Shown here: piece by piece, positions 1-64,000 of the stretch
How positions within the stretch are numbered: position 1 is the stretch's first letter
Layout: each line of letters begins with the position of its first letter
Assembly (NCBI GenBank): GCA_049323295.1
Contig: JBMOON010000050.1
Span: forward strand, 344,790 to 408,789
DNA: 64,000 nucleotides
Reading direction: 5' to 3'
Origin: Pseudomonadota bacterium
GTDB lineage: Bacteria; Pseudomonadota; Gammaproteobacteria; Pseudomonadales; JADFDG01
Made by a program: the position numbers and the translations under genes
Notes under the pieces: model-generated
The model's database searches: none
What the model saw: the letters and a program-made list of their open reading frames with translations, nothing else
What the model was told of the DNA's origin: nothing

Positions 1-243
1 CCGGCGCAGGACGTCGGCCGGCGGCGGCGCGGCCTTGCGGGCGGCCATCTGCAGCCGCACGTCGCTCATGCGGGCGGCAACATCGCTCTCCATGATCACG
101 TCGTTGTCGACGATGGCGGCGATACGGTCCAGCCATTGCACTTCGGCGCGCGCGCCGGCGGCCAGCATCAGCAGGATGACGGCGAGCCATGCCGTGCCGT
201 TGCGGCGGGAGCGCTCAGGGAAGTGCATGCTTGCGATTTTCAT
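1..243 (-). CDS. surA: SurA periplasmic chaperone/PPIase, N-terminal fragment (gene runs off left edge)
   Basis: Reverse-strand translation from ATG at 241-243 gives MKIASMHFPERSRRNGTAWLAVILLMLAAGARA then EVQWLDRIAAIVDNDVIMESDV. This is a signal peptide followed by a SurA-like N-terminal segment. It lies directly downstream of lptD and overlaps its last 29 nt. It is absent from the ORF track because it is truncated by the window edge. Confidence 0.7.
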   Translation of the reverse strand, partial: MKIASMHFPERSRRNGTAWLAVILLMLAAGARAEVQWLDRIAAIVDNDVIMESDVAARMSDVRLQMAARKAAPPPADVLRR

Positions 244-2659
244 AGCCGGGAATGGTCTCCGCGAGTTCGGCGCTGATTTTCTCGCCCAGGCTGCCGAGTC
301 CCTTGAGCTCCAGTTCGAAGATGATGCTGTTTTCCGGCACCAGGGCGGCGCTGCCGGTTTCGATGTCGAGCGTGTGGCGGGCGAGGATGCGGGCGCGCCA
401 GCAGCAGCTTTCGTATTCGATGCCGCCCAGCGCCTCCAGCGAGCGCGCCGTCTCGAAATCGAACACCCAGCGGCCGACCAGGCTCCATGCGGCGTCGACC
501 GGCAACAGTCCGGAAAGTTCCGCCTGGTCGATGCCGGGATTGTCGTAGCGGTAAGCGAGGTTCGCGGTGCGGAAGGCTTCGTCCTGCCAGCCGGCGCGCA
601 GGCTGCCGCGGACGAATTCCCGGTCCTGCGGTTCCCATTGCCCTTCCGCGCGGGCGCTCCAGCGCTTGCTGAGCCGCCACAGGGCATTGGCAACGAAGGG
701 CGAGTAGCGTTCGGTCTCCACCGGGTCGAGCGTCGACATCTGCACCCGGCGATCGGCATCGAACAGGGTCTGGCCGATGCCCAGACGTCCGGACTCGCTG
801 CCGTCGGGGCCGATGAAGCGGCTTTCGAGGGCCAGCGAGACCTGGCGGGCATCGCCGATCCGGTCGCCGCCGGCAAAACGGTTGTCGCGGAACAGCTGGT
901 CGTAGCTGAACGTCATCGCCGTGGTGTCGAAAAGCGGAATGTCGTCCTGGTTTTCGTACGGTGTCCACAGTGCGTAGAAACGCGGCTCCAGTGTCTGTGT
1001 CCAGTCGCGGTCGTGCAGGCGGAAGCTGCGCTCGAGGAACAGCGTTCCGTCGAGGGAGGCGGTGGGGATGGTGCGCGACAGCGAATCTCCGGTCGGATTC
1101 TGTTCGAGATCGTATCCGGCATGACGCGCCTTCAGCGTCGGCACCAGACGGAAGCTGTCGCGGGCCAGCGGCCAGCGCACCACCGGCTCCATCCGCAGGC
1201 GGGCACCGTGCGGATCGGCGATGTCGATGTCGCGGTCGAACAGCGAGTACTCGGCGAGGCCCCCCCATTCGAGTCCGCCGGCGACCGGTTGCAGGGCAAC
1301 GAACTGCAGCTGCGGCAGGCGGCGATAGGGCTGGTCGGAAAGCGGAATGGTCGGGTCGATCGTCTGGTAGGCCTGCACGCGGGCCAGTGCGCTCCAGCGG
1401 TCGGCGGTATGCCGGACCTGGGCCACGCGCAGCAGGTGGGCCTCGCGGTTCACCGAAATCTGCGCGTCGATGTCGTCGAGGTAGTCGTTGTCGGAAACTT
1501 CGGTGGCATCGGCATACAGCTGCCAGCCGTCCGCCGGCGCGCCGCTGTGCCGGAAGCGGACCGCATAGCGATCGTCATTGTTGTAGAGGGCGTCGCGGCC
1601 GATCCAGCCGACGCCGAGCTCGCCGTTGCCGTACGAGGCAGCGGGCGCTCCGTGCAGATAGCGGAACTGTGCCGATCCCGCCTTGCCGCGTTCCTCGATC
1701 CAGCGCGGCGTCAGCAGGAGGTCGTATTGCGGATCCAGGTTGATGTAGTACGGCACGGAAATGTCGGTGCCGCTTTCGCTGGAGAAATTGAAGGTCGGGT
1801 ACAGGATGCCGGTGCGCCGGCGCTTGTCGATCGGGAAGGTGATGTAGGGAACGTAGAGCACGGGCACCCGCTGCACCTGCAGGCGTACGTGGCTGGCGCT
1901 GCCCCAGCCGGCTTCCTGGTCGAGGCGGATGCGGTGTGCGGCGAGCAGCCAGGCGGCATTGCCGGGTTCGCAGGTGGTGTAGGCCCCGCCCTGGATTTCC
2001 ACGCGGTAGATGTCCTCGCGGTTGATCGCGTCCGCGCTGCCGCGGATATTCGATGCGTGCACGGCGTAACGCGTATCGCGGATGTGACTGCCGCTGCCGT
2101 CGAGCGTGAGTTCGGCGCGCGACGCTTCCAGAGTCATCGACGGATCCTGCAGGTAGACGTTCCCGTCGAGCAGCAGTTTGTCGCGTGCGGCGGAAATCAC
2201 CGCTCGTTCGGCACGCATCATGTTCTGCCCCTGACGGACCTCGACGCTGCCGGCGACCTGCGACTCTCCGTTCTCGTCCAGCTGCATCCGGTCGGCGGCC
2301 ACGTAGACCGGCGCACCGAGGCCGCGATCGTCGCCGTCGAGCGGCGGCAGCGGCGGTGCGACGTAGGCGCCGCCGCAAGCCGGCGCGATCAAGGGCACGC
2401 CGGCCGCCGGGAATGCGCGCAATTCTTCCCGGGTGTAGAAGTTGAGCGGGCGATAGGCCTGCACCGGGCCGAGTGGCGGTGCCGGTGGTGCCTGGGCATT
2501 GGCGACGGCATCCGCGGCCACGGCGTCGATGGCGGCGGCATCGATGGTCGTTGACGTATCGTCGAGCGGTACGCCGGCCGACGCGGACTCCGCAGGCGGC
2601 TGCGCCGATGCCGCGCCGGCAAGCGAGACGAGCAGCGCAAGCGAAAGACGCAGGGTCAT
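215..2659 (-). CDS. lptD: LPS-assembly outer-membrane protein LptD (OstA/Imp)
   Basis: Track ORF 215..4027(-) trimmed to the internal ATG at 2657-2659, which starts the signal peptide MTLRLSLALLVSLAGAASA. The rest is an OstA-like N-terminal region followed by a long beta-barrel region, about 814 aa. It has the lptD-surA arrangement and is divergent from amgK/murU as in Pseudomonas. Confidence 0.9.
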   Translation of the reverse strand: MTLRLSLALLVSLAGAASAQPPAESASAGVPLDDTSTTIDAAAIDAVAADAVANAQAPPAPPLGPVQAYRPLNFYTREELRAFPAAGVPLIAPACGGAYVAPPLPPLDGDDRGLGAPVYVAADRMQLDENGESQVAGSVEVRQGQNMMRAERAVISAARDKLLLDGNVYLQDPSMTLEASRAELTLDGSGSHIRDTRYAVHASNIRGSADAINREDIYRVEIQGGAYTTCEPGNAAWLLAAHRIRLDQEAGWGSASHVRLQVQRVPVLYVPYITFPIDKRRRTGILYPTFNFSSESGTDISVPYYINLDPQYDLLLTPRWIEERGKAGSAQFRYLHGAPAASYGNGELGVGWIGRDALYNNDDRYAVRFRHSGAPADGWQLYADATEVSDNDYLDDIDAQISVNREAHLLRVAQVRHTADRWSALARVQAYQTIDPTIPLSDQPYRRLPQLQFVALQPVAGGLEWGGLAEYSLFDRDIDIADPHGARLRMEPVVRWPLARDSFRLVPTLKARHAGYDLEQNPTGDSLSRTIPTASLDGTLFLERSFRLHDRDWTQTLEPRFYALWTPYENQDDIPLFDTTAMTFSYDQLFRDNRFAGGDRIGDARQVSLALESRFIGPDGSESGRLGIGQTLFDADRRVQMSTLDPVETERYSPFVANALWRLSKRWSARAEGQWEPQDREFVRGSLRAGWQDEAFRTANLAYRYDNPGIDQAELSGLLPVDAAWSLVGRWVFDFETARSLEALGGIEYESCCWRARILARHTLDIETGSAALVPENSIIFELELKGLGSLGEKISAELAETIPGYENRKHALP

Positions 2660-2806
2660 GGGTGGGGAAACGGATGGCGAGGCTGTCACGATGAAGGTCG
2701 GATCATATATGATCCGCGCGGTTTTTTGCAGGAATAACCGGCACTTGCCGGAGCGACTCCGGCCCCGCCACGCGGCCGGGACAGACCAGACGAAACGGTA
2801 ACGCCC

Positions 2807-3865
2807 ATGTCGCTCGTCGAGCGTGCTGCCCGGCTCACTGCCTGGGCGGTCGAGCAAGCCAGTCGCCGCGGCCACGCGGTCCCCGTTCCCGAGCTGCAGG
2901 CGGTGTCGGGCGACGCGAGTTTCCGCCGTTATTTCCGGCTGGCAACCGATGCCGGCCCCTTCATCGCGGTCGATGCGCCGCCGGACAAGGAAAACCTGCG
3001 GCCCTTCGTCGCCATTGCGCGGGCGTTGCGCGAGAACGGCTCGCACGCGCCGGACGTGCTGGCGGTCGATCACGAACTCGGCTTCATGCTGCTCGAGGAT
3101 TTCGGCGACCGCCTCTTGCTGCCGGCACTGAACGACGACAGTGCCGATGCGCTTTACGGCCTGGCGATGCGCGAGCTGGTGCGCCTGCAGGATGTCGCCG
3201 ATGTCCACGGCTATCGTCTGCCGCCCTATGATCGCGCCCGCCTGATGACCGAGATGGAGTTGTTTCGCGACTGGTTCGTCAAGGTTCATCTGGAGCTCGA
3301 ACTGACGGCCGGCGAGCTCGCGGTGCTGGACGATGCGTGTATGCGCATCGCCGATGACAATCTTGCGCAGCCGACGGTGTTCGTGCACCGCGACTACCAC
3401 TCGCGCAACCTGATGCTGCTCGATGCCGCACACGGTGTCGGCGAGCTGGGTATCATCGATTTCCAGGATGCCGTCACCGGGCCGGTGACCTACGATCTGG
3501 TTTCCCTGTTGCGTGACGCCTACGTGGTGTGGCCGCCGGAGCGCGTGGCTGCCTGGGCAAGGCAGTGTGCACGCCTGTTGCGCGACGAACGCCGGATCGA
3601 TGTCGACGACACCGTTTTCATGCGCTGGTTCGACTGGATGGGTGCGCAGCGACATCTCAAGGTGGTCGGAATTTTTGCCCGCCTGTGGCATCGCGACGGC
3701 AAGGCCGGCTATCTCGAAGACATTCCGCGCGTATTCAACTACCTGCTGGGCGAGATCCGCGACTATCCCGAACTGGCGCCGCTCGACAGCCTGTTGCGCA
3801 CCCGTATCCTGCCGGCCTATCTGGCGAAAAAACCCGAAGCGCGGTCGTTCCTGACTGCCCTGTGA
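2807..3865 (+). CDS. amgK: Aminoglycoside-phosphotransferase-fold kinase, anomeric MurNAc/GlcNAc kinase-like
   Basis: 352-aa ORF with the N-terminal [11 protein letters not shown] motif and [10 protein letters not shown] catalytic-loop motif of the APH/choline-kinase fold. It sits directly upstream of a MurU-like nucleotidyltransferase and divergent from lptD, which is the Pseudomonas amgK-murU context. Confidence 0.75.
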
Positions 3866-3872
3866 GGCGCCG

Positions 3873-4553
3873 ATGAAAGCGATGATTCTCGCGGCCGGCC
3901 TCGGCACCCGCCTGCGACCGCTGACCGATACCCTGCCCAAGCCGCTGATCGAGGCCGGTGGCCGGCCGCTGATCGGCTGGCATCTGGAAAAACTGGCGTC
4001 GCTCGGCATTCGCGAAGTCGTCGTCAATCACGCCTGGCTCGGCGACGTGCTCGAACGCACGCTGGGCGACGGCGCATCCTACGGTGTGCGCATCGACTGG
4101 TCGCGCGAGGGCATGCCGCCGCTGGAAACCGCCGGCGGCATCCGTCGCGCGCTGCCGCTGCTGGGCAGCGAACCCTTCCTGCTGGTCAACGGTGACATCT
4201 GGAGCGATTTCGATTTTGCCGCCCTGCCGGGCGTGCGCGCACCGCTGGCCGAGGATGTCGATGCGCATCTGGTGCTGGTGCCGAATCCCGATTTCCATCC
4301 GCGAGGCGATTTTCACCTCGACGCGCGCGGCCGCGTGCAGGCCGACGGTATGCCGCGGCACACATTCGCCGGCATCAGCGTCCTGCGGCCGCAATTGTTC
4401 GCCGGCTTGCCCGAGGGACCTTATCCGCTGGCACCGGTATTGCGGACGGCGATGGCGGCCGGCCGCGTAACCGGCACGCTGCATGCCGGCCGCTGGACGG
4501 ACGTCGGTACACCGGAGCGGCTGCAGCAACTGCGCGCGGAGCTCGGCGGCTGA
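3873..4553 (+). CDS. murU: N-acetylmuramate alpha-1-phosphate uridylyltransferase-like nucleotidyltransferase
   Basis: 226 aa. The N-terminal [25 protein letters not shown] is the sugar-nucleotidyltransferase G-x-G-T-R-L signature. GAGG lies upstream of the ATG, and the gene follows amgK after 7 nt. Confidence 0.75.
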
Positions 4554-4563
4554 CGACGCCGGC

Positions 4564-7140
4564 TCAGGTCGTGCGGCGACAGTGCTGGTGCAGGATGTCG
4601 CCGAGGGCGCCGAGCGTCACCGGTTTCACGATGTGTCCGTCCATGCCGGCTTCGCGCGCCATGGCGCTGTACTCCGGCAGTGCGTGCGCGCTCAGCGCGA
4701 GAATGGGGCAGCGCCGCCAGTGGTGTGCCGTTTCCAGTTTGCGGATGGCGCGTGCGGCGGCATTGCCGTCCAGCACCGGCATGTCGAGATCCATCAGCAC
4801 GAGATCGTACTGGCCGGCCTGCGCGTGATAGCGCTCCACCGCCTGCCGACCGTCCGCCACCACTTCCGCATCGATGCCCAGCTTGCCCAGCATGCCGCGC
4901 GTCACCAGCTGGTTCACCGGATTGTCTTCCGCCACCAGCACGCGCAAACCGGTCGGCAGGATCGCGCGCGCCGGCCCGGTCGGCAGGCTGGCGACATGGG
5001 CGGCCTTTTGCTCGGGCGGCGACAGCAGTTCGGCCAGCTGGCCGGCGGTGAAAACCGAGCGCGCGACGACATCCTGGATCGAAGGATGTCCGCTGGCCGC
5101 CGGATGCGCCGACGTGTCGGCGCCGACGGCCACCAGCAGTCTGATGCGCAGCGCGGGGTGGGCGGCCGCCAGGTGATCGGCAATGACGACGGCATCCTGC
5201 GGCCGGCGCTGGCCGTTGATCACCACGAAGCGTAGATCGGGGTGCAGGTCGAGCATGCGGATGGCGTCCGGTTCGCTGACCGCGACGGTGACGTGCTCGG
5301 CAATGGCGTCCGGCAGGGCCGAGACCGCCCGGGCCAGATGGCCTTCGGTGTCGAGCAGCAGCGTGGCGGCGGGCAGGGGCAGCGGCTGTTCCGGCGGGCG
5401 GATGGATGCGGTGGATTCCAGCGGCAGTTCGAACCAGAACACCGAGCCGGCGCCGACGCCGCTGTAGACGCCGATGCTGCCGCCCATCAGGCGCACCAGT
5501 TCGCGGCTGATGCTGAGGCCGAGGCCGGTGCCGCCGAACCGGCGCGACACTTCCGGCGAGGCCTGGGTGAACAGGTTGAACAGGTTCTGTTGCTGGGCCG
5601 GCGTCAGGCCGATGCCGGTGTCCCGCACTTCCACCCGCAGGCGCGGCGCGCCGTCGTTGCCGACGGCGCGTTCGGCATGTACCTCGATGCGTCCCTGTTC
5701 GGTGAACTTCACCGCATTGCCGATCAGGTTGAGCAGGATCTGCCGGATACGCGTCGGGTCACCGGTGATCAGCGGCGGTACATCGTCGTCGGCGACGCAG
5801 AAGATCAGCGTGCGGTTCTCGCCGGCGCGCAGCCCGAATACCTGCGCGCTCTCGGCAATGACGGCCCGGATGTCGACCGGCGTGCGTTCGAGATCCAGCT
5901 TGCCGGCTTCGATCTTGGCGTGATCGAGAATGTCGTTGACCAGGTTGACCAGCGAACGGCCGGCATTGCCGATCAATTCGATGTATTCCTGCTGGCGCGG
6001 TGTCGGCTGGGTATCGGCGAGCAGCTCCGCGAGACCGATCATGCCGTTGAGCGGCGTGCGGATTTCGTGGCTCATGCGGGCCAGAAACAGGCTCTTGGCG
6101 CGGTTTTCGGCCTGCGCCTGCAGGGCAGTGTAGCGGGTGCGGAAGAACAGCACGGCCAGCGTGGTCACGGTGCAGAACAGCAGCACCACACCGAAGGCGG
6201 TGAAGAGATCGAGCCGCAATTGTTCGCCGCGTGCGGCATGGACCTGCTGGTGAGCCAGTTCGGTCAGGCGGTTGCCGGTCTGGCGCAGGTCGGCGAGAGT
6301 CTGTTCGCCCCGTTCCCATTCGACGCGCCAGTCCGGTCCGATCTGCGGCGACAGGATCAGCGAATCCTCGGTGGCGACCAGGTAGGTACGCAGTGCGTTC
6401 AGTTCATCGTCGGCCACCGCCGAGCCGGCGGTGCGCAACAGTTTTGCGCTGCCCAGTTCCGTGCGCAGGTTTTTCTCGAGATCGCTGAGCTCGCTCCAGG
6501 CGTTGTCCAGCGTCTCGGCATCGGTGGACGCCAGGTAACCGTCGCGCAGCGACGTATAGACGGCGATCGAGCGGACCATGCCCAGTTCCTGCCGGGCCCG
6601 CCGCAGGGTGTCCAGGGCGAGCATCAGCAATTCGCGGGCGTTGGCGCCTTCGCCGGCATCCATGTCGGAGATGAAGAACAGCGACTCCATGGCGCCGTAG
6701 ATTTCGTCGTTGAAGCGCTCGACGTTCTCGAACGGCACGACCGGGTTCGACATGTTGTTGGCGTCGATCGTCAGTTCGCGCCATGCGGTATCGATGCGTT
6801 CCGCACTGTTGTCGAGGCTGACGTTGTCGAAGGCGCGCAGGCGGGCAAGGAACTCGGCGAGCTGCGCCTGCGCCTGATCGCGCGCGATCTGGTAGCGGCG
6901 GTGCACTTCCGGTGCGTTGACGAAGACGTTGGCGGCAGCCAGATCGCGCATCGACTCGACCGGTTCCACGGCAGCCAGACCGGCGCGGAAACTGGCGAGC
7001 ACCTCGTCCATGCGGTCGTAGCGTTCCATGTGGTCCGCCGCCGTGTCCGCCAGCAGCCAGACCAGCAGCAGGAACGGCAGGGCGATGGCCGCGATGGCCG
7101 GCAGGGTCCCGGACCAGATGGATTCCTTTCCGTGCGGCAT
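4564..7140 (-). CDS. Hybrid sensor histidine kinase/response regulator with periplasmic helical (possibly NIT-like) sensor domain
   Basis: Track ORF 4564..8991(-) trimmed to MPHGKESIWSGTLPAIAAIALPFLLLVWLL (ATG at 7138-7140). Domain order: TM, periplasmic domain of about 300 aa, TM, HisKA (ARMSHEIRTPLNG), HATPase (GTGLGLSISRELV), a degenerate receiver-like segment, then a canonical receiver (RVLVAEDNPVNQ ... DLVLMDLDMPVLDG). The NIT assignment is tentative. Confidence 0.85.
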   Translation of the reverse strand: MPHGKESIWSGTLPAIAAIALPFLLLVWLLADTAADHMERYDRMDEVLASFRAGLAAVEPVESMRDLAAANVFVNAPEVHRRYQIARDQAQAQLAEFLARLRAFDNVSLDNSAERIDTAWRELTIDANNMSNPVVPFENVERFNDEIYGAMESLFFISDMDAGEGANARELLMLALDTLRRARQELGMVRSIAVYTSLRDGYLASTDAETLDNAWSELSDLEKNLRTELGSAKLLRTAGSAVADDELNALRTYLVATEDSLILSPQIGPDWRVEWERGEQTLADLRQTGNRLTELAHQQVHAARGEQLRLDLFTAFGVVLLFCTVTTLAVLFFRTRYTALQAQAENRAKSLFLARMSHEIRTPLNGMIGLAELLADTQPTPRQQEYIELIGNAGRSLVNLVNDILDHAKIEAGKLDLERTPVDIRAVIAESAQVFGLRAGENRTLIFCVADDDVPPLITGDPTRIRQILLNLIGNAVKFTEQGRIEVHAERAVGNDGAPRLRVEVRDTGIGLTPAQQQNLFNLFTQASPEVSRRFGGTGLGLSISRELVRLMGGSIGVYSGVGAGSVFWFELPLESTASIRPPEQPLPLPAATLLLDTEGHLARAVSALPDAIAEHVTVAVSEPDAIRMLDLHPDLRFVVINGQRRPQDAVVIADHLAAAHPALRIRLLVAVGADTSAHPAASGHPSIQDVVARSVFTAGQLAELLSPPEQKAAHVASLPTGPARAILPTGLRVLVAEDNPVNQLVTRGMLGKLGIDAEVVADGRQAVERYHAQAGQYDLVLMDLDMPVLDGNAAARAIRKLETAHHWRRCPILALSAHALPEYSAMAREAGMDGHIVKPVTLGALGDILHQHCRRTT

Positions 7141-7308
7141 GTACGTGGGCAATCCGGTGCAGTCGGATGCCCATTTTGCCCTGTTCCGGGGGGTGGCCGA
7201 CACCGCAGGGCGCGGGAAAGCGGGCTGCCGTCGGAGGCTTCCCATCGGCGGCGCTTTCACGCATCGTGCGCACTCGCAGTCCCGCCTGGCCGTTATGGTG
7301 CACCCGCC

Positions 7309-8811
7309 ATGTCCGATCCGATCCTGCTCGCCCGTCATGCCGGCAACTCGACCCATCTGCTGCCGGCCATGGCCAATCGCCACGGTCTCATCGCCGGTGC
7401 CACCGGTACCGGCAAGACGATCAGCCTGCGGGTACTGGCCGAGGCGTTCAGCCGGCGCGGCGTACCGGTGTTCATGGCGGACGTGAAAGGCGATCTGACC
7501 GGCATGGCAGCGGCCGGCGGCGACAATCCGAAAATCGCCGCGCGCGCGCAGGAGCTGGCCATCGACGGCTGGAAGCCGGAAGGTTTTCCGGTCGCGTTCT
7601 GGGATCTGTGGGCCGAGCAGGGAACGCCGGTGCGCGCCACGGTCGCCGACTTCGGACCGTTGTTGCTCGGCCGGGTGCTCGAGCTGAACGAAACGCAGGC
7701 CGGAGTGCTGACGCTGGTGTTCAAGGTGGCAGCCGACGAAAAACAGCTGCTGCTGGATCTCAGGGACCTGCGCGGGATGCTGGCGCACGTGGCGGCCAAC
7801 GCAGCGCAATACCAGACCAGCTACGGCAACGTGGCGGCGGCTTCGGTGGGCGCGATCCAGCGCGCGCTGCTGGCCCTCGAGCAACAGGGCGCCGACCGCT
7901 TTTTCGGCGAGCCGGCGCTGGCGCTGGCGGATTTCATGCAGCAGCGCGACGGCAAGGGCGTGATCAATATCCTCGCCGCCGACCGGCTGCTGGCATCGCC
8001 GCGTCTGTACGCCACGTTTCTGCTGTGGATGCTGAACGAGCTGTTCGAGACGCTGCCGGAAGCCGGCGACCTGGCGCAGCCGAAACTGGTGTTTTTCTTC
8101 GACGAGGCCCACCTGTTGTTCAACGATGCGCCGAAGGCGCTGGTCGATCGCATCGAACAGGTGGTCCGGTTGATCCGCTCGAAAGGGGTCGGCGTCTATT
8201 TCGTCACCCAGAACCCGATCGACATTCCGGAAACCGTTCTTGGTCAACTCGGCAACCGCGTGCAGCACGCACTGCGGGCGTTCTCGCCGCGTGAACAGAA
8301 GGCGGTGAAAGCCGCGGCGGAAACTTTCCGACCGAATCCGGCGGTGGACGTCGCGCAGGCGATCACCGAGCTGGGCGTCGGCGAGGCGCTGGTCTCCGTG
8401 CTGGATGCGAAGGGCACGCCGACCATGGTCGAGCGGGCCCTGATCGTGCCGCCGGTATCGCGCATCGTGCCGTTGGCGCCGGCGGAAAAGGCGGCACTGG
8501 TCGCCGCATCGCCGCTGCATGCGAAATACCTGCAGACGGTCGATCGCGAATCGGCGCACGAGGTTCTGCAGAAGCGTCTCGCGCAGCGCGATGCGCAGGC
8601 AGACAGCGAGGCCTCGCTGCGCCGGGCACCGGCGGAAGACGGTGCCGGCCCGGCCGGCAAGGCCGCTGCCGGCGGCGTTCTTGCCATGCTGGGCGGCGGC
8701 TTTGTCTGGCTGCTGAAAACAGTGCTGCGCACCATCGGCTACCAGATCGCGCGCGACATCGCCCGGCGGGCACTCGGGCGTGGCGCCGTCGGGGCACGCC
8801 GCCGCCGCTGA
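7309..8811 (+). CDS. yjgR: HerA-like P-loop ATPase, DUF853 (YjgR) family
   Basis: In-frame ATG at 7309 within track ORF 5242..8811. The product starts MSDPILLARHAGNSTHLLPAMANRHGLIAGATGTGKT (Walker A) and contains KLVFFFDEAHLLF (Walker B). It is about 500 aa with a basic C-terminal tail, typical of YjgR/DUF853. Confidence 0.85.
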   Translation: MSDPILLARHAGNSTHLLPAMANRHGLIAGATGTGKTISLRVLAEAFSRRGVPVFMADVKGDLTGMAAAGGDNPKIAARAQELAIDGWKPEGFPVAFWDLWAEQGTPVRATVADFGPLLLGRVLELNETQAGVLTLVFKVAADEKQLLLDLRDLRGMLAHVAANAAQYQTSYGNVAAASVGAIQRALLALEQQGADRFFGEPALALADFMQQRDGKGVINILAADRLLASPRLYATFLLWMLNELFETLPEAGDLAQPKLVFFFDEAHLLFNDAPKALVDRIEQVVRLIRSKGVGVYFVTQNPIDIPETVLGQLGNRVQHALRAFSPREQKAVKAAAETFRPNPAVDVAQAITELGVGEALVSVLDAKGTPTMVERALIVPPVSRIVPLAPAEKAALVAASPLHAKYLQTVDRESAHEVLQKRLAQRDAQADSEASLRRAPAEDGAGPAGKAAAGGVLAMLGGGFVWLLKTVLRTIGYQIARDIARRALGRGAVGARRRR

Positions 8812-8971
8812 CCGCCAGCGGTAAACGCCGCCGGGCGATCCGTTTCCTGCCGCCGCCGCTGGTCGGCTGTCGGCGCCCCGCGGCCGGGAGGCGGGTTCCT
8901 GCCAGACGGATACATCGTGTATACCTTGGCCCGGGCCGCATGCCGCCGGCCGTCCGCCATCCGGAGTTCCG

Positions 8972-10348
8972 ATGACATCGCTGCTCGCCACCCTGCGCGA
9001 CTACAAGGGTTTTGCCGACATCCGTCCCGCGCCGCCGGCGAAGGACCGGACCATTCCCCGCGACCCCGGCCTGCCGCTGCTGGGCTACACGCTGGATTTC
9101 CTGCGCGATCCGCTGGCGCTCAGCGAGCGGCTGTATCGCCGCAACGGCGACATCGTGCGTACGCGCATGGTGCAGGAAGTGGTGATGATGTACGGCCCGG
9201 AGGCCAACCAGTTCGTGCTGCAGAACACCGATCAGCAGTTCTCCAGCGAGTGGGGCTGGTGGTACCACCTGCACCGCGTGTTCCCGGACAACGTGATGAT
9301 GATGGACGGCGACCATCACTGGTTCCAGCGCAAGCTGATGGCACATGCCTTCAAGAAACCGCAGCTGGTCGATTACCTGGCGCGCATGAATCCCGAGATC
9401 CGGCGCGGCATCGCCGGTTTCCCGACCGGCGAGCGGGTGCTGATGTTCCCGCAGGTGAAGAAGCTCACGCTCGACCTCGGCGCGCGCATCTTCATGGGTG
9501 CCGAGCTCGGCGCTGCCGCTGATCAGGTGAACCGGGATTTTCTCACCATCGTGGAGGCAGCGACCGCCATCGTGCGCGATCCGGTGCCGGGCACGCTGAT
9601 GGCGCGCGGCGTACGGGCAAGGCGGCGACTGGAAGATTATTTCTTCGGCCTGATCGCCGAAAAGCGCCGGCAGCCGGGCGCCGATTTCTTCAGCCAGTTC
9701 TGCGTGGCGGAAACCGAGGACGGCGGGCGCTTCACCGACCGCCAGATCGTCGACCACATGATTTTCCTGATGATGGCTGCGCACGACACCACAACCTCGA
9801 CGCTGACCACCATGGTCTATGCGCTGGGCAAGGACCAGGCCTGGCAGGAGCGCCTGCGGGAAAGCAGCCGCGCGTTTCCCGGCGACGAGCTGGAATTCGA
9901 TCAGTTGCAGCAGCTGACGGAACACGAATGGGCGATGAACGAGGCGCTGCGCATGTATCCGCCGCTGACCTCGATGCCGCGCGGCGTGGCGAAGGACTGC
10001 GAGTTCCGGGGCTACCGGCTGTATCGCGGCGAGCTGGTCGGCATTTCGCCGATCCTGACCCATTACCTGCCGGAGTACTGGAGCAATCCGCACGCCTACG
10101 ACCCGGAACGCTTCTCGCCGGCACGGGCAGAACAAAAAAAGAATTTCTTCCAGTTCATTCCCTTCGGCGGCGGGCACCATACCTGCCTCGGCCAGCATTT
10201 CGCCGTCATCCAGGTGAAGGCGCTGATGCACCAGTTGCTGCGCAACTACCGCTGGAGCGTGCCGCGGGATTACCGTATCCCGTACCAGCTGGTGCCGATC
10301 GTCAAGCCGAAGGACGATCTGCCGCTGAATCTGCAGCGGCTGCGCTGA
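8972..10348 (+). CDS. Cytochrome P450
   Basis: 458 aa. It has the heme-thiolate loop FIPFGGGHHTCLGQHF (F-x-x-G-x-x-x-C-x-G) and an I-helix-like MMAAHDTTTS. GGAG lies upstream of the ATG. No ferredoxin or reductase partner is adjacent. Confidence 0.9.
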   Translation: MTSLLATLRDYKGFADIRPAPPAKDRTIPRDPGLPLLGYTLDFLRDPLALSERLYRRNGDIVRTRMVQEVVMMYGPEANQFVLQNTDQQFSSEWGWWYHLHRVFPDNVMMMDGDHHWFQRKLMAHAFKKPQLVDYLARMNPEIRRGIAGFPTGERVLMFPQVKKLTLDLGARIFMGAELGAAADQVNRDFLTIVEAATAIVRDPVPGTLMARGVRARRRLEDYFFGLIAEKRRQPGADFFSQFCVAETEDGGRFTDRQIVDHMIFLMMAAHDTTTSTLTTMVYALGKDQAWQERLRESSRAFPGDELEFDQLQQLTEHEWAMNEALRMYPPLTSMPRGVAKDCEFRGYRLYRGELVGISPILTHYLPEYWSNPHAYDPERFSPARAEQKKNFFQFIPFGGGHHTCLGQHFAVIQVKALMHQLLRNYRWSVPRDYRIPYQLVPIVKPKDDLPLNLQRLR

Positions 10349-12956
10349 CCTTCTTTCGCCGTGCGATGCCGGTGGCGCTGATGGCGCTCATCGTGACTGC
10401 CGCCAGGAACGGCGTCGACTGGATGACGAGCACCGCGACCCAGAGCTGGACGTCCGTGGTGCCGGCATCCTGGCGCATCGCAACGCCGGCGGCGCTGGCG
10501 ACCAGCAGCAGGAACAGGACGAGTTCTTCGCGTGCCAGCACCAGGGCGGCCCACAGGGTGTCCCGATCCTTCAGTTTCGGCGTGCGCAGGAACGGCATCG
10601 AGCGCGTGACCAGCCCGTACAGCACTGCGCGGGCGATGGTGTAGGAGAGCGCCAGCCCGGCAAAGGCGGCCGCCAGCGAGGAAAAGCGGTCGGCACCGAC
10701 GCGCCGGCGGTAAAGGAACCACAGCTTGGCCAGCTTGAAGAAAAACAGGGCCAGCGGCGGAATCGCGAAGACCGCCAGCGGCGGATCGAAACGCTGCGGG
10801 AAGAAAATCATGCACGCCGACCACAGGATGGCGCCGGCTGTGAACACCAGGTTGAAACCGTCTGCCAGCCACGGCAGCCAGCCGCCGACGAAGTGGTAGC
10901 GTTGCCCCGGCGTGAGGGCGGTGCCCTGGCCGCGGAACAGGGCGCGGGCATGCCGGCGCAGGATCTGCATCGCGCCGTAGGCCCAGCGGAAGCGCTGCTT
11001 CTGGTAGTCGACGCAGTTGTCGGGTATCAGGCCGCGGCCGTAGCTCTGCTCGACATAGGCTGCTTCGTGGCCGCGCTCGAAGATGCGCAGCCCGAGTTCG
11101 GCGTCCTCGGTGATGCACCACTCGGCCCAGCCGCCGACTTCCTCCAGCACCGTGCGCCGGACCATCGTCATGGTGCCGTGCTGGATGATCGCGTTGCGGT
11201 CGTTGCGCGTCACCATGCCGATGTGGAAGAACCCCTTGTATTCGGCATGGCACATTTCCTTGAACAGGTTCTCGTCGCCGTCGCGGTAATCCTGCGGCGC
11301 CTGCACGATGGCGATTTCCGGGCGCGCGAAATGCGGCACGAGGTGCGCCAGCCAGTCGTGGCGAACCTGGTAATCGCTGTCGATCACGGCCACCACTTCG
11401 GCATCGTCCGCCGTGTTGCGCAGGGCGAAATTAAGCGCGCCGGCCTTGAAGCCGGCCAGCGGAGAGACGTGGAAGAAGCGGAACTTTCCGCCGTGTGTCG
11501 CGTTCAGCCGCGCGCAGTGCGCCTGTACCGGTTCCCACACCGCCGGATCGCGGGTGTTGTTGTCGATGACCAGCACTTCGAAGTTGTCCCAGTCCAGGGC
11601 GGCCAGCGCGTCCAGGGTGCCGATCACCATGTCCGGCGGTTCGTTGTAGCAGGGCACGTGGATCGACACTTTCGGCCGGAACGACGGATCGTCAGCGATC
11701 ACCTGCGAAAAGTCGCGGCGTCGTTTGCGCACCCAGACGGCTTCCGCCCACTCGTGGGCCTCGACCAGCAGCACCAGCATCACGCCCAGCGCACTGACGG
11801 CGAGCAGGAAACCGAGGAACAGCACGCCGATCGTCACGTACTGGTCGAAGTAGGCGTTGGCCATCCAGACCAGCGTGGTGGTGCTGGCGAAGGCGACGAC
11901 GGCGAGGAAACTCAACGCCCGCTTGCGCAGCATCTGCGCATCGCTGAGCAGGACGAGGAAGGTGAGGATCGCGAAGGCGATCGACAGCGAGACCAGCCAG
12001 CGCCAGTCGGGAATTTCGACGATCGGTCCGTGCAGCGGGAATTTCTGTTGCCGGTAGACGTCCCATACGCCCCAGTAGGCACCGACCGAGCCTTCGTTCA
12101 CCGATTTCCACGGCTGATCGAACGCTTCCATGATGAAGTAGTCGAGATTCTTCTTTTCGGCACGGGGCAGGAAGTTGCGCAGGAAGCGTGCTTCGTCGCT
12201 GACCGTGGCCTCGGCATCGCCGACTTCCCGGCCGCGGCTCGGCCAGCCGACCTCGGCCAGCAGCAGCGGTTTGTCCGGGAATGCCTTCGTCATCGCCAGG
12301 TGGATGCCGAAGATGTATTCGTTCGCCGTGTCCAGCCGCTCGCCCTGCCAGTAGGGCAGGAAATGCGCGGCGATGAAGTCGCTCTCGCGGGCCAGCGCCG
12401 GATGCTGGTTCCACAGGTGCCAGGGTTCGGCGGTCGATACCGGCACCCGGACCCGGGCCCGCACGTAGCGCACGTACTCCACGAGCTTCTCGACGCTCAG
12501 TTCGCGCCGCAGGAGAACCTCGTTGCCGACGATCACCCGGTCGACGTTCGGGCTGGCGTTGACGATCCGGATCAGGCGGTCGATTTCCAGCGCGTTCTGC
12601 ACGTAGTCGCCGGACAGCCAGGCACCCACGGTCACCTGCATGCCGACGCCGGCGGCGATTTCCGGGATGTCGCCGAGCACGCCGGCCACCGAATAGGTGC
12701 GGATCTTCCGGGTCTGGGACGACAGCAGGACCAGGTCCTCGCGGATTTCCTCCCGCGACGGGTGCAGGTCGTGCAGCGGGTCCTGCCCGTCGCGGTAGGG
12801 CGAATAGGCGTAGCCGGCCACCCGGTCGGGCCAGTCGGGCTCGATCATCGGCCGGTTGAGGATGGCCCAGAGGCCGAGCGTGATCGCCGACAGGGCGAGC
12901 AGCACGAACAGGGTCGGGAGGAAACGGAGGGCGCGTTGCGGCATGGCGCGGATCAT
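10302..12956 (-). CDS. Bifunctional GH17 glucanase/transglycosylase - family 2 glycosyltransferase membrane protein (NdvB-like beta-glucan synthase)
   Basis: Track ORF 10302..13823(-) trimmed to MIRAMPQRALRF (ATG at 12954-12956; alternative ATG at 12944). The N-terminal TM is followed by a GH17-like domain (VIVGNEVLLR, LLLAEVGWPS), then 3 TMs, then a GT2 domain (VPCYNEPP, VIDSDY, TEDAELG, QRFRWAYG, the processive Q-x-x-R-W motif), then C-terminal TMs. Confidence 0.85.
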   Translation of the reverse strand: MIRAMPQRALRFLPTLFVLLALSAITLGLWAILNRPMIEPDWPDRVAGYAYSPYRDGQDPLHDLHPSREEIREDLVLLSSQTRKIRTYSVAGVLGDIPEIAAGVGMQVTVGAWLSGDYVQNALEIDRLIRIVNASPNVDRVIVGNEVLLRRELSVEKLVEYVRYVRARVRVPVSTAEPWHLWNQHPALARESDFIAAHFLPYWQGERLDTANEYIFGIHLAMTKAFPDKPLLLAEVGWPSRGREVGDAEATVSDEARFLRNFLPRAEKKNLDYFIMEAFDQPWKSVNEGSVGAYWGVWDVYRQQKFPLHGPIVEIPDWRWLVSLSIAFAILTFLVLLSDAQMLRKRALSFLAVVAFASTTTLVWMANAYFDQYVTIGVLFLGFLLAVSALGVMLVLLVEAHEWAEAVWVRKRRRDFSQVIADDPSFRPKVSIHVPCYNEPPDMVIGTLDALAALDWDNFEVLVIDNNTRDPAVWEPVQAHCARLNATHGGKFRFFHVSPLAGFKAGALNFALRNTADDAEVVAVIDSDYQVRHDWLAHLVPHFARPEIAIVQAPQDYRDGDENLFKEMCHAEYKGFFHIGMVTRNDRNAIIQHGTMTMVRRTVLEEVGGWAEWCITEDAELGLRIFERGHEAAYVEQSYGRGLIPDNCVDYQKQRFRWAYGAMQILRRHARALFRGQGTALTPGQRYHFVGGWLPWLADGFNLVFTAGAILWSACMIFFPQRFDPPLAVFAIPPLALFFFKLAKLWFLYRRRVGADRFSSLAAAFAGLALSYTIARAVLYGLVTRSMPFLRTPKLKDRDTLWAALVLAREELVLFLLLVASAAGVAMRQDAGTTDVQLWVAVLVIQSTPFLAAVTMSAISATGIARRKKVSAAAADSAADRPSA

Positions 12957-12986
12957 ATAATGCCGGCTTCGCTGCCGGAGTGAGCC

Positions 12987-13676
12987 ATGTCCCAGGACCA
13001 GCCCCGTTTCCTGATTGCCCCGTCGATCCTGTCCGCCGATTTCGCGCGACTGGGTGCCGAAGTCGATGCCGTGCTGGCCGCCGGCGCCGACATCGTCCAC
13101 TTCGACGTGATGGACAACCACTACGTGCCCAACCTCACCATCGGCCCGATGGTCTGCCGGGCCCTGCGCAAGCACGGGGTGACGGCGCCGATCGACGTGC
13201 ACCTGATGGTGCGGCCGGTCGACCGGCTGATCGGCGATTTCATCGAGGCCGGCGCCAGCTGGATCAGTTTCCATCCTGAAGCGTCCGACCATGTCGACCG
13301 TTCGCTGCAGCTGATCCGCAGCGGCGGCTGCAAGGCCGGTCTGGTGCTCAATCCGGCGACGCCGGTCACCCACCTCGAGCACGTGTACGACAAGCTCGAT
13401 TTCGTGCTGCTGATGAGCGTCAACCCCGGTTTCGGCGGCCAGGCCTTCATTCCGTCGACGCTGCCGAAACTGAAGAAGGTCCGACAGCTGCTCGATGCCA
13501 GCGGTCACGACATCCGGCTGGAAGTCGACGGCGGCGTCAGCGAGAAGAACATCCGCGAGATCGCGGCGGCCGGCGCCGACACCTTCGTGGCCGGTTCGGC
13601 GATTTTCGGCAAGCCGGACTACGCGGCAGTGGTGCGCGCGATGCGCGACGAACTGGCCCGCGTGCAGGTACGGTAG
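12987..13676 (+). CDS. rpe: Ribulose-phosphate 3-epimerase
   Basis: 229 aa. [30 protein letters not shown] and [10 protein letters not shown] are canonical Rpe motifs. GGAG lies upstream of the ATG. Confidence 0.95.
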
Positions 13677-13683
13677 CGGCGGC

Positions 13684-14043
13684 ATGGGGGCAAGGCCGGA
13701 GCTGAAGATCCGGGCGCGGATCACCGTCGGCGAGGAAATCGCCTTCGGACCCGGCAAGGCGGAGTTGCTGGCGGCCATAGCCGACTGCGGATCCATATCC
13801 GCCGCCGGCCGGCAGCTGGGCATGAGTTACCGGCGCGCCTGGCTGCTGGTCGACACCATGAACCGTTGTTTCCGCGAACCGCTGGTGCTGGCCGCCACCG
13901 GCGGCCGGCAGGGCGGCGGTGCGCAGCTCTCGCCGCTGGGCGAGGCGGTACTCGCGCAGTACCGGGCGCTGCAGTCCGACATCGAGCGCGCGGCGGCACC
14001 GCACTTCACGGCGCTGAAGAAGTCGCTGCTCCGTTCGCCATAG
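13684..14043 (+). CDS. ModE N-terminal-domain-only winged-HTH protein (no Mop/TOBE domains)
   Basis: In-frame ATG at 13684 within track ORF 13495..14043. The product contains GPGKAELLAAIADCGSISAAGRQLGMSYRRAWLLVDTMN, which matches the ModE/LysR-type HTH. It is only 119 aa and lies next to modCBA. Confidence 0.7.
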   Translation: MGARPELKIRARITVGEEIAFGPGKAELLAAIADCGSISAAGRQLGMSYRRAWLLVDTMNRCFREPLVLAATGGRQGGGAQLSPLGEAVLAQYRALQSDIERAAAPHFTALKKSLLRSP

Positions 14044-14686
14044 CGCTTTCGCCGACGAATTTTCCGTTGCGCAGGTAAACGATGTCGCCGGTCAGGTAGC
14101 GGATTTCCCGCATGTCGTGGCTGACGTAGCAGATCGGCAGTTGCGTTTCGTCACGGATGCGGCGCAGGAACGGCAGGATCTGTTCCTTCAGGCGTTCGTC
14201 CAGCGAGGCCAGCGGTTCGTCGAGCAGCAGCAGGCGCGGCGAGAACAATACGGCGCGTCCCAGTGCCACCCGCTGCTTCTCGCCGCCCGAGAGCTGGTGC
14301 GGCCGGCGTTCCAGCAACGGCTCGATTTCCAGCATCCGGGCGATTTCCGGCAGGGTGAAATGCCGCTGCGCGGCGGTACGCCGGCGAAAACCGTAGAGCA
14401 GGTTCTGCTGCACGGAAAGGTGCGGAAACAGGCGTGCATCCTGGAAAACGATGCCGATCTGCCGTCGTTCCGGCGGCAGGAAGATGCCGCGTGCGCAATC
14501 GACCAGCGGCGTGCTGTCGAGCAGGATCCGGCCGCGCTGCGGTGCCAGCAGGCCGGCGATCAGCGCGAACAGCGTGCTCTTGCCGGAGCCGGAAGGGCCG
14601 AAGATGCCGGTGACCGGCGCCTGCAGTTCGGCCTGCACGGCGAGCCGGAAATCGTGGCGGGCGAATTCGACGTCAAGCGTCAGCAT
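14006..14686 (-). CDS. modC: Molybdate ABC transporter ATP-binding protein, short form lacking C-terminal TOBE domain
   Basis: 226 aa with Walker A GPSGSGKST, signature LSGGEKQRV and Walker B LLLLDEP. It is the last gene of modA-modB-modC, and its start overlaps the end of modB. Confidence 0.85.
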   Translation of the reverse strand: MLTLDVEFARHDFRLAVQAELQAPVTGIFGPSGSGKSTLFALIAGLLAPQRGRILLDSTPLVDCARGIFLPPERRQIGIVFQDARLFPHLSVQQNLLYGFRRRTAAQRHFTLPEIARMLEIEPLLERRPHQLSGGEKQRVALGRAVLFSPRLLLLDEPLASLDERLKEQILPFLRRIRDETQLPICYVSHDMREIRYLTGDIVYLRNGKFVGESAMANGAATSSAP

Positions 14687-15386
14687 GGCGTTCGTAACCG
14701 AGACGTTGCGTGGCGCGCCGCGACAGCCAGTTGCTGGCCAGCAGCGACAGGAAGGCGATGACGATCGACAGCGTGACCAGCCGCAGCGCCATCGCGTCGC
14801 CGTCCGGCACGTGCAGGCTGGAATAGATGGCCAGCGGCAGGGTGCGCGTTTCGCCCTCGATGTTGCCGACGAAGGTGATGGTGGCGCCGAACTCGCCGAG
14901 ACTGCGGCTGAAGGCCAGCAGGGCGCCGATCAGTACGCCGGGCAGCGCCAGCGGCAGGGTGATGGTACGGAAGGTGTCGAACGGCGAGGCGCCGAGCGTG
15001 CGCGCGGCGTTTTCCAGCCGGCGATCGATCATCTGCAGCGCGAGCCGGATCGGTTGTACCAGCAGGGGAAAACCCATCACCGCCGATGCCAGCACCGCGC
15101 CTTTCCAGTCGAACACGAACGAGATTCCGAAGCTGTCGTGCAGCCAGCCGCCGAGCGCGCCCTGGTGTCCGAACAGCAACAGCAGCAGGTAGCCGGGAAC
15201 CACTGGCGGCAACACCATCGGCAGGTGCACCAGCGCATCGAACGCCGCCTTGCCCGGAAACTCGCGACGCGCCAGCAGCCAGGCGACGGCGATGGCCGGC
15301 AGCAGGCTGGCGACGGTGCACCAGAAGGCCACTTTCAGCGACAGGGCGAGGGCCGTCCATTCGGCCGGCGTAAGTGTCCAGTTCAT
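14673..15386 (-). CDS. modB: Molybdate ABC transporter permease
   Basis: Track ORF 14673..15671(-) trimmed to MNWTLTPAEWTALALSLKVAF (ATG at 15384-15386). It has the ABC permease EAA-like loop (AARTLGASPFDTFRTITLPLA). Its ATGA start overlaps the modA stop. Confidence 0.9.
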   Translation of the reverse strand: MNWTLTPAEWTALALSLKVAFWCTVASLLPAIAVAWLLARREFPGKAAFDALVHLPMVLPPVVPGYLLLLLFGHQGALGGWLHDSFGISFVFDWKGAVLASAVMGFPLLVQPIRLALQMIDRRLENAARTLGASPFDTFRTITLPLALPGVLIGALLAFSRSLGEFGATITFVGNIEGETRTLPLAIYSSLHVPDGDAMALRLVTLSIVIAFLSLLASNWLSRRATQRLGYERHADA

Positions 15387-16144
15387 GGGGCCGGCGTGAA
15401 TCCGTGGCGATTGAAAACGGCGCGCGCTGCCGCGCTGTCGAGATGACGGAAGAACTCGCGTGCGGCCGGTGTTGCCGCCGGCAGCAGGGCGACCGGGTAA
15501 ACGATCGGCGCGTGACTGCCGGCGGGGAATTCGCCGATCACCGAAACCCGGCGGCTGACCCTGGCGTCGGTGCGGTAGACGATGCCGCGCCGGCATTCGC
15601 CGCGTTCGACGAATGCCAGCGCCGTGCGCACGTCCTCGGTGCCCACGAGGCGTTGTTTCAAGCCATTCCACCAGCCCAGTTTCTGCAGCGCCTGTTTTGC
15701 ATGGATGCCGACCGGCACGCTGGCCGGATCGCCGGTGCAGAGGCGCCCGGCGAATGAAGCCGGCAGATCGAAGCCGGGTTGCAGTTCCGTTGCCGTGGCC
15801 TGTCCGTCCGGCGCGATCAGGACCAGCGCGTTGCCCAGCAGGTCGTGCCGCGAGTCGCGTGCCAGAAGGTTGCGTTCCTGCAGATGGTCCATCCAGTTGC
15901 GGTCGGCGGATACGAAGATCTGCGCCGGCGCGCCGTTCCCGATCTGTTTGGCCAGCGTGCCCGAACCGGCAAACGACAATCTCACGTCGATGTCGTGTTC
16001 CTTTTCGTACGCCGCGGCAATTTCACCCAGCGCATCGGTAAGGCTGGCGGCCGCGTACACGGTGACGGTTTCCGCCGCGGCCGGGCATGCCGACAGCAGC
16101 AGGAGCGTTGCCGGGAGCAGGAGCTGCCGGCCGGGGATCGGCAT
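15383..16144 (-). CDS. modA: Molybdate-binding periplasmic protein
   Basis: 253 aa. A signal peptide is followed by VTVYAAASLTDALGEIAAAYEK and SFAGSGTLAKQI, typical of ModA. Confidence 0.9.
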   Translation of the reverse strand: MPIPGRQLLLPATLLLLSACPAAAETVTVYAAASLTDALGEIAAAYEKEHDIDVRLSFAGSGTLAKQIGNGAPAQIFVSADRNWMDHLQERNLLARDSRHDLLGNALVLIAPDGQATATELQPGFDLPASFAGRLCTGDPASVPVGIHAKQALQKLGWWNGLKQRLVGTEDVRTALAFVERGECRRGIVYRTDARVSRRVSVIGEFPAGSHAPIVYPVALLPAATPAAREFFRHLDSAAARAVFNRHGFTPAP

Positions 16145-16169
16145 GGGAGGATCCGGTGGGAGTTCGTTG

Positions 16170-16186
16170 TATATGTTTGGATATAT
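16170..16186. promoter_or_regulatory. Candidate ModE operator (TATAT-N7-TATAT) upstream of modA
   Basis: The sequence tatatgtttggatatat lies 26-42 nt upstream of the modA start codon, in an unusually AT-rich patch. It fits the E. coli ModE consensus TATAT-N7-TAYAT as I recall it. Confidence 0.45.
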
Positions 16187-16233
16187 CGTGGCGGGCCGTC
16201 AACGGCCTGCGGACCCGACGGGTCCGGCACGGT

Positions 16234-16911
16234 ATGATCCGCGCCGCCATGACCTTCCCGACGTTTTCCGCCCTGTTGTTCGATCTCGACGGCACGCTGG
16301 TCGATTCGGTGCCGGACATCGCGCTGGCCGTCGACCGCACGCTGGCCGACCTCGGCCGCACGACGGCCGGCGAGGAGCTCGTGCGCGGCTGGGTCGGCAA
16401 CGGCGGCCGCATGCTGGTGCGGCGCCTGCTGGCCGGCGAAATCACGGGCGTGCCCGATGACCACCCGCTGTTGCCGCGGGCGATGGAGATCTTCTTCGCC
16501 CATTACGACGACACCAACGGCCGGGCTTCGCGCCTGTATCCGGGCGTGGCGGAGGCGCTCGCCGGCTTTGCCGCCCGCGGCCTGCCGATGGCGGTGGTCA
16601 CCAACAAGCCGCAGCGTTTCGTGGCGCCGCTGTTCGACGTGCTGGGCATACGGCATCGCTTTTCGTTGCTCATCGGCGGCGACACGCTGCCGGTGAAGAA
16701 GCCCGACCCCGCGCCGTTGCGGCTGGCCTGCGGGCAACTCGGCGCGGCACCGGCCGCGACGCTGATGGTCGGCGATTCGCGCAACGACATCGAGGCGGCG
16801 CGCGCCGCCGGTTGTCCGGTGGTGGCGGTGGATTACGGTTACAACTACGGACGGCCGATCGCCGACGAACGTCCGGATCGTGTCGTGTCCGATCTGCGGG
16901 AGTTGCTCTAG
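16234..16911 (+). CDS. gph: Phosphoglycolate phosphatase (HAD superfamily)
   Basis: The HAD motif I LLFDLDGTLVDS and later motifs (VTNKP, VGDSRNDIEAARAAG) are present. The start is uncertain between ATG 16234 and ATG 16249; the track ORF begins at 16087. Confidence 0.85.
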   Translation: MIRAAMTFPTFSALLFDLDGTLVDSVPDIALAVDRTLADLGRTTAGEELVRGWVGNGGRMLVRRLLAGEITGVPDDHPLLPRAMEIFFAHYDDTNGRASRLYPGVAEALAGFAARGLPMAVVTNKPQRFVAPLFDVLGIRHRFSLLIGGDTLPVKKPDPAPLRLACGQLGAAPAATLMVGDSRNDIEAARAAGCPVVAVDYGYNYGRPIADERPDRVVSDLRELL

Positions 16912-16927
16912 CCGCGGCGCGGCCCCG

Positions 16928-16955
16928 AAAAAACCGCGGCGCCCGGAGGCGCCGC
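16928..16955 (-). terminator. Rho-independent terminator of the secreted-protein gene
   Basis: Stem gcggcgcc (16936-16943), loop cgga, stem ggcgccgc (16948-16955). An A6 run at 16928-16933 gives a T-run on the minus strand. It lies 22 nt after the stop at 16977. Confidence 0.6.
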
Positions 16956-16976
16956 AGTGTCATCGCGGGAGCGGAT

Positions 16977-18032
16977 TCAGGGGCGAATCCAGACGATGTC
17001 CTCGCCGGTGATCGGCGTGCCGTCGAACAGCGTGCCGGTCAGCGGCAGCGTCACTTCGTCGTCCACGGCCACCGGGGCGATGGCGTCGAGGATCTGCTGT
17101 GCGTCGAACTTCAGCGTGAGGTCGACGATGCCGTCGCCGCCGGCAGCAGTGCAGTCGTGGCGGCCCTGCTTGCCGGTCACCGGTTCATGCGGCGTCGCGA
17201 CATCGGCGAAGGCATGACGCAGCGGCGCTACGCCCGCCAGCCGCACGCTGGCCGGATCGATGCCGGTGGCGGCGAAGGCGGCAGTGCCGTTGACGGCGAC
17301 CGGCAGCACGCCGTTCTTCGCCAGGCCGAGTGCATTGGGGCAGCTGCCCGGCTTGATGTCGACGGCCACCGGTACGTCGGTGGCCGGCGCATTCGGCGCG
17401 TCGACGACATCGATCTGGTACTGCTCGCCGTAGTCGTTGTCGTGGAAGAGCACGAGCGACAGATTGTTCGTGTCCAGGGCGATGGGGTGCAGGTAGGAGA
17501 TCGTGGTCGTGTTCATCGTGCCCTCGGTGTAGGTCGAGGTCGCGTTGAACTCATAGTGCACGGTGAAGCTGTAGGTGCCGCCTACCGGCGGATAGCCCAC
17601 GTTGAAGCCGAGGGTGGTGGCGTAATAGAAGCTGCCGGCATGCGTGCCCAGGTCGGGCATTGCGCCGGCGCCCAGTGCGCCGTTGAAGTCTTCGCCCGGG
17701 GCAAGGACGATTGCATTGACGCCGTCGCTGATGGCGAAGATCGGGTTGGAGTCGTCGCCGCATCCGAAGGCGCAGGCGAGGCGGGTCATGTCGAGCCGGA
17801 GATCGAGGGTGTTGCCGTCGAGAAACGACGACACCGGCAGGGAAATCATTTTCTGGTAGGCGTACTGGCCGCTGGCCGGGCCGACCACCAGCGAAGTGCC
17901 GTTGAGGGTGACGCCGCCGGTGGGGAAGGTACCCTGTGCCAGGATGTCGGCGCCGGTCAGGGTGGCGGCCTGGGTGGCCGGGGCGCACAGGCACAGGGCC
18001 AGTGTCGCCGCGCGCAGTCGTTGCACGAGCAT
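16977..18032 (-). CDS. Secreted hypothetical protein (signal peptide; Cys-containing beta-rich C-terminal module)
   Basis: Track ORF 16977..18332(-) trimmed to the ATG at 18030-18032, which is preceded by AAGGAG. The product starts MLVQRLRAATLALCLCAPATQA (signal peptide). I recognise no family for the N-terminal 220 aa. It has its own terminator. Confidence 0.75.
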   Translation of the reverse strand: MLVQRLRAATLALCLCAPATQAATLTGADILAQGTFPTGGVTLNGTSLVVGPASGQYAYQKMISLPVSSFLDGNTLDLRLDMTRLACAFGCGDDSNPIFAISDGVNAIVLAPGEDFNGALGAGAMPDLGTHAGSFYYATTLGFNVGYPPVGGTYSFTVHYEFNATSTYTEGTMNTTTISYLHPIALDTNNLSLVLFHDNDYGEQYQIDVVDAPNAPATDVPVAVDIKPGSCPNALGLAKNGVLPVAVNGTAAFAATGIDPASVRLAGVAPLRHAFADVATPHEPVTGKQGRHDCTAAGGDGIVDLTLKFDAQQILDAIAPVAVDDEVTLPLTGTLFDGTPITGEDIVWIRP

Positions 18033-18187
18033 GGGAACTCCTTGTTCTGTCTTTGTTGTTCCGGGGTGTACTGCCCGCCGGGCATGGCGGCGGCGGGACT
18101 CTAGCAGGTGCCGCCGGCGACCGCACTTGGCGGGTTCCCGGCCGGCGGGTACCATGACCGCTCTTTCCCCGCACCCGACTTTTTCCC

Positions 18188-18235
18188 ATGAACCTCGCAA
18201 GCAGGGCCCTGATCGACACGCGATGGCGCTGGTGA
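18188..18235 (+). promoter_or_regulatory. Candidate trp operon leader peptide MNLASRALIDTRWRW
   Basis: A 15-codon ORF with two Trp codons in its last three positions ends 114 nt upstream of trpE. GC-rich pairing segments and three CGAGG repeats follow it. There is no clear SD and no clear U-tract terminator. Confidence 0.5.
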
Positions 18236-18349
18236 CGCCAGCCCCGCGGCTGCCCGGCTCCGGCCGGCCCCGCCGCACCTTTCGCGCCTGCCGTTCGACC
18301 TGCTGATCCGAGGCTTCCCTGCGAGGCCTCACTGCCCGAGGTTCTTGCC

Positions 18350-19837
18350 ATGACCGCCGATACGTCCCGTGACCGCTTCCTGGCCTGCGCGCGCGCGGGC
18401 TACAACCACGTCCCCGTGGTGCGCGAAGTGCTCGCCGATCTCGACACCCCGCTGTCCGCCTACGCCAAACTCGCCCGCGGCCCGCATTCCTATCTGTTCG
18501 AATCGGTGCAGGGCGGCGAGAAGTGGGGGCGCTACTCGATCATCGGCCTGCCGGCCCGCACCGTCCTGCGCGTGCATGGCCACGACGTGACGCTGACCGA
18601 GAACGGCAAGGCGCAGCCGCCGCTGCGGGTCGAGGACCCGCTGGCGTACGTGGCGCAGTTCCAGCGTCGTTTCCGCGTGCCGCATGTCGACGGGCTGCCC
18701 CGCTTCACCGGCGGGCTGGTCGGCTACTTCGGCTACGACACCGTGCGTTACGTCGAGAAGAAACTGGCGGCCACCCGGAAGCCGGATCCGATCGGCACGC
18801 CCGACATCCTGCTGATGGTCAGCGACGAGGTGGTCGTTTTCGACAACCTGCGCGGCTCGCTGTATTTCATCGTGCATGCCGATCCGGGCGTTGCCGGCGC
18901 GTACGAGGCGGCGCAGGCGCGACTGGACGCCCTGCACCTGCAATTGCGGCAGGGCGCCCTGCCGGAGCGCGAGGCGGTGCAGCCGCCGCTGCAGGAAAGC
19001 GATTTTGCGTCGAGTTTCCCGCAGCCGCAGTTCGCGCAGGCGGTGAACCGCATCAAGGAGTACGTGCTGGCCGGCGACATCATGCAGGTGGTGATCTCGC
19101 AGCGGATGACGGTGCCCTTCACCGCCCGGCCGCTGGATCTGTACCGCGCGTTGCGCTACCTCAACCCGTCGCCCTACCTGTATTACCTCGATCTCGACGA
19201 TTTCCACATCGTCGGTTCTTCGCCGGAGATCCTCGCGCGCCTGGATGGCGGCAAGGTGACAGTGCGACCGATCGCCGGCACCCGTCGTCGCGGACGCACC
19301 GAGGAGGAGGACGTGGCCCTCGAGCGCGAGCTGCTGGCCGACCCGAAAGAAATCGCGGAGCACCTGATGCTGATCGATCTCGGCCGCAACGACGTCGGCC
19401 GCATTGCCGACACGGGATCGGTCGAGGTCACCGCGAAGATGGCCATCGAGCGTTATTCGCACGTGATGCACATCGTTTCGAACGTCGAGGGCCGCCTGAA
19501 GCCGGAACTGGATGCGCTGGACGTGCTGCGCGCCACTTTTCCGGCCGGCACGCTGTCGGGCGCGCCGAAAATCCGGGCGATGGAGATCGTCGACGAACTG
19601 GAGCCGGTGAAGCGCGGCGTCTACGGCGGTGCCGTCGGCTACCTGGGCTGGGACGGCACGATGGACACCGCGATCGCCATCCGTACGGCGGTCATCAAGG
19701 ACGGGCAGCTGCACATCCAGGCGGGGGCGGGCGTCGTTGCCGACTCCGTTCCCGAGCTCGAATGGAAAGAGACCATGAACAAGGGTCGTGCCATGTTCGC
19801 GGCGGTCGCCATGGCGCAGTCCGGTCTCAAGCCATAA
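18350..19837 (+). CDS. trpE: Anthranilate synthase component I
   Basis: 495 aa. [15 protein letters not shown], the feedback-loop region LESV-like and C-terminal chorismate-binding motifs ([16 protein letters not shown]) are present. Confidence 0.95.
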
Positions 19838-19850
19838 GGGGATTCGTGCC

Positions 19851-20435
19851 ATGTTGCTGATGATCGACAATTACGACAGCTTCACCTTCAACATCGTGCA
19901 GTACCTTGCCGAACTCGGCGCCGACGTGAAGGTCGTGCGCAACGACGAGGTGACGCTGGACGACATCGCGCGGCTGAAACCGGAGCGGATCGTGATCTCG
20001 CCGGGCCCCTGCACGCCGAACGAGGCCGGCATCTCGATGCCGGCGATCCGCGAGTTTGCCGGCAAGCTGCCGATTCTCGGCGTCTGTCTGGGTCACCAGG
20101 CGATGGGGCAGGTGTTCGGCGGCAACGTGATCCGGGCCCGGCAGGTGATGCACGGCAAGCTGTCGCCGATCCACCACAACGGCCACGGCGTTTTCCGCAA
20201 TCTGCCGAGTCCCTACAACGCCACGCGCTACCACTCGCTGGTGGTGGAATACGCGACGCTGCCGGATTGCTTCGAGCTCACGGCATGGACGGCGAAGGAG
20301 GACGGCTCGGTGGACGAAGTCATGGGGCTGCGCCACCGGACCCTGCCGATCGAGGGCGTACAGTTCCATCCGGAATCGATCCTGACCGAGCACGGGCATG
20401 CCCTGCTGAAGAATTTCCTCGAGATGCGCGGCTGA
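19851..20435 (+). CDS. trpG: Anthranilate synthase component II (glutamine amidotransferase)
   Basis: In-frame ATG at 19851 within track ORF 19788..20435. The product starts [19 protein letters not shown] and has the catalytic GVCLGHQ and HPES motifs. It begins 13 nt after trpE. Confidence 0.95.
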
Positions 20436-20448
20436 CGGGAGAACGCAG

Positions 20449-21483
20449 ATGCCGATGGACATGCCCACCGCGATACGTGTGTTGCTCGACCGCCAGTCGC
20501 TGGATGCCAACGAGATGGAAGAGGTCATGACCATCATCATGACCGGCGGCGCCACCCCGGCGCAGATCGGCGGCTTCCTGGTCGCTTTGCGGATGAAGGG
20601 CGAGGTGATGCAGGAGTTGCTCGGTGCGGCGCGGGTCATGCGCCGGCTGGCGAAGACGGTCGACTGCAGCGACGTGCCCTACCTCGTCGACACCTGCGGT
20701 ACCGGCGGCGACAACTCCGGGCTGTTCAACGTGTCGACGGCGTCGGCGTTCGTCGTGGCGGCGGCGGGCGGCCATGTCGCCAAGCACGGCAACCGCTCGG
20801 TTTCCAGCAAGTCCGGCAGTGCCGACCTGCTGGAGGCGGCCGGCGCCAACCTCGCCATCAGCGCCGAGGAGGCCGGCCGCTGCATCCGAGACACCGGTTT
20901 CGGGTTCCTGTTCGCACCGACCCACCACGAGGCGATGAAGCATGCGATCGGGCCGCGCCGCGAGCTGGGCGTGCGTACCGTCTTCAACATGCTCGGTCCG
21001 CTGACCAATCCGGCCGGTGCGAAGAATGCCGTGCTCGGCGTCTATTCGCGCGAGTTGCTGCGGCCGATCGCCGATGTCTGTCTGGCGCTGGGCCAGCGCC
21101 ATGTGTTCGTGGTGCATGCCGAGGACGGGCTGGACGAGATTTCCATCGCCGCCGACACCTGCATCGCGGAGGTGCGCGGCGGCAAGGTGCACGAATACGT
21201 GGTCGCGCCGGAAGACATCGGGCTGCCGCGCGGTTCGCTGGAGCACCTGCGGGCTGCCAATGCACAACAGAGTCTGGCCATCATCCTGGCCGCCTTCGAG
21301 CACGGGAAGGGGCCGGCGGCCGACATCATCGCCGCCAATGCCGGTGCGGCCATCTGCGCCGCCGGCCTGTGCGCCACCCTGAAGCAGGGCGTGGCGATGG
21401 CGCAGGATGCAATCGCTACCGGCATGGCGCGGGAAAAACTCGACGAGTACGTACGCGTCACGCAACTCATGAAGAAGCAGTGA
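20449..21483 (+). CDS. trpD: Anthranilate phosphoribosyltransferase
   Basis: 344 aa with the TrpD motifs [22 protein letters not shown] and NPAGA. Confidence 0.95.
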
Positions 21484-21496
21484 GACGGATACGGCC

Positions 21497-22294
21497 ATGA
21501 CCTGCGGAATCACCATCCTCGATCGCATCGTACGCCGCAAGCGCGAGGAAATTGCCGAGCGTGCGGCGAAAGTGTCGATGGCCCGGCTGCACGATCTGGC
21601 CTCGACCCAGGAAGTGACGCGCGGCTTCGTTGACGCCCTGCGGCGCCGGGTGCGCGCCGGCGAGCCGGCGGTGATCGCCGAGATCAAGCGTGCGTCACCG
21701 TCCAAGGGTCTGATCCGCGCCGACTGGGACGTGCCGGCGATTGCGAAAAGCTACGAGCAAGGCGGGGCCGCCTGCCTCTCGGTGTTGACCGACGTCGATT
21801 TCTTCCAGGGTGCCGACGAATACCTGATTGCCGCCCGCGATGCCTGCCGCCTGCCGGCACTGCGCAAGGACTTCACCGTCGACGAATACCAGGTAGTCGA
21901 AGCGCGCGCGCTGGGCGCTGACGCCATCCTGCTGATCGTCGCCGCGCTGGACGATGCCGAGTTGGCCACCCTGAACGCCATGGCGCGCGGCCTCGGCCTC
22001 GACGTGCTGGTCGAGGTGCACGACCGCCGCGAGCTGGAACGTGCCCTGAAGCTCGGCATCGATCTGGTCGGCATCAACAACCGCGACCTGCACACCTTCG
22101 ATGTGTCGCTGAAGACCACTTACGACCTGCTGTCGCTGATCCCGCCCGATGTGCTGGTGGTCACCGAAAGCGGCATCAACACGAAGCAGGACGTCGCCGC
22201 CATGCGCAGCCGGAACGTCAACGCCTTCCTGGTCGGCGAATCCTTCATGCGTGCGCCGGAACCGGGTGCGAAGCTGCGGGAGCTCTTCTTCTGA
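21497..22294 (+). CDS. trpC: Indole-3-glycerol phosphate synthase
   Basis: 265 aa with the TrpC motifs [15 protein letters not shown] and INNRDLHTF. Confidence 0.95.
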
Positions 22295-22308
22295 AAACAG
22301 CCTCGGAC

Positions 22309-22418
22309 TGACCGGGTTCGTGCCGATCTGCGCAGGGGACCTGTGTCGAGGGAAGGTCTAGCGCAGTCTGACCGACGAGACACTCAGTCGCCGGAGCAGA
22401 TCGGCACGAACCCGGTCA
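22309..22418. repeat. 110-bp palindromic element: perfect 23-bp inverted repeats around a 64-nt spacer
   Basis: The sequence tgaccgggttcgtgccgatctgc at 22309-22331 is the exact reverse complement of 22396-22418. The spacer has further imperfect dyad symmetry. The element lies between the convergent trpC and GST genes, and its right arm covers the GST stop codon. Confidence 0.8.
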
Positions 22419-23021
22419 TGCCGGAGCCGCGCTGTCGCGCACACTCGCTCTTTGCTCCATACGGGCAAGGTACGCCGCCAGCTTCGGATGCGGCGCCAGC
22501 GAAACTTCCGCACTGAATCGCAGTTTCAGATAACCCAGTGCAGCCACGAGTGCCGCATCGGCCAGCGAGAAAGATCCGCCTTCGCAGAAATCGCCACGCA
22601 GGCTCTTTTCCGCCTCGCGCAGGGCAGCGTCGATCTTGCCGCGCTGGCGGGCAATCCACTCGGGACTCTGCTGGGCCGGCGTGCGCTTGTTGCGCTCGAT
22701 GAAGATGGCGGCGGCGGCATCCGAAATGCCGTCGGCGAGGGCTTCCCAGCGTTTGACGCGGATGCGGGCAGCCGCATCGTCCGGAATGTGCTGCGGGCCG
22801 GGCAGGGTATCCAGGTACTCGGCGATCACCCGCGAATCGAACAGCGTGTCGCCGTTGTCGAGCACCAGCACCGGCACCTTGCCCAGCGGGTTGTAATCCG
22901 GGGTTTTCGCATCGGCATTCCAGGGAATGTCTTCCAGCAGTTCGCAGGAGAGCGCCTTCTCCGCCAGCAGGATCCGCACCTTGCGGCCGAAAGGGGTGGT
23001 GAGCGAGCTGACCAGTTTCAT
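22416..23021 (-). CDS. Glutathione S-transferase family protein
   Basis: Track ORF trimmed to MKLVSSLTTPFGRKVR (ATG at 23019-23021), preceded by AGGAGA. It has a thioredoxin-like N-domain (NPLGKVPVL, DSRVIAEYL) and a helical C-domain. Confidence 0.85.
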   Translation of the reverse strand: MKLVSSLTTPFGRKVRILLAEKALSCELLEDIPWNADAKTPDYNPLGKVPVLVLDNGDTLFDSRVIAEYLDTLPGPQHIPDDAAARIRVKRWEALADGISDAAAAIFIERNKRTPAQQSPEWIARQRGKIDAALREAEKSLRGDFCEGGSFSLADAALVAALGYLKLRFSAEVSLAPHPKLAAYLARMEQRASVRDSAAPA

Positions 23022-23042
23022 GTGCGGGTTCTCCTGAAATGC

Positions 23043-23064
23043 AAAAGGCCGGATCACTCCGGCC
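23043..23064 (-). terminator. Rho-independent terminator downstream of vfr
   Basis: The minus strand reads GGCCGGA-GTGA-TCCGGCC followed by TTTTGC. It lies 28 nt after the vfr stop. Confidence 0.6.
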
Positions 23065-23091
23065 TCTGTCTTCTGTCGCGGCGGCGGGCGG

Positions 23092-23727
23092 TCAGCGCGT
23101 GCCGTAGACCACCATGGTCTTGCCCTTCACCGAGATCAGGCCCTGCTCTTCCAGGGACTTGAGCACGCGGCCCACCATCTCGCGCGAGCAGCCGACGATG
23201 CGGCCGATTTCCTGGCGGGTGATCTTGATCTGCATGCCGTCCGGGTGGGTCATGGCATCCGGCTGGCGGGACAGTTCGAGCAGGGTGCGGGCCACGCGGC
23301 CGGTTACGTCGAGGAAGGCCAGGTCGCCGACCTTCCGGGTGGTGGCACGCAGGCGGCCGGCGATCTGTGCCGACAGGGCGAACATGATGTCGGCGTCGTC
23401 CCGGGCCAGCTCCTTGAACTTGGAGTAGCTGACCTCGGCGACCTCGCACTCGGTCTTGGCCTTCACCCAGGCCGAACGGTTGGCGTCCTTCTCGAACAGG
23501 CCCATCTCGCCGAAGAAGTCGCCTTCGTTGAGGTAGGCGACGATCATTTCCCGCCCCTCGTTGTCCTCGATGACCACGGTCACCGAGCCGCTGAGGATGT
23601 AGTAGAGGGCGTCCGACTCGTCGCCGGCATAGATGATGGTGCTCTTCGCCGGATACTTCCGGCGATGGCAGTGCACCAGGAACTTGTCGATGTTCGGGAA
23701 GAACTTGCTCGCGGCCACCGCGTTCAT
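23092..23727 (-). CDS. vfr: cAMP receptor protein (Vfr/CRP family global regulator)
   Basis: Track ORF trimmed to [36 protein letters not shown]. It is nearly colinear with P. aeruginosa Vfr as I recall it, including [29 protein letters not shown] and the [25 protein letters not shown]. Confidence 0.92.
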
Positions 23728-24015
23728 GCTCCGGGGATGTCCATCCAGGGAATCTTCTTGGCAGGTCAGCGGGTTGTAGCGCACACCCGCAGTTGAGTCA
23801 CAACTCGTGTCCCTATGTGCCACCCGGGTCAGACTATGTCAAGCAAAGGGTCGTTCCGTGCGCCATTCAACGTCCGGAACGTGACGTGATCGTCGTCGGC
23901 CGGTCGGGGGAGGTTCGGTTCATGGCCGGGGGTGATTGTGCTACCCTGCGCCGCCTCACGCGGGGGGTACGCCCCCCGCATCACCCACGCCTCCTCTTGG
24001 TCCCGGGAGCAGTCG

Positions 24016-24438
24016 ATGAAGGCAACCGTCCGCTGGGAAGGCGACGCGAAGTTCCGTGCCCGCGCCGAAGGCAGCGGCCACGAAGTCCTGATGGACGGAC
24101 CGCCCGACATCGGCGGCGTCAACGCCGGCCCCCGGCCCATGGAAACCGTCCTTATGGGCCTCGGCGGCTGCTCCAGCGTCGACGTGGTCTACATCCTGAA
24201 GAAGGCGCGCCAGGACGTGACCGGCTGCGAAGCCGAGCTCACTGCCGAACGGGCGCCGGAACCGCCGCAGGTGTTCACGAAGATCCACCTGCATTTCGTG
24301 GTCAGCGGCCGCAATCTCAAGGAAAACCAGGTCAAGCGGGCAGTCGATCTGTCGGCCGAAAAATATTGTTCGGCGTCGATCATGCTGGCCCGTGGCGGCG
24401 TCGAGATCACCCACAGCCATGAAGTGCGCGAGGCGTAA
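24016..24438 (+). CDS. OsmC/Ohr family peroxiredoxin-like protein
   Basis: In-frame ATG at 24016. The 140-aa product has the two conserved Cys contexts (LGGCSSVDV and AEKYCSAS) of the OsmC family. Confidence 0.85.
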   Translation: MKATVRWEGDAKFRARAEGSGHEVLMDGPPDIGGVNAGPRPMETVLMGLGGCSSVDVVYILKKARQDVTGCEAELTAERAPEPPQVFTKIHLHFVVSGRNLKENQVKRAVDLSAEKYCSASIMLARGGVEITHSHEVREA

Positions 24439-24441
24439 CAG

Positions 24442-25254
24442 ATGAAGACTTCCGAGACCAAGCTGAAGCTGTACGGGTTCAACAACCTGACGAAGTCGCT
24501 CAGCTTCAACATCTACGACATCTGTTACACGCGCAACGAAGCCGAGCGCAAGGAATACATCGCGTACATCGACGAGACCTACAACGCCGACCGCCTGACG
24601 CAGATCCTCACCGACGTGGTGGAGATCATCGGTGCCCACATCCTCAATGTCGCCCGCCAGGACTACGATCCGCACGGCGCGTCGGTGACCATGCTGATCT
24701 GCGAGGACCAGGTGCCGCCGGACGAGGCCGAGACGCGCGAAGAGCCGGGTCCGCTGCCGGACGCCGTCGTGATGCACCTCGACAAGAGCCATGTCACCGT
24801 GCACACCTACCCGGAATCACACCCGGACAACGGCATTTCCACGTTCCGCGCCGATATCGACGTGTCGACTTGCGGCCTGATCTCGCCGCTGCGGGCCCTG
24901 AATTACCTGATCCACACCTTCGACTCGGACATCGCGACCATCGATTATCGCGTGCGCGGTTTCACCCGCGACGTGACCGGCATGAAGCACTACATCGACC
25001 ACGAAATCTCGTCGATCCAGAACTACATGTCGGACGACACGGTCGAGCGCTACAAGATGATCGACGTGAACGTGTACCAGGAAAACATCTTCCACACGAA
25101 GATGATCCGCAAGGAGTTCGACATCGACCAGTACCTGTTCGGTGACGCCAAACAGGCGATCAGCAAGGCCGACAAGGCGGTGATTGCCGACCGGCTGGAC
25201 AAGGAAATGCACGAGATCTTCTACGGCCAGAACTACGCGGCCGGTAAATGGTGA
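24442..25254 (+). CDS. speD: S-adenosylmethionine decarboxylase proenzyme
   Basis: 270 aa with [19 protein letters not shown] and the processing-site region [14 protein letters not shown], typical of E. coli-type SpeD. Confidence 0.93.
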
Positions 25255-25271
25255 GCCGCACGACACCGACG

Positions 25272-25297
25272 AAAAAGCCGCCCGCGGGCGGCTTTTT
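25272..25297. terminator. Bidirectional Rho-independent terminator (speD / coq7)
   Basis: The sequence is aaaaagccgccc-gcg-gggcggcttttt: an 8-bp GC stem flanked by A5 and T5, between convergent genes. Confidence 0.75.
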
Positions 25298-25326
25298 CTT
25301 TTCCGGCGCAACCGGGTGCGCATGAC

Positions 25327-25974
25327 CTAGAGGCGATACACCGTCGTGGTCATCACTTTCGCCATCGCCGCCATGAGGCGGCGCACCGGGAACGGCAGGG
25401 CGGCGGCGCCGGCCGCGTGTGCGGTATCGGCGTGCTGCGCCTCGTCAGCCCGCATGCGTTCCACCACGGCGCGCGAGCGCCGGTCGGCGTCCGGCAGATG
25501 ACCGAGATGACTCTCCAGGTGGCGGACGACCTGGCGCTCGGTTTCCTCGACGAAACCGAGGCTCCAGCGATCGCCGGCCATGCCGGCCGCTGCACCGACG
25601 GCGAACGAAAGCCCGTAGAAGAACGGGTTGAGGACGCTGGGTGCGGCGCCGAGTTCGTGCAGACGTTGCTCGCACCAGGCGAGATGGTCTTCTTCCTCGC
25701 GGGCAGCCGCCTCCATCTGCGTCCGCACGTCGGGCAGCTTCGCGGTGAGCGCCTGTCCGGCGTACAACGCCTGGGCGCAGACTTCGCCGGTGTGGTTGAT
25801 GCGCATCAGTCCGGCTGCATGCCGGCGCGCCGGATCGTCCAGCACGGCTGACGGTTCGGCGGCTGCCGGCGAGATGCGGCGTGCGACTGCCCCGTCGGGA
25901 CTCAGCGTGCGCAGGGCCTGGTCGGCCTGCAGTACCAGACGATCGAGCGGCGAGAGACGGCGTTCGCGGGTCAT
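25327..25974 (-). CDS. coq7: Demethoxyubiquinone hydroxylase (di-iron Coq7 family)
   Basis: 215 aa with the di-iron carboxylate motifs of Coq7 ([40 protein letters not shown]). Confidence 0.9.
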
Positions 25975-25977
25975 CGC

Positions 25978-26319
25978 TCAGCCCGGCGGCCAGGTCATCT
26001 GCCGGCCGCCCAGCAGATGGAAGTGCAGGTGGTAGACGGTCTGTCCGCCCTGTACGTTGCAGTTGTTGACCAGCCGGTAGCCGTCACCGGCAATGCCGAG
26101 GTCGCGCGCGATCCGGCGGGCGGTCAGCAGGAGATGGCCGGCCAGCGCGGCATCGCTGTCTTCCAGGGCCTCGAGATTGGCCACGTGCCGTTTCGGGATC
26201 AGCAGGACATGCACCGGCGCCTGCGGCGAAATGTCGCGGAACGCAAGTACGAGGTCATCCTCGTGGACGATGTCGGGTTTGATCTGGCCGTTGGCCATCC
26301 TGCAGAACAGACAGTCCAT
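25978..26319 (-). CDS. HIT family (histidine triad) nucleotide hydrolase
   Basis: The start is set at ATG 26317-26319 (MDCLFCRMANGQ), which has GGAG upstream; the track begins at GTG 26331. The histidine triad HLHFHLLGG is present. Confidence 0.88.
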   Translation of the reverse strand: MDCLFCRMANGQIKPDIVHEDDLVLAFRDISPQAPVHVLLIPKRHVANLEALEDSDAALAGHLLLTARRIARDLGIAGDGYRLVNNCNVQGGQTVYHLHFHLLGGRQMTWPPG

Positions 26320-26454
26320 CAGTGACTCCACTCATTGTCCGGGGGCGGGCAGGCAGCGGGCGCGCAGTGCATTATTCTCTGCCACGCAAGGCCCCGGTTG
26401 CGAACACCGTCCCGCCAAGAATAGAACAGTCCCGCCGTCATTTCCGGTTCCCTC

Positions 26455-27519
26455 ATGCCCGAGCAGAAAGACCAGCCGCTGCCCGTTTCGCCGGACCTCC
26501 AGGCCCTGCCGGCCAGCCTGTCCGCGGCCTGGGTCAACGACGCACTGGCGACGGTGCAGCGGGAATACGGCATCGCGCCGGCCGAGCTGCTGGCACAGGC
26601 CGGCGTCGATGCGCAGACCTTTGCCAATCCGACGGCGCTGGTGCCGCTGATCGATGTCGTCCGTCTGTTTGCCTGTGCGCTCGGCCGCACCGGGGACAAC
26701 GCGCTGGGCCTGCGACTCGGCGGCAACGTGCAGCCGCGCAGTTACCCGGTGCTCGGCTACGTGATCATGGGCAGTGCCGATCTCGGCGAGGCCATCGACC
26801 GTCTGCTGCGCTTCGAGCGCATCGTCGGCGAACTCGGCCGCGCTTCGCTGGACGACGAGGGCGCAGACAACCTGCTGTTGCGCTGGGATTGCCCGGTCCC
26901 CATGCCCTATGCCCGCTATCTGCGCGACGCGGCCGTCGCCGGCTGGGTCGGGTTCGCACGTTCGTTGCTGGACAACGCGCGTGCGCCGCTGGAGGCTCGC
27001 TTCGAGCATCCCGAGCCGCCGGCGGCCGAGCGTGAAGCGTACGAACGTTTTTTCCGCTGCCCGGTCCGGTTTTCCGCGCCGCATACCGGCATCGTGTTTC
27101 CCCGCGTCTGGCTGCAGCTGCCGCTGCGGTCGGCCGATCCGGCACTCGGCGGCATCATGGAAGAGCATGCCGCGCGCCTGCTGGCTGATTTCTCTTCCGG
27201 CATCAACCTGGCCAACGAAGTGCGCAGCGCGATCTACCGGCACCTGCCCGGCGGCGAACCGGAAATCGAAACGGTGGCCGAGGACCTCGGAATGACAGTG
27301 CGAGCCCTGCAGGCCAGGCTGCGCAAGGCCGACGTGACGTTCAGCGATCTGGTCGACGACATCCGCAAGTCGCTGGCGGCGGTGCTGGTGGCCGACGAGC
27401 GGCTGACACTGGTGAATGTCGCGTTGCTGCTCGGTTTCGCCGAGCAGAGTTCCTTCACCCGGGCCTTCCGTCGCTGGTACGGCATGGCACCGGGCGAGTA
27501 CCGCAAGAACAGCGGCTAG
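26455..27519 (+). CDS. AraC family transcriptional regulator (N-terminal AraC-binding-like domain)
   Basis: 354 aa. The C-terminal double HTH contains VAEDLGMTVRALQARLRK and LLLGFAEQSSFTRAFRRWYGMAPGEYRK. Confidence 0.85.
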   Translation: MPEQKDQPLPVSPDLQALPASLSAAWVNDALATVQREYGIAPAELLAQAGVDAQTFANPTALVPLIDVVRLFACALGRTGDNALGLRLGGNVQPRSYPVLGYVIMGSADLGEAIDRLLRFERIVGELGRASLDDEGADNLLLRWDCPVPMPYARYLRDAAVAGWVGFARSLLDNARAPLEARFEHPEPPAAEREAYERFFRCPVRFSAPHTGIVFPRVWLQLPLRSADPALGGIMEEHAARLLADFSSGINLANEVRSAIYRHLPGGEPEIETVAEDLGMTVRALQARLRKADVTFSDLVDDIRKSLAAVLVADERLTLVNVALLLGFAEQSSFTRAFRRWYGMAPGEYRKNSG

Positions 27520-27526
27520 CGTCCGG

Positions 27527-30280
27527 TCACTGCGTGCCGTAGGCCCGCAGGGCGGCGCGCAACTCGTTCAGGTCGACCGGCTTGGCCATGTGCGCATCCA
27601 TGCCCGATTGCCGGCAGCGCTCCTTGATCTCCTTCAGGATGTGCGCCGACAGCGCAATGATCGGCGTGCGGCGCCGTGCGTTGTCGATCTCCCAGGCACG
27701 GATGCGGCGGGTTGCCTCGTAGCCGTCCATCACCGGCATCTCGCAATCCATCAGCAACAGGTCGTAGCGCTGGTGCTGCATTGCTTCCAGCGCCTCCTGG
27801 CCGTTGTTGACGACGTCGTTGCGCACGCCGAGTTTGGCCAGCATGCCGCGGATGACCTTCTGGCTGAGCGTGTTGTCTTCCACCACCAGCACCCGCAGGT
27901 TCGGCGACAGTGGCGAGTTGCTGCCCGCTTCCGGTTCGAAGCGTTCCCGCCGGGCCAGCTCCTCGATCAGGGTGGCCTGCAGGGCACGACCGGATACCGG
28001 TTTGGTCAGTACGCGCCGGATGCCGACGTTGCGTGCCATGGTTTCGGTCGGTGCGATATTGAGACCGGTCAGCATCACGATCAGCGCATCCTGGCGGATC
28101 AGCGGATCTTCCTTGATGCGGGCGGCCAGCTGCAGGCCGCTCATGCCGGGCATGTTGTGATCGAGCACGACGATGTCGAAGGAGGCGCCGAGGTTGGCCT
28201 GCGTGCGGGCGATGGCCAGAGCCTCCTGCGCATTGTCGGCGCAGGTCACTGACATCCGCCAGGCGGTGGCCTGGGTTTCGATGACCCGTCGCACCGCGGC
28301 GTTGTCGTCGACCACCAGCAGGCGCTTGCCGGCGAGAATGCCGGTGTCTGCCGTGCTGTGCTGTTCGAGGGCGGCCGGCAGCGGCAGGGTGATCCAGAAC
28401 ACGCTGCCGCGATGCTCCTCGCTGTGCGCACCGATGCGGCCGCCCATGCGCTCCACCAGTTGCCGGGCAATGAACAGGCCGAAGCCGCGGTTCTCGCCGC
28501 CGCCGGGCTCGCCGGCCTTGTCGAACAGCGTGGCCAGGCGATCGCGCGAAATACCGACCCCCGTGTCGCGGAGTTCGATGCGGACGACGTGCGGTTGTTC
28601 GGTCGCCATGATGTGCAGCTGTACTTCGCCGCGATGTGTGTAGCGCACCGCATTGCCGATCAGGTTGCACAGTACCTGACGCAGGCGTGCCGGATCGCCG
28701 TTCACCCGTACCGGAATCTCGGGCGCCATGTCGACGATCAGTTCGACCTGTTTTTCCTCGGCGCGCAACTGCACCGTTTCCACGCTGTCGGCGATCAGCT
28801 GCTGCAGGTCGAAATCGACATGCTGGATTTCCAGCTGCCCCGATTCGAGACGGGTCCAGTCCAGGGTTTCGTTGAGCAGCGCCAGCAGGGTTTCACCGCT
28901 GGCGCGGATGGTATGGGTGTATTCGCGCTGTCGCGGCGTCAGCGAGGTGTCGCCGAGCAGCTCGGTCATGCCGAGAATCCCGTTGAGCGGCGTACGTACG
29001 TCATGGCTGAAGCGCGAGAGGAATTCGCTGCGGGCATTCAGTTCCGCCTGTTCGATCGCTGCGTTCAACCGCGCCTGCGCTGCGGTGCGGGTGGTGCGCT
29101 GGCGCCGCGCGTACAGCATCCATACGATCACCATTCCTTCGAGGCCGGCGCCGATCACCAGCAGCAGTCCGTCGCGGATGGGCAGGGTTATCCAGCCCAG
29201 TTCGCCGAAGACCACCAGCCCCCCGCAGGCAGCACTGAGCAGGCGGGCGACCAGATAGCGCGGGGCATCCGGACAGCCTGAACGCATGGCGATCCATGCC
29301 GCGTAGAGCGTCATCGGCATCGCGAGGGCGGCCAGCGTGGTGTACATCGGCCCGCGTTGCGACGCTTCCACCAGCGGCAATACCACCAGCACGACAATCC
29401 CGGCGATGGCGAGATAGACCATGGCCTGATCGACGGCCGGCTGCCGTTCGCGCGTCTGCAACAGCTCGCGCGCGAACTGCATGGCAGTCAGGGTGGCGAG
29501 GGTTGCGGCACAGGATTCGATCAGCGGCTGGACCGAGGGGCCGCGCAGCAACAGGACTCCGGCGAAGCCCAGTCGGGCCAGCAGGAAGGCAATCACCGCC
29601 AGCAGGAAAACCGTGTACCAGGCAAACACCGTGTCGCGCGACAGCAACCAGGCGGCCGCGTTGAACAGCACCAGGCCGACCAGAATGCCGAGGAAAATGC
29701 CGACGACGATCTGGCTGACGCCCTGCGCATAGGAAAACCCCGACGGTGTCTGGGCGTGCAGCGAAAAATCGAGGGGCAGATCGGACTGGACGCGGAACCA
29801 GAACACTTCGGTGGTGCCCGGCGGAATGTCCGCCCGGAACAGGAAGTGCTGGTGGGCGAGGTCGCCGACCACTTTTTCCGTCGCGGTGCCGGCGCGGGTG
29901 AGGGTGAACCCGGAGGCGGTCTGGCGGTGCAACTCGATGATGGAGAGGCGCGGATGCGGTATTTCCAGCAGCAGCGACTCCGGAGCGGCGTGCGTGTTCT
30001 GGATGGCGAGACGGAACCAGTACGAGCTGCGCGTGTAGCCGAAATGCAGTTCGTCGCGATCGGCGACAGTAAAGCGTGCGGGATCGAGCCGGCTCACTTC
30101 TGCCGCCGACAGGTTGCCGTCGGGATCTTCCAGCCAGGCAACAAACAGTCCGAGCGAGGTGCGCTCGGACGAATCGATGATCGGGTAGGGCGGCGCCCAG
30201 GCGGCGGCGGCCAGGGGCCACAGCAGGACGGCGAACAGCAGCGCGACGCGCACCGGCAATGCCCGGAGCACGCCGGCCAT
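27527..30280 (-). CDS. Hybrid sensor histidine kinase with 7TMR-DISM extracellular and 7-TM domains and two receiver domains
   Basis: 917 aa. Domain order: signal/TM, DISMED2-like domain (GYTRSSYWFRLAIQN), 7 TMs, HisKA (SRFSHDVRTPLNG), HATPase (GFGLFIARQLV), then REC1 (LLVVDDNAAV...VLDHNMPGMSG) and REC2 (VLVVEDNTLS...LMDCEMPVMDG). It starts 2 nt after the upstream CNB-rhodanese gene. Confidence 0.88.
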   Translation of the reverse strand: MAGVLRALPVRVALLFAVLLWPLAAAAWAPPYPIIDSSERTSLGLFVAWLEDPDGNLSAAEVSRLDPARFTVADRDELHFGYTRSSYWFRLAIQNTHAAPESLLLEIPHPRLSIIELHRQTASGFTLTRAGTATEKVVGDLAHQHFLFRADIPPGTTEVFWFRVQSDLPLDFSLHAQTPSGFSYAQGVSQIVVGIFLGILVGLVLFNAAAWLLSRDTVFAWYTVFLLAVIAFLLARLGFAGVLLLRGPSVQPLIESCAATLATLTAMQFARELLQTRERQPAVDQAMVYLAIAGIVVLVVLPLVEASQRGPMYTTLAALAMPMTLYAAWIAMRSGCPDAPRYLVARLLSAACGGLVVFGELGWITLPIRDGLLLVIGAGLEGMVIVWMLYARRQRTTRTAAQARLNAAIEQAELNARSEFLSRFSHDVRTPLNGILGMTELLGDTSLTPRQREYTHTIRASGETLLALLNETLDWTRLESGQLEIQHVDFDLQQLIADSVETVQLRAEEKQVELIVDMAPEIPVRVNGDPARLRQVLCNLIGNAVRYTHRGEVQLHIMATEQPHVVRIELRDTGVGISRDRLATLFDKAGEPGGGENRGFGLFIARQLVERMGGRIGAHSEEHRGSVFWITLPLPAALEQHSTADTGILAGKRLLVVDDNAAVRRVIETQATAWRMSVTCADNAQEALAIARTQANLGASFDIVVLDHNMPGMSGLQLAARIKEDPLIRQDALIVMLTGLNIAPTETMARNVGIRRVLTKPVSGRALQATLIEELARRERFEPEAGSNSPLSPNLRVLVVEDNTLSQKVIRGMLAKLGVRNDVVNNGQEALEAMQHQRYDLLLMDCEMPVMDGYEATRRIRAWEIDNARRRTPIIALSAHILKEIKERCRQSGMDAHMAKPVDLNELRAALRAYGTQ

Positions 30281-30282
30281 CC

Positions 30283-31350
30283 TTATTCCTTGACCTCGGC
30301 CTTTTCCGTCACCGGCTTCGGCTTGCGCTTGAGCACCAGTGCCCGCAGTCCGGCTTCATTGAGCAGGTAGGCGCCGATTTCACTGCGCCGGCCGCCATCG
30401 CAGGTCACGACGTAGGTGAACACCTTCTCCAGGTCGCGAATTTCCTTGCGCAGTTCCGGCAGCGGGATGTTGCGTGCATGCGCGAGATGATCGTGCTTGA
30501 ACTCGAGCGGCAGGCGCACGTCGATCAGCACCACGCCTTCCTCGGCCTCGTCGACCATCTTCTGGTACTGCTCCTCGGTCACCTGCTGGATCACCGGCTC
30601 CTTGAGCAGCTTGATGAAGCTTTCCTTGTCCAGCGCCATCACCACGCCGTCGGTCGTCATGGTGATGGTGGCGTTGCGCTTGGTGTCGCCGATCAGTGCG
30701 TCTTCGCCGAAGCAGGCGCCGTTCTTCAGCGCGGCCAGCGTTTTCTGGTTGCTGCCGGTGCCGCGGGTGACCAGTGCCCGGCCTTCCTTGATGACATAGA
30801 ACGCGTCGCCGTCGTCACCCTCGCGGATGATGACGTCGCCCAGATGGACTTCCTTTTCCTTGAACTTGACGAACAGTTGCTGGATGTTGGCCGGCGGCAC
30901 CTGGGAAAACAGGTCGGAGGCCAGCAGTGCCTCCATCCAGTCGGTGTTGCCGTCGTCCGGCTGGTCGTCGTCGTCGAGCGACTCGGCGGCCTGGCTCCAG
31001 GTCAGCACCAGGTCCAGGTGGTCGCGGTCGATGCTGACCACGAGGCAGTCGCTGTTGGTGATCGCGGACACCCGGTGCTCGGCGTAGTTGTCCAGCGCGA
31101 GGTAGTTCTCGGGATCGTCGGCGGCCAGTTTGCGGACCACGAAGGCCGCATCGGCCAGGTCGACCGAGCCCTTGAGCAGGAAATGGCACTTCGGGTCCTG
31201 CTGCCCGCGCTTGAAGAGAACCTTGCCCTTGCCCAGCCGGGCGACGGCCAGTTTCGGGGCGAGGTCCCGCAGGTGGGCATCCGAGAGCGAGTCGAACGGC
31301 GTAAACTCCTTCAGCCGTTCAAGGTCGATATCCTGCATCTGGTCTGTCAT
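30283..31350 (-). CDS. Tandem cyclic-nucleotide-binding domain protein with C-terminal rhodanese domain
   Basis: Track ORF trimmed to MTDQMQDIDLERL (ATG at 31348-31350). CNB1 is degenerate, with no FGE/R-x-A cassette. CNB2 is canonical (FGEDALIGDTKRNATI). The rhodanese domain has the active-site loop CDGGRRS (Cys codon 30400-30402). Confidence 0.85.
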   Translation of the reverse strand: MTDQMQDIDLERLKEFTPFDSLSDAHLRDLAPKLAVARLGKGKVLFKRGQQDPKCHFLLKGSVDLADAAFVVRKLAADDPENYLALDNYAEHRVSAITNSDCLVVSIDRDHLDLVLTWSQAAESLDDDDQPDDGNTDWMEALLASDLFSQVPPANIQQLFVKFKEKEVHLGDVIIREGDDGDAFYVIKEGRALVTRGTGSNQKTLAALKNGACFGEDALIGDTKRNATITMTTDGVVMALDKESFIKLLKEPVIQQVTEEQYQKMVDEAEEGVVLIDVRLPLEFKHDHLAHARNIPLPELRKEIRDLEKVFTYVVTCDGGRRSEIGAYLLNEAGLRALVLKRKPKPVTEKAEVKE

Positions 31351-31457
31351 CGTGCTTCCCGGGCGATGAATCGCAAGGACGACCCCCGGCGGCGAACATG
31401 GAAGCGCCACCACAACAAAGACAAGGGGGCCCGTGACTGGCGGGCCAAGTATGACGT

Positions 31458-33692
31458 ATGCGCCAAACCTTGATAAGGGCGTTGCGCCGGGTCGCCCGGC
31501 CGCTGGGCATCGTACTGATCATTGCCGCGGCCTTCTATCACGCCGCGCTGGGGCTGTATGCGCCGCCGATGCTGGAGCGCCTCGATGCCCTGCTGTATGA
31601 CCTGCGCTTCCGCCTGGCCCTCGCGCCGCCGCCACCGGCACACAAGATCGTGATCGTCGACATCGACGAGCGCAGCCAGGAGGCCGAAGGCCGCTGGCCG
31701 TGGTCGCGGGTGAAGATGGGGCACATGCTCTCGGAGCTGTACGGATCCGGCGTCGTCATCACCGGCTTCGACGTGACCTTTCCCGAGCCGGAGCGCAATC
31801 CGGTGGACGAGGTACTGACCGACCGGACCGTGGCCTCCCAGGTCGGTGGCCTGCTGCGCGCCGAGCGGCGGCGCTTCGATGCCGACACGATTTTCTCCCG
31901 CGATGTCGCGAAGGGCGAAACGGTGCTCGGATTCTTCCTGCACAACGATTCGGCCACCACCATCGGCGCGCTGCCGCCGCCGATGTTCACCCTGGCGCCG
32001 GAAGAGCGCGATGTCCTGATGGTGCCGGAATTCATCGGCTATGCCGGCAACCGGCCGGTGATCCAGGAAGCCGCCGCCGGCGCCGGCAGCCTGTCGACCC
32101 AGCCCGATGTCGACGGCGTCGTGCGCCGGTCGCCGATGATCTATCGCGTGGGCGATGATCTGTATCCCTCGTTGTCGCTGGAGATCGCCCGCCGCTTCCT
32201 CGTGGTCGACCACATAGCGCTGGAAACGGCGATGCAGAACGATACGGTGGTGATCGAGGCAATCACCGTCGGCAACAGCCGGATCCCCACCGATGCCGGC
32301 GGGCGGGCAGTGGTTCCCTATCGCGGCGGCGCGAAGAGTTTTCCCTACATTCCGGCTACCGACGTGATCCGCGGCACCCTGACGCCGGAACAGCGAGAGC
32401 AGTTGCAGGGGGCGATCGTGCTGGTTGGTACCTCGGCGCTGGGTCTGAAGGATCTGCGGTCGACGCCGCTGGGCACCAACTATCCCGGGGTCGAGGTGCA
32501 CGCCAACCTGCTCGATGCCATCCTCGGCAGCACGCCGCCGGAAACGCGCTTCTGGCACCGGCCGGATTACGAGATCGGCGCCACGGTGGTGATCATCGCG
32601 CTGATCGGCCTGATGATCGTGCTGGTGCAGCCGAAACTGGGTGCCGGTGGCCAGTTGCTGTTCAGCCTGCTCACCATCGGCATCGTGATCGGCAGCAACT
32701 ACCTGCTGTGGATCTACGCGAAGATCGACTTCCCGCTGTCGCCACCGCTGGTCACCATTGTGGCGCTCAATGCGCTGTTCATGGTGCTTGGCTTCCTCGA
32801 GGAAACGCAGCGCCGGGCGCAGATCCACAACATGTTCGGCCAGTACGTGGCGCCGGTGCATATCAACCGGTTGCTGGAGCATCCCGAACAGGTGTCGTTC
32901 GAAGGCGAATCGAAGGAAATGACGGTCCTGTTCTCCGACGTCCGTTCGTTCACTACCATTTCGGAAAAACTTTCGGCGCAGGAGCTGAAGCAGCTGTTGA
33001 ACCGCTACTTCACGCCGATCACGAAGATCATCTTCGACAACCATGGCACCATCGACAAATACGTCGGCGACATGGTGATGGCCTTCTGGGGTGCGCCGCT
33101 GGACGACGACCGGCACGCCGAACACGCCGTCGACGCGGCGCTGGCCATGCTGCAGAAGGTGAACGAGCTGAAGGAGCAGTTCGGTGCCGAGGGCCTGCCG
33201 CGCATCGATGTCGGCATCGGCATCAATTCCGGGCCGATGAACGTCGGCGACATGGGATCAAGCTATCGCCGTGCCTACACGGTGCTGGGCGATGCGGTGA
33301 ACCTGGGATCGCGCCTGGAGAGCGCCACCAAGCAGTACGGTCTGCGCCTGCTGGTCGGCGAGACGACGGCCGCGCAGTGCCCCGATCATCTGTTGCGGCT
33401 GATCGACCGCCTGCAGGTCAAGGGAAAAACCGAACCGGTGAAGGTGTACGAGCCGCTGTGCCGCCTGCGCGAGGCGACGCCGCAGCAGATCGCCAGTCTC
33501 GAGCGCTGGCATCGGGCGCTCGACCATTACTTCGGACAGCGCTGGAGCGACGCGGAAAACGAGCTCGGCGAACTGCTTGCGCTGGAACCCGAATGCAAGC
33601 TGTACGGGATCTTCCTGGAGCGCATTGCCGCGCTGCGTGCCGCGCCGCCGGCCGCCGACTGGGACGGCGTGTACGTGCTGAAGGAAAAGTGA
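31458..33692 (+). CDS. CHASE2 sensor-domain class III adenylate cyclase
   Basis: 744 aa. The N-terminal TM and CHASE2-like periplasmic domain (IVIVDIDERS...RWPWSR) are followed by TMs and a cyclase domain (TVLFSDVRSFT, DKYVGDMVMAFWGAP, VLGDAVNLGSRLES). The substrate-specifying Lys plus Thr suggests a class IIIb adenylate cyclase. Confidence 0.9.
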   Translation: MRQTLIRALRRVARPLGIVLIIAAAFYHAALGLYAPPMLERLDALLYDLRFRLALAPPPPAHKIVIVDIDERSQEAEGRWPWSRVKMGHMLSELYGSGVVITGFDVTFPEPERNPVDEVLTDRTVASQVGGLLRAERRRFDADTIFSRDVAKGETVLGFFLHNDSATTIGALPPPMFTLAPEERDVLMVPEFIGYAGNRPVIQEAAAGAGSLSTQPDVDGVVRRSPMIYRVGDDLYPSLSLEIARRFLVVDHIALETAMQNDTVVIEAITVGNSRIPTDAGGRAVVPYRGGAKSFPYIPATDVIRGTLTPEQREQLQGAIVLVGTSALGLKDLRSTPLGTNYPGVEVHANLLDAILGSTPPETRFWHRPDYEIGATVVIIALIGLMIVLVQPKLGAGGQLLFSLLTIGIVIGSNYLLWIYAKIDFPLSPPLVTIVALNALFMVLGFLEETQRRAQIHNMFGQYVAPVHINRLLEHPEQVSFEGESKEMTVLFSDVRSFTTISEKLSAQELKQLLNRYFTPITKIIFDNHGTIDKYVGDMVMAFWGAPLDDDRHAEHAVDAALAMLQKVNELKEQFGAEGLPRIDVGIGINSGPMNVGDMGSSYRRAYTVLGDAVNLGSRLESATKQYGLRLLVGETTAAQCPDHLLRLIDRLQVKGKTEPVKVYEPLCRLREATPQQIASLERWHRALDHYFGQRWSDAENELGELLALEPECKLYGIFLERIAALRAAPPAADWDGVYVLKEK

Positions 33693-33703
33693 TCCGCGCG
33701 CAC

Positions 33704-33727
33704 GATCCGGCCGCGCGCGGCCGGATC
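33704..33727. terminator. Perfect 24-bp GC-rich palindrome between convergent genes (possible U-tract-less bidirectional terminator)
   Basis: The sequence gatccggccgcgcgcggccggatc is self-complementary. It begins 12 nt after the cyclase stop and overlaps the stop codon of the DUF2937-like gene. It has no T-run. Confidence 0.4.
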
Positions 33728-34262
33728 AGGCCTGGCTGCGGCGACGCTGGGCCTGGCTGCGGGCGCGCAGCCGGTTGAAGCCGGCGCCAAGGGCGGCCAG
33801 CAGGCCGTCGACCAGGGCGCCCAGCACGAAGGCGGCAACCAGCGCGCAGACGATTGCGGTCGGCGTCAGCGGGACGGTGGCCACATAGCCGTCGAGCGTT
33901 TCCCGGCGCAATTCGGGATCGGCGCGCAGTGCGACATGCGCCAGCTGGTGCACGAAGCTGCCGGACAGGGCGGCCTGTTCGGCGCGCAGATGCTGCAGCC
34001 GCTGCCAGAGCTTGCGAATGGGCTCCGCTTCGGCGTGGAAAACGCGGTCCGTGCTTTGCTCGTGGTGCAGGATCAGCCGGTCGACGCTGCCGTCGAAATA
34101 CTGGTCGGCAATTTGCTGGAAGCCGGCAAAATTGACGGTGACTTCGTTGAGGTGCGCCGTCACCCGGTGCTCGTACTGGGTGACGACGTTCGGTGCCTGC
34201 ACGCCGACCAGGATGCCCAGCGCGAAGGCGACGCGGGCGAGGTTGTCGCGGATGAAGCTCAT
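33726..34262 (-). CDS. Hypothetical membrane-associated protein (DUF2937-like)
   Basis: 178 aa with an N-terminal hydrophobic segment and a C-terminal TM (TAIVCALVAAFVLGALVDGLLAAL). The family assignment is from memory and tentative. Confidence 0.65.
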   Translation of the reverse strand: MSFIRDNLARVAFALGILVGVQAPNVVTQYEHRVTAHLNEVTVNFAGFQQIADQYFDGSVDRLILHHEQSTDRVFHAEAEPIRKLWQRLQHLRAEQAALSGSFVHQLAHVALRADPELRRETLDGYVATVPLTPTAIVCALVAAFVLGALVDGLLAALGAGFNRLRARSQAQRRRSQA

Positions 34263-34290
34263 GGGGACTCCGTTCCCGCAACCGGCGGGC

Positions 34291-35577
34291 CTAGCGGGCT
34301 TTTTCCCGGAGAATAGCGCGCCAGCCGATGTCCGTGCGGTGGTATTCGTCGCGCCATGTGACGCGCTTCACGAGCCGGTAGGCTCGTTCCTGCGCTTCCG
34401 ACACGGTCTGGCCCAGGGCAGTGGCGCAGAGCACGCGGCCGCCGTTGGTGGTGACCTGCCCGTCGACCAGTTTCGTGCCGGCGTGAAAGATCTTTTCGCC
34501 GGCGGTTTCCGTTTGCGGCAGACCGGCGATGACATCGCCCTTGCGCACGTCGCCCGGATAGCCGCCGGCGGCCATCACCACGCCGACCGACTGCCGCGGA
34601 TCCCAGTCGGCTTTGGTCTCGCCGAGTTTGCCGGCCAGCCCGGCTTCCACCAGCGACACCAGCGAGGTCTGCAGGCGCAGCATGATCGGCTGCGTTTCCG
34701 GATCGCCGAAGCGGCAGTTGAATTCGATCACTTTCGGCGCGCCGTCCCTGGTGATCATCAGGCCGGCATAGAGAAAGCCGGTGTACACGTTGTTCTCGCC
34801 CGCCATGCCGCGCACGGTGGGCTCGATCACTTCGCGCATCACCCGTGCGTGCACGTCCGGCGTCACCACCGGCGCCGGCGAATAGGCGCCCATGCCGCCG
34901 GTGTTGGGGCCGGTATCGGCGTCGCCGATGCGCTTGTGGTCCTGGCTGGTGGCCATCGGCAGCGCGTGTTTGCCGTCGACCATCACGATGAAGCTGGCTT
35001 CCTCGCCGTCGAGGAACTCCTCGATGACCACGCGCGAGCCGGCGGCGCCGAAAGCGTTGCCGGAGAGCATGTCGATCACGGCGGCTTCCGCCTCGCCGAG
35101 CGTCATCGCCACGATCACGCCCTTGCCGGCGGCCAGGCCGTCGGCCTTCACGACGATCGGTGCGCCTTTTTCCTTCAGGTAGGCCAGCGCGGCGTCGGTG
35201 TCGGTGAAGGTGCGGTATTCGGCAGTCGGGATCCTGTGGCGTGCCAGGAAATCCTTGGCGAAGGCTTTTGAGCCTTCCAGTTGCGCGGCTTTCGCGGTCG
35301 GTCCCCAGATCGGCAGACCGGCGGCGCGGAAGGCGTCGACAGCGCCGTTCACCAGCGGCGCTTCCGGGCCGACGATGGTCAGCTGCACGTTCGCTTTCGC
35401 GAAGGCGACCAGCGCGGCGTTGTCGAGAATGTCGAGCGCGACGTTCTCGCATTTCGCTTCGGTGGCGGTGCCGGCGTTGCCCGGTGCAACGTAAACCTTC
35501 GTTACGCGCGGGTCCTGCGCGCATTTCCACGCCAGCGCGTGCTCGCGGCCGCCGGAACCGAGGATCAGGATCTGCAT
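34291..35577 (-). CDS. purD: Phosphoribosylamine-glycine ligase
   Basis: 428 aa. The product starts MQILILGSGGREHALAWK and has an ATP-grasp core (VVKADGLAAGKGV), typical of PurD. Confidence 0.95.
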   Translation of the reverse strand: MQILILGSGGREHALAWKCAQDPRVTKVYVAPGNAGTATEAKCENVALDILDNAALVAFAKANVQLTIVGPEAPLVNGAVDAFRAAGLPIWGPTAKAAQLEGSKAFAKDFLARHRIPTAEYRTFTDTDAALAYLKEKGAPIVVKADGLAAGKGVIVAMTLGEAEAAVIDMLSGNAFGAAGSRVVIEEFLDGEEASFIVMVDGKHALPMATSQDHKRIGDADTGPNTGGMGAYSPAPVVTPDVHARVMREVIEPTVRGMAGENNVYTGFLYAGLMITRDGAPKVIEFNCRFGDPETQPIMLRLQTSLVSLVEAGLAGKLGETKADWDPRQSVGVVMAAGGYPGDVRKGDVIAGLPQTETAGEKIFHAGTKLVDGQVTTNGGRVLCATALGQTVSEAQERAYRLVKRVTWRDEYHRTDIGWRAILREKAR

Positions 35578-35587
35578 TGTCTCAACC

Positions 35588-37201
35588 TTAGTGCCTGAAG
35601 TGGCGCATGCCGGTGAACACCATCGCCATGCCGGCCTCGTCGGCGGCGGCGATCACTTCGGCATCGCGCATCGAGCCGCCGGGCTGGATGACGCAGGCAA
35701 TGCCGGCTTTCGCCGCATTGTCGATGCCGTCACGGAACGGGAAAAAGGCGTCCGACGCCATCACGGCGCCCTTTACCGCGAGGCCCGCGTGTTCGGCCTT
35801 GATGGCGGCAATGCGCGCGCTGTTGACGCGGCTCATCTGGCCGGCGCCGACGCCGACGGTCTGGCGATTCCTGGCATAGACGATGGCATTGGACTTCACG
35901 AACTTCGCCACTTTCCAGGCGAAGATCAGATCGTGCATCTCGGCTTCGGTCGGCGCGCGTTTGGTCACCACCTTGAGATCGGCTTCCCTGATCATGCCGA
36001 TGTCGAGGTCCTGCACCAGCAGGCCGCCGTTCACGCGCTTGAAGTCGAACTGGGCATGGCGTTCCGGAGACCACTCGCCGCATTCCAGCACGCGAACGTT
36101 CTGCTTGGCCTTCGTCACTTCGAGAGCTGCCGCGGAAACCTTCGGTGCGATGATCACTTCCACGAACTGGCGGTCGACGATGGCTTTTGCGGTGCCGGCA
36201 TCGAGTTCGCGGTTGAAGGCGATGATGCCGCCGAAGGCCGATTCGCTGTCCGTTGCATAGGCCAGGTCATAGGCCTTGCGGATGCCGCCGTCGGCCTCCG
36301 GCACCACGGCGACGCCGCAGGGGTTGGCGTGCTTGACGATGACGCAGGCCGGCTTCACGAACGATTTCACGCATTCCAGCGCGGCGTCGGTGTCGGCGAT
36401 GTTGTTGTAGCTGAGTTCCTTGCCCTGCAGCTGGCGGGCGGTCGAGACGCAGGCTTCCTTCGGCTGCGCTTCCATGTAGAAGGCGCTGCGCTGGTGCGGG
36501 TTCTCGCCGTAGCGCATGTCCTGCGCCTTCAGGTATTGCAGGTTGTACGTGCGCGGGAAGACTTCGCGTTTCGGATGCGCGTCGTAGGCGCTCTGCGGCT
36601 CGATCACGCCGAGCCAGTTGGCGATCATGCCGTCGTAGGCGGCGGTGTGCTCGAAGGCCTTCACCGCCAGATCGAAGCGCAGCGGAGTCGACAGTGCGCC
36701 GCCGTGCATGTCCATGTCGGCCAGTACGCGATGGTAATCGACGCTGTTGACCACGATGCCGACGTGCGCGTGGTTCTTGGCCGCCGAGCGGACCATGGTC
36801 GGGCCGCCGATGTCGATGTTCTCGATGGCGTCTTCCAGCGTGCAGCCCGGCTTCGCCACGGTGGCGGCGAACGGATACAGGTTGACCACCACCAGATCGA
36901 TGCCGCGGATGCCGTGCTGCTGCATCACTGCGTCGTCCTGGCCGCGGCGGCCGAGGATGCCGCCGTGCACTTTCGGATGCAGCGTTTTCACGCGGCCATC
37001 CATCATTTCCGGGAAACCGGTGTATTCGCTGACTTCGGTTACGGCGATGCCATTGTCCTTCACCAGCTTGTAGGTGCCGCCGGTCGAGAGCAGAGTGACG
37101 CCGCGCTTCACCAGCTCGCGGGCGAAATCGACGATGCCGTTCTTGTCGGAAACGGATAGCAGGGCGGTCTTGACGGGGCGTGCGACGTGTTCGGCAGACA
37201 T
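35588..37201 (-). CDS. purH: Bifunctional AICAR transformylase / IMP cyclohydrolase
   Basis: 537 aa with [25 protein letters not shown] and C-terminal MRHFRH, typical of PurH. Confidence 0.95.
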
Positions 37202-37218
37202 GCGGACTTCAGCCTGGT

Positions 37219-37515
37219 TCAGATCAGTTTGTATTGCTTGAGTTTCTTGCGCAGCGTGCCGCGGTTCAGGCCGAGCACGATGGCAGCCTGCGTCTGGTTG
37301 CCGCGGGTGAATTCAAGCACGCGCGCCAGCAGCGGAGCTTCTACTTCGGCCAGCACCATGTCGTAGACGTTGACCACTTCCTCTTCGCCGAGCTGGCGGA
37401 AATAGTTGGCAACGGCCTGGTCGACGGCGTCGCGCAGCGTTTGCGTGCCGGTGGTGACGGCCAGTTGCACGCCGGCCGGCGCGGCGGCGTGCAGTGGTTT
37501 GGGTGCAGTGCTCAT
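37219..37515 (-). CDS. fis: DNA-binding protein Fis
   Basis: Track ORF trimmed to MSTAPKPLH (ATG at 37513-37515). The C-terminal [27 protein letters not shown] is the Fis HTH. The start overlaps the dusB stop by 4 nt, which is the classic dusB-fis operon arrangement. Confidence 0.93.
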
Positions 37516-38519
37516 GCGGCAAGGATCTCCGGTGAAAGGGATGCGCCGGCAAGCGACTGGCCGTGCGCATCCGAAAAGAAACTGTCGATCAGGTCGTGCT
37601 GTTCGGCGGCCGAAAGCGCGCCATTGAATGCCGCGCGATTCCAGCCGGTACGGCCGTCGAGGTACCAGCCGATGTGCTTGCGGGCGATGCGTACGCCCAT
37701 GAACTCGCCGTAGTGCGCCTGCAGGGCATCCAGATGCCAGTGCACCGTGGCCTGCAGCTCGGCCGGCGTCGGCGGCGGCAGCGTTTGCCCGCGGGCCAGG
37801 AAGTGACCGATCTCGCGGAAGATCCACGGATTGCCCTGGGCGGCGCGGCCGATCATCACCGCATCGGCGCCGGTATGGCGCAACACGGCGGCCGCCTGTT
37901 GCGGTGTTTCGATGTCGCCGTTGGCGATCACCGGCATCCGCACTGCCTGCCTGATGGCGGCGATGGTGTCGTATTCGGCGGCGCCCTCGAAACGGCAGGC
38001 GCGGGTGCGGCCGTGCACCGCCAGCGCGGCGATGCCGCAATCCTCGGCGATGCGGGCGATCTGCACGCCGTTGCGGGCATCCGGCGCCCAGCCGGTACGG
38101 ATCTTCAGGGTCACCGGCACGTTCACCGCGGCGACCACGGCGCGCAGGATGTCGCGTACCAGCGTCTCGTCGCGCAACAGCGCGGAACCGGCGGCCTTGT
38201 TGCAGACCTTTTTCGCCGGGCAACCCATGTTGATGTCGATGATCTGGGCGCCGGCCTCCACGTTCAGGCGGGCGGCTTCGGCCAGCATGGCCGGTTCGGC
38301 GCCGGCGATCTGCACGCTGCGCGGTGCCGGCTCGTCGCCGTGCACGCGGCGGCGCTGCGATTTCGGCGTGTTCCAAAGCGCGCTGTTGGCGGTGAGCATC
38401 TCGGCCACCACCAGGCCGGCCCCGAGACGCCGGCACAGTGTGCGGAACGGCAGGTCGGTCACGCCCGCCATGGGCGCGAGAACGACCGGCTGTTCGATGC
38501 GGTAGGGTCCGATCTGCAT
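37512..38519 (-). CDS. dusB: tRNA-dihydrouridine synthase B
   Basis: 335 aa with [25 protein letters not shown] and HGRTR motifs. Confidence 0.93.
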
Positions 38520-38804
38520 GCGGGTGTTCCGGTGCGGCTCCGGGCCTGTGCGGTGCAGCGGGCTCCGCGCGGCGAAAAGCGTCCCGACGGCGTGCGCGAG
38601 GGCAGATGCCGGCAGGAGACGATGGATTCGGTAACTGCTTCGATACTCGACAGCCCGGAACGACTGGCCGGGCTGTTCAAAGAGTGAGCAATGATAGCCA
38701 CGAGGGGGTGGCGGTTGAAGCCGGCATCATGACAAAAGCCGCAGAAAAAACGCTTGACTGACCGAAGGTCGGTGGAGTGTGCGGCCCGCGTTTCCGGTGT
38801 CGTT

Positions 38805-40352
38805 TCAGGGGGCGTCCGCGGTGACGACCGGCGGCAGGAAACGCAGCTCGTAATTCACAGCGCCGGCGCCGGGATCGACGATTTCCAGCGACAGATGGAT
38901 CGGCGTATCCGGCGGCATTTCACGGGCCTCGGCCAGTTCGCCCTTGAGGTATTCCTCCGGCTCGAACACGCGGCCGGCGACCGGATTGCCCTGGGTGTCG
39001 CTGAAGGCCAGTTCAATGCGCGGGAAGGGCTGGGTGAACGGAGCGCGGTTGTAGATGATCGCGTCGACCACCAGTGCCTGCCCGGCCACCGGGTGGCTGC
39101 GTACCACCAGATTGGCGCCATGGATCCGGGCGACGTCGCTGTTGCCCGGCAGCGTGCAGCCGATCGCGCTGCACGCTGCCGCATAGACGCCGCTCCAGGC
39201 GGGATCACGGGCCAGTGTGTCGCGGTTGAACACGAGGTACTGGACGAGCAGCACGCACAGGAAAACGACGCTGAGCGTGCCCCAGAAAATCTCGCCGCCC
39301 CAGCTCACCTGGTGCGCCTGCGCGGCGGCCACCAGATCGTCGCCGGCGTCGAGCCCGGGCAGCTCGACGTCCTGCATCGTCAGGCCGGGGTCGGACAGGA
39401 AATCGAATTCATCGTCGACCTGCGAGCCGCCGGCCGGGGCCGTGCGGCTGATCGGGGCCGGCATGCCCACCGCCGGTACCGACTGGGTGGCCAGTTCTTC
39501 GAGCCGTGCCGCCAGGCCGGATTTCGGGATGCCCGCCGTGGGGTCGGCAATCTGCAGGTCGTCGGCCTTCAGCTGGAACTTGCGCAGCCGCTCCTCCCGC
39601 TCGTCGAGCGGTTTCTCGCCGATCATTTCCCTGGCCCAGGATTCGTCGGCCTCCGGCCGGAAATCCTTCTCGTCCAGCGTGGTCGACTGGACACCGAACG
39701 GGTCGTCGATGTTCAGCTTGCCGTCGAGTTGTTCGCCGACGCTGATCTTGATCCTGGTCTTGTTCTCCTCGATGCCATGGCGCGCGGCATTCGACGGCGA
39801 TGCTGCCGGTGCGGCGGGTTTCGGCGGTGGTGGCGGCGCCCAGCCTCCGATGTTGTCGCTGGCCGCAGCCGCCGGCCTGGCCGGCGGAGGGGCAGTCGGC
39901 CGGGCGGGAGGTTTGGCCGCCGGCGGGCGGGCCGACGGCGGGGGAGCCGCCGGTTTGGCCGCCGGCTCGTCCAGCTCGCGCAGGATCATGTCCGCCAGAT
40001 CGTCGTCGCTGGACCGTTTGGGTGGTGCGGCCGGCCGGGCGGGCGCCGCCGGTCTGGCGGGCGGCGGCGCGGCCGGCTTGGGTGGCGGTACGGAAATCGC
40101 CGGTCGCTGGGTGGTGGCCTGGGCGTCGCCGGGCGGCATGGCCGAGGGGCGGGCGGACGGCCGGGCGGACGGCCGGGCACTGCCGGTGCCGGCCGGCGGT
40201 GCCGACGACAGCGGCACCATGTTCTGGGTGGCCTGGAATACCTGGAGGCAGGAGCCGCAACGCACGGTGCCGTTTGCCAGCTGGAGTTGCTGGGCGGTGA
40301 TCTGGAATTTGACGCCGCAGTGCGGGCATTGCGTCTGGTAACGGTCGGACAT
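38805..40352 (-). CDS. Zinc-ribbon (MJ0042-type) / Pro-Ala-rich linker / DUF3426 membrane protein
   Basis: 515 aa. The N-terminal TQCPHCGVKFQITAQQLQLANGTVRCGSCLQVF is followed by a low-complexity P/A/R region of about 170 aa, one TM, and a C-terminal DUF3426-like domain. The position between prmA and dusB matches Pseudomonas. Confidence 0.8.
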   Translation of the reverse strand: MSDRYQTQCPHCGVKFQITAQQLQLANGTVRCGSCLQVFQATQNMVPLSSAPPAGTGSARPSARPSARPSAMPPGDAQATTQRPAISVPPPKPAAPPPARPAAPARPAAPPKRSSDDDLADMILRELDEPAAKPAAPPPSARPPAAKPPARPTAPPPARPAAAASDNIGGWAPPPPPKPAAPAASPSNAARHGIEENKTRIKISVGEQLDGKLNIDDPFGVQSTTLDEKDFRPEADESWAREMIGEKPLDEREERLRKFQLKADDLQIADPTAGIPKSGLAARLEELATQSVPAVGMPAPISRTAPAGGSQVDDEFDFLSDPGLTMQDVELPGLDAGDDLVAAAQAHQVSWGGEIFWGTLSVVFLCVLLVQYLVFNRDTLARDPAWSGVYAAACSAIGCTLPGNSDVARIHGANLVVRSHPVAGQALVVDAIIYNRAPFTQPFPRIELAFSDTQGNPVAGRVFEPEEYLKGELAEAREMPPDTPIHLSLEIVDPGAGAVNYELRFLPPVVTADAP

Positions 40353-40470
40353 GGGCGGTCCCTGCAGGCTGAACGGCCGATTATGCGCACGGCACCGTCA
40401 TCGCGTCACGAGGACGGTGTCGCATTGCCGACTTCGGCATTCGCGCCGGCGACCCGGCGCCGGTGCGCCG

Positions 40471-41361
40471 TTACTTCTTCCGGCCGGACAGGCGGACCCA
40501 GTCGCCGTCGACCGTGATCGGCTCCCAGTCGATCCAGTCGGTGTACGCCGCGGCAACGTCGGCCGCCTGTTCGCGCAGGATGCCCGACAGTGCGAGATGC
40601 CCGCCGGCGTGAACGCGGCCGGCAATCTGCGGAGCCAGCTGCATCAGCGGGCCGGCGAGGATGTTGGCGATCACGACATCGGACACGGCAGCGTCGGCGG
40701 CGAACTCCTTCGGCAGCAGCGCCGTGACCGCGACGCCGTTGCGGGCGGCATTTTCCCGCGTGGCGATGATGGCCTGCGGATCGTTGTCGACGCCGCTGAC
40801 GCGGCGGGCGCCGAGCAGCGCGGCGGCGATGCCGAGAATGCCGCTGCCGCAGCCGAAATCGAGCACGGTCCTGCCCTCGAGATCGAGGCCGTCGAGCCAG
40901 CGCAGGCAGAGTGCGGTGGTCGGATGCGTGCCGGTACCGAAGGCAAGACCGGGATCGAGGCGCAGGTTCACGGCGCCGGCCACCGGCGGCTCGGTCCAGC
41001 TGGGCACCACCCACAGCCGGTTGCCGAAACGCATCGGCTTGAAGTGTTCGAGCCAGACGCGTTCCCAGGCCTGGTCGGCGAGCGGCTCGACGCGGAAACC
41101 CGGCGGATTCGTTTCATAGCCGGCCTGCCAGGCGTTGGCGAACGCCGCGCGCAGTTCGTCGGCATCGCGCTCGCCGGGAAACAGGCCGACCACGACGACG
41201 GCGTCCCACAGCGGCGTTTCGCCCGGGCCGGGTTCGAGGATCGGCTGGTCCTGCGCGTCGAGGTCGGTGATCGACAGCGCGCCGAGTGCCAGCAGCAGCT
41301 CCTCGGCGGCGTCCACCTGCTCGCGCGGCAGCTCGATCTTCAGTTCGAGCCAGGCATTCAT
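40471..41361 (-). CDS. prmA: Ribosomal protein L11 methyltransferase
   Basis: 296 aa with the SAM-binding VLDFGCGSGILGIAA and the PrmA N-terminal domain. Confidence 0.93.
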   Translation of the reverse strand: MNAWLELKIELPREQVDAAEELLLALGALSITDLDAQDQPILEPGPGETPLWDAVVVVGLFPGERDADELRAAFANAWQAGYETNPPGFRVEPLADQAWERVWLEHFKPMRFGNRLWVVPSWTEPPVAGAVNLRLDPGLAFGTGTHPTTALCLRWLDGLDLEGRTVLDFGCGSGILGIAAALLGARRVSGVDNDPQAIIATRENAARNGVAVTALLPKEFAADAAVSDVVIANILAGPLMQLAPQIAGRVHAGGHLALSGILREQAADVAAAYTDWIDWEPITVDGDWVRLSGRKK

Positions 41362-41419
41362 GGCGGCATTGCCGCCATGAATGCGGAAGCCTGCAGCGCG
41401 ATTTTATTCAGGGCACGAG

Positions 41420-42766
41420 TCACTTCTTGGCGATCCCGAGTTTCTTCTCGAGATAGTGGATGTCGACGCCACCGTTCTCGAAGTGGGTGTCGCGGAAGAT
41501 CTGTTCCTTGTGCAGCGGAATGTTGGTGCGGATGCCGTCGACCACGATTTCGTCCAGCGCATTCTTCATGCGCCGGAACGCGCCGGCACGATCGTCGCCG
41601 AAGGCGATGACCTTGCCGATCAGCGAATCGTAGTTCGGCGGTACGGTGTAGCCGCTGTAGACATGCGAGTCGACACGGATACCGTTGCCGCCGGGCGCGT
41701 GGAAATAGGTGATCTTGCCGGGGCAGGGGATGAAGGTTGCCGGATCTTCGGCGTTGATGCGCGCCTCGAAGGCATGCCCCTTGATCTTCACGTCCTTTTG
41801 CGTGAACGACAGCCCCTGGCCGGCGGCGATGCGGATCTGTTCCTTCACGATGTCGACGCCGGTCACCATTTCGGTCACCGGGTGTTCGACCTGCACGCGG
41901 GTGTTCATCTCGATGAAGTAGAAACGTTCCTTTTCGTACAGGAACTCGAAAGTTCCGGCGCCGCGATAGCCGATGTCGATGCATGCCTTGACGCAGGCAT
42001 TCGCCACTTCGTCGCGCAGCGCCTGCGGGATGTGCGGCGCGGGCGCTTCCTCGACCACTTTCTGGTGGCGGCGCTGCAGCGAGCAGTCGCGATCGCCCAG
42101 GTGCACGGCATGGCCGTTGCCGTCGGCGAGGATCTGGATCTCCACGTGGCGCGGATGTTCCAGGAATTTTTCCATGTAGACCGTTTCGTCGCCGAACGCG
42201 GCCTTGGCTTCCGAACGGGTGACGAACAGCGAGTTGAGCAGCGCGCTCTCGGTATGCACCACGCGCATGCCGCGACCGCCGCCGCCGGCTGCGGCCTTGA
42301 TGATCACCGGGTAACCGATTTTCTTCGCGGCCTCGATCGCGTTCTCTTCCGTCACCGGGCCGCCGGAGCCGGGCACGGTCGGCACGCCGGCCTTTTTCAT
42401 CGCCTCGATGGCCGATACCTTGTTGCCCATCAGGCGGATGGTGTCGGCGCGCGGGCCGATGAAAGTGAAGCCGGAGCGTTCCACCGCTTCGGCGAAATCG
42501 GCGTTCTCGGCGAGGAAGCCGTAGCCGGGATGGATGCCCTGGGCGTCGGTCACTTCCGCTGCGCTGATCAGCGCCGGAATGCTGAGGTAGCTGTCCTTGG
42601 AGGCGGCCGGGCCGATGCACAGCGCTTCGTCGGCCAGCCGCACGTGCATCAGGTCGCGGTCCGCCTTCGAATAGACGGCGACGGTGCGGATGCCCATCTC
42701 CTTGCAGGCGCGCAGGATACGCAGCGCGATTTCGCCACGGTTGGCGATCACGATCTTGTCGAGCAT
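41420..42766 (-). CDS. accC: Acetyl-CoA carboxylase biotin carboxylase subunit
   Basis: 448 aa. The product starts [26 protein letters not shown] and has ATP-grasp motifs throughout. Confidence 0.96.
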
Positions 42767-42782
42767 GTCGGTACCGTAATCG

Positions 42783-43241
42783 TCAGACGATGGTGAACAG
42801 CGGCTGGTCGAATTCGACCGGCTGGCCGTTTTCGACCAGGATGGCTTCGATCACGCCGGACTTGTCGGCGGTGATCTGGTTCATCATTTTCATGGCCTCG
42901 ACGATGCACACCACGTCGCCGACCTTGACCGAAGCGCCGACTTCGACGAACGAGGGCGAGCCCGGCGACGGCGAGCGATAGAACGTGCCGACCATGGGCG
43001 AGCGCATCACGTGGCCGCTGCGCTTGTTTTCTTCCTTCTTGCTGCCTGCATCGGCCGGCGCGGCGGCAGCCGGTGCCGGCGCGGCGGCGGCCGGCGGTGC
43101 CGCCATCGCGTAGGTGACCGGACCGGACGGCGGGCGGTTGCGGGCGATGCGCACCGTTTCCTCGCCTTCCTTGATTTCCAGCTCGTCGATGCCGGATTCC
43201 TCGAGCAGTTCGATCAGTTTCTTGATCTTGCGGATGTCCAT
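42783..43241 (-). CDS. accB: Acetyl-CoA carboxylase biotin carboxyl carrier protein
   Basis: 152 aa with the biotinylation motif [11 protein letters not shown] and a Pro/Ala linker. Confidence 0.93.
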
Positions 43242-43312
43242 GTGTCTCGGGTGCCTTGTGGGACGGGTGAGGTGGACGCCGCCGCTCCGGATGGGGTCGG
43301 CGGCAGTTGGGT

Positions 43313-43747
43313 TCAGAGTCGTTTCAGGGCGGCGGCAAGGGCCAGCTCGTAGCTCTGGGCGCCGAGGCCGCTGATGACGCCGACGGCGACATCGGAGAAG
43401 TAGGAGTGCTGCCGGAACGCCTCGCGCGCGTGGACGTTCGACAGGTGCACTTCGATGAACGGGATCTGCACCGCGAGCAGCGCGTCGCGCAGTGCCACCG
43501 AGGTGTGGGTGAAGGCGGCCGGATTGATCAGGATGAACTCGACGCCTTCCTTCTTCGCCTCGTGGATGCGCTCCACGAGTTCGTACTCGGCGTTGCTCTG
43601 CAGGGTCAGCAGGTGATGGCCGGCGGCCTTCGCGGCGGCGGCGAGCCGGCCGTTGATGTCGGCCAGCGTATCGGTGCCGTACTTGTCCGGTTCACGGCTG
43701 CCGAGCAGGTTCAGGTTCGGCCCGTGCAGCACCAGGATGGTGGCCAT
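43313..43747 (-). CDS. aroQ: Type II 3-dehydroquinate dehydratase
   Basis: 144 aa with [17 protein letters not shown] and [12 protein letters not shown] motifs. Confidence 0.93.
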
Positions 43748-43930
43748 GCCGTGTTCTCCCCGGAAAATGGGTTCTGGGCGCCGGGGAATTGCCCCGGGTG
43801 CGTGACCGTCCAGTCATATGGATGGGCACGCAAAACAGGCGGGGAGTCTAGGGGTGGCCGGAGGGCTTGGGAACCGGGTCCCAACACTTCCTTACAAACT
43901 GTGACGAGGCGGAACGATGGTCACAGGGTG

Positions 43931-45793
43931 TCAGCCGGATCCCTGCAGGTTCGGGTCAATTCGGGTTTTCAGCCAGTCCAGGAAGGCCGCCTCGTCCTGT
44001 TCGCCGAGGATCCGCTGGCCGGTCACTTCGCTGCCGTCGGGGCGGAAGAAGAGGATGGCCGGCAGGCCGGGGATCCCGTACTCGCGCAGCAGGGCCGCGT
44101 TGGCGTCGGTGTTGGCGGTCACGTCGACCTGCAGCAGGACATAGCCGGCCAGCGCGGCCTGGACGGCAGGGCGGGGGAACACGTTGCGGGCCATGATCCG
44201 GCAGGCCACGCACCAGTCGGCGTAGAAGTCGAGCATGACCGGTTTGCCGGCGGCCCGGGCCTGCGCCAGCGCCTGCTGCAGGGCGGCGGAATCCGGCACC
44301 CGGACGAACAGGGAGTGGCGGTCGGCGGCGGTGACCGCGCCGCCGGCAAAGGGCTGCAGCGGAGCCAGCGGATCGTCGCCGCCGGCCGCGGCGCCCGCCC
44401 CCAGGGCCAGGCCGTAGGCGAGCAGGGCGACGCCGGCGGCCTTGCGGAACCAGCGCCACCCGGTCGCGGCTGCCGGCACCGGTTCCAGCGCGCCCAGATA
44501 GACCCCCGAACCGATCGCCAGCAGGGCCCACAGCGCCAGCGTCACCGGACCGGGGAGGATGCGGGCGAGCAGGATCACCGCCACCCCGAGCAGCAACACG
44601 CCGAAGGCGGCCTTCACCCCGTCCATCCAGGCGCCGGCTTTCGGCAGCAGGCGGCCACCGGAGGTGCCGATCAGCAGCAGCGGGATGCCCATGCCGAAGG
44701 CCAGCGCGAACAGTGCGGCGCCGCCGAGCACGGCATCGCCGGTGGCGCCGATGAACATCAGGGCGCCGGCCAGGGGCGCCGACACGCAGGGCGATACCAC
44801 CAGCGCCGACACCGCTCCCATCAGTGCCACCGATCCGAAACCGCCGCCGCGCTGTCCGCTGCCGGCCAGCCGGTCGCGCAGGAAGGCCGGCAACTGCAGC
44901 TCGTAGAAGCCGAACATCGACAGCGACAGCAGCACGAACAGCAGGGCGAACACGACCAGCACCGGCGGCGACTGCAGCCACAGCTGGATGTTGAATGCGG
45001 CGCCGACCAGGCCGATCGCCACGCCGGCGAGCGTGTAGGTGAGCGCCATGCCGAGCACGTAGGCCAGCGAGAGCAGGAAGGCGCGGCGGGTGGAAATCGC
45101 GGCGCCTTCGCCGACGATGATCGACGACAGGATCGGCACCATCGGCAGCACGCAGGGGGTGAAGGCCAGCCCGATGCCCAGCAGCAGGAAGGTGCCGGCG
45201 ATCGCGAGGAACGAGGCGCCGGCCAGGAAGCCGGCCAGCGAGCCGGCGTCGTTGCCGGCAGGAGCAGCCGGCGTGACGGCTGCCGGTTGCGTGCCGGATC
45301 CGGCAGGGGCCGCCGCTGCCGACATGCCGGTGAAATCCACCGGCCATTCTTCCGTTTCCGGGGCGTAGCAGAAGCCCGCCTCGGCGCAGCCCTGGTAGGT
45401 GATGCGCAGCGTGGCGGGTGCGGACGGCACGCTGCGCAGCGGCAGCCGCAGCGCAACTTCGTGGTGATATACCTCGACCAGTCCGAAGATCTCGTCGTCC
45501 TTCATCTCGCCGCGCGGTGCTTCCGGCGCGCCGAGGGCGTCGATCGCATTGCCGGCGGCATCGACCAGCGCGAAGCGGAACTTGTCGCGATACAGGTAGT
45601 AGTCGTCGGCGATTTTCCAGCGGGCGATGAAGGCGTGGTCGTCGCGTTCCAGGGTCAGCGCGAAGGCTTCGCGCACCGGCAGGAAATCGTCTTCCGATGC
45701 GGTGCCCGGCAGGGCGGCGGCGGCACCGCCGGCGAACAGCAGCAGCCAGCACGACAGCAGCAGGCGGAAGATCGGGGCGCGGGCGGTCGGCAT
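43931..45793 (-). CDS. dsbD: Thiol:disulfide interchange protein DsbD
   Basis: Track ORF trimmed to MPTARAPIFRLLLSCWLLLFAGGAAAA (ATG at 45791-45793). It has an alpha domain (YQGCAEAGFC), a polytopic beta domain with the two TM Cys contexts (FTPCVLP, VSPCVSAP) and a thioredoxin gamma domain (FYADWCVACR). Confidence 0.9.
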   Translation of the reverse strand: MPTARAPIFRLLLSCWLLLFAGGAAAALPGTASEDDFLPVREAFALTLERDDHAFIARWKIADDYYLYRDKFRFALVDAAGNAIDALGAPEAPRGEMKDDEIFGLVEVYHHEVALRLPLRSVPSAPATLRITYQGCAEAGFCYAPETEEWPVDFTGMSAAAAPAGSGTQPAAVTPAAPAGNDAGSLAGFLAGASFLAIAGTFLLLGIGLAFTPCVLPMVPILSSIIVGEGAAISTRRAFLLSLAYVLGMALTYTLAGVAIGLVGAAFNIQLWLQSPPVLVVFALLFVLLSLSMFGFYELQLPAFLRDRLAGSGQRGGGFGSVALMGAVSALVVSPCVSAPLAGALMFIGATGDAVLGGAALFALAFGMGIPLLLIGTSGGRLLPKAGAWMDGVKAAFGVLLLGVAVILLARILPGPVTLALWALLAIGSGVYLGALEPVPAAATGWRWFRKAAGVALLAYGLALGAGAAAGGDDPLAPLQPFAGGAVTAADRHSLFVRVPDSAALQQALAQARAAGKPVMLDFYADWCVACRIMARNVFPRPAVQAALAGYVLLQVDVTANTDANAALLREYGIPGLPAILFFRPDGSEVTGQRILGEQDEAAFLDWLKTRIDPNLQGSG

Positions 45794-45845
45794 CGGCAGG
45801 TTCCGGTCGGGGTTGCTGGACGGTGCTGCAGTGTCGGGGGTCAGC

Positions 45846-45862
45846 GTTAAGGGCTGCTTAAG
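45846..45862. promoter_or_regulatory. Palindromic motif GTTAAGGGCTGCTTAAG, copy 1 (candidate operator, dsbD-proximal)
   Basis: TTAAG-N5-CTTAA dyad located 53 nt upstream of the dsbD start. It matches copy 2 at 15 of 17 positions. It is AT-rich in a GC-rich intergenic region. Confidence 0.35.
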
Positions 45863-45961
45863 CGATGGGAACACAGGGTTCGCGGCCGGATTCCGTATCC
45901 GGCGCCCGGCGGTCGGGGATTCTACCCGCACGGCAGGCGGTCCGGTTTTCCGCAGCAGGCG

Positions 45962-45978
45962 GTTAAGGGTCGCTTAAG
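45962..45978. promoter_or_regulatory. Palindromic motif GTTAAGGGTCGCTTAAG, copy 2 (candidate operator, tlpA-proximal)
   Basis: The same dyad lies 43 nt upstream of the TlpA-like gene start, 116 bp from copy 1. Confidence 0.35.
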
Positions 45979-46021
45979 GAGCGCCGGGCGAAAGTGCTGC
46001 CTGTCCTTTGCGGAGGTTGCC

Positions 46022-46486
46022 ATGCCTGCCAACGTTGCCCGTCGTTCTTTCCTGCGGAAAAGCCTGTGGCTGCTGTGCGGGCTGCTGCTGTTGCCGGCTG
46101 CAGTGCCGGCTGCGGGACTCGATCTGGCCGCCCATCGCGGCAAGGTGGTCTATCTGGATTTCTGGGCCTCCTGGTGCGTGCCCTGCCGGAAATCGTTCCC
46201 CTGGCTGAACGAGCTGGCCGCCCGCTATCCCGACGATCTGGTGATCGTCGGCATCAATGTCGACCACGAGCGTGCGGCGGCGGACAAGTTCCTCGCGAAG
46301 TACCCGGCCTCGTTCCCGCTGGCTTTCGATCCCGACGGTCTGCTGGCGAAGGAGTACCGGCTGCAGGGCATGCCGTCGAGCGTCATCGTCGACCGCGAAG
46401 GCCGGATTGCCGAACGACACATCGGTTTCCGCGAAGAGCAGAAGCCGGCGTACGAATCGGCGCTGAAAAAACTGATGGGCAGATGA
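46022..46486 (+). CDS. Secreted TlpA/ResA-like thioredoxin-fold thiol:disulfide oxidoreductase
   Basis: 154 aa. The signal peptide or anchor (LWLLCGLLLLPAAVPAAG) is followed by the active site YLDFWASWCVPCRKSFP. GGAGG lies 7 nt upstream of the ATG. Confidence 0.88.
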   Translation: MPANVARRSFLRKSLWLLCGLLLLPAAVPAAGLDLAAHRGKVVYLDFWASWCVPCRKSFPWLNELAARYPDDLVIVGINVDHERAAADKFLAKYPASFPLAFDPDGLLAKEYRLQGMPSSVIVDREGRIAERHIGFREEQKPAYESALKKLMGR

Positions 46487-46514
46487 TCCGGCCGGTACCG
46501 GAGGCGGAGTGAGC

Positions 46515-46727
46515 ATGAAAACCGCGATCGTATCGGCAGCGCTGGCCTTGCTGGCAGGCTGCAGCAGCATGGGCGTGGAGCCCTGGGAGCGCGACGTGCT
46601 CGCGCGACCGGAAATGAACTTCGGCCACGATGCCGTGGCGCGCGGTCTGGACGACCACATCTACTTTTCCAAGGAGGCGTCCAGCGGCGGCCGCGGATTC
46701 GGCGGTGGAGGTTGCGGATGCAACTGA
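46515..46727 (+). CDS. Small lipoprotein, DUF4266-like, ending GGGGCGCN
   Basis: ATG at 46515 (the track begins at GTG 46509), with GGAGG upstream. The lipobox is LLAGC (Cys16). The mature peptide is about 55 aa with a Gly-rich tail and a C-terminal Cys-Gly-Cys-Asn. Confidence 0.75.
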   Translation: MKTAIVSAALALLAGCSSMGVEPWERDVLARPEMNFGHDAVARGLDDHIYFSKEASSGGRGFGGGGCGCN

Positions 46728-47941
46728 AAAATCCAGGCCGGATTTCCGGCGCGGTCGCCATGGCGGCCGGGTCCCTGCTCGGCAGCCACGCGGTTGCCGG
46801 CGACGGGAAATGGCAACTCGACACTTCGTTGATGTATTACGGCGAAACGGATCGCGTGACGGCGGTGGAGCCGGTGCTGAACGCACGCCGCGAACTCGGC
46901 GAGGACGAGTTCCTCAACGTGAAGATGGTTCTGGATTCGCTGACCGGCGCTTCGCACAACGGCGCCCCGGTGCGACCCCGGGTGCAGACCTTCACCAGCC
47001 CGAGCGGCCACAAGACCTACGACGTGCCCGCCAATACCGTGCCGCTGGACGAATCGTTCAAGGACACGCGCGGCAACGTTGCCCTGTCCTGGGAGCGCCC
47101 GCTGGCCAATCCGCTGTGGCGTTCGACGCTCGGCACCAATGTGTCTTCCGAATTCGATTTCTTCTCGTTCGGTGTCAACGGCAGTCTGGCCCGCGACTTC
47201 AACCGGCGTAACACCACGGTCACCGGCGGCCTGTCGGTCGAGAGCGATGTCATCAGCCCGGTCGGCGGCGTGCCGGTTCCGCTGGCGCCGGTCAACATCG
47301 CGTCGCCGGACAGTGCGAAGGACGGCAGCGAGGAAACCCGGACCGTCACCGACGTGCTGCTGGGCGTGACCCAGGTGCTGGGACGCAACACCATCGCGCA
47401 GCTGAACTACAGCCTGAGCATGTCGAGCGGTTATCACAACGACCCGTACAAGGTGGTGGCCGACGACAGCGTGACGGCAGCGCCGGGCTCGTTCTACTAC
47501 GAGTCGCGGCCGGACAGCCGCACCAAGCATGCGCTGTACGGCGAGCTGAAACACGCGCTACCGAACCGCGACGTGGTCGATGCGTCCTACCGCTTCATGA
47601 CCGATGACTGGGGTATCGTTTCGCATACCGTCGACCTGCACTACCGGCATTTCCTGCGCGCCGACTGGTTCGTCGAGCCGCACGTCCGCTGGTACGCACA
47701 GGGCGAGGCCGACTTCTGGACCGAAGCCCTGCCGGCGGCGCCGGCGCCCGGCGATTTCGCGTCCGGCGATTACCGGCTGGGTGCGCTGACCGACACCACG
47801 TTCGGCGCGAAAATCGGCAAGCGTCTCGGCGAAGACCGCGAGATCAGCATGCGCGTCGAATCCTTCCAGCAGAGCGGCGACACCGAGGCAGCGGACGTCT
47901 CGGCGCTGATCCTGGAGTTCGGGTACAGTTTCCGCTGGTGA
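46718..47941 (+). CDS. DUF3570-like predicted outer-membrane beta-barrel protein
   Basis: ATG at 46718 (the track begins at TTG 46712), with GGAGG 7 nt upstream; it overlaps the preceding gene by 10 nt. It has a signal peptide, an alternating amphipathic pattern and the C-terminal beta-signal LILEFGYSFRW. It also contains DSLTGAS at 46934-46954. Confidence 0.8.
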   Translation: MQLKNPGRISGAVAMAAGSLLGSHAVAGDGKWQLDTSLMYYGETDRVTAVEPVLNARRELGEDEFLNVKMVLDSLTGASHNGAPVRPRVQTFTSPSGHKTYDVPANTVPLDESFKDTRGNVALSWERPLANPLWRSTLGTNVSSEFDFFSFGVNGSLARDFNRRNTTVTGGLSVESDVISPVGGVPVPLAPVNIASPDSAKDGSEETRTVTDVLLGVTQVLGRNTIAQLNYSLSMSSGYHNDPYKVVADDSVTAAPGSFYYESRPDSRTKHALYGELKHALPNRDVVDASYRFMTDDWGIVSHTVDLHYRHFLRADWFVEPHVRWYAQGEADFWTEALPAAPAPGDFASGDYRLGALTDTTFGAKIGKRLGEDREISMRVESFQQSGDTEAADVSALILEFGYSFRW

Positions 47942-47968
47942 TGCCGGTGCCGGCCGCAGGGAGAGGCG

Positions 47969-48628
47969 ATGCGCGTATTGCTGGTGGAGGACGACGAGCT
48001 GCTCGGCGACGGCCTGCGCACGGCGCTGCTGCGCACCGGCCATGCCGTCGACTGGCTGAAGGACGGCGAGCACGCGCGCCAGGCCGTTGACGGCGAGGGT
48101 GCGGAACACTGGGACGTTGTCCTGCTCGATCTCGGGTTGCCGCGCCGTGACGGCATGGAAGTGCTGCGGACCATCCGCCGCCGGTCTGCCGTGCCGGTGC
48201 TGGTGATGACGGCGCGCGACCAGGTCGATGACCGGGTGCAGGGACTGGACGCGGGTGCCGACGATTATCTCGTCAAGCCGTTCGACATCGCGGAACTCGA
48301 GGCCCGTCTGCGTGCCGTCAGCCGCCGGCGCGCGGGACGCGCGACCGACGAGCTCCGCTGTGGCGACCTGCGGTTGCTGCCGGCAGCGCAGGAGGCATTC
48401 TGGCGTGGCGAACGCATCGATCTGACCCGGCGCGAGTACATGCTGCTGTCGACGCTGGTCGACAACGCCGGCCGCGTGCTCACCCGCGACCGCCTCGAGC
48501 AGGCGCTGTACGGCTGGGGCGACGACGTCGACAGCAACGCACTCGAAGTCCACATCCATCATCTGCGGCGCAAGCTGGCACCGGATTTCATCCGCACGGT
48601 GCGCGGCGTCGGTTATTCGGTGGGCTGA
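47969..48628 (+). CDS. OmpR/PhoB-family response regulator (QseB/PmrA-like)
   Basis: 219 aa. The receiver (MRVLLVEDDELL, VVLLDLGLPRRDG, DDYLVKPF) is followed by a winged-helix domain (LTRREYMLLSTL, IRTVRGVGY). Confidence 0.92.
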   Translation: MRVLLVEDDELLGDGLRTALLRTGHAVDWLKDGEHARQAVDGEGAEHWDVVLLDLGLPRRDGMEVLRTIRRRSAVPVLVMTARDQVDDRVQGLDAGADDYLVKPFDIAELEARLRAVSRRRAGRATDELRCGDLRLLPAAQEAFWRGERIDLTRREYMLLSTLVDNAGRVLTRDRLEQALYGWGDDVDSNALEVHIHHLRRKLAPDFIRTVRGVGYSVG

Positions 48629-50076
48629 TGGCCGCCGGATCGCGCTTCTCCATCCGCCGTTACCTGCTGGCCACGCTGCTGGCGCTGCTGGTGCTCGGCA
48701 TGGGCGTGGCCGGCGTGCTGGCCTACCGGGCCGCGCTGTCGGAAGTCGAGGAGTTGTTCGACGCGCAGCTGGCGCAATCGGCGCGGGTGCTGATCGCCAC
48801 TCTGGCCACCGGCCCGCTGCCGGGCGAGGCAACCGGCGAGCCGGTCGTGTTTCCGGCCTGGCGACCGGCGCCGGGCGCGCTGCCTGCCGCGCCGGCGACC
48901 GGTGCCGCGGCGATCGCCGACGACGAAGCCACGCCATCCGGTCATCGTTACGAGACGCGACTGCTGTTCCAGGTGTGGCGGGGTGCGGGCGAGCGGTTGC
49001 TGATGCGTTCCTCGAACGCGCCGGAGCGACCGCTGGTGGCGTTCACCCCGGGTTATGCGCAGATCTGGATCGGCGACGAGCGCTTCCATGTCTTCGTGCT
49101 CGAGCACGACGGAGTCTGGCTGCAGGCCGCGCAGGACGATTACATGCGCGACGAGCTGGCAGGCGACATCGCGCAGGCGACGCTGCTGCCTTACCTGCTT
49201 GCCGTACCGTTGATGGCGCTGTCGATCTGGTGGCTGGTGAGCCGCGGCCTGCGGCCGCTCGACCGCCTGCGTGCGGCGCTCGCCGGGCGGGGCGTCGGCA
49301 ATCTGGCGCCGCTGTCGGCCGCCGGCGGCAGCACCGAGCTGCAGCCGCTGGTCGACGAGCTCAACCGGCTGCTCGCCCGGCTGCACGATTCGTTCGCCCG
49401 CGAACGACGCTTCACCGCCGATGCGGCGCACGAGCTGCGCACGCCGCTGGCGGCGCTGCGCGTGCAGGCAGAAAATGCCGCCGCCGCCACCGACGAAACG
49501 GCGCGGCGCCGGGCGCTGGATAACCTGCTGCACGGCGTCGACCGGGCGAGCCGGCTGGTTTCGCAGATGCTCATCATGGCGCGCCTGGAACCGGAAGACG
49601 TGGCGCGCTCGTTCGTGGCGGTACCGGTCGGCACCCTGGTCCGCGAGGAACTCGCCGCGCTTGCGCCGCTGGCGCTGGCGCGCGGCCAGGAGCTGGATTT
49701 TCTCGACGAATCGGCCGGGCTCGCGGTGCCGGGTGATGCGCCGGCCCTCGGCATCCTGGTGCGCAATCTGGTGGACAACGCGTTGCGTTATTCGCCGCCG
49801 GGCTCGCTGGTGCGGGTGCTGTTGCGGCCGGTGGAGCCGCGACAGCTCGAACTGCGGGTGCTCGACGAGGGTCCGGGCGTGCCGCCGGCGCTGGGTGAGC
49901 GGGTATTCGAACGCTTCTTCCGCGGCGACAGCGGCGACGGCGACGGTGCCGGCCTCGGTCTTGCCATCGTGCGCCGCATCGTCCAGCTGCACGGCGGCGC
50001 AGTGTCGGTGCTGCCGCGGCAGGGCACGCTGCCCGGCGGTTTCCGGGTCGTGCTGCCGGCAGTGGCGACACCGTGA
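48628..50076 (+). CDS. Sensor histidine kinase (QseC-like, two TM with periplasmic loop)
   Basis: 482 aa. The start overlaps the regulator stop (TGATG). It has an H-box (FTADAAHELRTPLAAL) plus N, G1 and G2 boxes (LVDNALRYSP, DEGPGV, GAGLGLAIV). Confidence 0.9.
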   Translation: MAAGSRFSIRRYLLATLLALLVLGMGVAGVLAYRAALSEVEELFDAQLAQSARVLIATLATGPLPGEATGEPVVFPAWRPAPGALPAAPATGAAAIADDEATPSGHRYETRLLFQVWRGAGERLLMRSSNAPERPLVAFTPGYAQIWIGDERFHVFVLEHDGVWLQAAQDDYMRDELAGDIAQATLLPYLLAVPLMALSIWWLVSRGLRPLDRLRAALAGRGVGNLAPLSAAGGSTELQPLVDELNRLLARLHDSFARERRFTADAAHELRTPLAALRVQAENAAAATDETARRRALDNLLHGVDRASRLVSQMLIMARLEPEDVARSFVAVPVGTLVREELAALAPLALARGQELDFLDESAGLAVPGDAPALGILVRNLVDNALRYSPPGSLVRVLLRPVEPRQLELRVLDEGPGVPPALGERVFERFFRGDSGDGDGAGLGLAIVRRIVQLHGGAVSVLPRQGTLPGGFRVVLPAVATP

Positions 50077-50966
50077 ACGACTGGCAAGTGGTATCCGTCG
50101 GCGGCCGCCTGCACGGCCGTTTCTCCGCCATGGCCAGTCCCTGCGAAATCCTGGCGCACGGTGCCGACGAGAACATGCTGGCGCGCCTGACCGCGCTGGC
50201 GCATGGAGAAGCGATCCGCATCGAACGCAAGTTCAGCCGCTATCGCGACGACAGCGTGCTGGCGCGGATCCATGCCGGCAACGGCAACGCGGTGCCGATC
50301 GACGACGAGACCTGGCGTCTGCTGCAGTACGCGGACGAGCTTTACCGCTTGTCGGACGGGCTTTTCGACATCACCTCCGGCGTGCTGCGCCGCGCCTGGA
50401 AATTCGACGGTTCCGATCGAGTACCGTCGGCGGCGCAGGTGGCGGAACTGCTGCCGCTGATCGGCTGGTCGCGCGTGCAGTGGGACCGGACGTCGATCCG
50501 CCTCGCGCCGGGCATGCAGATCGATTTCGGCGGCATCGGCAAGGAATATGCGGTCGACCGCGCGCTCGCGCTGCTGGCGGCGGAATTCCGCGGCCCGCTG
50601 CTGGTGAATTTCGGCGGCGACCTCGCAGCCGCCGCCGGCGACACCGCTGCAGGCGTACCGGCGCACGAATGGAGTGTCGGCATCGAGGCGGCGGACGGCG
50701 GCCGCGAAGGCGTCATCCGGCTGCGGTCCGGCGGTATCGCCACCAGCGGCGATGCACGTCGTTTCCTGCTGAAGGACGGCGTACGCTACGGCCACATCCT
50801 CGACCCGCGTACCGGCTGGCCGGTGCCGCAGGCGCCGCGGTCGGTGACGGTGATGGCGCGCACCTGCCTGGAAGCCGGTACCCTGTCGACCCTGGCGATG
50901 CTGCAGGGGGCGGGAGCGGAGGCCTTTCTCGCCGCCCAGGACTTGCCGTACCGGATCCAGCGCTGA
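50073..50966 (+). CDS. apbE: FAD:protein FMN transferase (ApbE family), no recognisable signal peptide
   Basis: 297 aa. The GTG start overlaps the kinase stop (GTGA). ApbE motifs are present: FSRYRDDSVLARIH, LFDITSG, DFGGIGKEYAVD, GIATSGD and HILDPRTG. Confidence 0.85.
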   Translation: MNDWQVVSVGGRLHGRFSAMASPCEILAHGADENMLARLTALAHGEAIRIERKFSRYRDDSVLARIHAGNGNAVPIDDETWRLLQYADELYRLSDGLFDITSGVLRRAWKFDGSDRVPSAAQVAELLPLIGWSRVQWDRTSIRLAPGMQIDFGGIGKEYAVDRALALLAAEFRGPLLVNFGGDLAAAAGDTAAGVPAHEWSVGIEAADGGREGVIRLRSGGIATSGDARRFLLKDGVRYGHILDPRTGWPVPQAPRSVTVMARTCLEAGTLSTLAMLQGAGAEAFLAAQDLPYRIQR

Positions 50967-51007
50967 ACGGCGATCGTGTCGCCGTCCGGCAACGACAGTC
51001 GTATGGA

Positions 51008-51952
51008 ATGCCGTTCATGGAACAGCCACCCGGCGAAAACCGTCTCGAAACCTTTCTGCTCGACAGTGCCGCGCGACCGCGCCGCGGTACCGGGCGCTGG
51101 TTGCCGCGCATCCTGCTGGTGCTGGGCCTGCTGGCGCTGATGTTCGGCGGCTGGTGGAGCCGCGAGCCGGCCGTGCCCGATGGCCGGGTGCCGCCGGATG
51201 CGGCGCCGGGCGTCGCCGTCACGGCGGCGCTGGTCGCCACCGTGCGCACGCTGCTGGAGAAGCCGGGCGGCTTCCTGGCCAACGATGCGCTGCCGCCGGG
51301 CGTGCTGCTCGACAACATGCCGGCCTTCGAGAACGGCGCGCTGGCCGCTTCGCGCACCCTGCTGCGGGCACTGCGCCGCGATTTCAGCCGTGCGCAGACG
51401 CAGTCGGTCGAGGATCCCGATCTGCTGCGCGCCGAACCGCGACTGAACTTCGACAGCGGCAGCTGGCTGGTGCCGTCGGCGGAAAGCGAATACGGCGATG
51501 CGCTGGCGGCACTCGAAAACTATCTGGCACGCCTGCAGATGTCTCCGCCGGGTGCGCGGTTCCAGGCGCGTGCCGACAACCTCGGGCGCTGGCTCGACGA
51601 GGTCGGCGCGCAGCTGGACGAACAGGGACGCCTGCTGGCGACCGCCCGCCACGACACGCCCTGGCTGGCGATCGACGACCGTTTCTATTTCACGCGCGGC
51701 TATTGCTGGGCGCTGCGGGCGCAACTGCTGGCACTGCGCCGCGACTTCGCGACCACGCCGGCACTCGATGCCGGTTTCGCCGCCGCCCTGCATGCGCTCG
51801 ACGGTACGCAGCAGCCGGTGACCAGCCCGCTGATCCTGAACGGCGGTGAATACGGCGTGCTTGCCAACCACTCGCTGGTCATGGCCGGTCATGTCGGGCG
51901 TGTCGCGGCCGCCCTGCGACAGCTGCGCGTACCGGGGCCGGCGGGCGACTGA
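51008..51952 (+). CDS. DUF2333-like protein with N-terminal TM anchor
   Basis: In-frame ATG at 51008 (alternative 51017) within track ORF 49271..51952. The TM is WLPRILLVLGLLALMFGGWW. The family call rests on the conserved stretch GGFLANDALPPGVLLDNMPAFENG and is from memory. Confidence 0.72.
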   Translation: MPFMEQPPGENRLETFLLDSAARPRRGTGRWLPRILLVLGLLALMFGGWWSREPAVPDGRVPPDAAPGVAVTAALVATVRTLLEKPGGFLANDALPPGVLLDNMPAFENGALAASRTLLRALRRDFSRAQTQSVEDPDLLRAEPRLNFDSGSWLVPSAESEYGDALAALENYLARLQMSPPGARFQARADNLGRWLDEVGAQLDEQGRLLATARHDTPWLAIDDRFYFTRGYCWALRAQLLALRRDFATTPALDAGFAAALHALDGTQQPVTSPLILNGGEYGVLANHSLVMAGHVGRVAAALRQLRVPGPAGD

Positions 51953-51954
51953 CC

Positions 51955-53907
51955 ATGGTCGTGACGACCGGGCTGCACGAAGCGCTGGAACGCATCGCGG
52001 CGACGGGCGATGCCGATGCGCTGGGCAGTCTGTTGCCGGCGCTGCGCCGTGCCGAGGGCGAACAGGCCGGTGCCGGCATCGACGCGCTCTGCCATTTCCT
52101 CGAGCACTACCCGGCGTACCGCAAGGCGCTGCGGTACCTGCTCTGCCGGCTGCTCGGCGACGACAGTGCGCCGGCGTTGTATGCCGAAACCGGCATCCTC
52201 GCCAACACCGGCTTCGTCACCGAATTCGGTCGTCGCCTGCTCGGCAAGGTGTTGCCGCCGCCGCGCGACGACAGTCTGCGCGGTCGTTTCCACGGCTGGT
52301 TCGACGACGGCGACGCTGCGGAGTGGATCGCGGCCGTGCCTGCCGCTGCGTGGTGCCGGCTGCATGCCGCACTGCGTTTCGACGAGGACGAGCCTGCCGC
52401 ATGGCGCCCGGCACGACTCGGGCTGGTCGAGGCGCTGGCCGTGCTGTCGGTGCGAGTGGCAGCGGTCGGCGTCGAGCCGGAGCTGTTGCGGCACTACCGC
52501 GTGCCGCGCGACCACGGCAATCCTTTCCTCGCGCAGAGTGCCGAACTGCAGCGCTGGCTCGATGCCTGGCGCGCGGGAGCGGAACTGCCGGATGCGCGCC
52601 AGCTGGACGTGCTGCTGGCACAGTGCGTCGACGTGGCCGACAAGGTGCGGCGCGCCGCGCATCGTGAAGGCGCCAGTTTCCGGCTGACGTTCGTGTTGCG
52701 CCGGCTGGCGCAGCTGCTGGCGCGGATGCGTACGCTGATCGGCCTGCTGGCCGCCGGTCCCGTGCCGACGCCGGCCCTCGTGCAGGCGCGCGCGGCGCTG
52801 GCGGTCGAGCTGGTTGTCGCCGAAGCGGCCGACCACGGCATCCGGGAACATTTGCGCTCCGGCTCCGAGCTGGTCGCATTGCAGGTCACCGAGCACGCGA
52901 GCCGGACCGGCGAGCACTACATCACCGTCGATCGTCGCGAGTATCTGGCGATGTGGCGGGCGGCGCTGGGCGCCGGCGGCATCATCGGCATCATGGCGCT
53001 GGTCAAGACGCTGCTCGCCGGCCTGCACCTGCCGCCGCTGGTCGAGGCGCTGGCGTTCAGTCTCAACTACGCCGCCGGTTTCGTACTCATCTATGCGCTG
53101 CGTTTCACCATCGCCACGAAACAACCGGCGATGACGGCGCAGACCATCGCCGCGCAGCTGTCGTCCGGCCGCCGGACCGATGTCGATGCCGTGGCGCTGC
53201 TGGTATCGCGGGTGGCGCGCACCCAGTTCGTGGCCGTGCTGGGCAACGTCATGCTGGCGATGCCGGCGGCCTTTGCGGTGACCTGGCTGGCGGTGACGCT
53301 GGGCGCGGCCGCTCCGGCCGCCAAGGTGCCGGTCCTGCTGCAGGATCTCGACGTGCTGGCCAGTCCGGCGCTGTTCCATGCGGCGATTGCCGGTGTGTGG
53401 TTGTTCTGCGCCGGTCTGGTGTCCGGTTATGTCGACAATCTGGCCGCCTACGAGCGGCTGGCCGACCGGGTGCGCGCCATGCGCATGCTGCGCTCGCTGG
53501 GCGCCGGCCGACACGAGCGACTGGCCTGCTGGCTGCAGGACCACACCGGCGGCGTTGCCGGCAATCTGTTCTTCGGCTTTGCGCTCGGCATGACGGGTTT
53601 CGTCGGCATGATCCTCGGGCTGCCCCTCGACATCCGGCATGTGACGTTCGCGGCTGCCAATCTGGCGATTGCCTGGGTCGGCAGCGGGCTGGCGCTGCCG
53701 GCCGGCGTGATCCTGGTGTCGCTGGCCGGCGTGGCGCTGATCGCGCTGACCAACGTGGCCGTGAGTTTCGGTCTGGCGCTGTGGCTGGCCCTGCGCGCAC
53801 GCGGACAGGGCTTCGACAACTTCGGGCTGCTCGTCGCGGCGTTGTGGCGCCGCTTCCGGCTGGCGCCGCTGGCCTTCGTGCTGCCGCCGCGCCACGAGAA
53901 ATCCTGA
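51955..53907 (+). CDS. Polytopic membrane protein of the family historically annotated site-specific recombinase (PF10136-like)
   Basis: 650 aa, starting 2 nt after the preceding stop. A soluble N-terminal half is followed by at least 6 predicted TMs in the C-terminal half. It has no Tyr- or Ser-recombinase motifs. The family call is from memory. Confidence 0.72.
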   Translation: MVVTTGLHEALERIAATGDADALGSLLPALRRAEGEQAGAGIDALCHFLEHYPAYRKALRYLLCRLLGDDSAPALYAETGILANTGFVTEFGRRLLGKVLPPPRDDSLRGRFHGWFDDGDAAEWIAAVPAAAWCRLHAALRFDEDEPAAWRPARLGLVEALAVLSVRVAAVGVEPELLRHYRVPRDHGNPFLAQSAELQRWLDAWRAGAELPDARQLDVLLAQCVDVADKVRRAAHREGASFRLTFVLRRLAQLLARMRTLIGLLAAGPVPTPALVQARAALAVELVVAEAADHGIREHLRSGSELVALQVTEHASRTGEHYITVDRREYLAMWRAALGAGGIIGIMALVKTLLAGLHLPPLVEALAFSLNYAAGFVLIYALRFTIATKQPAMTAQTIAAQLSSGRRTDVDAVALLVSRVARTQFVAVLGNVMLAMPAAFAVTWLAVTLGAAAPAAKVPVLLQDLDVLASPALFHAAIAGVWLFCAGLVSGYVDNLAAYERLADRVRAMRMLRSLGAGRHERLACWLQDHTGGVAGNLFFGFALGMTGFVGMILGLPLDIRHVTFAAANLAIAWVGSGLALPAGVILVSLAGVALIALTNVAVSFGLALWLALRARGQGFDNFGLLVAALWRRFRLAPLAFVLPPRHEKS

Positions 53908-53919
53908 GCGGTGCGGCGG

Positions 53920-53956
53920 AAACGAAAAAGCCGCGCATCGCGCGGCTTTTTCGTTT
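53920..53956. terminator. Strong bidirectional Rho-independent terminator
   Basis: The sequence is aaacgaaaaagccgcgc-atc-gcgcggctttttcgttt: a perfect 17-bp stem including A/T runs on both sides. It lies between the convergent PF10136-like gene and ppa. Confidence 0.8.
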
Positions 53957-53968
53957 GACCCGGAAGAC

Positions 53969-54496
53969 TTATTTCTTCGCGGCCTTGATCGCTTTCTCGA
54001 TCTCGACCTTCGCGTCGGCGGCGTTGCCCCAGCGCTCGACCTTCACCCACTTGCCGGGTTCCAGGTCCTTGTAGTTCTCGAAGAAGTGCTGGATCTGCTG
54101 CGGCAGCAGCGGCTGCAGGTCGGCCACTTCCTTCACGTTCTTGTACAGCGCCGACAGCTTGTCGTGCGGTACGGCGATCAGCTTGGCGTCGCCGCCGGCT
54201 TCGTCGTTCATGAACAGGATGCCGATCGGGCGGCAGCGGACCACCGAACCCGGCGCCACCGGATACGGCGTCACGACCAGCACGTCCAGCGGATCACCGT
54301 CGTCGCCCAGCGTGTTCGGGATGTAGCCGTAGTTGGCCGGATAGAACATCGGGGTGGCCATGAAACGGTCGACGAACAGGGCGTGGCTTTCCTTGTCGAT
54401 CTCGTACTTGATCGGGCTGGAGTTGGCCGGGATCTCGATGACCACGTAGATGTCGTCGGGCGGGGCCTTGCCGGGCGTAACCTTGGTGAAATCCAT
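53969..54496 (-). CDS. ppa: Inorganic pyrophosphatase (family I)
   Basis: 175 aa with [39 protein letters not shown] and [12 protein letters not shown], the canonical family I PPase motifs. Confidence 0.96.
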
Positions 54497-54581
54497 GGGA
54501 ATCTCTCGTTGTCGGTAGGGCGAGGGGGTATCGGCGGGCGCGGATTATAGACCGGGAGTCCCGCTCCGGCAGGCCTGCCGG

Positions 54582-55247
54582 TCAGAGGGTTTCGTCGGCG
54601 CCGCGGCCCTGGCCGATGGCCAGGGCCTCGTTCCACTGCAGCATGATGTCGGTGAGCTGCCAGATCTGGCGGTCCAGGCTCTGCAGTTCATCCACGGTGT
54701 TCTTCTCGCCGCGGAAGATCTCTACCTGCCGCAGCTCCTTCGACAGCGGGTGGTCCGGGTGTTCCATGCGGTACACCTCGAGTTTCCAGCGCGTGTTGTG
54801 CGCCACCATGCGCCAGAACGCCAGCTTGGTCGGCAACTTGATGCGCTGGAAGTTGGTCAGGTCGCCGAAGGGCGTGAAGTCGGTACCGAACAGCATCACC
54901 TTGGACACTTTCGGATCGGCGACGATGGTGGCGGTGCGCGGCGTGCGGCACAGCAGCGACAGGGCGCCGAACACCTGGCCGGCAGACAGGTAGTTCACGG
55001 CCGGGCGCGCGAGGTCGCCGTCCGGATACACCACCAGCTGGCCGCGGAGCAGGAAGTAGAACGTTTCCGCCCGGTCGCCCTTGCGGACCACGATTTCGCC
55101 CGGCGTAGGCTCGAAGATGCGCGAGAAGCGCAGCAGCGTGTCGGTCTGCTCGCGGCTTTCCAGCATCAGGTCCTTGAAGAACGGAATGCCCGAGAGCAGG
55201 GTATCCAGCGTATCTGCCGGATAGGCGGTGAGCGCCAGCGTTTTCAT
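54582..55247 (-). CDS. Cyclic-nucleotide-binding domain protein with uncharacterised C-terminal half
   Basis: 221 aa. The CNB fold (IPFFKDL, GEIVVRKGDRAETFYFLLRGQL) has a variant phosphate-binding cassette, FGALSLLCRTPRTATIVA, in which Ala replaces the usual Glu. The gene follows pfk after 33 nt. Confidence 0.8.
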   Translation of the reverse strand: MKTLALTAYPADTLDTLLSGIPFFKDLMLESREQTDTLLRFSRIFEPTPGEIVVRKGDRAETFYFLLRGQLVVYPDGDLARPAVNYLSAGQVFGALSLLCRTPRTATIVADPKVSKVMLFGTDFTPFGDLTNFQRIKLPTKLAFWRMVAHNTRWKLEVYRMEHPDHPLSKELRQVEIFRGEKNTVDELQSLDRQIWQLTDIMLQWNEALAIGQGRGADETL

Positions 55248-55280
55248 CGGTCGACTCCTGTCTTCGGGATGGTGCCGGGC

Positions 55281-56726
55281 TTATTTCTTCAGTTCGAACG
55301 CGGTGGACAGTTTTTTCGGCACGGCCGTGTTTTTCAGCTGCACGTATTGCGGCAGGCCGTCCTTGTAGGGCGGGTGGTCCTCGCCGCGGATCAGCGGCGC
55401 CAGGTAGCGGCGTGCCTTGTCGGTGATGCCGAAGCCGTCGGCGGTGATGAAGTCGCGCGGCATTTTCTTCTCGACGTTGGCCACCTGTGCCAGCGGCGCC
55501 TCGCCGATCGTCCATTGGTACGGCGCATCCGACTTGCGGACGATGGTGGGCATGATCGCATTGTGGCCCTTCAGGGCCAGTTCGACCGCGGCCTTGCCGA
55601 CCGCATAGGCCTGCTCGACGTCGGTTTTCGAGGCGATGTGGCGTGCCGAGCGCTGCAGGTAGTCCGGCACCGCCCAGTGGTACTTCAGCTTCAGGTTGTT
55701 CTTCACCAGCGCCGCCAGGGCCGGCGCAACGCCGCCCAGCTGCGTGTGGCCGAAGGCATCGACGGTGCCGGCGTCGGCGAGAAAGCGGCCGTCGGCGTAT
55801 TTCGCGCCTTCGGAAACGACGATCACGCAGTAGCCGACGCGCTTCACCGTCTCATCGACCTTCTTCAGGAAGGCTTCCGGCTCGAAGGCAATTTCCGGGA
55901 ACAGGATGATGTGCGGCGGTTCGTCGCCGCCGTTGCCGGCGAGGCCGGCTGCCGCGGCGATCCAGCCGGCGTGGCGGCCCATCGCTTCCATGATGAAAAC
56001 CTTGGTGCTGGTTTTCGCCATCGAGGCGACATCCAGTGCGGCTTCTTTCACCGAGATGGCGCTGTACTTGGCGACCGAGCCGAAGCCCGGGCAGTTGTCG
56101 GTGAGCGGCAGGTCGTTGTCGACCGTTTTCGGTACATGGATGGCCTGGATGGGGTAGCCCATCGTTTCGCTGAGCTGGGAAATCTTCAGGCAGGTGTCGG
56201 CGGAGTCGCCGCCGCCGTTGTAGAAGAAGTAGCCGATGTCGTGCGCCCTGAAGACTTCGATCAGGCGTTCGTACTCGGCACGGTTCTGTTCCAGCGATTT
56301 CAGCTTGTAGCGACAGGAGCCGAAGGCGCCGGCCGGCGTATGGCGCAGGGCGGCGATGGCGGCGGCGGACTCCTTCGAGGTATCGATCAGGTCTTCCAGC
56401 AGGGCACCGATGATGCCGTTGCGTCCCGCATACACCTTGCCGATGCGGTTGCCGTGCTTGCGCGCCGTCTCGATCACGCCGCAGGCGGTGGCGTTGATGA
56501 CGGCGGTCACGCCGCCGGACTGCGCATAGAAGGCGTTGCGCGGCCGGGCTTTTGCCGCGGACTTTTTCGCCGGCTTCGCGGCGCCGGCTTTCCGGACCGG
56601 TTTCTTCGCGGCGGTTCCGGCTTTCGGTGCGGCCCTCCGGCCGGCGGCCTTCGGAACCGGGCGGGCGGCGGGCTTGCGGGCGGCGGCGGAGCGGCGGGCG
56701 GGCTTGCGGGTTTTGCTGGCGGTCAT
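55281..56726 (-). CDS. Phosphofructokinase family protein (PKTVDND type; ATP or PPi donor not resolved) with 63-aa Lys/Arg/Ala/Pro N-terminal tail
   Basis: Track ORF trimmed to the ATG at 56724-56726 (MTASKTRKPARR). The PFK core starts at NAFYAQSGGVTAVINA and includes YNGGGDSADT, HVPKTVDNDLP and MGRHAGW. No in-frame ATG, GTG or TTG lies between the first Met and the core. Confidence 0.88.
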   Translation of the reverse strand: MTASKTRKPARRSAAARKPAARPVPKAAGRRAAPKAGTAAKKPVRKAGAAKPAKKSAAKARPRNAFYAQSGGVTAVINATACGVIETARKHGNRIGKVYAGRNGIIGALLEDLIDTSKESAAAIAALRHTPAGAFGSCRYKLKSLEQNRAEYERLIEVFRAHDIGYFFYNGGGDSADTCLKISQLSETMGYPIQAIHVPKTVDNDLPLTDNCPGFGSVAKYSAISVKEAALDVASMAKTSTKVFIMEAMGRHAGWIAAAAGLAGNGGDEPPHIILFPEIAFEPEAFLKKVDETVKRVGYCVIVVSEGAKYADGRFLADAGTVDAFGHTQLGGVAPALAALVKNNLKLKYHWAVPDYLQRSARHIASKTDVEQAYAVGKAAVELALKGHNAIMPTIVRKSDAPYQWTIGEAPLAQVANVEKKMPRDFITADGFGITDKARRYLAPLIRGEDHPPYKDGLPQYVQLKNTAVPKKLSTAFELKK

Positions 56727-56904
56727 GGCGTGCCTGCGGAGACACGGTCGGCGGGCGGGCCCGCGCGGCCGGATGCATGTGGAGGGGGACGGGAAGACGG
56801 CGGCGATGATACCGGAGGGCGCCGGGCGGGGGAAAACCCGTGGTCCGCGGCCGACGCCCGGGACGTCCGGCAGCGGGCGTGTAAACTTCCCGCATCCCGG
56901 TTCG

Positions 56905-57447
56905 ATGACCCCGCCCATGCCCCGCGAATTCACCCTGTTCTGGAACCTGTGCCTGCTGCGCACGAGTCCCGACCAGATTCCCTATTCGCTGCCGCTGGCC
57001 TGGCTGGTGTTCGCGCTCTGGGCTGCCGTGGCCCTGCCGCTGGTGCTCAGTGTGCCGGGTCTGGAAGGCGCCCGGGTTCCGCTGTTCCTGGCGGCCACGG
57101 CCGGTGTCGAGTTCGTCGTGGTGGCCGTGCTGCTGGGCACGCGCGGCCTCGGGTCCCGCCTGCTGCAGACCATGACGGCGCTGCTCGGCGCCGATCTGGT
57201 GCTCAACCTGCTGTCGTGGCCGATGGTGTTGCCCTTTGCCGGCGAGCGCACGCCGGAAGCGGTCGCCGCGGCAGTGGGACAGTTGCTGCTGTTCGGCTGG
57301 AGCATCGCCGTGAAGGGCCATATCCTGCGTTCGGCACTCGAGTTGCCGCGATTCGCCGCCTACATGCTCGCGGTGGCCATTGCCTTCGGCACGATGGTGG
57401 CGGTCGGCGTCCTGTTTCCCGACCTGGCCGCGGCGCCCCGCGACTGA
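56905..57447 (+). CDS. Hypothetical inner-membrane protein (about 5 TM)
   Basis: In-frame ATG at 56905 (alternative 56917) within track ORF 56536..57447. The 180-aa product is largely hydrophobic. No family is recognised. Confidence 0.65.
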   Translation: MTPPMPREFTLFWNLCLLRTSPDQIPYSLPLAWLVFALWAAVALPLVLSVPGLEGARVPLFLAATAGVEFVVVAVLLGTRGLGSRLLQTMTALLGADLVLNLLSWPMVLPFAGERTPEAVAAAVGQLLLFGWSIAVKGHILRSALELPRFAAYMLAVAIAFGTMVAVGVLFPDLAAAPRD

Positions 57448-57466
57448 AACCCCGATCAGGAATCCC

Positions 57467-58855
57467 ATGCACATTCACATTCTCGGTATCTGCGGCACGT
57501 TCATGGGCGGACTGGCGATCCTCGCCCGCGAGCGCGGCGATACCGTCACCGGTTCCGACCAGAACGTGTATCCGCCGATGAGCACGCAGCTGGCGGCTGC
57601 CGGGATCGGCCTGATCGAGGGCTACGATGCGGCGCAGTTTTCCCCGCGACCGGATCTCGTGGTGGTCGGCAACGCGCTGTCGCGCGGCAACGCTGCCGTC
57701 GAGCACGTGCTCGACGCGCAGATTCCCTACGTCTCGGGCCCGCAGTGGCTGGCCGAGCACGTGCTGGCCGGCAAGTGGGTGATCGGCGTGGCCGGCACCC
57801 ACGGCAAGACCACCACCACCAGCATGGTGGCCTGGATCCTGGAGCACGCCGGCCTGGAACCGGGTTTCCTGATCGGCGGCGTGCCCAAGAATTTCGGCAT
57901 CTCGGCGCGACTGGGCGGCGGGAAATTCTTCGTCGTCGAAGCCGACGAATACGACAGTGCGTTCTTCGACAAGCGCTCGAAGTTCGTCCACTACCGGCCG
58001 AAAACGGCCATCCTGAACAACCTGGAATTCGATCACGGCGATATCTTCGAGAATCTCGACGCGATCAAGAAACAGTTCCACCATCTGGTGCGCACCATTC
58101 CCGGCAACGGCCGCATCGTCTACCCGACGGTCGAGACGAACATCGTCGACACCCTGCGGAAGGGCTGCTGGACGCCGGTGGAAACCACCGGCATCGGCAC
58201 CGAGAGCGGCGAATGGACGGCCGAGCTGCTGGTGGCGGACGGCAGCGATTTCCGCGTGCGCCGCCACGGCAAGCCGGTGGGCGAGGTCCGCTGGAGCAGC
58301 GCCGGCGAACACAACGTGCGCAACGCACTGGCGGCCATCGCCGCTGCCGTGCATGCGGGCGTCGAGCCGGAAACGGCCGTCGAGGCGCTGTGCGGCTTCG
58401 AGGGCGTGAAGCGCCGCCTCGACCTGCTCGGCGAGGTCGGCGGCGTCAGCGTGTACGACGATTTCGCGCACCATCCCACCGCCATCGCCGTGACGCTGTC
58501 GGGCATGCGCAAGCGCGTGGCCGAGCGCGGTGGCGGCCGGATCCTGCTGGCGATCGAGCCGCGCTCCAACACCATGCGCATGGGCATGCACCGGGAGCAC
58601 CTCGCGCCCTCGACTGCCGAGGCCGATGCCGTGTTCTGGTACCAGCCGCCCGGCCTCGACTGGGCCCTCGACGACGTGATCGCCGCCAGCAAGGCGCCGG
58701 CGCAGGTGGTCGGCGACATCGAGGATCTGGTGCGCATCCTGGCAGCGGCGGCCCGGCCCGGCGACTCGGTGCTGATCATGAGCAACGGCGGTTTCGGCGG
58801 CATCCACCACAAGCTGCTGGCGGCCCTGAAAACAAAACAGGAAGTGATGTCATGA
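57467..58855 (+). CDS. mpl: UDP-N-acetylmuramate:L-alanyl-gamma-D-glutamyl-meso-diaminopimelate ligase
   Basis: In-frame ATG at 57467. The product starts MHIHILGICGTFMGGLAILARERG and has the Mur ligase P-loop GVAGTHGKTTTTSM. It is about 462 aa. Confidence 0.93.
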   Translation: MHIHILGICGTFMGGLAILARERGDTVTGSDQNVYPPMSTQLAAAGIGLIEGYDAAQFSPRPDLVVVGNALSRGNAAVEHVLDAQIPYVSGPQWLAEHVLAGKWVIGVAGTHGKTTTTSMVAWILEHAGLEPGFLIGGVPKNFGISARLGGGKFFVVEADEYDSAFFDKRSKFVHYRPKTAILNNLEFDHGDIFENLDAIKKQFHHLVRTIPGNGRIVYPTVETNIVDTLRKGCWTPVETTGIGTESGEWTAELLVADGSDFRVRRHGKPVGEVRWSSAGEHNVRNALAAIAAAVHAGVEPETAVEALCGFEGVKRRLDLLGEVGGVSVYDDFAHHPTAIAVTLSGMRKRVAERGGGRILLAIEPRSNTMRMGMHREHLAPSTAEADAVFWYQPPGLDWALDDVIAASKAPAQVVGDIEDLVRILAAAARPGDSVLIMSNGGFGGIHHKLLAALKTKQEVMS

Positions 58856-59301
58856 ACGGCGAAGCGATCGTTGCCTATTTCCACTATGCGTCGATATTCG
58901 CGCTCGCCGGCGCGCTGATGGTCGAGTATGTGCTGCTGCGGCAGCCGGATCTGCGGCCGTTCGTGGCCCTGCTGGCGCGCGCCGATCTCGTCTACGGGCT
59001 GTGTGCGCTGGCAGTGCTGGTGACCGGTCTGCTGCGACTGTTCGCGTTCGGCAAGGGCGTCGATTTCTACACCGGCAGCTGGCTGTTCCACGCCAAGCTG
59101 TCGTTGTTCGTGCTGACCGCGCTGGTGTCGATCGTGCCCACGGTGCGTTTCACCCGCTGGCGGCGGGCGCAGCTGGCCGGCACGCTGGCAATCACGCCGG
59201 GCGAACACCGGGCAATGCGGCTGATCCTGCTGCTGGAAATGCACCTCGTTTTCCTGATTCCGCTGTTCGCCGTGTTCATGGCGCGCGGCTACGGCCAGTA
59301 A
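58852..59301 (+). CDS. Small 4-TM membrane protein (DUF2214-like)
   Basis: ATG at 58852 overlaps the mpl stop (ATGA). The 149-aa product has four hydrophobic helices. The family call is tentative. Confidence 0.7.
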
Positions 59302-59320
59302 GCGCACGCCGGCCCTGCCC

Positions 59321-59932
59321 GTGGCTGCCGAAACCGTCACGCTTGCCATCACCGGCGCTTCCGGCGTGCAGTACGGGCTGCGACTGCTGGAATGCCTGAT
59401 ACAGGCGGACCGCCGCGTCTTTCTGCTGGTCTCGAAGGCGGCGCGGGTGGTGATCGGCACCGAGACCGACCTCAAGCTGCCGCCGCAGCCGAATGCGACC
59501 GCCGATTTCCTGGCGCAGCGTCTTGGCGCGAAAGAAGGGCAGATCGCGGTGTTCGGCGACGAGCAGTGGACGGCGCCGGTCGCCTCGGGTTCCGGCGCGC
59601 CGACCCGCATGGTGATCTGCCCGTGCAGTACCGGCACGTTGTCGGCGCTGGCCACCGGAGCCTGCAACAACCTCATCGAGCGTGCCGCCGACGTGGCGCT
59701 GAAGGAACGCCGGCAACTCATCCTGGTGCCGCGCGAGGCGCCGTACCACGAGGTACACCTGGCCAACATGCTGCTGCTGACGCGCATGGGGGCGACGATC
59801 GTGCCGGCCAGCCCCGGTTTCTACAACCGTCCGCAGAGCGTGCAGGACATGGTCGATTTCATCGTTGCCCGGTTGCTCGACCAGCTGGGGGTGCCGCAGG
59901 CGCTGCAGCCGCGCTGGGGAGAAACGCGTTGA
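59321..59932 (+). CDS. ubiX: Flavin prenyltransferase UbiX
   Basis: 203 aa with a GTG start. It has [32 protein letters not shown] and [12 protein letters not shown] motifs. Confidence 0.93.
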
Positions 59933-60531
59933 CCGGACTCGACATCCCGTTGTTCCCGCTGCACACGGTGCTTTTCCCCGGCGGTTTCCTGCCGCTGCGG
60001 ATTTTCGAGCCGCGTTACCTGGAGATGGTGTCGCTCTGCATGCAGCAGCAATTGCCGTTCGGGGTGGTGCTGATCCGCGACGGGCGGGAGGTCGGCGAGG
60101 TGGCCGAACCGCATGCGGTCGGCACGCTGGCGACGATCGTCGACTTCGACAAGTCGAACGACGGCATGCTGATGATCGCCTGCATCGGCGGCGACCGGTT
60201 CCGGATCCGCGAGCGACACGTCGAGCCGAACCGTCTGCTGCGCGCGCAGGTCGACATCCTGCTGCCGCCGGACGACCGGGTGCTGCCGCCGGAATACGAA
60301 TCGCTGGCGACCTTCCTGCGCGCGGTGGTCAACCAGCCGGGCATGTCGCGCCGCATCGCGCCGCCGGACATCGACTACAGCAGCCCGCGCGAGATCGGTT
60401 ACCGGCTGGCCGAGCTGTTGCCGGTGGCGCCGGCGGACCAGCAGCGACTGCTGGAGATCGACGATCCGCTGGAACGGCTGGCGGAGATTGCCGGGCTGAT
60501 CCGCGGGATGGAGTTCACGCTGGAAGCCTGA
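59929..60531 (+). CDS. LON N-terminal (substrate-binding, PUA-like) domain protein
   Basis: TTG at 59929 overlaps the ubiX stop. The product starts [34 protein letters not shown], typical of stand-alone Lon-N domain proteins. The start codon is uncertain. Confidence 0.78.
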
Positions 60532-60549
60532 GTTGCCGTCTGCCAGACG

Positions 60550-60578
60550 AAAACGCCGCGCGGATGCGCGGCGTTTTT
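60550..60578. terminator. Bidirectional Rho-independent terminator
   Basis: The sequence is aaaacgccgcgc-ggat-gcgcggcgttttt, a 12-bp stem with flanking A and T runs, between convergent genes. Confidence 0.75.
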
Positions 60579-60594
60579 CATTGCGGACCGCAGG

Positions 60595-61281
60595 TCACCA
60601 CGGCAATTCGAGGTGTTTTTCCCGCCACGGCTTGTATTCCGGCCGCTCGACGACCCGACGCAGTTTTTCCAGCGTGAAATACGGGATGTCCTTGAGCACG
60701 ATGTTGGCGATCCAGGCCGGGATGTAGCCGCCCGGATCCATGATCAGCTCGTAGGTCACTTCCACTTCATGGCCGTTGCCGGTGGGCGAGAAGGCGAAGC
60801 GGCCCTGCATCTGCGGGATGCGCACGTACTCGTCGTCCAGCGGCAGCATGTTGGCGTCGTTCACCACGTGCACGGTGACTGCCTTGGTCGCCGGATCCTG
60901 CCGGACCAGCAACTGCACCAGCGCTTCGCGATCGGCCAGCGGCCAGGGCAGCGAGGTGAGGAACTGGTATTTGCGGTTGAGGTAGTCGGTGCGGCTGATT
61001 TCCTTCGTCTGCGACACGAAGTGCATCCAGCGCGGCATGTTCGGGGTGTCGTTCAGCACTGCCGACAGGGCGTGGAGACTGTCGACGCTGAAGCGGGTGA
61101 CGCCGCGGAAGGTCTTGATGCGGGCGTCGTCGGCATGCCGCATGTAGACCTTGATGCCGTTCTTGTCGGAGACCAGCCGCCAGGTTTCCCCGGCCGGATC
61201 GGCCGCCGCGGCGGAAACGGTGAAGGTCAGCAGGAAGGCGAGCAGCGCAGCGAAGGGGCGGAACGCGGTGAGACTGGTCAT
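60595..61281 (-). CDS. Secreted START/SRPBCC lipid-binding domain protein
   Basis: 228 aa. The signal peptide (FAALLAFLLTFTVSAAAA) is followed by a START-like pattern (WRLVSDKNGIKVY...PWPLADREAL...GGYIPAWIAN). Confidence 0.8.
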   Translation of the reverse strand: MTSLTAFRPFAALLAFLLTFTVSAAAADPAGETWRLVSDKNGIKVYMRHADDARIKTFRGVTRFSVDSLHALSAVLNDTPNMPRWMHFVSQTKEISRTDYLNRKYQFLTSLPWPLADREALVQLLVRQDPATKAVTVHVVNDANMLPLDDEYVRIPQMQGRFAFSPTGNGHEVEVTYELIMDPGGYIPAWIANIVLKDIPYFTLEKLRRVVERPEYKPWREKHLELPW

Positions 61282-61331
61282 TCTTGTTGTTCTCCCGGGC
61301 CTCCGGCCCGCAAATCACGAGGCAAAGCCTA

Positions 61332-62348
61332 TCACGGCGTCATGCCGGGATTCTGTTGTCCGACGTTGATGCCTTTGTGTTGTTGTTCGGCATGGTAGGA
61401 CGAGCGCACCAGCGGGCCAGAGGCCACGGCGGTGAAGCCCAGTTCCATGGCGTAGCGGGCCCAGGCGTCGAACTGCGCCGGCTCGACGAAGCGCTTCACC
61501 GGTGCATGGTGCTTCGAGGGCTGCAGGTACTGGCCGATGGTGATGCCGTCGACATCGTGGGCGCGCAGGTCGCGCATCACCTGTTCGATCTCCCCGTCGG
61601 TCTCGCCCAGGCCCACCATCAGGCCGGACTTGGTCGGTACGTCCGGGCATTCCTGCTTGAAGCGCTTGAGGAGCGTGAGCGAGTACTGGTAGTCGGAGCC
61701 GGGGCGGATCTCGCGGTACAGGCGCGGCACGTTCTCCAGATTGTGGTTGAACACGTCCGGCGGTGCCGCCTTCATGATGGCCAGCGCGACGTCCATGCGG
61801 CCGCGGAAGTCCGGCACCAGCACCTCGATCTTCGTCTGCGGGCTGGCGGCGCGGATGGCACGGATGCAGTCGACGAAATGCTGCGCCCCGCCGTCCTTCA
61901 GGTCGTCGCGGTCCACGCTGGTGACGACGACGTACTTGAGGTTGAGTCCGCGCACCGCTTCGGCGAGGTGCTGCGGCTCCTCCGGATCCAGCGGTTTCGG
62001 CCGGCCGTGGGCCACGTCGCAGAACGGGCAGCGCCGCGTGCAGATGTCGCCCATGATCATGAAGGTCGCGGTGCCGCCGCCGAAACATTCCGGCAGGTTC
62101 GGGCAGGAGGCTTCCTCGCAGACGGTGTGCAGTTTCTGCTGGCGCAACAGGCCCTTGATGCGCTCGATCTCGCCGCCGGCCGGCAGTCGCACGCGGATCC
62201 AGTCCGGCTTGCGCGGCAGCTCTTCGGTCGGTTCGATCTTCACCGGGATGCGCGCCATCTTCTCGGCGCCGCGCATCTTCACGCCGGGTTCGGCGCGGTA
62301 GGCGGAGCGGGCGGGCAGGGTCGGGTCGGGCGTGGGGGCGTCGGTCAT
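61332..62348 (-). CDS. lipA: Lipoyl synthase
   Basis: Track ORF trimmed to MTDAPTPDP (ATG at 62346-62348). It has the auxiliary cluster motif [12 protein letters not shown] and the radical-SAM motif CTRRCPFC. Confidence 0.95.
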
Positions 62349-62361
62349 GATGCCGGCGATT

Positions 62362-63033
62362 CTAACCCGCCGGGGGCGGCGCTTCCGGGGCAAAGCCGAA
62401 GGCGGTGCGCAGGTGCCGGAGCAGGGCGTCCTCCATGGCGGCGCGGGCCGGCGGTACGGCCGTCTCGTCGCAGACCCGGGTCATCGGCATGCCGGCGTAA
62501 CCGCAGGGGTTGATGCGGCCGAAGGGCTCGAGGTCGGGGTCGTGGTTCAGTGCCAGGCCGTGGTAGCTGCAGCCGCGGCGGATGCGCAGGCCCAGCGAGG
62601 CGATCTTGCGCGCCGCGCCGCCGGCCGGATCGGCCACGTAGACTCCGTGCGCATCGCTGCGCGGGAAGGCGCTGATGCCGGCGTCCGCCAGCGCGGCGAC
62701 GATCGTCTGTTCCAGCCGCTCGACCAGGGTGCGCGGGCCGATGCCCAGCCGCCGCAGGTCGAACAGCGCATAGCCGACGATCTGGCCCGGGCCGTGCCAG
62801 GTCACCTGGCCCCCGCGATCGCTCTGCACCACCGGGATGCCGCCCGGGTTCAGCAGGTGTTCGGGCCGGCCGGCCTGGCCGAGGGTGAACACGGAGTGGT
62901 GTTCGAGCAGCCAGAACTCGTCGGGCGTCTGCGCATCGCGGCGGGCGGTGAAGGCCTGCATGTTGCGCCAGGCGGCGGCGTAATCGACGCGGCCCGGCCG
63001 GCGCACGACCAGCGGCAGCGCGGCGGTGGCCAT
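62362..63033 (-). CDS. lipB: Octanoyltransferase
   Basis: Track ORF trimmed to [12 protein letters not shown] (ATG at 63031-63033). It has [14 protein letters not shown] and [21 protein letters not shown] motifs. Confidence 0.92.
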
Positions 63034-63350
63034 CAGATGGCCGTGCGCACGCGCGGTTCGGCGCGCAGGTCGCGGTAGATGCCTTCGAGCTGCTCGCGAT
63101 CCTGCACGGTGACGGTGAGCGAGAGCGCGAGGTATTTGCCGCCCGACGACGGCCGCGTGCCGATGTCCTGCGGCACGAAATCGCCGAGGCGGCGGGCCAG
63201 GATGGCGCAGACCAGGTCCGCCAGCGGCGGTTCGCCCGGCGGCGTCTGCGCGTCGCCGAACACCTTCAGCGTCATGGTGTGGGGAAACTCCCACAACGCG
63301 TCGTTGATGCTTTCCGGCGGCCGGCCGGCTCCGGGATGGTCGGGCGTCAT
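63033..63350 (-). CDS. ybeD: YbeD/DUF493 family protein
   Basis: 105 aa with [11 protein letters not shown] and the YbeD fold pattern. It has the conserved dacC-ybeD-lipB position, and its stop overlaps the lipB start (ATGA). Confidence 0.88.
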
Positions 63351-63351
63351 G

Positions 63352-64000
63352 TCAGCCGATCAGTCCGGAGAAGAACAGTTTCAGCCAGTGCCAGGCGCGC
63401 TTGAACAGGCCGCCTTCCTCGACGTCCTGCATCGCCACCAGCGGCTGCTCCAGCAGCACGCGGTCGCCGTGGCGGATCACGAAAGTGCCGAGCGCATCGC
63501 CTTTCTTCAGCGGCGCGCGGACTTCCGGCAGCACGTTGATCGCCGCCTTGAGTTCGGCGTGGCTGCCGCGCGGGATGGTGAGCACGATGTCGCGGTCGAG
63601 TCCCAGCGTGACCTGGTCGGCTTCGCCCATCCAGACCGGACTGTCGCCGAGCACGGTGCCGGCCGGATACGGTGCGTAGGTTTCGTAGTTGCGGAAACCC
63701 CAGTCGAGCAGCTTGGCCGATTCGTCGGCGCGTGCGTTCTTGCTCGGCGTGTTGAGCACGACGGACACCAGGCGGGTGTCGCCGCGTTTGGCCGAGGCGA
63801 CCAGGCAGTAGCCGGCGGCTTCGGTGTGGCCGGTCTTCAGACCGTCGACGGTCGGATCGCGCCACAGCAGTTCGTTGCGGTTCTGCTGCGCGCGCCCGAT
63901 GTTGTACTTGAACTCCTTCTCGGAATAGAGCCGGTAGTTTTCCGGGAAGTCGTAGATGATGGCGCGCGCCAGCGTTGCCAGATCGTGTGCCGAGCTGTAC
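63352..64000 (-). CDS. dacC: D-alanyl-D-alanine carboxypeptidase (PBP5/6 family), C-terminal part; gene runs off right edge
   Basis: The frame stays open to the window edge beyond track ORF 63352..63768. The reverse translation includes LKTGHTEAAGYCLVASA (K-T-G motif) and the PBP5 C-terminal domain with an amphipathic anchor (WHWLKLFFSGLIG). Confidence 0.88.
   Translation of the reverse strand, partial: YSSAHDLATLARAIIYDFPENYRLYSEKEFKYNIGRAQQNRNELLWRDPTVDGLKTGHTEAAGYCLVASAKRGDTRLVSVVLNTPSKNARADESAKLLDWGFRNYETYAPYPAGTVLGDSPVWMGEADQVTLGLDRDIVLTIPRGSHAELKAAINVLPEVRAPLKKGDALGTFVIRHGDRVLLEQPLVAMQDVEEGGLFKRAWHWLKLFFSGLIG

Follow-up and report, generated by a model that had tools for sequence, protein, structure and literature searches.

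The window (the 64-kb stretch of DNA analyzed here) carries eight co-directional genes that diverge from dsbD and raise the question of whether their products act in a single pathway of the cell envelope. We consider it likely that the array is instead a composite of three units: the core of a published DsbD system, a dedicated two-component system (TCS), and two resident dsbD neighbors, DUF2333 and PF10136. The gene content, family memberships, co-occurrence statistics, promoter box enrichment, and barrel model presented below were established in this analysis.

Architecture of the locus

Open reading frame calls reproduce the eight plus-strand genes of the original prediction, and also the seven junctions between them (+28, -10, +27, -1, -4, +41, and +2 nucleotides in the order from the thioredoxin-like (Trx-like) gene to PF10136). 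The coordinates likewise place dsbD in divergent orientation across a 228-bp spacer, and a profile check assigns all eight products to the Pfam families proposed for them, in every case far above the gathering score (Table 1). According to the window gene calls, the array is flanked by accC-accB-aroQ-dsbD on one side and ppa-cNMP-PFK on the other. The hairpin predicted to follow the last gene is real, with a folding energy of -33.1 kcal/mol, a z-score of -4.06, and equally good folds in none of 200 shuffled sequences. It was not flagged by a simple terminator scan because its run of T nucleotides forms part of the stem, and it probably serves both of the convergent genes, PF10136 and ppa.

Table 1. 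Coordinates of genes, promoter boxes, and terminator in the dsbD-PF10136 region of the window.
Feature	Position	Strand	Assignment
dsbD	43931-45793	-	Pfam DsbD_N + DsbD_TM + C-terminal thioredoxin domain
Box 1, GTTAAGGGCTGCTTAAG	45846-45862		TTAAG-N6-TTAAG direct repeat, PmrA/QseB-type, 53 nt from dsbD start codon
Box 2, GTTAAGGGTCGCTTAAG	45962-45978		TTAAG-N6-TTAAG repeat, 44 nt upstream of Trx-like start codon
Trx-like, TlpA/ResA-like thioredoxin fold, secreted	46022-46486, 154 aa	+	Pfam Redoxin 3e-19, AhpC-TSA, Thioredoxin_8
DUF4266 lipoprotein	46515-46727, 70 aa	+	Pfam 2e-22
DUF3570	46718-47941, 407 aa	+	Pfam 8e-113
Response regulator (RR), OmpR family	47969-48628	+	Pfam Response_reg 1e-26 + Trans_reg_C 2e-23
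Histidine kinase (HK), periplasm-sensing	48628-50076	+	Pfam HisKA 4e-13 + HATPase_c 8e-23
ApbE, FAD:protein FMN transferase	50073-50966	+	Pfam 1e-65
DUF2333	51008-51952	+	Pfam 1e-78
PF10136 ('SpecificRecomb')	51955-53907	+	Pfam 1e-192
Intrinsic terminator hairpin, probably bidirectional	53920-53956		17-bp stem, between PF10136 and convergent ppa

The core is a member of a published system

The Trx-like, DUF4266, DUF3570, and ApbE genes, together with the divergent dsbD, constitute a member of a known envelope electron-transfer system. Clusters of ApbE, DUF3570, Trx-like, and DUF4266 genes, 227 with DsbD and 316 without it, were described as the "DsbD system" by Méheust, Huang, Rivera-Lugo, Banfield & Light (2021, eLife 10:e66878; PMC8238504). 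These authors showed experimentally that a DUF3570 homolog is flavinylated by its cognate ApbE, proposed reductive supply via DsbD, and already noted the C-terminal CXC of DUF4266. The original prediction had found no assigned role for DUF4266 or DUF3570, which the published cluster and the flavinylation result contradict, and it had stated that a publication assigning a function to this cluster type would count against it. For the core, that publication exists. The DsbD-fed thiol-plus-flavin envelope pathway that had been envisaged is supported.

We compared the 80 core loci most similar to the query, so that the frequencies given here describe close relatives and are no census of the family. 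At the 42 core loci that are fully flanked, the neighbors are DUF4266 (42), the Trx-like gene (38), ApbE (37), the TCS (19), divergent dsbD (13), DUF2333 (5), and PF10136 (0). Among all 80, the Trx-like gene adjoins the core at 71 and ApbE at 62. The original prediction called for such a co-occurrence check, and the outcome divides its array: the four core genes, often with the TCS, travel together, whereas DUF2333 and PF10136 do not.

Components of the core

DsbD, a housekeeping transmembrane thiol reductase, is presumed to serve as the electron donor of the core. Its gene lies within a conserved prmA-accC-accB-aroQ-dsbD block whose synteny is retained in loci L081, L088, L093, and L094. The Trx-like protein carries the active site WCVPC (46172-46186) and most resembles NCBIfam ResA/DsbE-like models, with scores below the equivalog cut-offs. 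Of the 72 homologs read, three of which are truncated open reading frames, almost all carry the sequence SWCxPC.

The DUF4266 protein has a signal peptide with a lipoprotein-type cysteine (LLAGC followed by SS) and a glycine-rich C-terminal tail that ends in GGGGCGCN, wherein a CGC sequence (46713-46721) is followed only by N. Both the lipoprotein-type cysteine and a GGGCGCN terminus are found in 80 of 80 homologs.

The DUF3570 gene overlaps that of DUF4266 by 10 nucleotides, and its product is Sec-exported and ends in the beta-signal GYSFRW. An AF2 model (pLDDT 92.3, pTM 0.85) forms a 16-strand beta-barrel for which Foldseek matches include BcsC, FadL, AlgE, PelB, and Occ, suggesting that the protein is an outer-membrane beta-barrel. 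The proposal that the pathway reaches the outer membrane thus gains support from a model that resembles BcsC, AlgE, and FadL. The only canonical flavinylation motif is DSLTGAS (46934-46954, S79), and a second site is degenerate (SSGY, 47423-47434). Close relatives vary at the canonical [S/T]GA[S/T] site (TGTS, TGSS, and others). In the model, the motif falls at the passage from strand 3 to a long loop that is highly conserved and lies on the predicted outward- or lumen-facing side.

ApbE belongs to a DUF3570-associated clade with the motif F.AMASPCE. Hydropathy analysis agrees with the topologies claimed for the array with the exception of that for ApbE, whose N-terminus contains no hydrophobic stretch. 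ApbE has no signal peptide or lipobox, and the N-termini of approximately 60 homologs likewise carry no signal peptide. A protein of this kind fits poorly with a simple periplasmic flavinylation step.

Proposed path of electrons

In the mechanism that we favor, DsbD would carry cytoplasmic reducing equivalents across the inner membrane and pass them to the secreted WCxPC thioredoxin. The thioredoxin would then reduce the DUF4266 lipoprotein at the invariant C-terminal Cys-Gly-Cys of its glycine-rich tail, and the lipoprotein in turn would deliver electrons to FMN attached covalently to DUF3570 by ApbE, from which they would reach an acceptor either at the outer membrane or outside it. We infer the order and direction of this flow, as well as the physiological acceptor.

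Electrons might also run in the oxidative direction. The yeast oxidase Erv2p uses a flexible C-terminal Cys-Gly-Cys shuttle beside its flavin, and the core would place a C-terminal Cys-Gly-Cys beside a flavin as well. An Erv-like sulfhydryl oxidase of this type would draw electrons from periplasmic thiols through the CGC tail and FMN to O2 or an external acceptor, and the adjacency of dsbD would then be a matter of synteny only. Indeed, dsbD resides in a housekeeping block (aroQ-accBC-prmA), where its adjacency could be positional, and it is near just 13 of the 42 fully flanked core loci. We nevertheless regard this direction as unlikely, since the Trx-like partner is of the reductive TlpA/ResA/DsbE type, the authors who found DsbD in 227 clusters proposed a reductive supply (PMC8238504), and the paired boxes in dsbD-adjacent loci face both genes, which suggests co-regulation.

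The embedded two-component system and its promoter boxes

The response regulator is closest to QseB and PmrA, scoring 231 bits against each NCBIfam model, below the equivalog cut-offs of 345 and 330. Pfam and NCBIfam describe the kinase as QseC/PmrB-like, with 2CSK_N, HAMP, HisKA (including H268), and HATPase_c domains, and its NCBIfam score of 266 compares with a cut-off of 475. Hydropathy indicates two transmembrane segments around a sensor domain of approximately 150 amino acids. Because these scores fall below the equivalog cut-offs, the TCS is neither QseBC nor PmrAB proper.

Response regulator orthologs adjoin the core at 23 of the 80 loci and share 44-81% identity, and the kinase aligns over its full length, sensor domain included, with kinases at other core loci. 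The TCS occupies three positions relative to the core: after ApbE, between DUF3570 and ApbE, or divergently upstream. The sequence TTAAG-N6-TTAAG, which matches the definition of the PmrA box (PMC3973317), occurs twice in the 64-kb window against 0.00 expected matches, and both copies lie in the dsbD-trx spacer. In 36 of 74 related loci, this repeat is found in the 300 bp preceding the operon, where its density is 2.29 per kb versus 0.011 per kb elsewhere (approximately 200-fold). It accompanies 20 of the 22 evaluable loci with an adjacent TCS versus 16 of the 52 without one (Fisher p = 1.8e-6), and locus L081 has neither TCS nor box.

Thus, the PmrAB/QseBC-like TCS is probably a dedicated regulator of the core, and Box 2 is presumed to be the site bound by the operon's own response regulator. 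We infer that the regulator would bind the CTTAAG-N5-CTTAAG-type boxes of the spacer, and by doing so would probably control the operon and perhaps dsbD. The self-regulation proposed in the original prediction is therefore probable, as judged from the recurrence of the TCS beside the core and the conserved PmrA-like box upstream. Such control of a DsbD-type core appears not to have been described previously; in the context of the DsbD system, PMC8238504 mentions neither a two-component regulator nor the outer membrane nor a barrel.

It is distinctly improbable that the TCS is a general envelope regulator of the PmrAB/QseBC type whose main targets lie elsewhere and which is only incidentally a neighbor of the core. 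Its best NCBIfam matches are indeed QseB/QseC and PmrA/PmrB, the box is a generic one of the PmrA type (PMC3973317), and the 16 box-bearing loci that have no adjacent TCS imply that the regulator can be encoded elsewhere. However, every NCBIfam score is below its equivalog cut-off, the adjacency recurs in several gammaproteobacterial families and in all three positional variants, and in the window the TCS is translationally coupled to ApbE, which overlaps the kinase stop codon by 4 nucleotides. Moreover, the only two boxes in the window are those of the dsbD-trx spacer.

DUF2333 and PF10136 as probable resident neighbors of dsbD

DUF2333 is predicted to have an N-terminal transmembrane anchor and a helical bundle (AF2 pLDDT 86), and its model has no fold match in the PDB. 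PF10136, in which hydropathy indicates at least six hydrophobic segments, is a polytopic membrane protein that also has an extensive soluble region at its N-terminal end. Neither protein carries a redox motif or a recognizable fold.

These two proteins could be inner-membrane or terminal components of one functional pathway that embraces all eight genes. The genes are co-directional, the last two junctions are tight, and a single strong terminator follows PF10136. Furthermore, DUF2333 comes last after the core in four gene orders (represented by the window and L001, by L081, by L083, and by Alcanivoracaceae loci) and in two downstream contexts (ppa versus ABC1 kinase), with gaps of 7-104 nucleotides and no intervening terminator. 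We find this reading very doubtful. DUF2333 adjoins only 5 of the 80 core loci and PF10136 only 1, and dsbD is found divergent from DUF2333 where the core is absent, either with PF10136 directly following (L088), with PCuAC preceding DUF2333 (L093), or with ppa and PFK farther downstream (L094). The window has matching flanks, with the accC-accB-aroQ-dsbD and ppa-cNMP-PFK genes noted above. DUF2333 stands alone in Pseudomonas, whereas PF10136 occurs elsewhere after a suf operon or alone, and its pairing with DUF2333 is confined to this lineage.

These distributions speak against the original placement of DUF2333 and PF10136 in the pathway. DUF2333 is best viewed from its gene neighborhoods as a syntenic neighbor of dsbD rather than a core component. 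Because it divergently adjoins dsbD in genomes without the core, the core, with or without the TCS, appears to have been inserted in a dsbD-DUF2333 slot. The four gene orders, tight gaps, and lack of a terminator are the reason that DUF2333 may still have a lineage-specific accessory role and be co-transcribed. In the composite arrangement that we favor, both genes would possibly receive read-through from the operon and would not be obligate components.

Comparison with known systems

The window shares with the published DsbD system (PMC8238504) a common neighborhood of DsbD, a Trx-like protein, DUF4266 with CXC, DUF3570 with [S/T]GA[S/T], and ApbE, and the same hybrid thiol/flavin extracytosolic electron transfer has been proposed. 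It differs in that a TCS separates DUF3570 from ApbE, the promoter region contains PmrA-like boxes, DUF3570 has one canonical flavinylation motif versus the two reported, ApbE carries no signal peptide, and the Trx-like protein matches Redoxin/Thioredoxin_8 and not PF13899.

The TCS resembles PmrAB (BasRS) and QseBC of Enterobacteria in its combination of an OmpR-type regulator with a 2CSK_N/HAMP/HisKA kinase that has a periplasmic sensor, and the direct repeat of the window resembles their binding site (CTTAAG-N5-xTTAAx). However, both window proteins score well under the equivalog cut-offs given above, and the target operon in the window is another one.

By analogy only, the core recalls the MtrAB-type porin-cytochrome conduits, in which a redox carrier is associated with an outer-membrane beta-barrel and supplied from the periplasm, and in which the partner protein is encoded directly upstream by an overlapping gene. 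The window system has no haem and would instead use covalent FMN on the barrel itself together with a Cys-Gly-Cys lipoprotein; it has no sequence or family relationship to these conduits, and its trans-membrane electron transfer is hypothetical.

The flavin sulfhydryl oxidases of the Erv2p/ALR type also position a Cys-Gly-Cys on a flexible tail beside a flavin. Their folds are different and they use FAD, whereas the window system would employ covalent FMN, distributes its components over separate polypeptides, and presumably moves electrons in the opposite direction.

An eight-gene array opposite dsbD

ORF calling yields eight plus-strand genes, just as in the original reading of the sequence, with junctions of +28, -10, +27, -1, -4, +41 and +2 nt; the 10-nt overlap is that of the DUF4266 and DUF3570 genes. 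The family assignments likewise hold, since a Pfam run places each one far above threshold. A 228-bp spacer separates the array from dsbD. The outer frame consists of accC-accB-aroQ-dsbD on one side and ppa, a cNMP-binding gene and PFK on the other. The hairpin after the last gene was recovered as a 17-bp stem (-33 kcal/mol, z = -4.1). It is located between the PF10136 gene and the convergent ppa, and probably serves both. An Rfam scan of positions 45500-54200 for riboswitches or leaders gave no match near the gathering score, and a sigma-70 promoter scan of positions 43000-57000, which is uninformative in this GC-rich genome, returned zero sites.

Features of the gene array and its surroundings (window positions)
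Feature	Position	Strand	Basis
dsbD	43931-45793	-
Box, first copy	45846-45862		TTAAG-N6-TTAAG
Box, second copy	45962-45978		TTAAG-N6-TTAAG
Trx-like	46022-46486	+	ORF call
Trx-like signal peptide	46022-46120		ARRSFLRK stretch
DUF4266	46515-46727	+	ORF call, PF14086
DUF3570	46718-47941	+	ORF call, PF12094
Second-site equivalent in DUF3570	47423-47434		SSGY
Response regulator (RR)	47969-48628	+	ORF call
Histidine kinase (HK)	48628-50076	+	ORF call
ApbE	50073-50966	+	ORF call, PF02424
DUF2333	51008-51952	+	ORF call
PF10136	51955-53907	+	ORF call
Hairpin	53920-53956		17-bp stem

The core belongs to the published DsbD system

Clusters carrying ApbE, DUF3570, a thioredoxin-like protein and DUF4266 are described in the "DsbD systems" section of Méheust et al. 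2021 (eLife; PMC8238504), where 227 were counted with DsbD and 316 without. Co-expression and mutagenesis demonstrated that two [S/T]GA[S/T] motifs of the Chlorobium luteolum DUF3570 protein receive flavin from the cognate ApbE (PMC8238504). The physiological function of the system was left uncertain, with a hint of iron assimilation from 25 VIT1-containing clusters (PMC8238504).

The same components are found in the window. DUF3570 matches PF12094 (E 8e-113), ApbE matches PF02424 (E 1e-65, 222 bits versus a cut-off of 25.6), and DUF4266 matches PF14086 (E 2e-22) and has the C-terminal end GGGGCGCN. The Trx-like gene codes for a Redoxin/Thioredoxin_8 protein with a WCVPC motif, and the divergent gene for a protein with DsbD_N, DsbD_TM and Trx domains.

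The original prediction regarded all eight genes as one self-regulated thiol/flavin envelope pathway and knew of no role for DUF4266 or DUF3570. The latter view is outdated, because both the cluster and its flavinylation are described by Méheust et al. 2021 (PMC8238504). For dsbD and four genes of the array, this is the kind of earlier publication that, by the original prediction's own terms, refutes it. The array stands as observed, and its interpretation is supported in part only. The locus belongs to a system that is already known and in part characterised, and its novelty is limited. The useful increments are an embedded two-component system (TCS) with a conserved candidate operator, the predicted placement of a barrel in the outer membrane, and a signal-less ApbE, for none of which did a literature search find an earlier account.

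DUF2333 and PF10136 as syntenic neighbours

PF10136, PF10095 and DUF2333 have zero occurrences in the searched text of Méheust et al. 2021, and their co-occurrence with the core was therefore computed here. A DUF3570 alignment was scanned against one genome per GTDB species, the 80 best loci were kept with flanks of up to 10 kb, and all nine window proteins were run against them by tblastn. Among the 42 fully flanked loci (at least 4.5 kb on both sides of DUF3570), DUF3570 is adjoined by DUF4266 in 42, the Trx-like gene in 38, ApbE in 37, an orthologous-type TCS (RR at least 44% identical) in 19, dsbD in 13, DUF2333 in five and PF10136 in none. Only one of the 80 best loci has PF10136 near the core, and this is the sister MAG L001 (76% identical). 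Within the same 80, the lineage of the window and Alcanivoracaceae are the only groups in which DUF2333 follows the core.

The homologues of DUF2333 and PF10136 were also looked up and their surrounding genes labelled with Pfam. Three of these loci, all gammaproteobacterial, have DUF2333 divergent beside the housekeeping dsbD of the aroQ-accBC-prmA block, with no DUF3570 core. L088 (8998-12004) reads prmA-accC-accB-aroQ-dsbD / DUF2333-PF10136 and has zero core genes; in L094 (8001-8987) this block recurs and is followed by dsbD / DUF2333 ... ppa ... PFK ... mpl; and L093 from Litorivivens (7523-9623) reads dsbD / PCuAC-DUF2333, with a copper-chaperone gene between the two. These arrangements hint that DUF2333 may have its own link to DsbD or envelope biology.

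Other loci carry both the core and DUF2333. L081 reads dsbD / ApbE-Trx-DUF4266-DUF3570-DUF2333 / ppa and is without a TCS, and L083 and L084 read Trx-DUF4266-DUF3570-ApbE-RR-HK-DUF2333 / ppa. The outer frame of the window, with accC-accB-aroQ-dsbD at one end and ppa, the cNMP-binding gene and PFK at the other, agrees with these loci. The gene orders are most simply read as an old dsbD / DUF2333 synteny, in which the core, accompanied or not by the TCS, would have filled the slot between the two genes and later been rearranged.

The proposal that DUF2333 and PF10136 are pathway members is not supported by this comparison, given their few core neighbours and the presence of dsbD / DUF2333, with or without PF10136, where the core is missing. 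Syntenic neighbourhood best explains the pair, on which much of the novelty originally claimed had rested. The comparative survey of loci gave zero support for a function shared with the core, and adjacency alone is insufficient ground for annotating either as a pathway gene. In the window, both could be co-transcribed with the core because the first terminator is found only at 53920.

DUF2333 stands alone beside pilRS in Pseudomonas. A DUF2333-pilRS synteny common to Alcanivoracaceae and Pseudomonas was considered and rejected, as the downstream gene in L002, another core locus, codes for an ABC1 kinase. The AF2 model of DUF2333 has a TM anchor and a helical bundle (pLDDT 86), and Foldseek found no PDB match with E < 0.1.

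Elsewhere PF10136 is found alone or after a suf operon. In L087 (3748-13169), L090 (3462-13309) and L091 (~60% identical), it is located right after a complete sufBCDS-sufA-sufE operon and before an MPAB_Lcp_cat gene. The window protein has a strong Pfam match, is polytopic, and has neither a PDB relative nor another domain match. The annotated name 'site-specific recombinase' looks like a misnomer, because the protein is polytopic and no recombinase domain was recognised in it. Sequence searches of solved structures with DUF2333, PF10136 and the DUF3570 profile gave zero significant matches, and a literature search on DUF2333 and PF10136 found zero functional reports.

A recurrent two-component system and its candidate operator

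Comparison of gene orders indicates that the association of the TCS with the core is recurrent, regardless of arrangement. The commonest position in the core loci compared is after ApbE. The TCS directly follows DUF3570 in the window, L001 and L012, and at a third position is divergent and upstream of the core. A more divergent RR directly follows DUF3570 in L042. The alignment of core-adjacent HKs spans the full length, including the sensor domain, where a search for a ligand motif returned generic 2CSK_N features alone (e.g. HEVEELFDAQL). Two-component regulation of the DsbD system is not mentioned by Méheust et al. (PMC8238504).

The spacer between dsbD and the Trx-like gene carries two copies of GTTAAGGG(C/T)(T/C)GCTTAAG. 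These are the only two matches to TTAAG-N6-TTAAG in the 64-kb window, versus 0.00 expected. In the fetched loci, this box has a density of 2.29 per kb in the upstream zone versus 0.011 per kb elsewhere; of the 74 loci that could be evaluated, 36 carry it no more than 300 bp upstream of the operon's first gene. Among these, the box is present in 20 of the 22 loci that have a TCS next to the core versus 16 of the 52 that do not (Fisher p = 1.8e-6); L081 has neither TCS nor box. Thus, the idea that the array is self-regulated gains comparative support from the conserved box and adjacent TCS, with RR binding being putative.

In the corresponding spacers of L001, L002 and L003, two boxes ~20-35 bp apart lie on opposite strands, the one pointing to dsbD and the other to the operon, which suggests that dsbD is co-regulated with the operon. 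The window boxes are 116 bp apart and share the same nominal orientation.

The DUF3570 barrel

An AF2 model of DUF3570 from a 104-sequence alignment has 16 antiparallel strands (pLDDT 92.3, pTM 0.85), and its best Foldseek matches are BcsC, FadL, AlgE, PelB and Occ porins/channels (E ~1e-8). The DSSP string places each of the long loops (81-109, 180-205, 239-266 and 329-356) after an odd-numbered strand. In the usual topology of outer-membrane proteins, such loops are on the extracellular or lumen-folding side, and the model would put the long loops of DUF3570 there as well.

The flavinylation motif D73-S-L-T-G-A-S79 sits where strand 3 ends, and the loop that it leads into (NGA...QTFTSPSG...Y...PLD) is the family's most conserved. 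It is the one canonical motif in the window protein (aa 73-79) versus two in the published logo. The second-site equivalent, at the end of strand 9, is SSGY in the window and in the majority of gammaproteobacterial loci; L015, L049, L059 and L073 alone have a canonical TGA[ST] there. The number of FMN per barrel probably differs between lineages. By analogy with the C. luteolum pair, the only one for which covalent FMN has been shown, the window protein is a predicted substrate of ApbE.

The first site also varies in close relatives, where it reads TGTS, TGSS, TGPS or TGNS. In L083 (1415-2620) and L084 (1347-2621), a second, solitary DUF3570 paralogue is located just upstream of a complete core cluster, between aroQ and a dsbD-sized gene of 639 aa with no Pfam match on record.

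DUF4266, the Trx-like protein and a signal-less ApbE

DUF4266 is a lipoprotein whose GGGCGCN C-terminus is invariant (80/80 loci), and nearly all Trx-like homologues read carry SWCxPC. The ARRSFLRK stretch in the signal peptide of the window Trx-like protein resembles a twin-arginine motif and also suggested hitch-hiking by ApbE. Tat export was rejected, as just 5 of 72 homologues share the pattern and L001, the closest relative, lacks it; the stretch is probably incidental.

A search of the window ApbE for a signal peptide or lipobox found none. Its N-terminus MNDWQVVSVGGRLHGRF is hydrophilic, and there is no in-frame upstream start codon. The same start, with 15-25 polar residues followed by a conserved F-x-A-M-A-S-P-C-E, recurs in about 60 homologues that are associated with such clusters and come from several phyla. 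In ApbE proteins of DUF3570 clusters (the window and L002-L080 homologues, ~60 loci), F.AMASPCE replaces the canonical MGT. Because DUF3570 is predicted to be Sec-exported to the outer membrane and its ApbE is signal-less, three possibilities arise: DUF3570 might be flavinylated before export, ApbE might be exported by an unrecognised route, or another ApbE might act on DUF3570. The filter of Méheust et al. needed a signal peptide in just one target gene per cluster (PMC8238504), so clusters with a signal-less ApbE could have passed it.

A proposed electron relay

We infer the order and direction of a relay in which electrons would start at DsbD, pass to the Trx-like protein and from there to the CGC tail of DUF4266, then reduce the FMN on the DUF3570 barrel, and finally reach an acceptor at the outer membrane or beyond it. 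An oxidative, Erv2p-like electron flow is a possible alternative to this reductive relay.

An extension of the reductive relay, which we consider unlikely, is that DUF3570 and DUF4266 form a haem-free outer-membrane electron conduit, loaded with FMN by the signal-less ApbE, fed by DsbD and under PmrB-like control. The barrel precursor would receive its FMN from ApbE while unfolded, possibly still in the cytoplasm, and the conserved loop bearing the FMN would come to lie inside the barrel lumen. On the periplasmic side, the Cys-Gly-Cys tail of DUF4266 would hand DsbD-derived electrons to the FMN, from which they would pass to an acceptor outside the cell, for instance Fe(III). A PmrB-like sensor would turn the module on through the CTTAAG-N5-CTTAAG boxes.

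The DUF3570 "DsbD system" is present in hundreds of genomes, and this locus and its relatives offer handles on its role. For a probably dedicated PmrAB/QseBC-like regulator with a recognisable candidate operator, the inducing signal would reveal the purpose of the system. The predicted 16-strand barrel of flavinylated type, partnered by a Cys-Gly-Cys lipoprotein, makes it conceivable that flavin carries electrons across the outer membrane, and a cognate ApbE without an export signal makes the site of flavinylation a puzzle.

Comparison with known systems

As judged from its predicted even-strand, closed antiparallel barrel, its signal peptide and its C-terminal aromatic beta-signal (...GYSFRW), DUF3570 resembles outer-membrane beta-barrels. 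The window ApbE differs from extracytosolic ApbE proteins in having no N-terminal signal peptide or lipobox. The TCS is a family-level relative only of PmrAB and QseBC, with the RR best matching QseB and PmrA. It scores below every NCBIfam equivalog cut-off, both for the RR (QseB 231 versus 345, PmrA 231 versus 330) and for the HK (QseC 266 versus 475, PmrB 197 versus 314). The experimentally defined PmrA box comprises CTTAAG and xTTAAT with a 5-bp separation (PMC3973317), and the window motif fits this definition. Like those systems, the window has, upstream of the target, a tandem hexamer box (CTTAAG-N5-xTTAAx) to which the RR putatively binds.

Follow-up and report, generated by a model that had tools for sequence, protein, structure and literature searches.

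A linear seven-residue motif, D-x-x-[S/T]-G-A-[S/T], is sufficient for recognition of a protein by the FMN transferase ApbE (PMC12052999). Looking for proteins that are modified by the products of 'orphan' apbE genes, Méheust et al. (2021, eLife 10:e66878, PMC8238504) arrived at the family DUF3570 (PF12094), and described 228 ApbE-associated DUF3570 proteins with conserved [S/T]GA[S/T] motifs. Co-expression of the DUF3570 protein of Chlorobium luteolum with its cognate ApbE gave UV-fluorescent flavinylation, and the signal was abolished only when Ser was changed to Ala in both motifs (PMC8238504). The DUF3570 protein used in this assay had no signal peptide, and was present in inclusion bodies in the cytoplasm of E. 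coli (PMC8238504). The same authors defined 'DsbD systems', in which ApbE and DUF3570 are accompanied by a thioredoxin-like protein and by a DUF4266 protein with a C-terminal CXC; they counted 227 such clusters, with another 316 lacking an adjoining DsbD, and suggested that DsbD feeds electrons into a hybrid path of thioredoxin and flavin (PMC8238504). Their main text gives no residue numbers for the two motifs, and we found in it no mention of a cytosolic ApbE, of the barrel nature of DUF3570, or of the outer membrane in connection with this family. DUF3570 is not discussed in a 2024 mSystems paper (PMC11334425), where 'the outer membrane' is named in passing, or in a 2025 JBC review (PMC12052999).

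The canonical ApbE is a periplasmic lipoprotein (PMC12052999). A cytoplasmic ApbE is also known from Klebsiella pneumoniae, where its flavinylation substrate is a soluble fumarate reductase (cited in PMC12052999).

A DUF3570 cluster in a Pseudomonadota genome

The window (the whole stretch of 64,000 nucleotides analysed here) comes from a Pseudomonadota metagenome-assembled genome, and its relevant features are listed in Table 1. An earlier reading of the DNA, referred to here as the original prediction, had placed an ApbE-type flavinylation motif, DSLTGAS, in a predicted outer-membrane DUF3570 protein. Translation confirmed the motif as D73-S-L-T-G-A-S79, numbered from the ATG at 46718, and the ORF that contains it matches PF12094. 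This ORF (46712..47941, plus strand) is open from a TTG at 46712; the ATG is the likely start, and yields a protein of 407 residues. The protein scores 377.8 bits against the PF12094 profile (gathering cut-off 25), with residues 14-391 aligned to profile positions 3-400 of 427. Because the match spans nearly the whole profile, the minus-strand ORFs that overlap the gene are best regarded as shadow frames of GC-rich DNA. An identical protein is present in NCBI under the name 'MAG: DUF3570 domain-containing protein [Pseudomonadota bacterium]'.

The N-terminus of DUF3570 is predicted to be a Sec signal peptide, and a cleavage site, AVA↓GD, can be read from the sequence. In an AF2 model, residues 1-28 have pLDDT values below 50 and contain a helix at positions 6-20, which fits a signal peptide. 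The motif starts approximately 46 residues past the cleavage site, in agreement with the distance of about 45 given originally. The predicted FMN acceptor is Ser79, encoded by nucleotides 46952-46954. DSLTGAS is the sole D-x-x-[ST]-G-A-[ST] sequence in the open segments of at least 100 residues in all six frames of the window. The claim that it contains the only [ST]GA[ST] among eight products of the array holds for the seven cluster genes and the PF10136 protein, with DUF2333 excluded.

Table 1. Positions of the genes and sequence elements considered in the window
Feature	Position	Strand	Evidence
DsbD, inner-membrane thiol:disulfide electron transporter, divergent	43931..45931	-	Pfam DsbD_TM, DsbD_N, Thioredoxin_7; NCBIfam DsbD, 619 bits
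Secreted TlpA/ResA-like thioredoxin-fold protein, WCVPC active site	46022..46486	+	Pfam Redoxin, AhpC-TSA, Thioredoxin_8; NCBIfam ResA/DsbE/TlpA subfamily
DUF4266 lipoprotein, 72 aa, lipobox LLAG↓C, Ser at +2	46509..46727	+	Pfam PF14086, E = 2e-22
DUF3570, 407 aa	46718..47941	+	Pfam PF12094, E = 8.1e-113; barrel model; Foldseek
Predicted Sec signal peptide of DUF3570, MQLKNPGRISGAVAMAAGSLLGSHAVA↓G	46718..46798	+	Sequence; AF2 N-terminus; orthologue hydrophobicity
Predicted flavinylation motif DSLTGAS	46934..46954	+	Translation; family-wide conservation; motif definition of PMC12052999
N81-G-A-P84, directly after the motif	46958..46969	+	Column counts
Conserved loop element Q90-T-F-T-S-P-S-G97, in the long connection past strand 3	46985..47008	+	Alignments
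OmpR-type response regulator, between DUF3570 and apbE	47969..48628	+	Pfam Response_reg and Trans_reg_C
Sensor histidine kinase	48628..50076	+	Pfam HisKA, HATPase_c, 2CSK_N
ApbE (FAD:protein FMN transferase), 297 aa, GTG start	50073..50966	+	Pfam PF02424, E = 1e-65
DUF2333	about 50990-51952	+	Neighbourhood annotation
PF10136 protein	51955-53907	+	Neighbourhood annotation

The apbE gene lies in the same array as DUF3570, as had been claimed. DsbD, the thioredoxin-like protein, DUF4266, DUF3570 and ApbE, the content of the published DsbD cluster, are all found within 43931-50966. The locus has in common with the system of Méheust et al. the DsbD family PF02683, the thioredoxin-like protein, a PF14086 protein with a C-terminal CXC and a PF02424 ApbE; it differs from that system in having a two-component pair inserted between DUF3570 and apbE. 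The DUF3570 protein belongs to the same PF12094 family, and has the same D-x-x-[ST]-G-A-[ST] motif, as the C. luteolum protein (ABB24424.1) whose partner is the ApbE ABB24423.1. The DsbD ORF as called probably opens too far upstream, with a likely start at MPTARAP.... Orthologues of the TlpA-like protein have Sec-type N-termini. The C-terminus of DUF4266, GGGCGCN with its CXC motif, is identical in 78/78 orthologues, and 68 of these 78 have a lipobox-like site. The stop codon of DUF4266 overlaps the start of DUF3570, which suggests that their translation is coupled; the histidine kinase stop codon overlaps the GTG start of apbE.

Related loci have a similar arrangement, and carriers of the cluster include Acinetobacter modestus, Marinobacter and Shewanella. 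TlpA adjoins in 68 of 79 loci and DUF4266 in 77 of 79. ApbE adjoins in 61 of the 79, corresponding to 60/67 among the loci whose sequence continues for 1.5 kb or more downstream. A similar two-component pair, with the regulator within 6 kb, was present in 30 loci, and DsbD in 15. Seven loci with ample flanking sequence have no adjoining apbE and keep the motif.

The conserved segments of ApbE are intact in the window protein. Compared with solved structures (1vrm, 5mgy), it contains GGIGKEYAVD, ATSGD and HILDPRTG, where the consensus sequences are GGI[AG]K.YA.D, ATSGD and H.LDP.[ST]G.

The window locus is probably one more, ordinary representative of the DsbD-linked system of DUF3570 flavinylation that has been published, with ApbE putting FMN on Ser79. 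The catalytic motifs of ApbE, its synteny with DUF3570, the C. luteolum precedent, the conservation of the flavinylation motif and the structural matches to barrels count in favour of this reading. Three observations count against it: the window protein has one motif where two were published, the ApbE has no export signal although its substrate has one, and Ala is missing before the acceptor in some of the closest homologues. In the proposed mechanism, the cluster ApbE would take FMN from FAD and attach it to Ser79 by a phosphoester bond. DUF3570 would be exported by Sec and form a 16-strand outer-membrane barrel, with the motif at the end of strand 3, probably on the extracellular side. If the published electron path applies here, electrons would pass from cytoplasmic thiols to DsbD, and then through the TlpA-like thioredoxin and the CGC tip of DUF4266 to the flavin of DUF3570, and from there to a further acceptor.

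The N-terminus of ApbE and the possible place of flavinylation

The original prediction carried the caveat that an ApbE with no signal peptide would be separated from an exported substrate. The caveat holds, and is general. The ApbE ORF (50073..50966) opens at the first start codon past a stop, so that, as stated originally, there is no in-frame start upstream. Its N-terminus, MNDWQVVSVGGRLHGRFSAMASPCE, contains no hydrophobic region, signal peptide or lipobox, and only 19 residues precede the conserved F-x-A-MASPCE segment. The signal peptide and lipobox Cys that characterise the canonical periplasmic lipoprotein ApbE are therefore both absent. Alignments to most solved ApbE/Ftp chains in the PDB start at query residues 47-52, equivalent to chain residues 46-56 (most of them near 50). 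In the E. coli ApbE model, the counterpart of query residue 49 is position 71, and the query N-terminus is about 22 residues shorter. The alignment starts, together with the offset from the E. coli model, therefore indicate that the window ApbE is equivalent to the mature domain without a leader.

The same is true of its relatives. No hydrophobic N-terminal segment was found in 61/61 cluster-linked ApbEs, and the sequence between the start codon and the F-x-A-M-A-S-P-C-E stretch was short and hydrophilic, typically 15-37 residues. When the best 10-residue hydropathy was compared, the median was 0.23 for ApbE, with none of the 61 reaching 2.0, and 2.67 for TlpA from the same loci, with 66/68 at 2.0 or above; for the N-termini of DUF3570 orthologues it was 1.96. 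A longer ApbE N-terminus was considered and rejected, since in addition to the lack of an upstream in-frame start, those orthologue ORFs that reach further upstream are also non-hydrophobic.

A seven-residue motif suffices for recognition, the published assay worked in the cytoplasm, and the dedicated ApbE is leaderless. Together these points suggest that FMN is attached to DUF3570 in the cytoplasm, before Sec export. Modification before export does not appear to be general, since a cytosolic truncation of ApbE failed to complement in Salmonella (PMC12052999).

Alternatively, DUF3570 might be flavinylated in the periplasm, either by the cluster ApbE, exported by an unrecognised route, or by a second ApbE with a signal peptide encoded elsewhere in the genome. 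This appears unlikely, though it keeps appreciable weight. It would agree with the periplasmic location of the canonical enzyme and with the Salmonella result, and as the genome was covered over the 64-kb window, a second exported ApbE is possible beyond it. However, the uniform absence of a hydrophobic N-terminus from the cluster ApbEs and their low hydropathy relative to TlpA argue against export of the cluster enzyme, and the published flavinylation test used the cluster's own ApbE (PMC8238504). Two specific routes were also considered. Hitch-hiking of ApbE on TlpA by the Tat pathway was rejected: the TlpA of the window starts with MPANVARRSFLRK, which is twin-arginine-like (RRSFLRK-like), but an RR motif was present in only 4/68 TlpA sequences. 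One protein of 717 residues (P0194) reads as a fusion of DUF3570 and ApbE, and in such a fusion ApbE would leave the cytoplasm together with the barrel. It was discarded as evidence of co-export, being an isolated instance in which the C-terminus of the barrel is disrupted, and probably reflects a frameshift or a gene-call artefact.

The window system can be compared with two described systems. Like the K. pneumoniae ApbE, the window ApbE has no signal peptide; the substrate in K. pneumoniae is cytoplasmic, whereas here it is predicted to carry a signal peptide and to adopt an outer-membrane fold. The window system resembles NqrC and RnfG, with their periplasmic lipoprotein ApbE, in the enzyme family and the linear motif, in the phosphoester bond expected between FMN and the last Ser/Thr, and in having a substrate outside the cytosol. 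It differs from them in that the window ApbE has no lipoprotein signal and the substrate folds are unrelated, a small soluble FMN_bind domain in NqrC and RnfG and a barrel here.

Conservation of the motif and of adjacent residues

Composition-preserving shuffles of the eight proteins produced a bare [ST]GA[ST] in 28% of cases and the seven-residue form in 2.1%. The bare four-residue form is unremarkable by composition, and chance alone as the source of the motif is not negligible. The motif is nevertheless meaningful, because it is conserved across the family; conservation in homologues had been proposed as a check in the original prediction, and the result is clear. In an alignment of 151 representatives clustered at 50% identity, with most columns counted over 149, D73 was conserved in 147/149, G77 in 148/149, A78 in 129/149 and a Ser or Thr at position 79 in 148/149. 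The aligned site read [D/N]-x-L-[TS]-G-[A/S/P]-[ST] in 80/80 genome loci, its first residue being Asp in 78 of them and Asn in the other 2. These loci were taken from species-representative genomes of Gammaproteobacteria, Nitrospiria, Elusimicrobiota, Gemmatimonadales, Latescibacterota and Thermoanaerobaculia.

The site always read D-x-L-[TS]-G-x-[ST] in the 120 closest homologues, where the residue before the acceptor was A, P, S, N or T. Ala was replaced by one of the other four residues in 33 of the 120. Strict matches to [S/T]GA[S/T] numbered one in 76 of these proteins, none in 33 and two in 11. The nearest genome locus (L001), whose protein is 76% identical, has TGPS and still contains ApbE. 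Either the tolerance of the motif is wide, or some members are unmodified.

A second conserved element, which in the family has the form x-[N/T/S]-G-A-x and here reads N81-G-A-P84, directly follows the motif. In the representatives G82 is present in 148/149 and A83 in 139/149, and position 84 is V, T, A, L, I or P, with Ser or Thr in 35/149. Since the acceptor position is Pro in the window protein, this protein has no second flavinylation site. It therefore contains one match to [S/T]GA[S/T] and one usable acceptor, compared with the two motifs reported for the family by Méheust et al. Our best guess is that the published second motif corresponds to the tandem x-G-A-x site at 81-84. Further along, in the conserved loop element of residues 90-97, Q90 is found in 134/149 representatives, S96 in 146/148 and G97 in 143/149.

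It is very improbable that the motif is kept for structure, for example as a Gly/Ala/Ser-rich strand end, with the DUF3570 of this lineage unflavinylated and its ApbE serving another substrate: the frequency of the bare form in shuffles, the TGPS, TGSS, TGNS or TGTS of close relatives including L001, and the loci that keep the motif with no adjoining apbE could be cited in its support, but the Asp and the Ser/Thr acceptor are nearly invariant and match what ApbE is known to recognise, the apbE gene is kept in synteny, the motif is absent from the other products tested in the window, and there is an experimental precedent for flavinylation in the family (PMC8238504).

The barrel model and a possible electron conduit

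The AF2 model of DUF3570, made from an alignment of 32 sequences, contains 16 strands, with a pLDDT of 88.5 and a pTM of 0.83. The top Foldseek matches in the PDB were all outer-membrane barrels (BcsC, FadL, OmpG, TodX, AlgE and PelB), with E values down to 9e-11 and a probability of 1.0. The protein ends in ...GYSFRW, with an aromatic last residue. The signal peptide, the even number of antiparallel strands, the aromatic C-terminus and the fold matches predict that DUF3570 is an outer-membrane β-barrel, and the strand count and barrel matches support the label that it had been given from sequence.

Topology was inferred solely from the pattern of strands and loops. Four long connections in the model, at residues 81-109, 180-205, 239-266 and 329-356, share one side of the barrel, and every connection on the opposite side is of five residues or fewer. 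With the long connections all on one side, the standard rule for outer-membrane proteins would put both the N- and the C-terminus of DUF3570 in the periplasm. Strand 3 has 17 residues (64-80), of which numbers 10-16 form the motif, and we infer from the model that the motif lies at the extracellular end of this strand. Residues along the strand alternate between two faces: L66, V68, M70 and L72 make up one, and N67, K69, V71, D73, L75, G77 and S79 make up the other. From this alternation, Asp73 and Ser79 seem to point toward the barrel lumen.

These features allow a further and quite unlikely reading, in which DUF3570, as an outer-membrane barrel loaded with flavin, would act as a thiol-to-flavin electron conduit across the outer membrane, with its FMN installed before export and reduced inside the lumen by the DUF4266 tail. 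The leaderless ApbE would put FMN on the unfolded cytoplasmic precursor. The flavinylated chain would then pass through SecYEG, and folding by BAM would leave the flavin within the barrel, close to the outer end. The Gly-rich GGGCGCN tail of DUF4266, anchored in the outer membrane, would thread up the lumen and reduce the flavin. We know of no description of pre-export flavinylation of a secreted protein, or of a covalent cofactor inside an outer-membrane barrel. In porin-cytochrome conduits of the MtrCAB type, an outer-membrane barrel is associated with a redox cofactor and receives electrons from the periplasm. The resemblance of the window system to MtrCAB in these three respects is a functional analogy only: there is no homology and no haem in the window system, its cofactor would be covalently attached to the barrel itself, and transfer of electrons across the outer membrane is hypothetical.

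DUF3570 as an ApbE substrate, as put forward in the original prediction, is supported by these results; it has been known since 2021, with experimental evidence, and so has this type of cluster. The window copy is one more orthologue. The residual point of interest is the pairing of a leaderless, dedicated ApbE with a substrate modelled as an outer-membrane barrel, which was universal in the sample. If modification does take place before export, this would change the view of how FAD is supplied for extracytosolic flavinylation, and would make DUF3570 an outer-membrane redox protein of a new type.

N-termini of DUF3570-linked ApbE proteins

The ApbE encoded in the window (coordinates of the features are collected in the table) lacks a signal peptide, as do all of the ApbE proteins adjoining DUF3570 in loci L001-L080, the 80 DUF3570 loci from species-representative genomes (61/61). 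These 61 proteins have in common a distinctive N-terminal segment, F-x-A-M-A-S-P-C-E, which includes a conserved Cys. Neither DUF3570-linked ApbEs without signal peptides nor this segment are mentioned in PMC8238504 or PMC11334425, two papers dealing with the system.

One homologue from the representative search, P0194 (717 aa), carried DUF3570 (residues 11-390) followed by ApbE (462-707) in a single ORF. Since the C-terminal strand of its barrel is aberrant, this ORF probably stems from a frameshift or from read-through, not from a genuine fusion.

Motif and loop variants of DUF3570

In the clade nearest the window protein, TGAS is often replaced by TGPS, which places Pro before the predicted acceptor Ser. 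Examples are the nearest locus, L001, where apbE is retained despite the change, and the database homologues P0002, P0007-P0009, P0014, P0016-P0020 and P0022. Some homologues (P0012, P0013, P0015, P0023, P0143, P0147, P0165 and P0253) contain low-complexity insertions of 15-60 residues, rich in Gly, Asp and Glu, directly after the conserved PSG element. The insertions fall within the long loop C-terminal to the flavinylation strand.

Neighbouring genes

Coordinates of the features discussed, in the window unless another locus is named
Feature	Position	Strand	Remark
accC (biotin carboxylase), accB (BCCP), aroQ (3-dehydroquinate dehydratase)	41420-43747	-	translations read by eye
TlpA-like protein, N-terminus	46022-46120		MPANVARRSFLRK
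DUF4266	46509-46727		C-terminus GGGCGCN
OmpR-type regulator and sensor kinase with 2CSK_N domain	47969-50076		between DUF3570 and apbE
ApbE	50073-50966		
DUF2333 (PF10095, E = 9e-79)	within 50990-53907		3′ of apbE
PF10136 'site-specific recombinase' family (E = 1e-192)	within 50990-53907		3′ of apbE
DUF3570 with TGPS	L001, 6527-7756		

The accC, accB and aroQ genes, upstream of dsbD, are ordinary housekeeping context. The stop codon of the sensor kinase gene overlaps the GTG start of apbE. In 30 of 79 loci, the cluster has a similar regulator/kinase pair linked to it, at varying positions.

The TlpA-like protein begins with a twin-arginine-like signal. Since this motif is kept in only 4 of the 68 aligned TlpA sequences, it is probably incidental.

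The DUF4266 lipoprotein gene ends in a stop codon that overlaps the start of DUF3570. The C-terminal GGGCGCN of the protein was identical in every orthologue from L001-L080 (78/78), stricter conservation than is usual for a glycine-rich tail.
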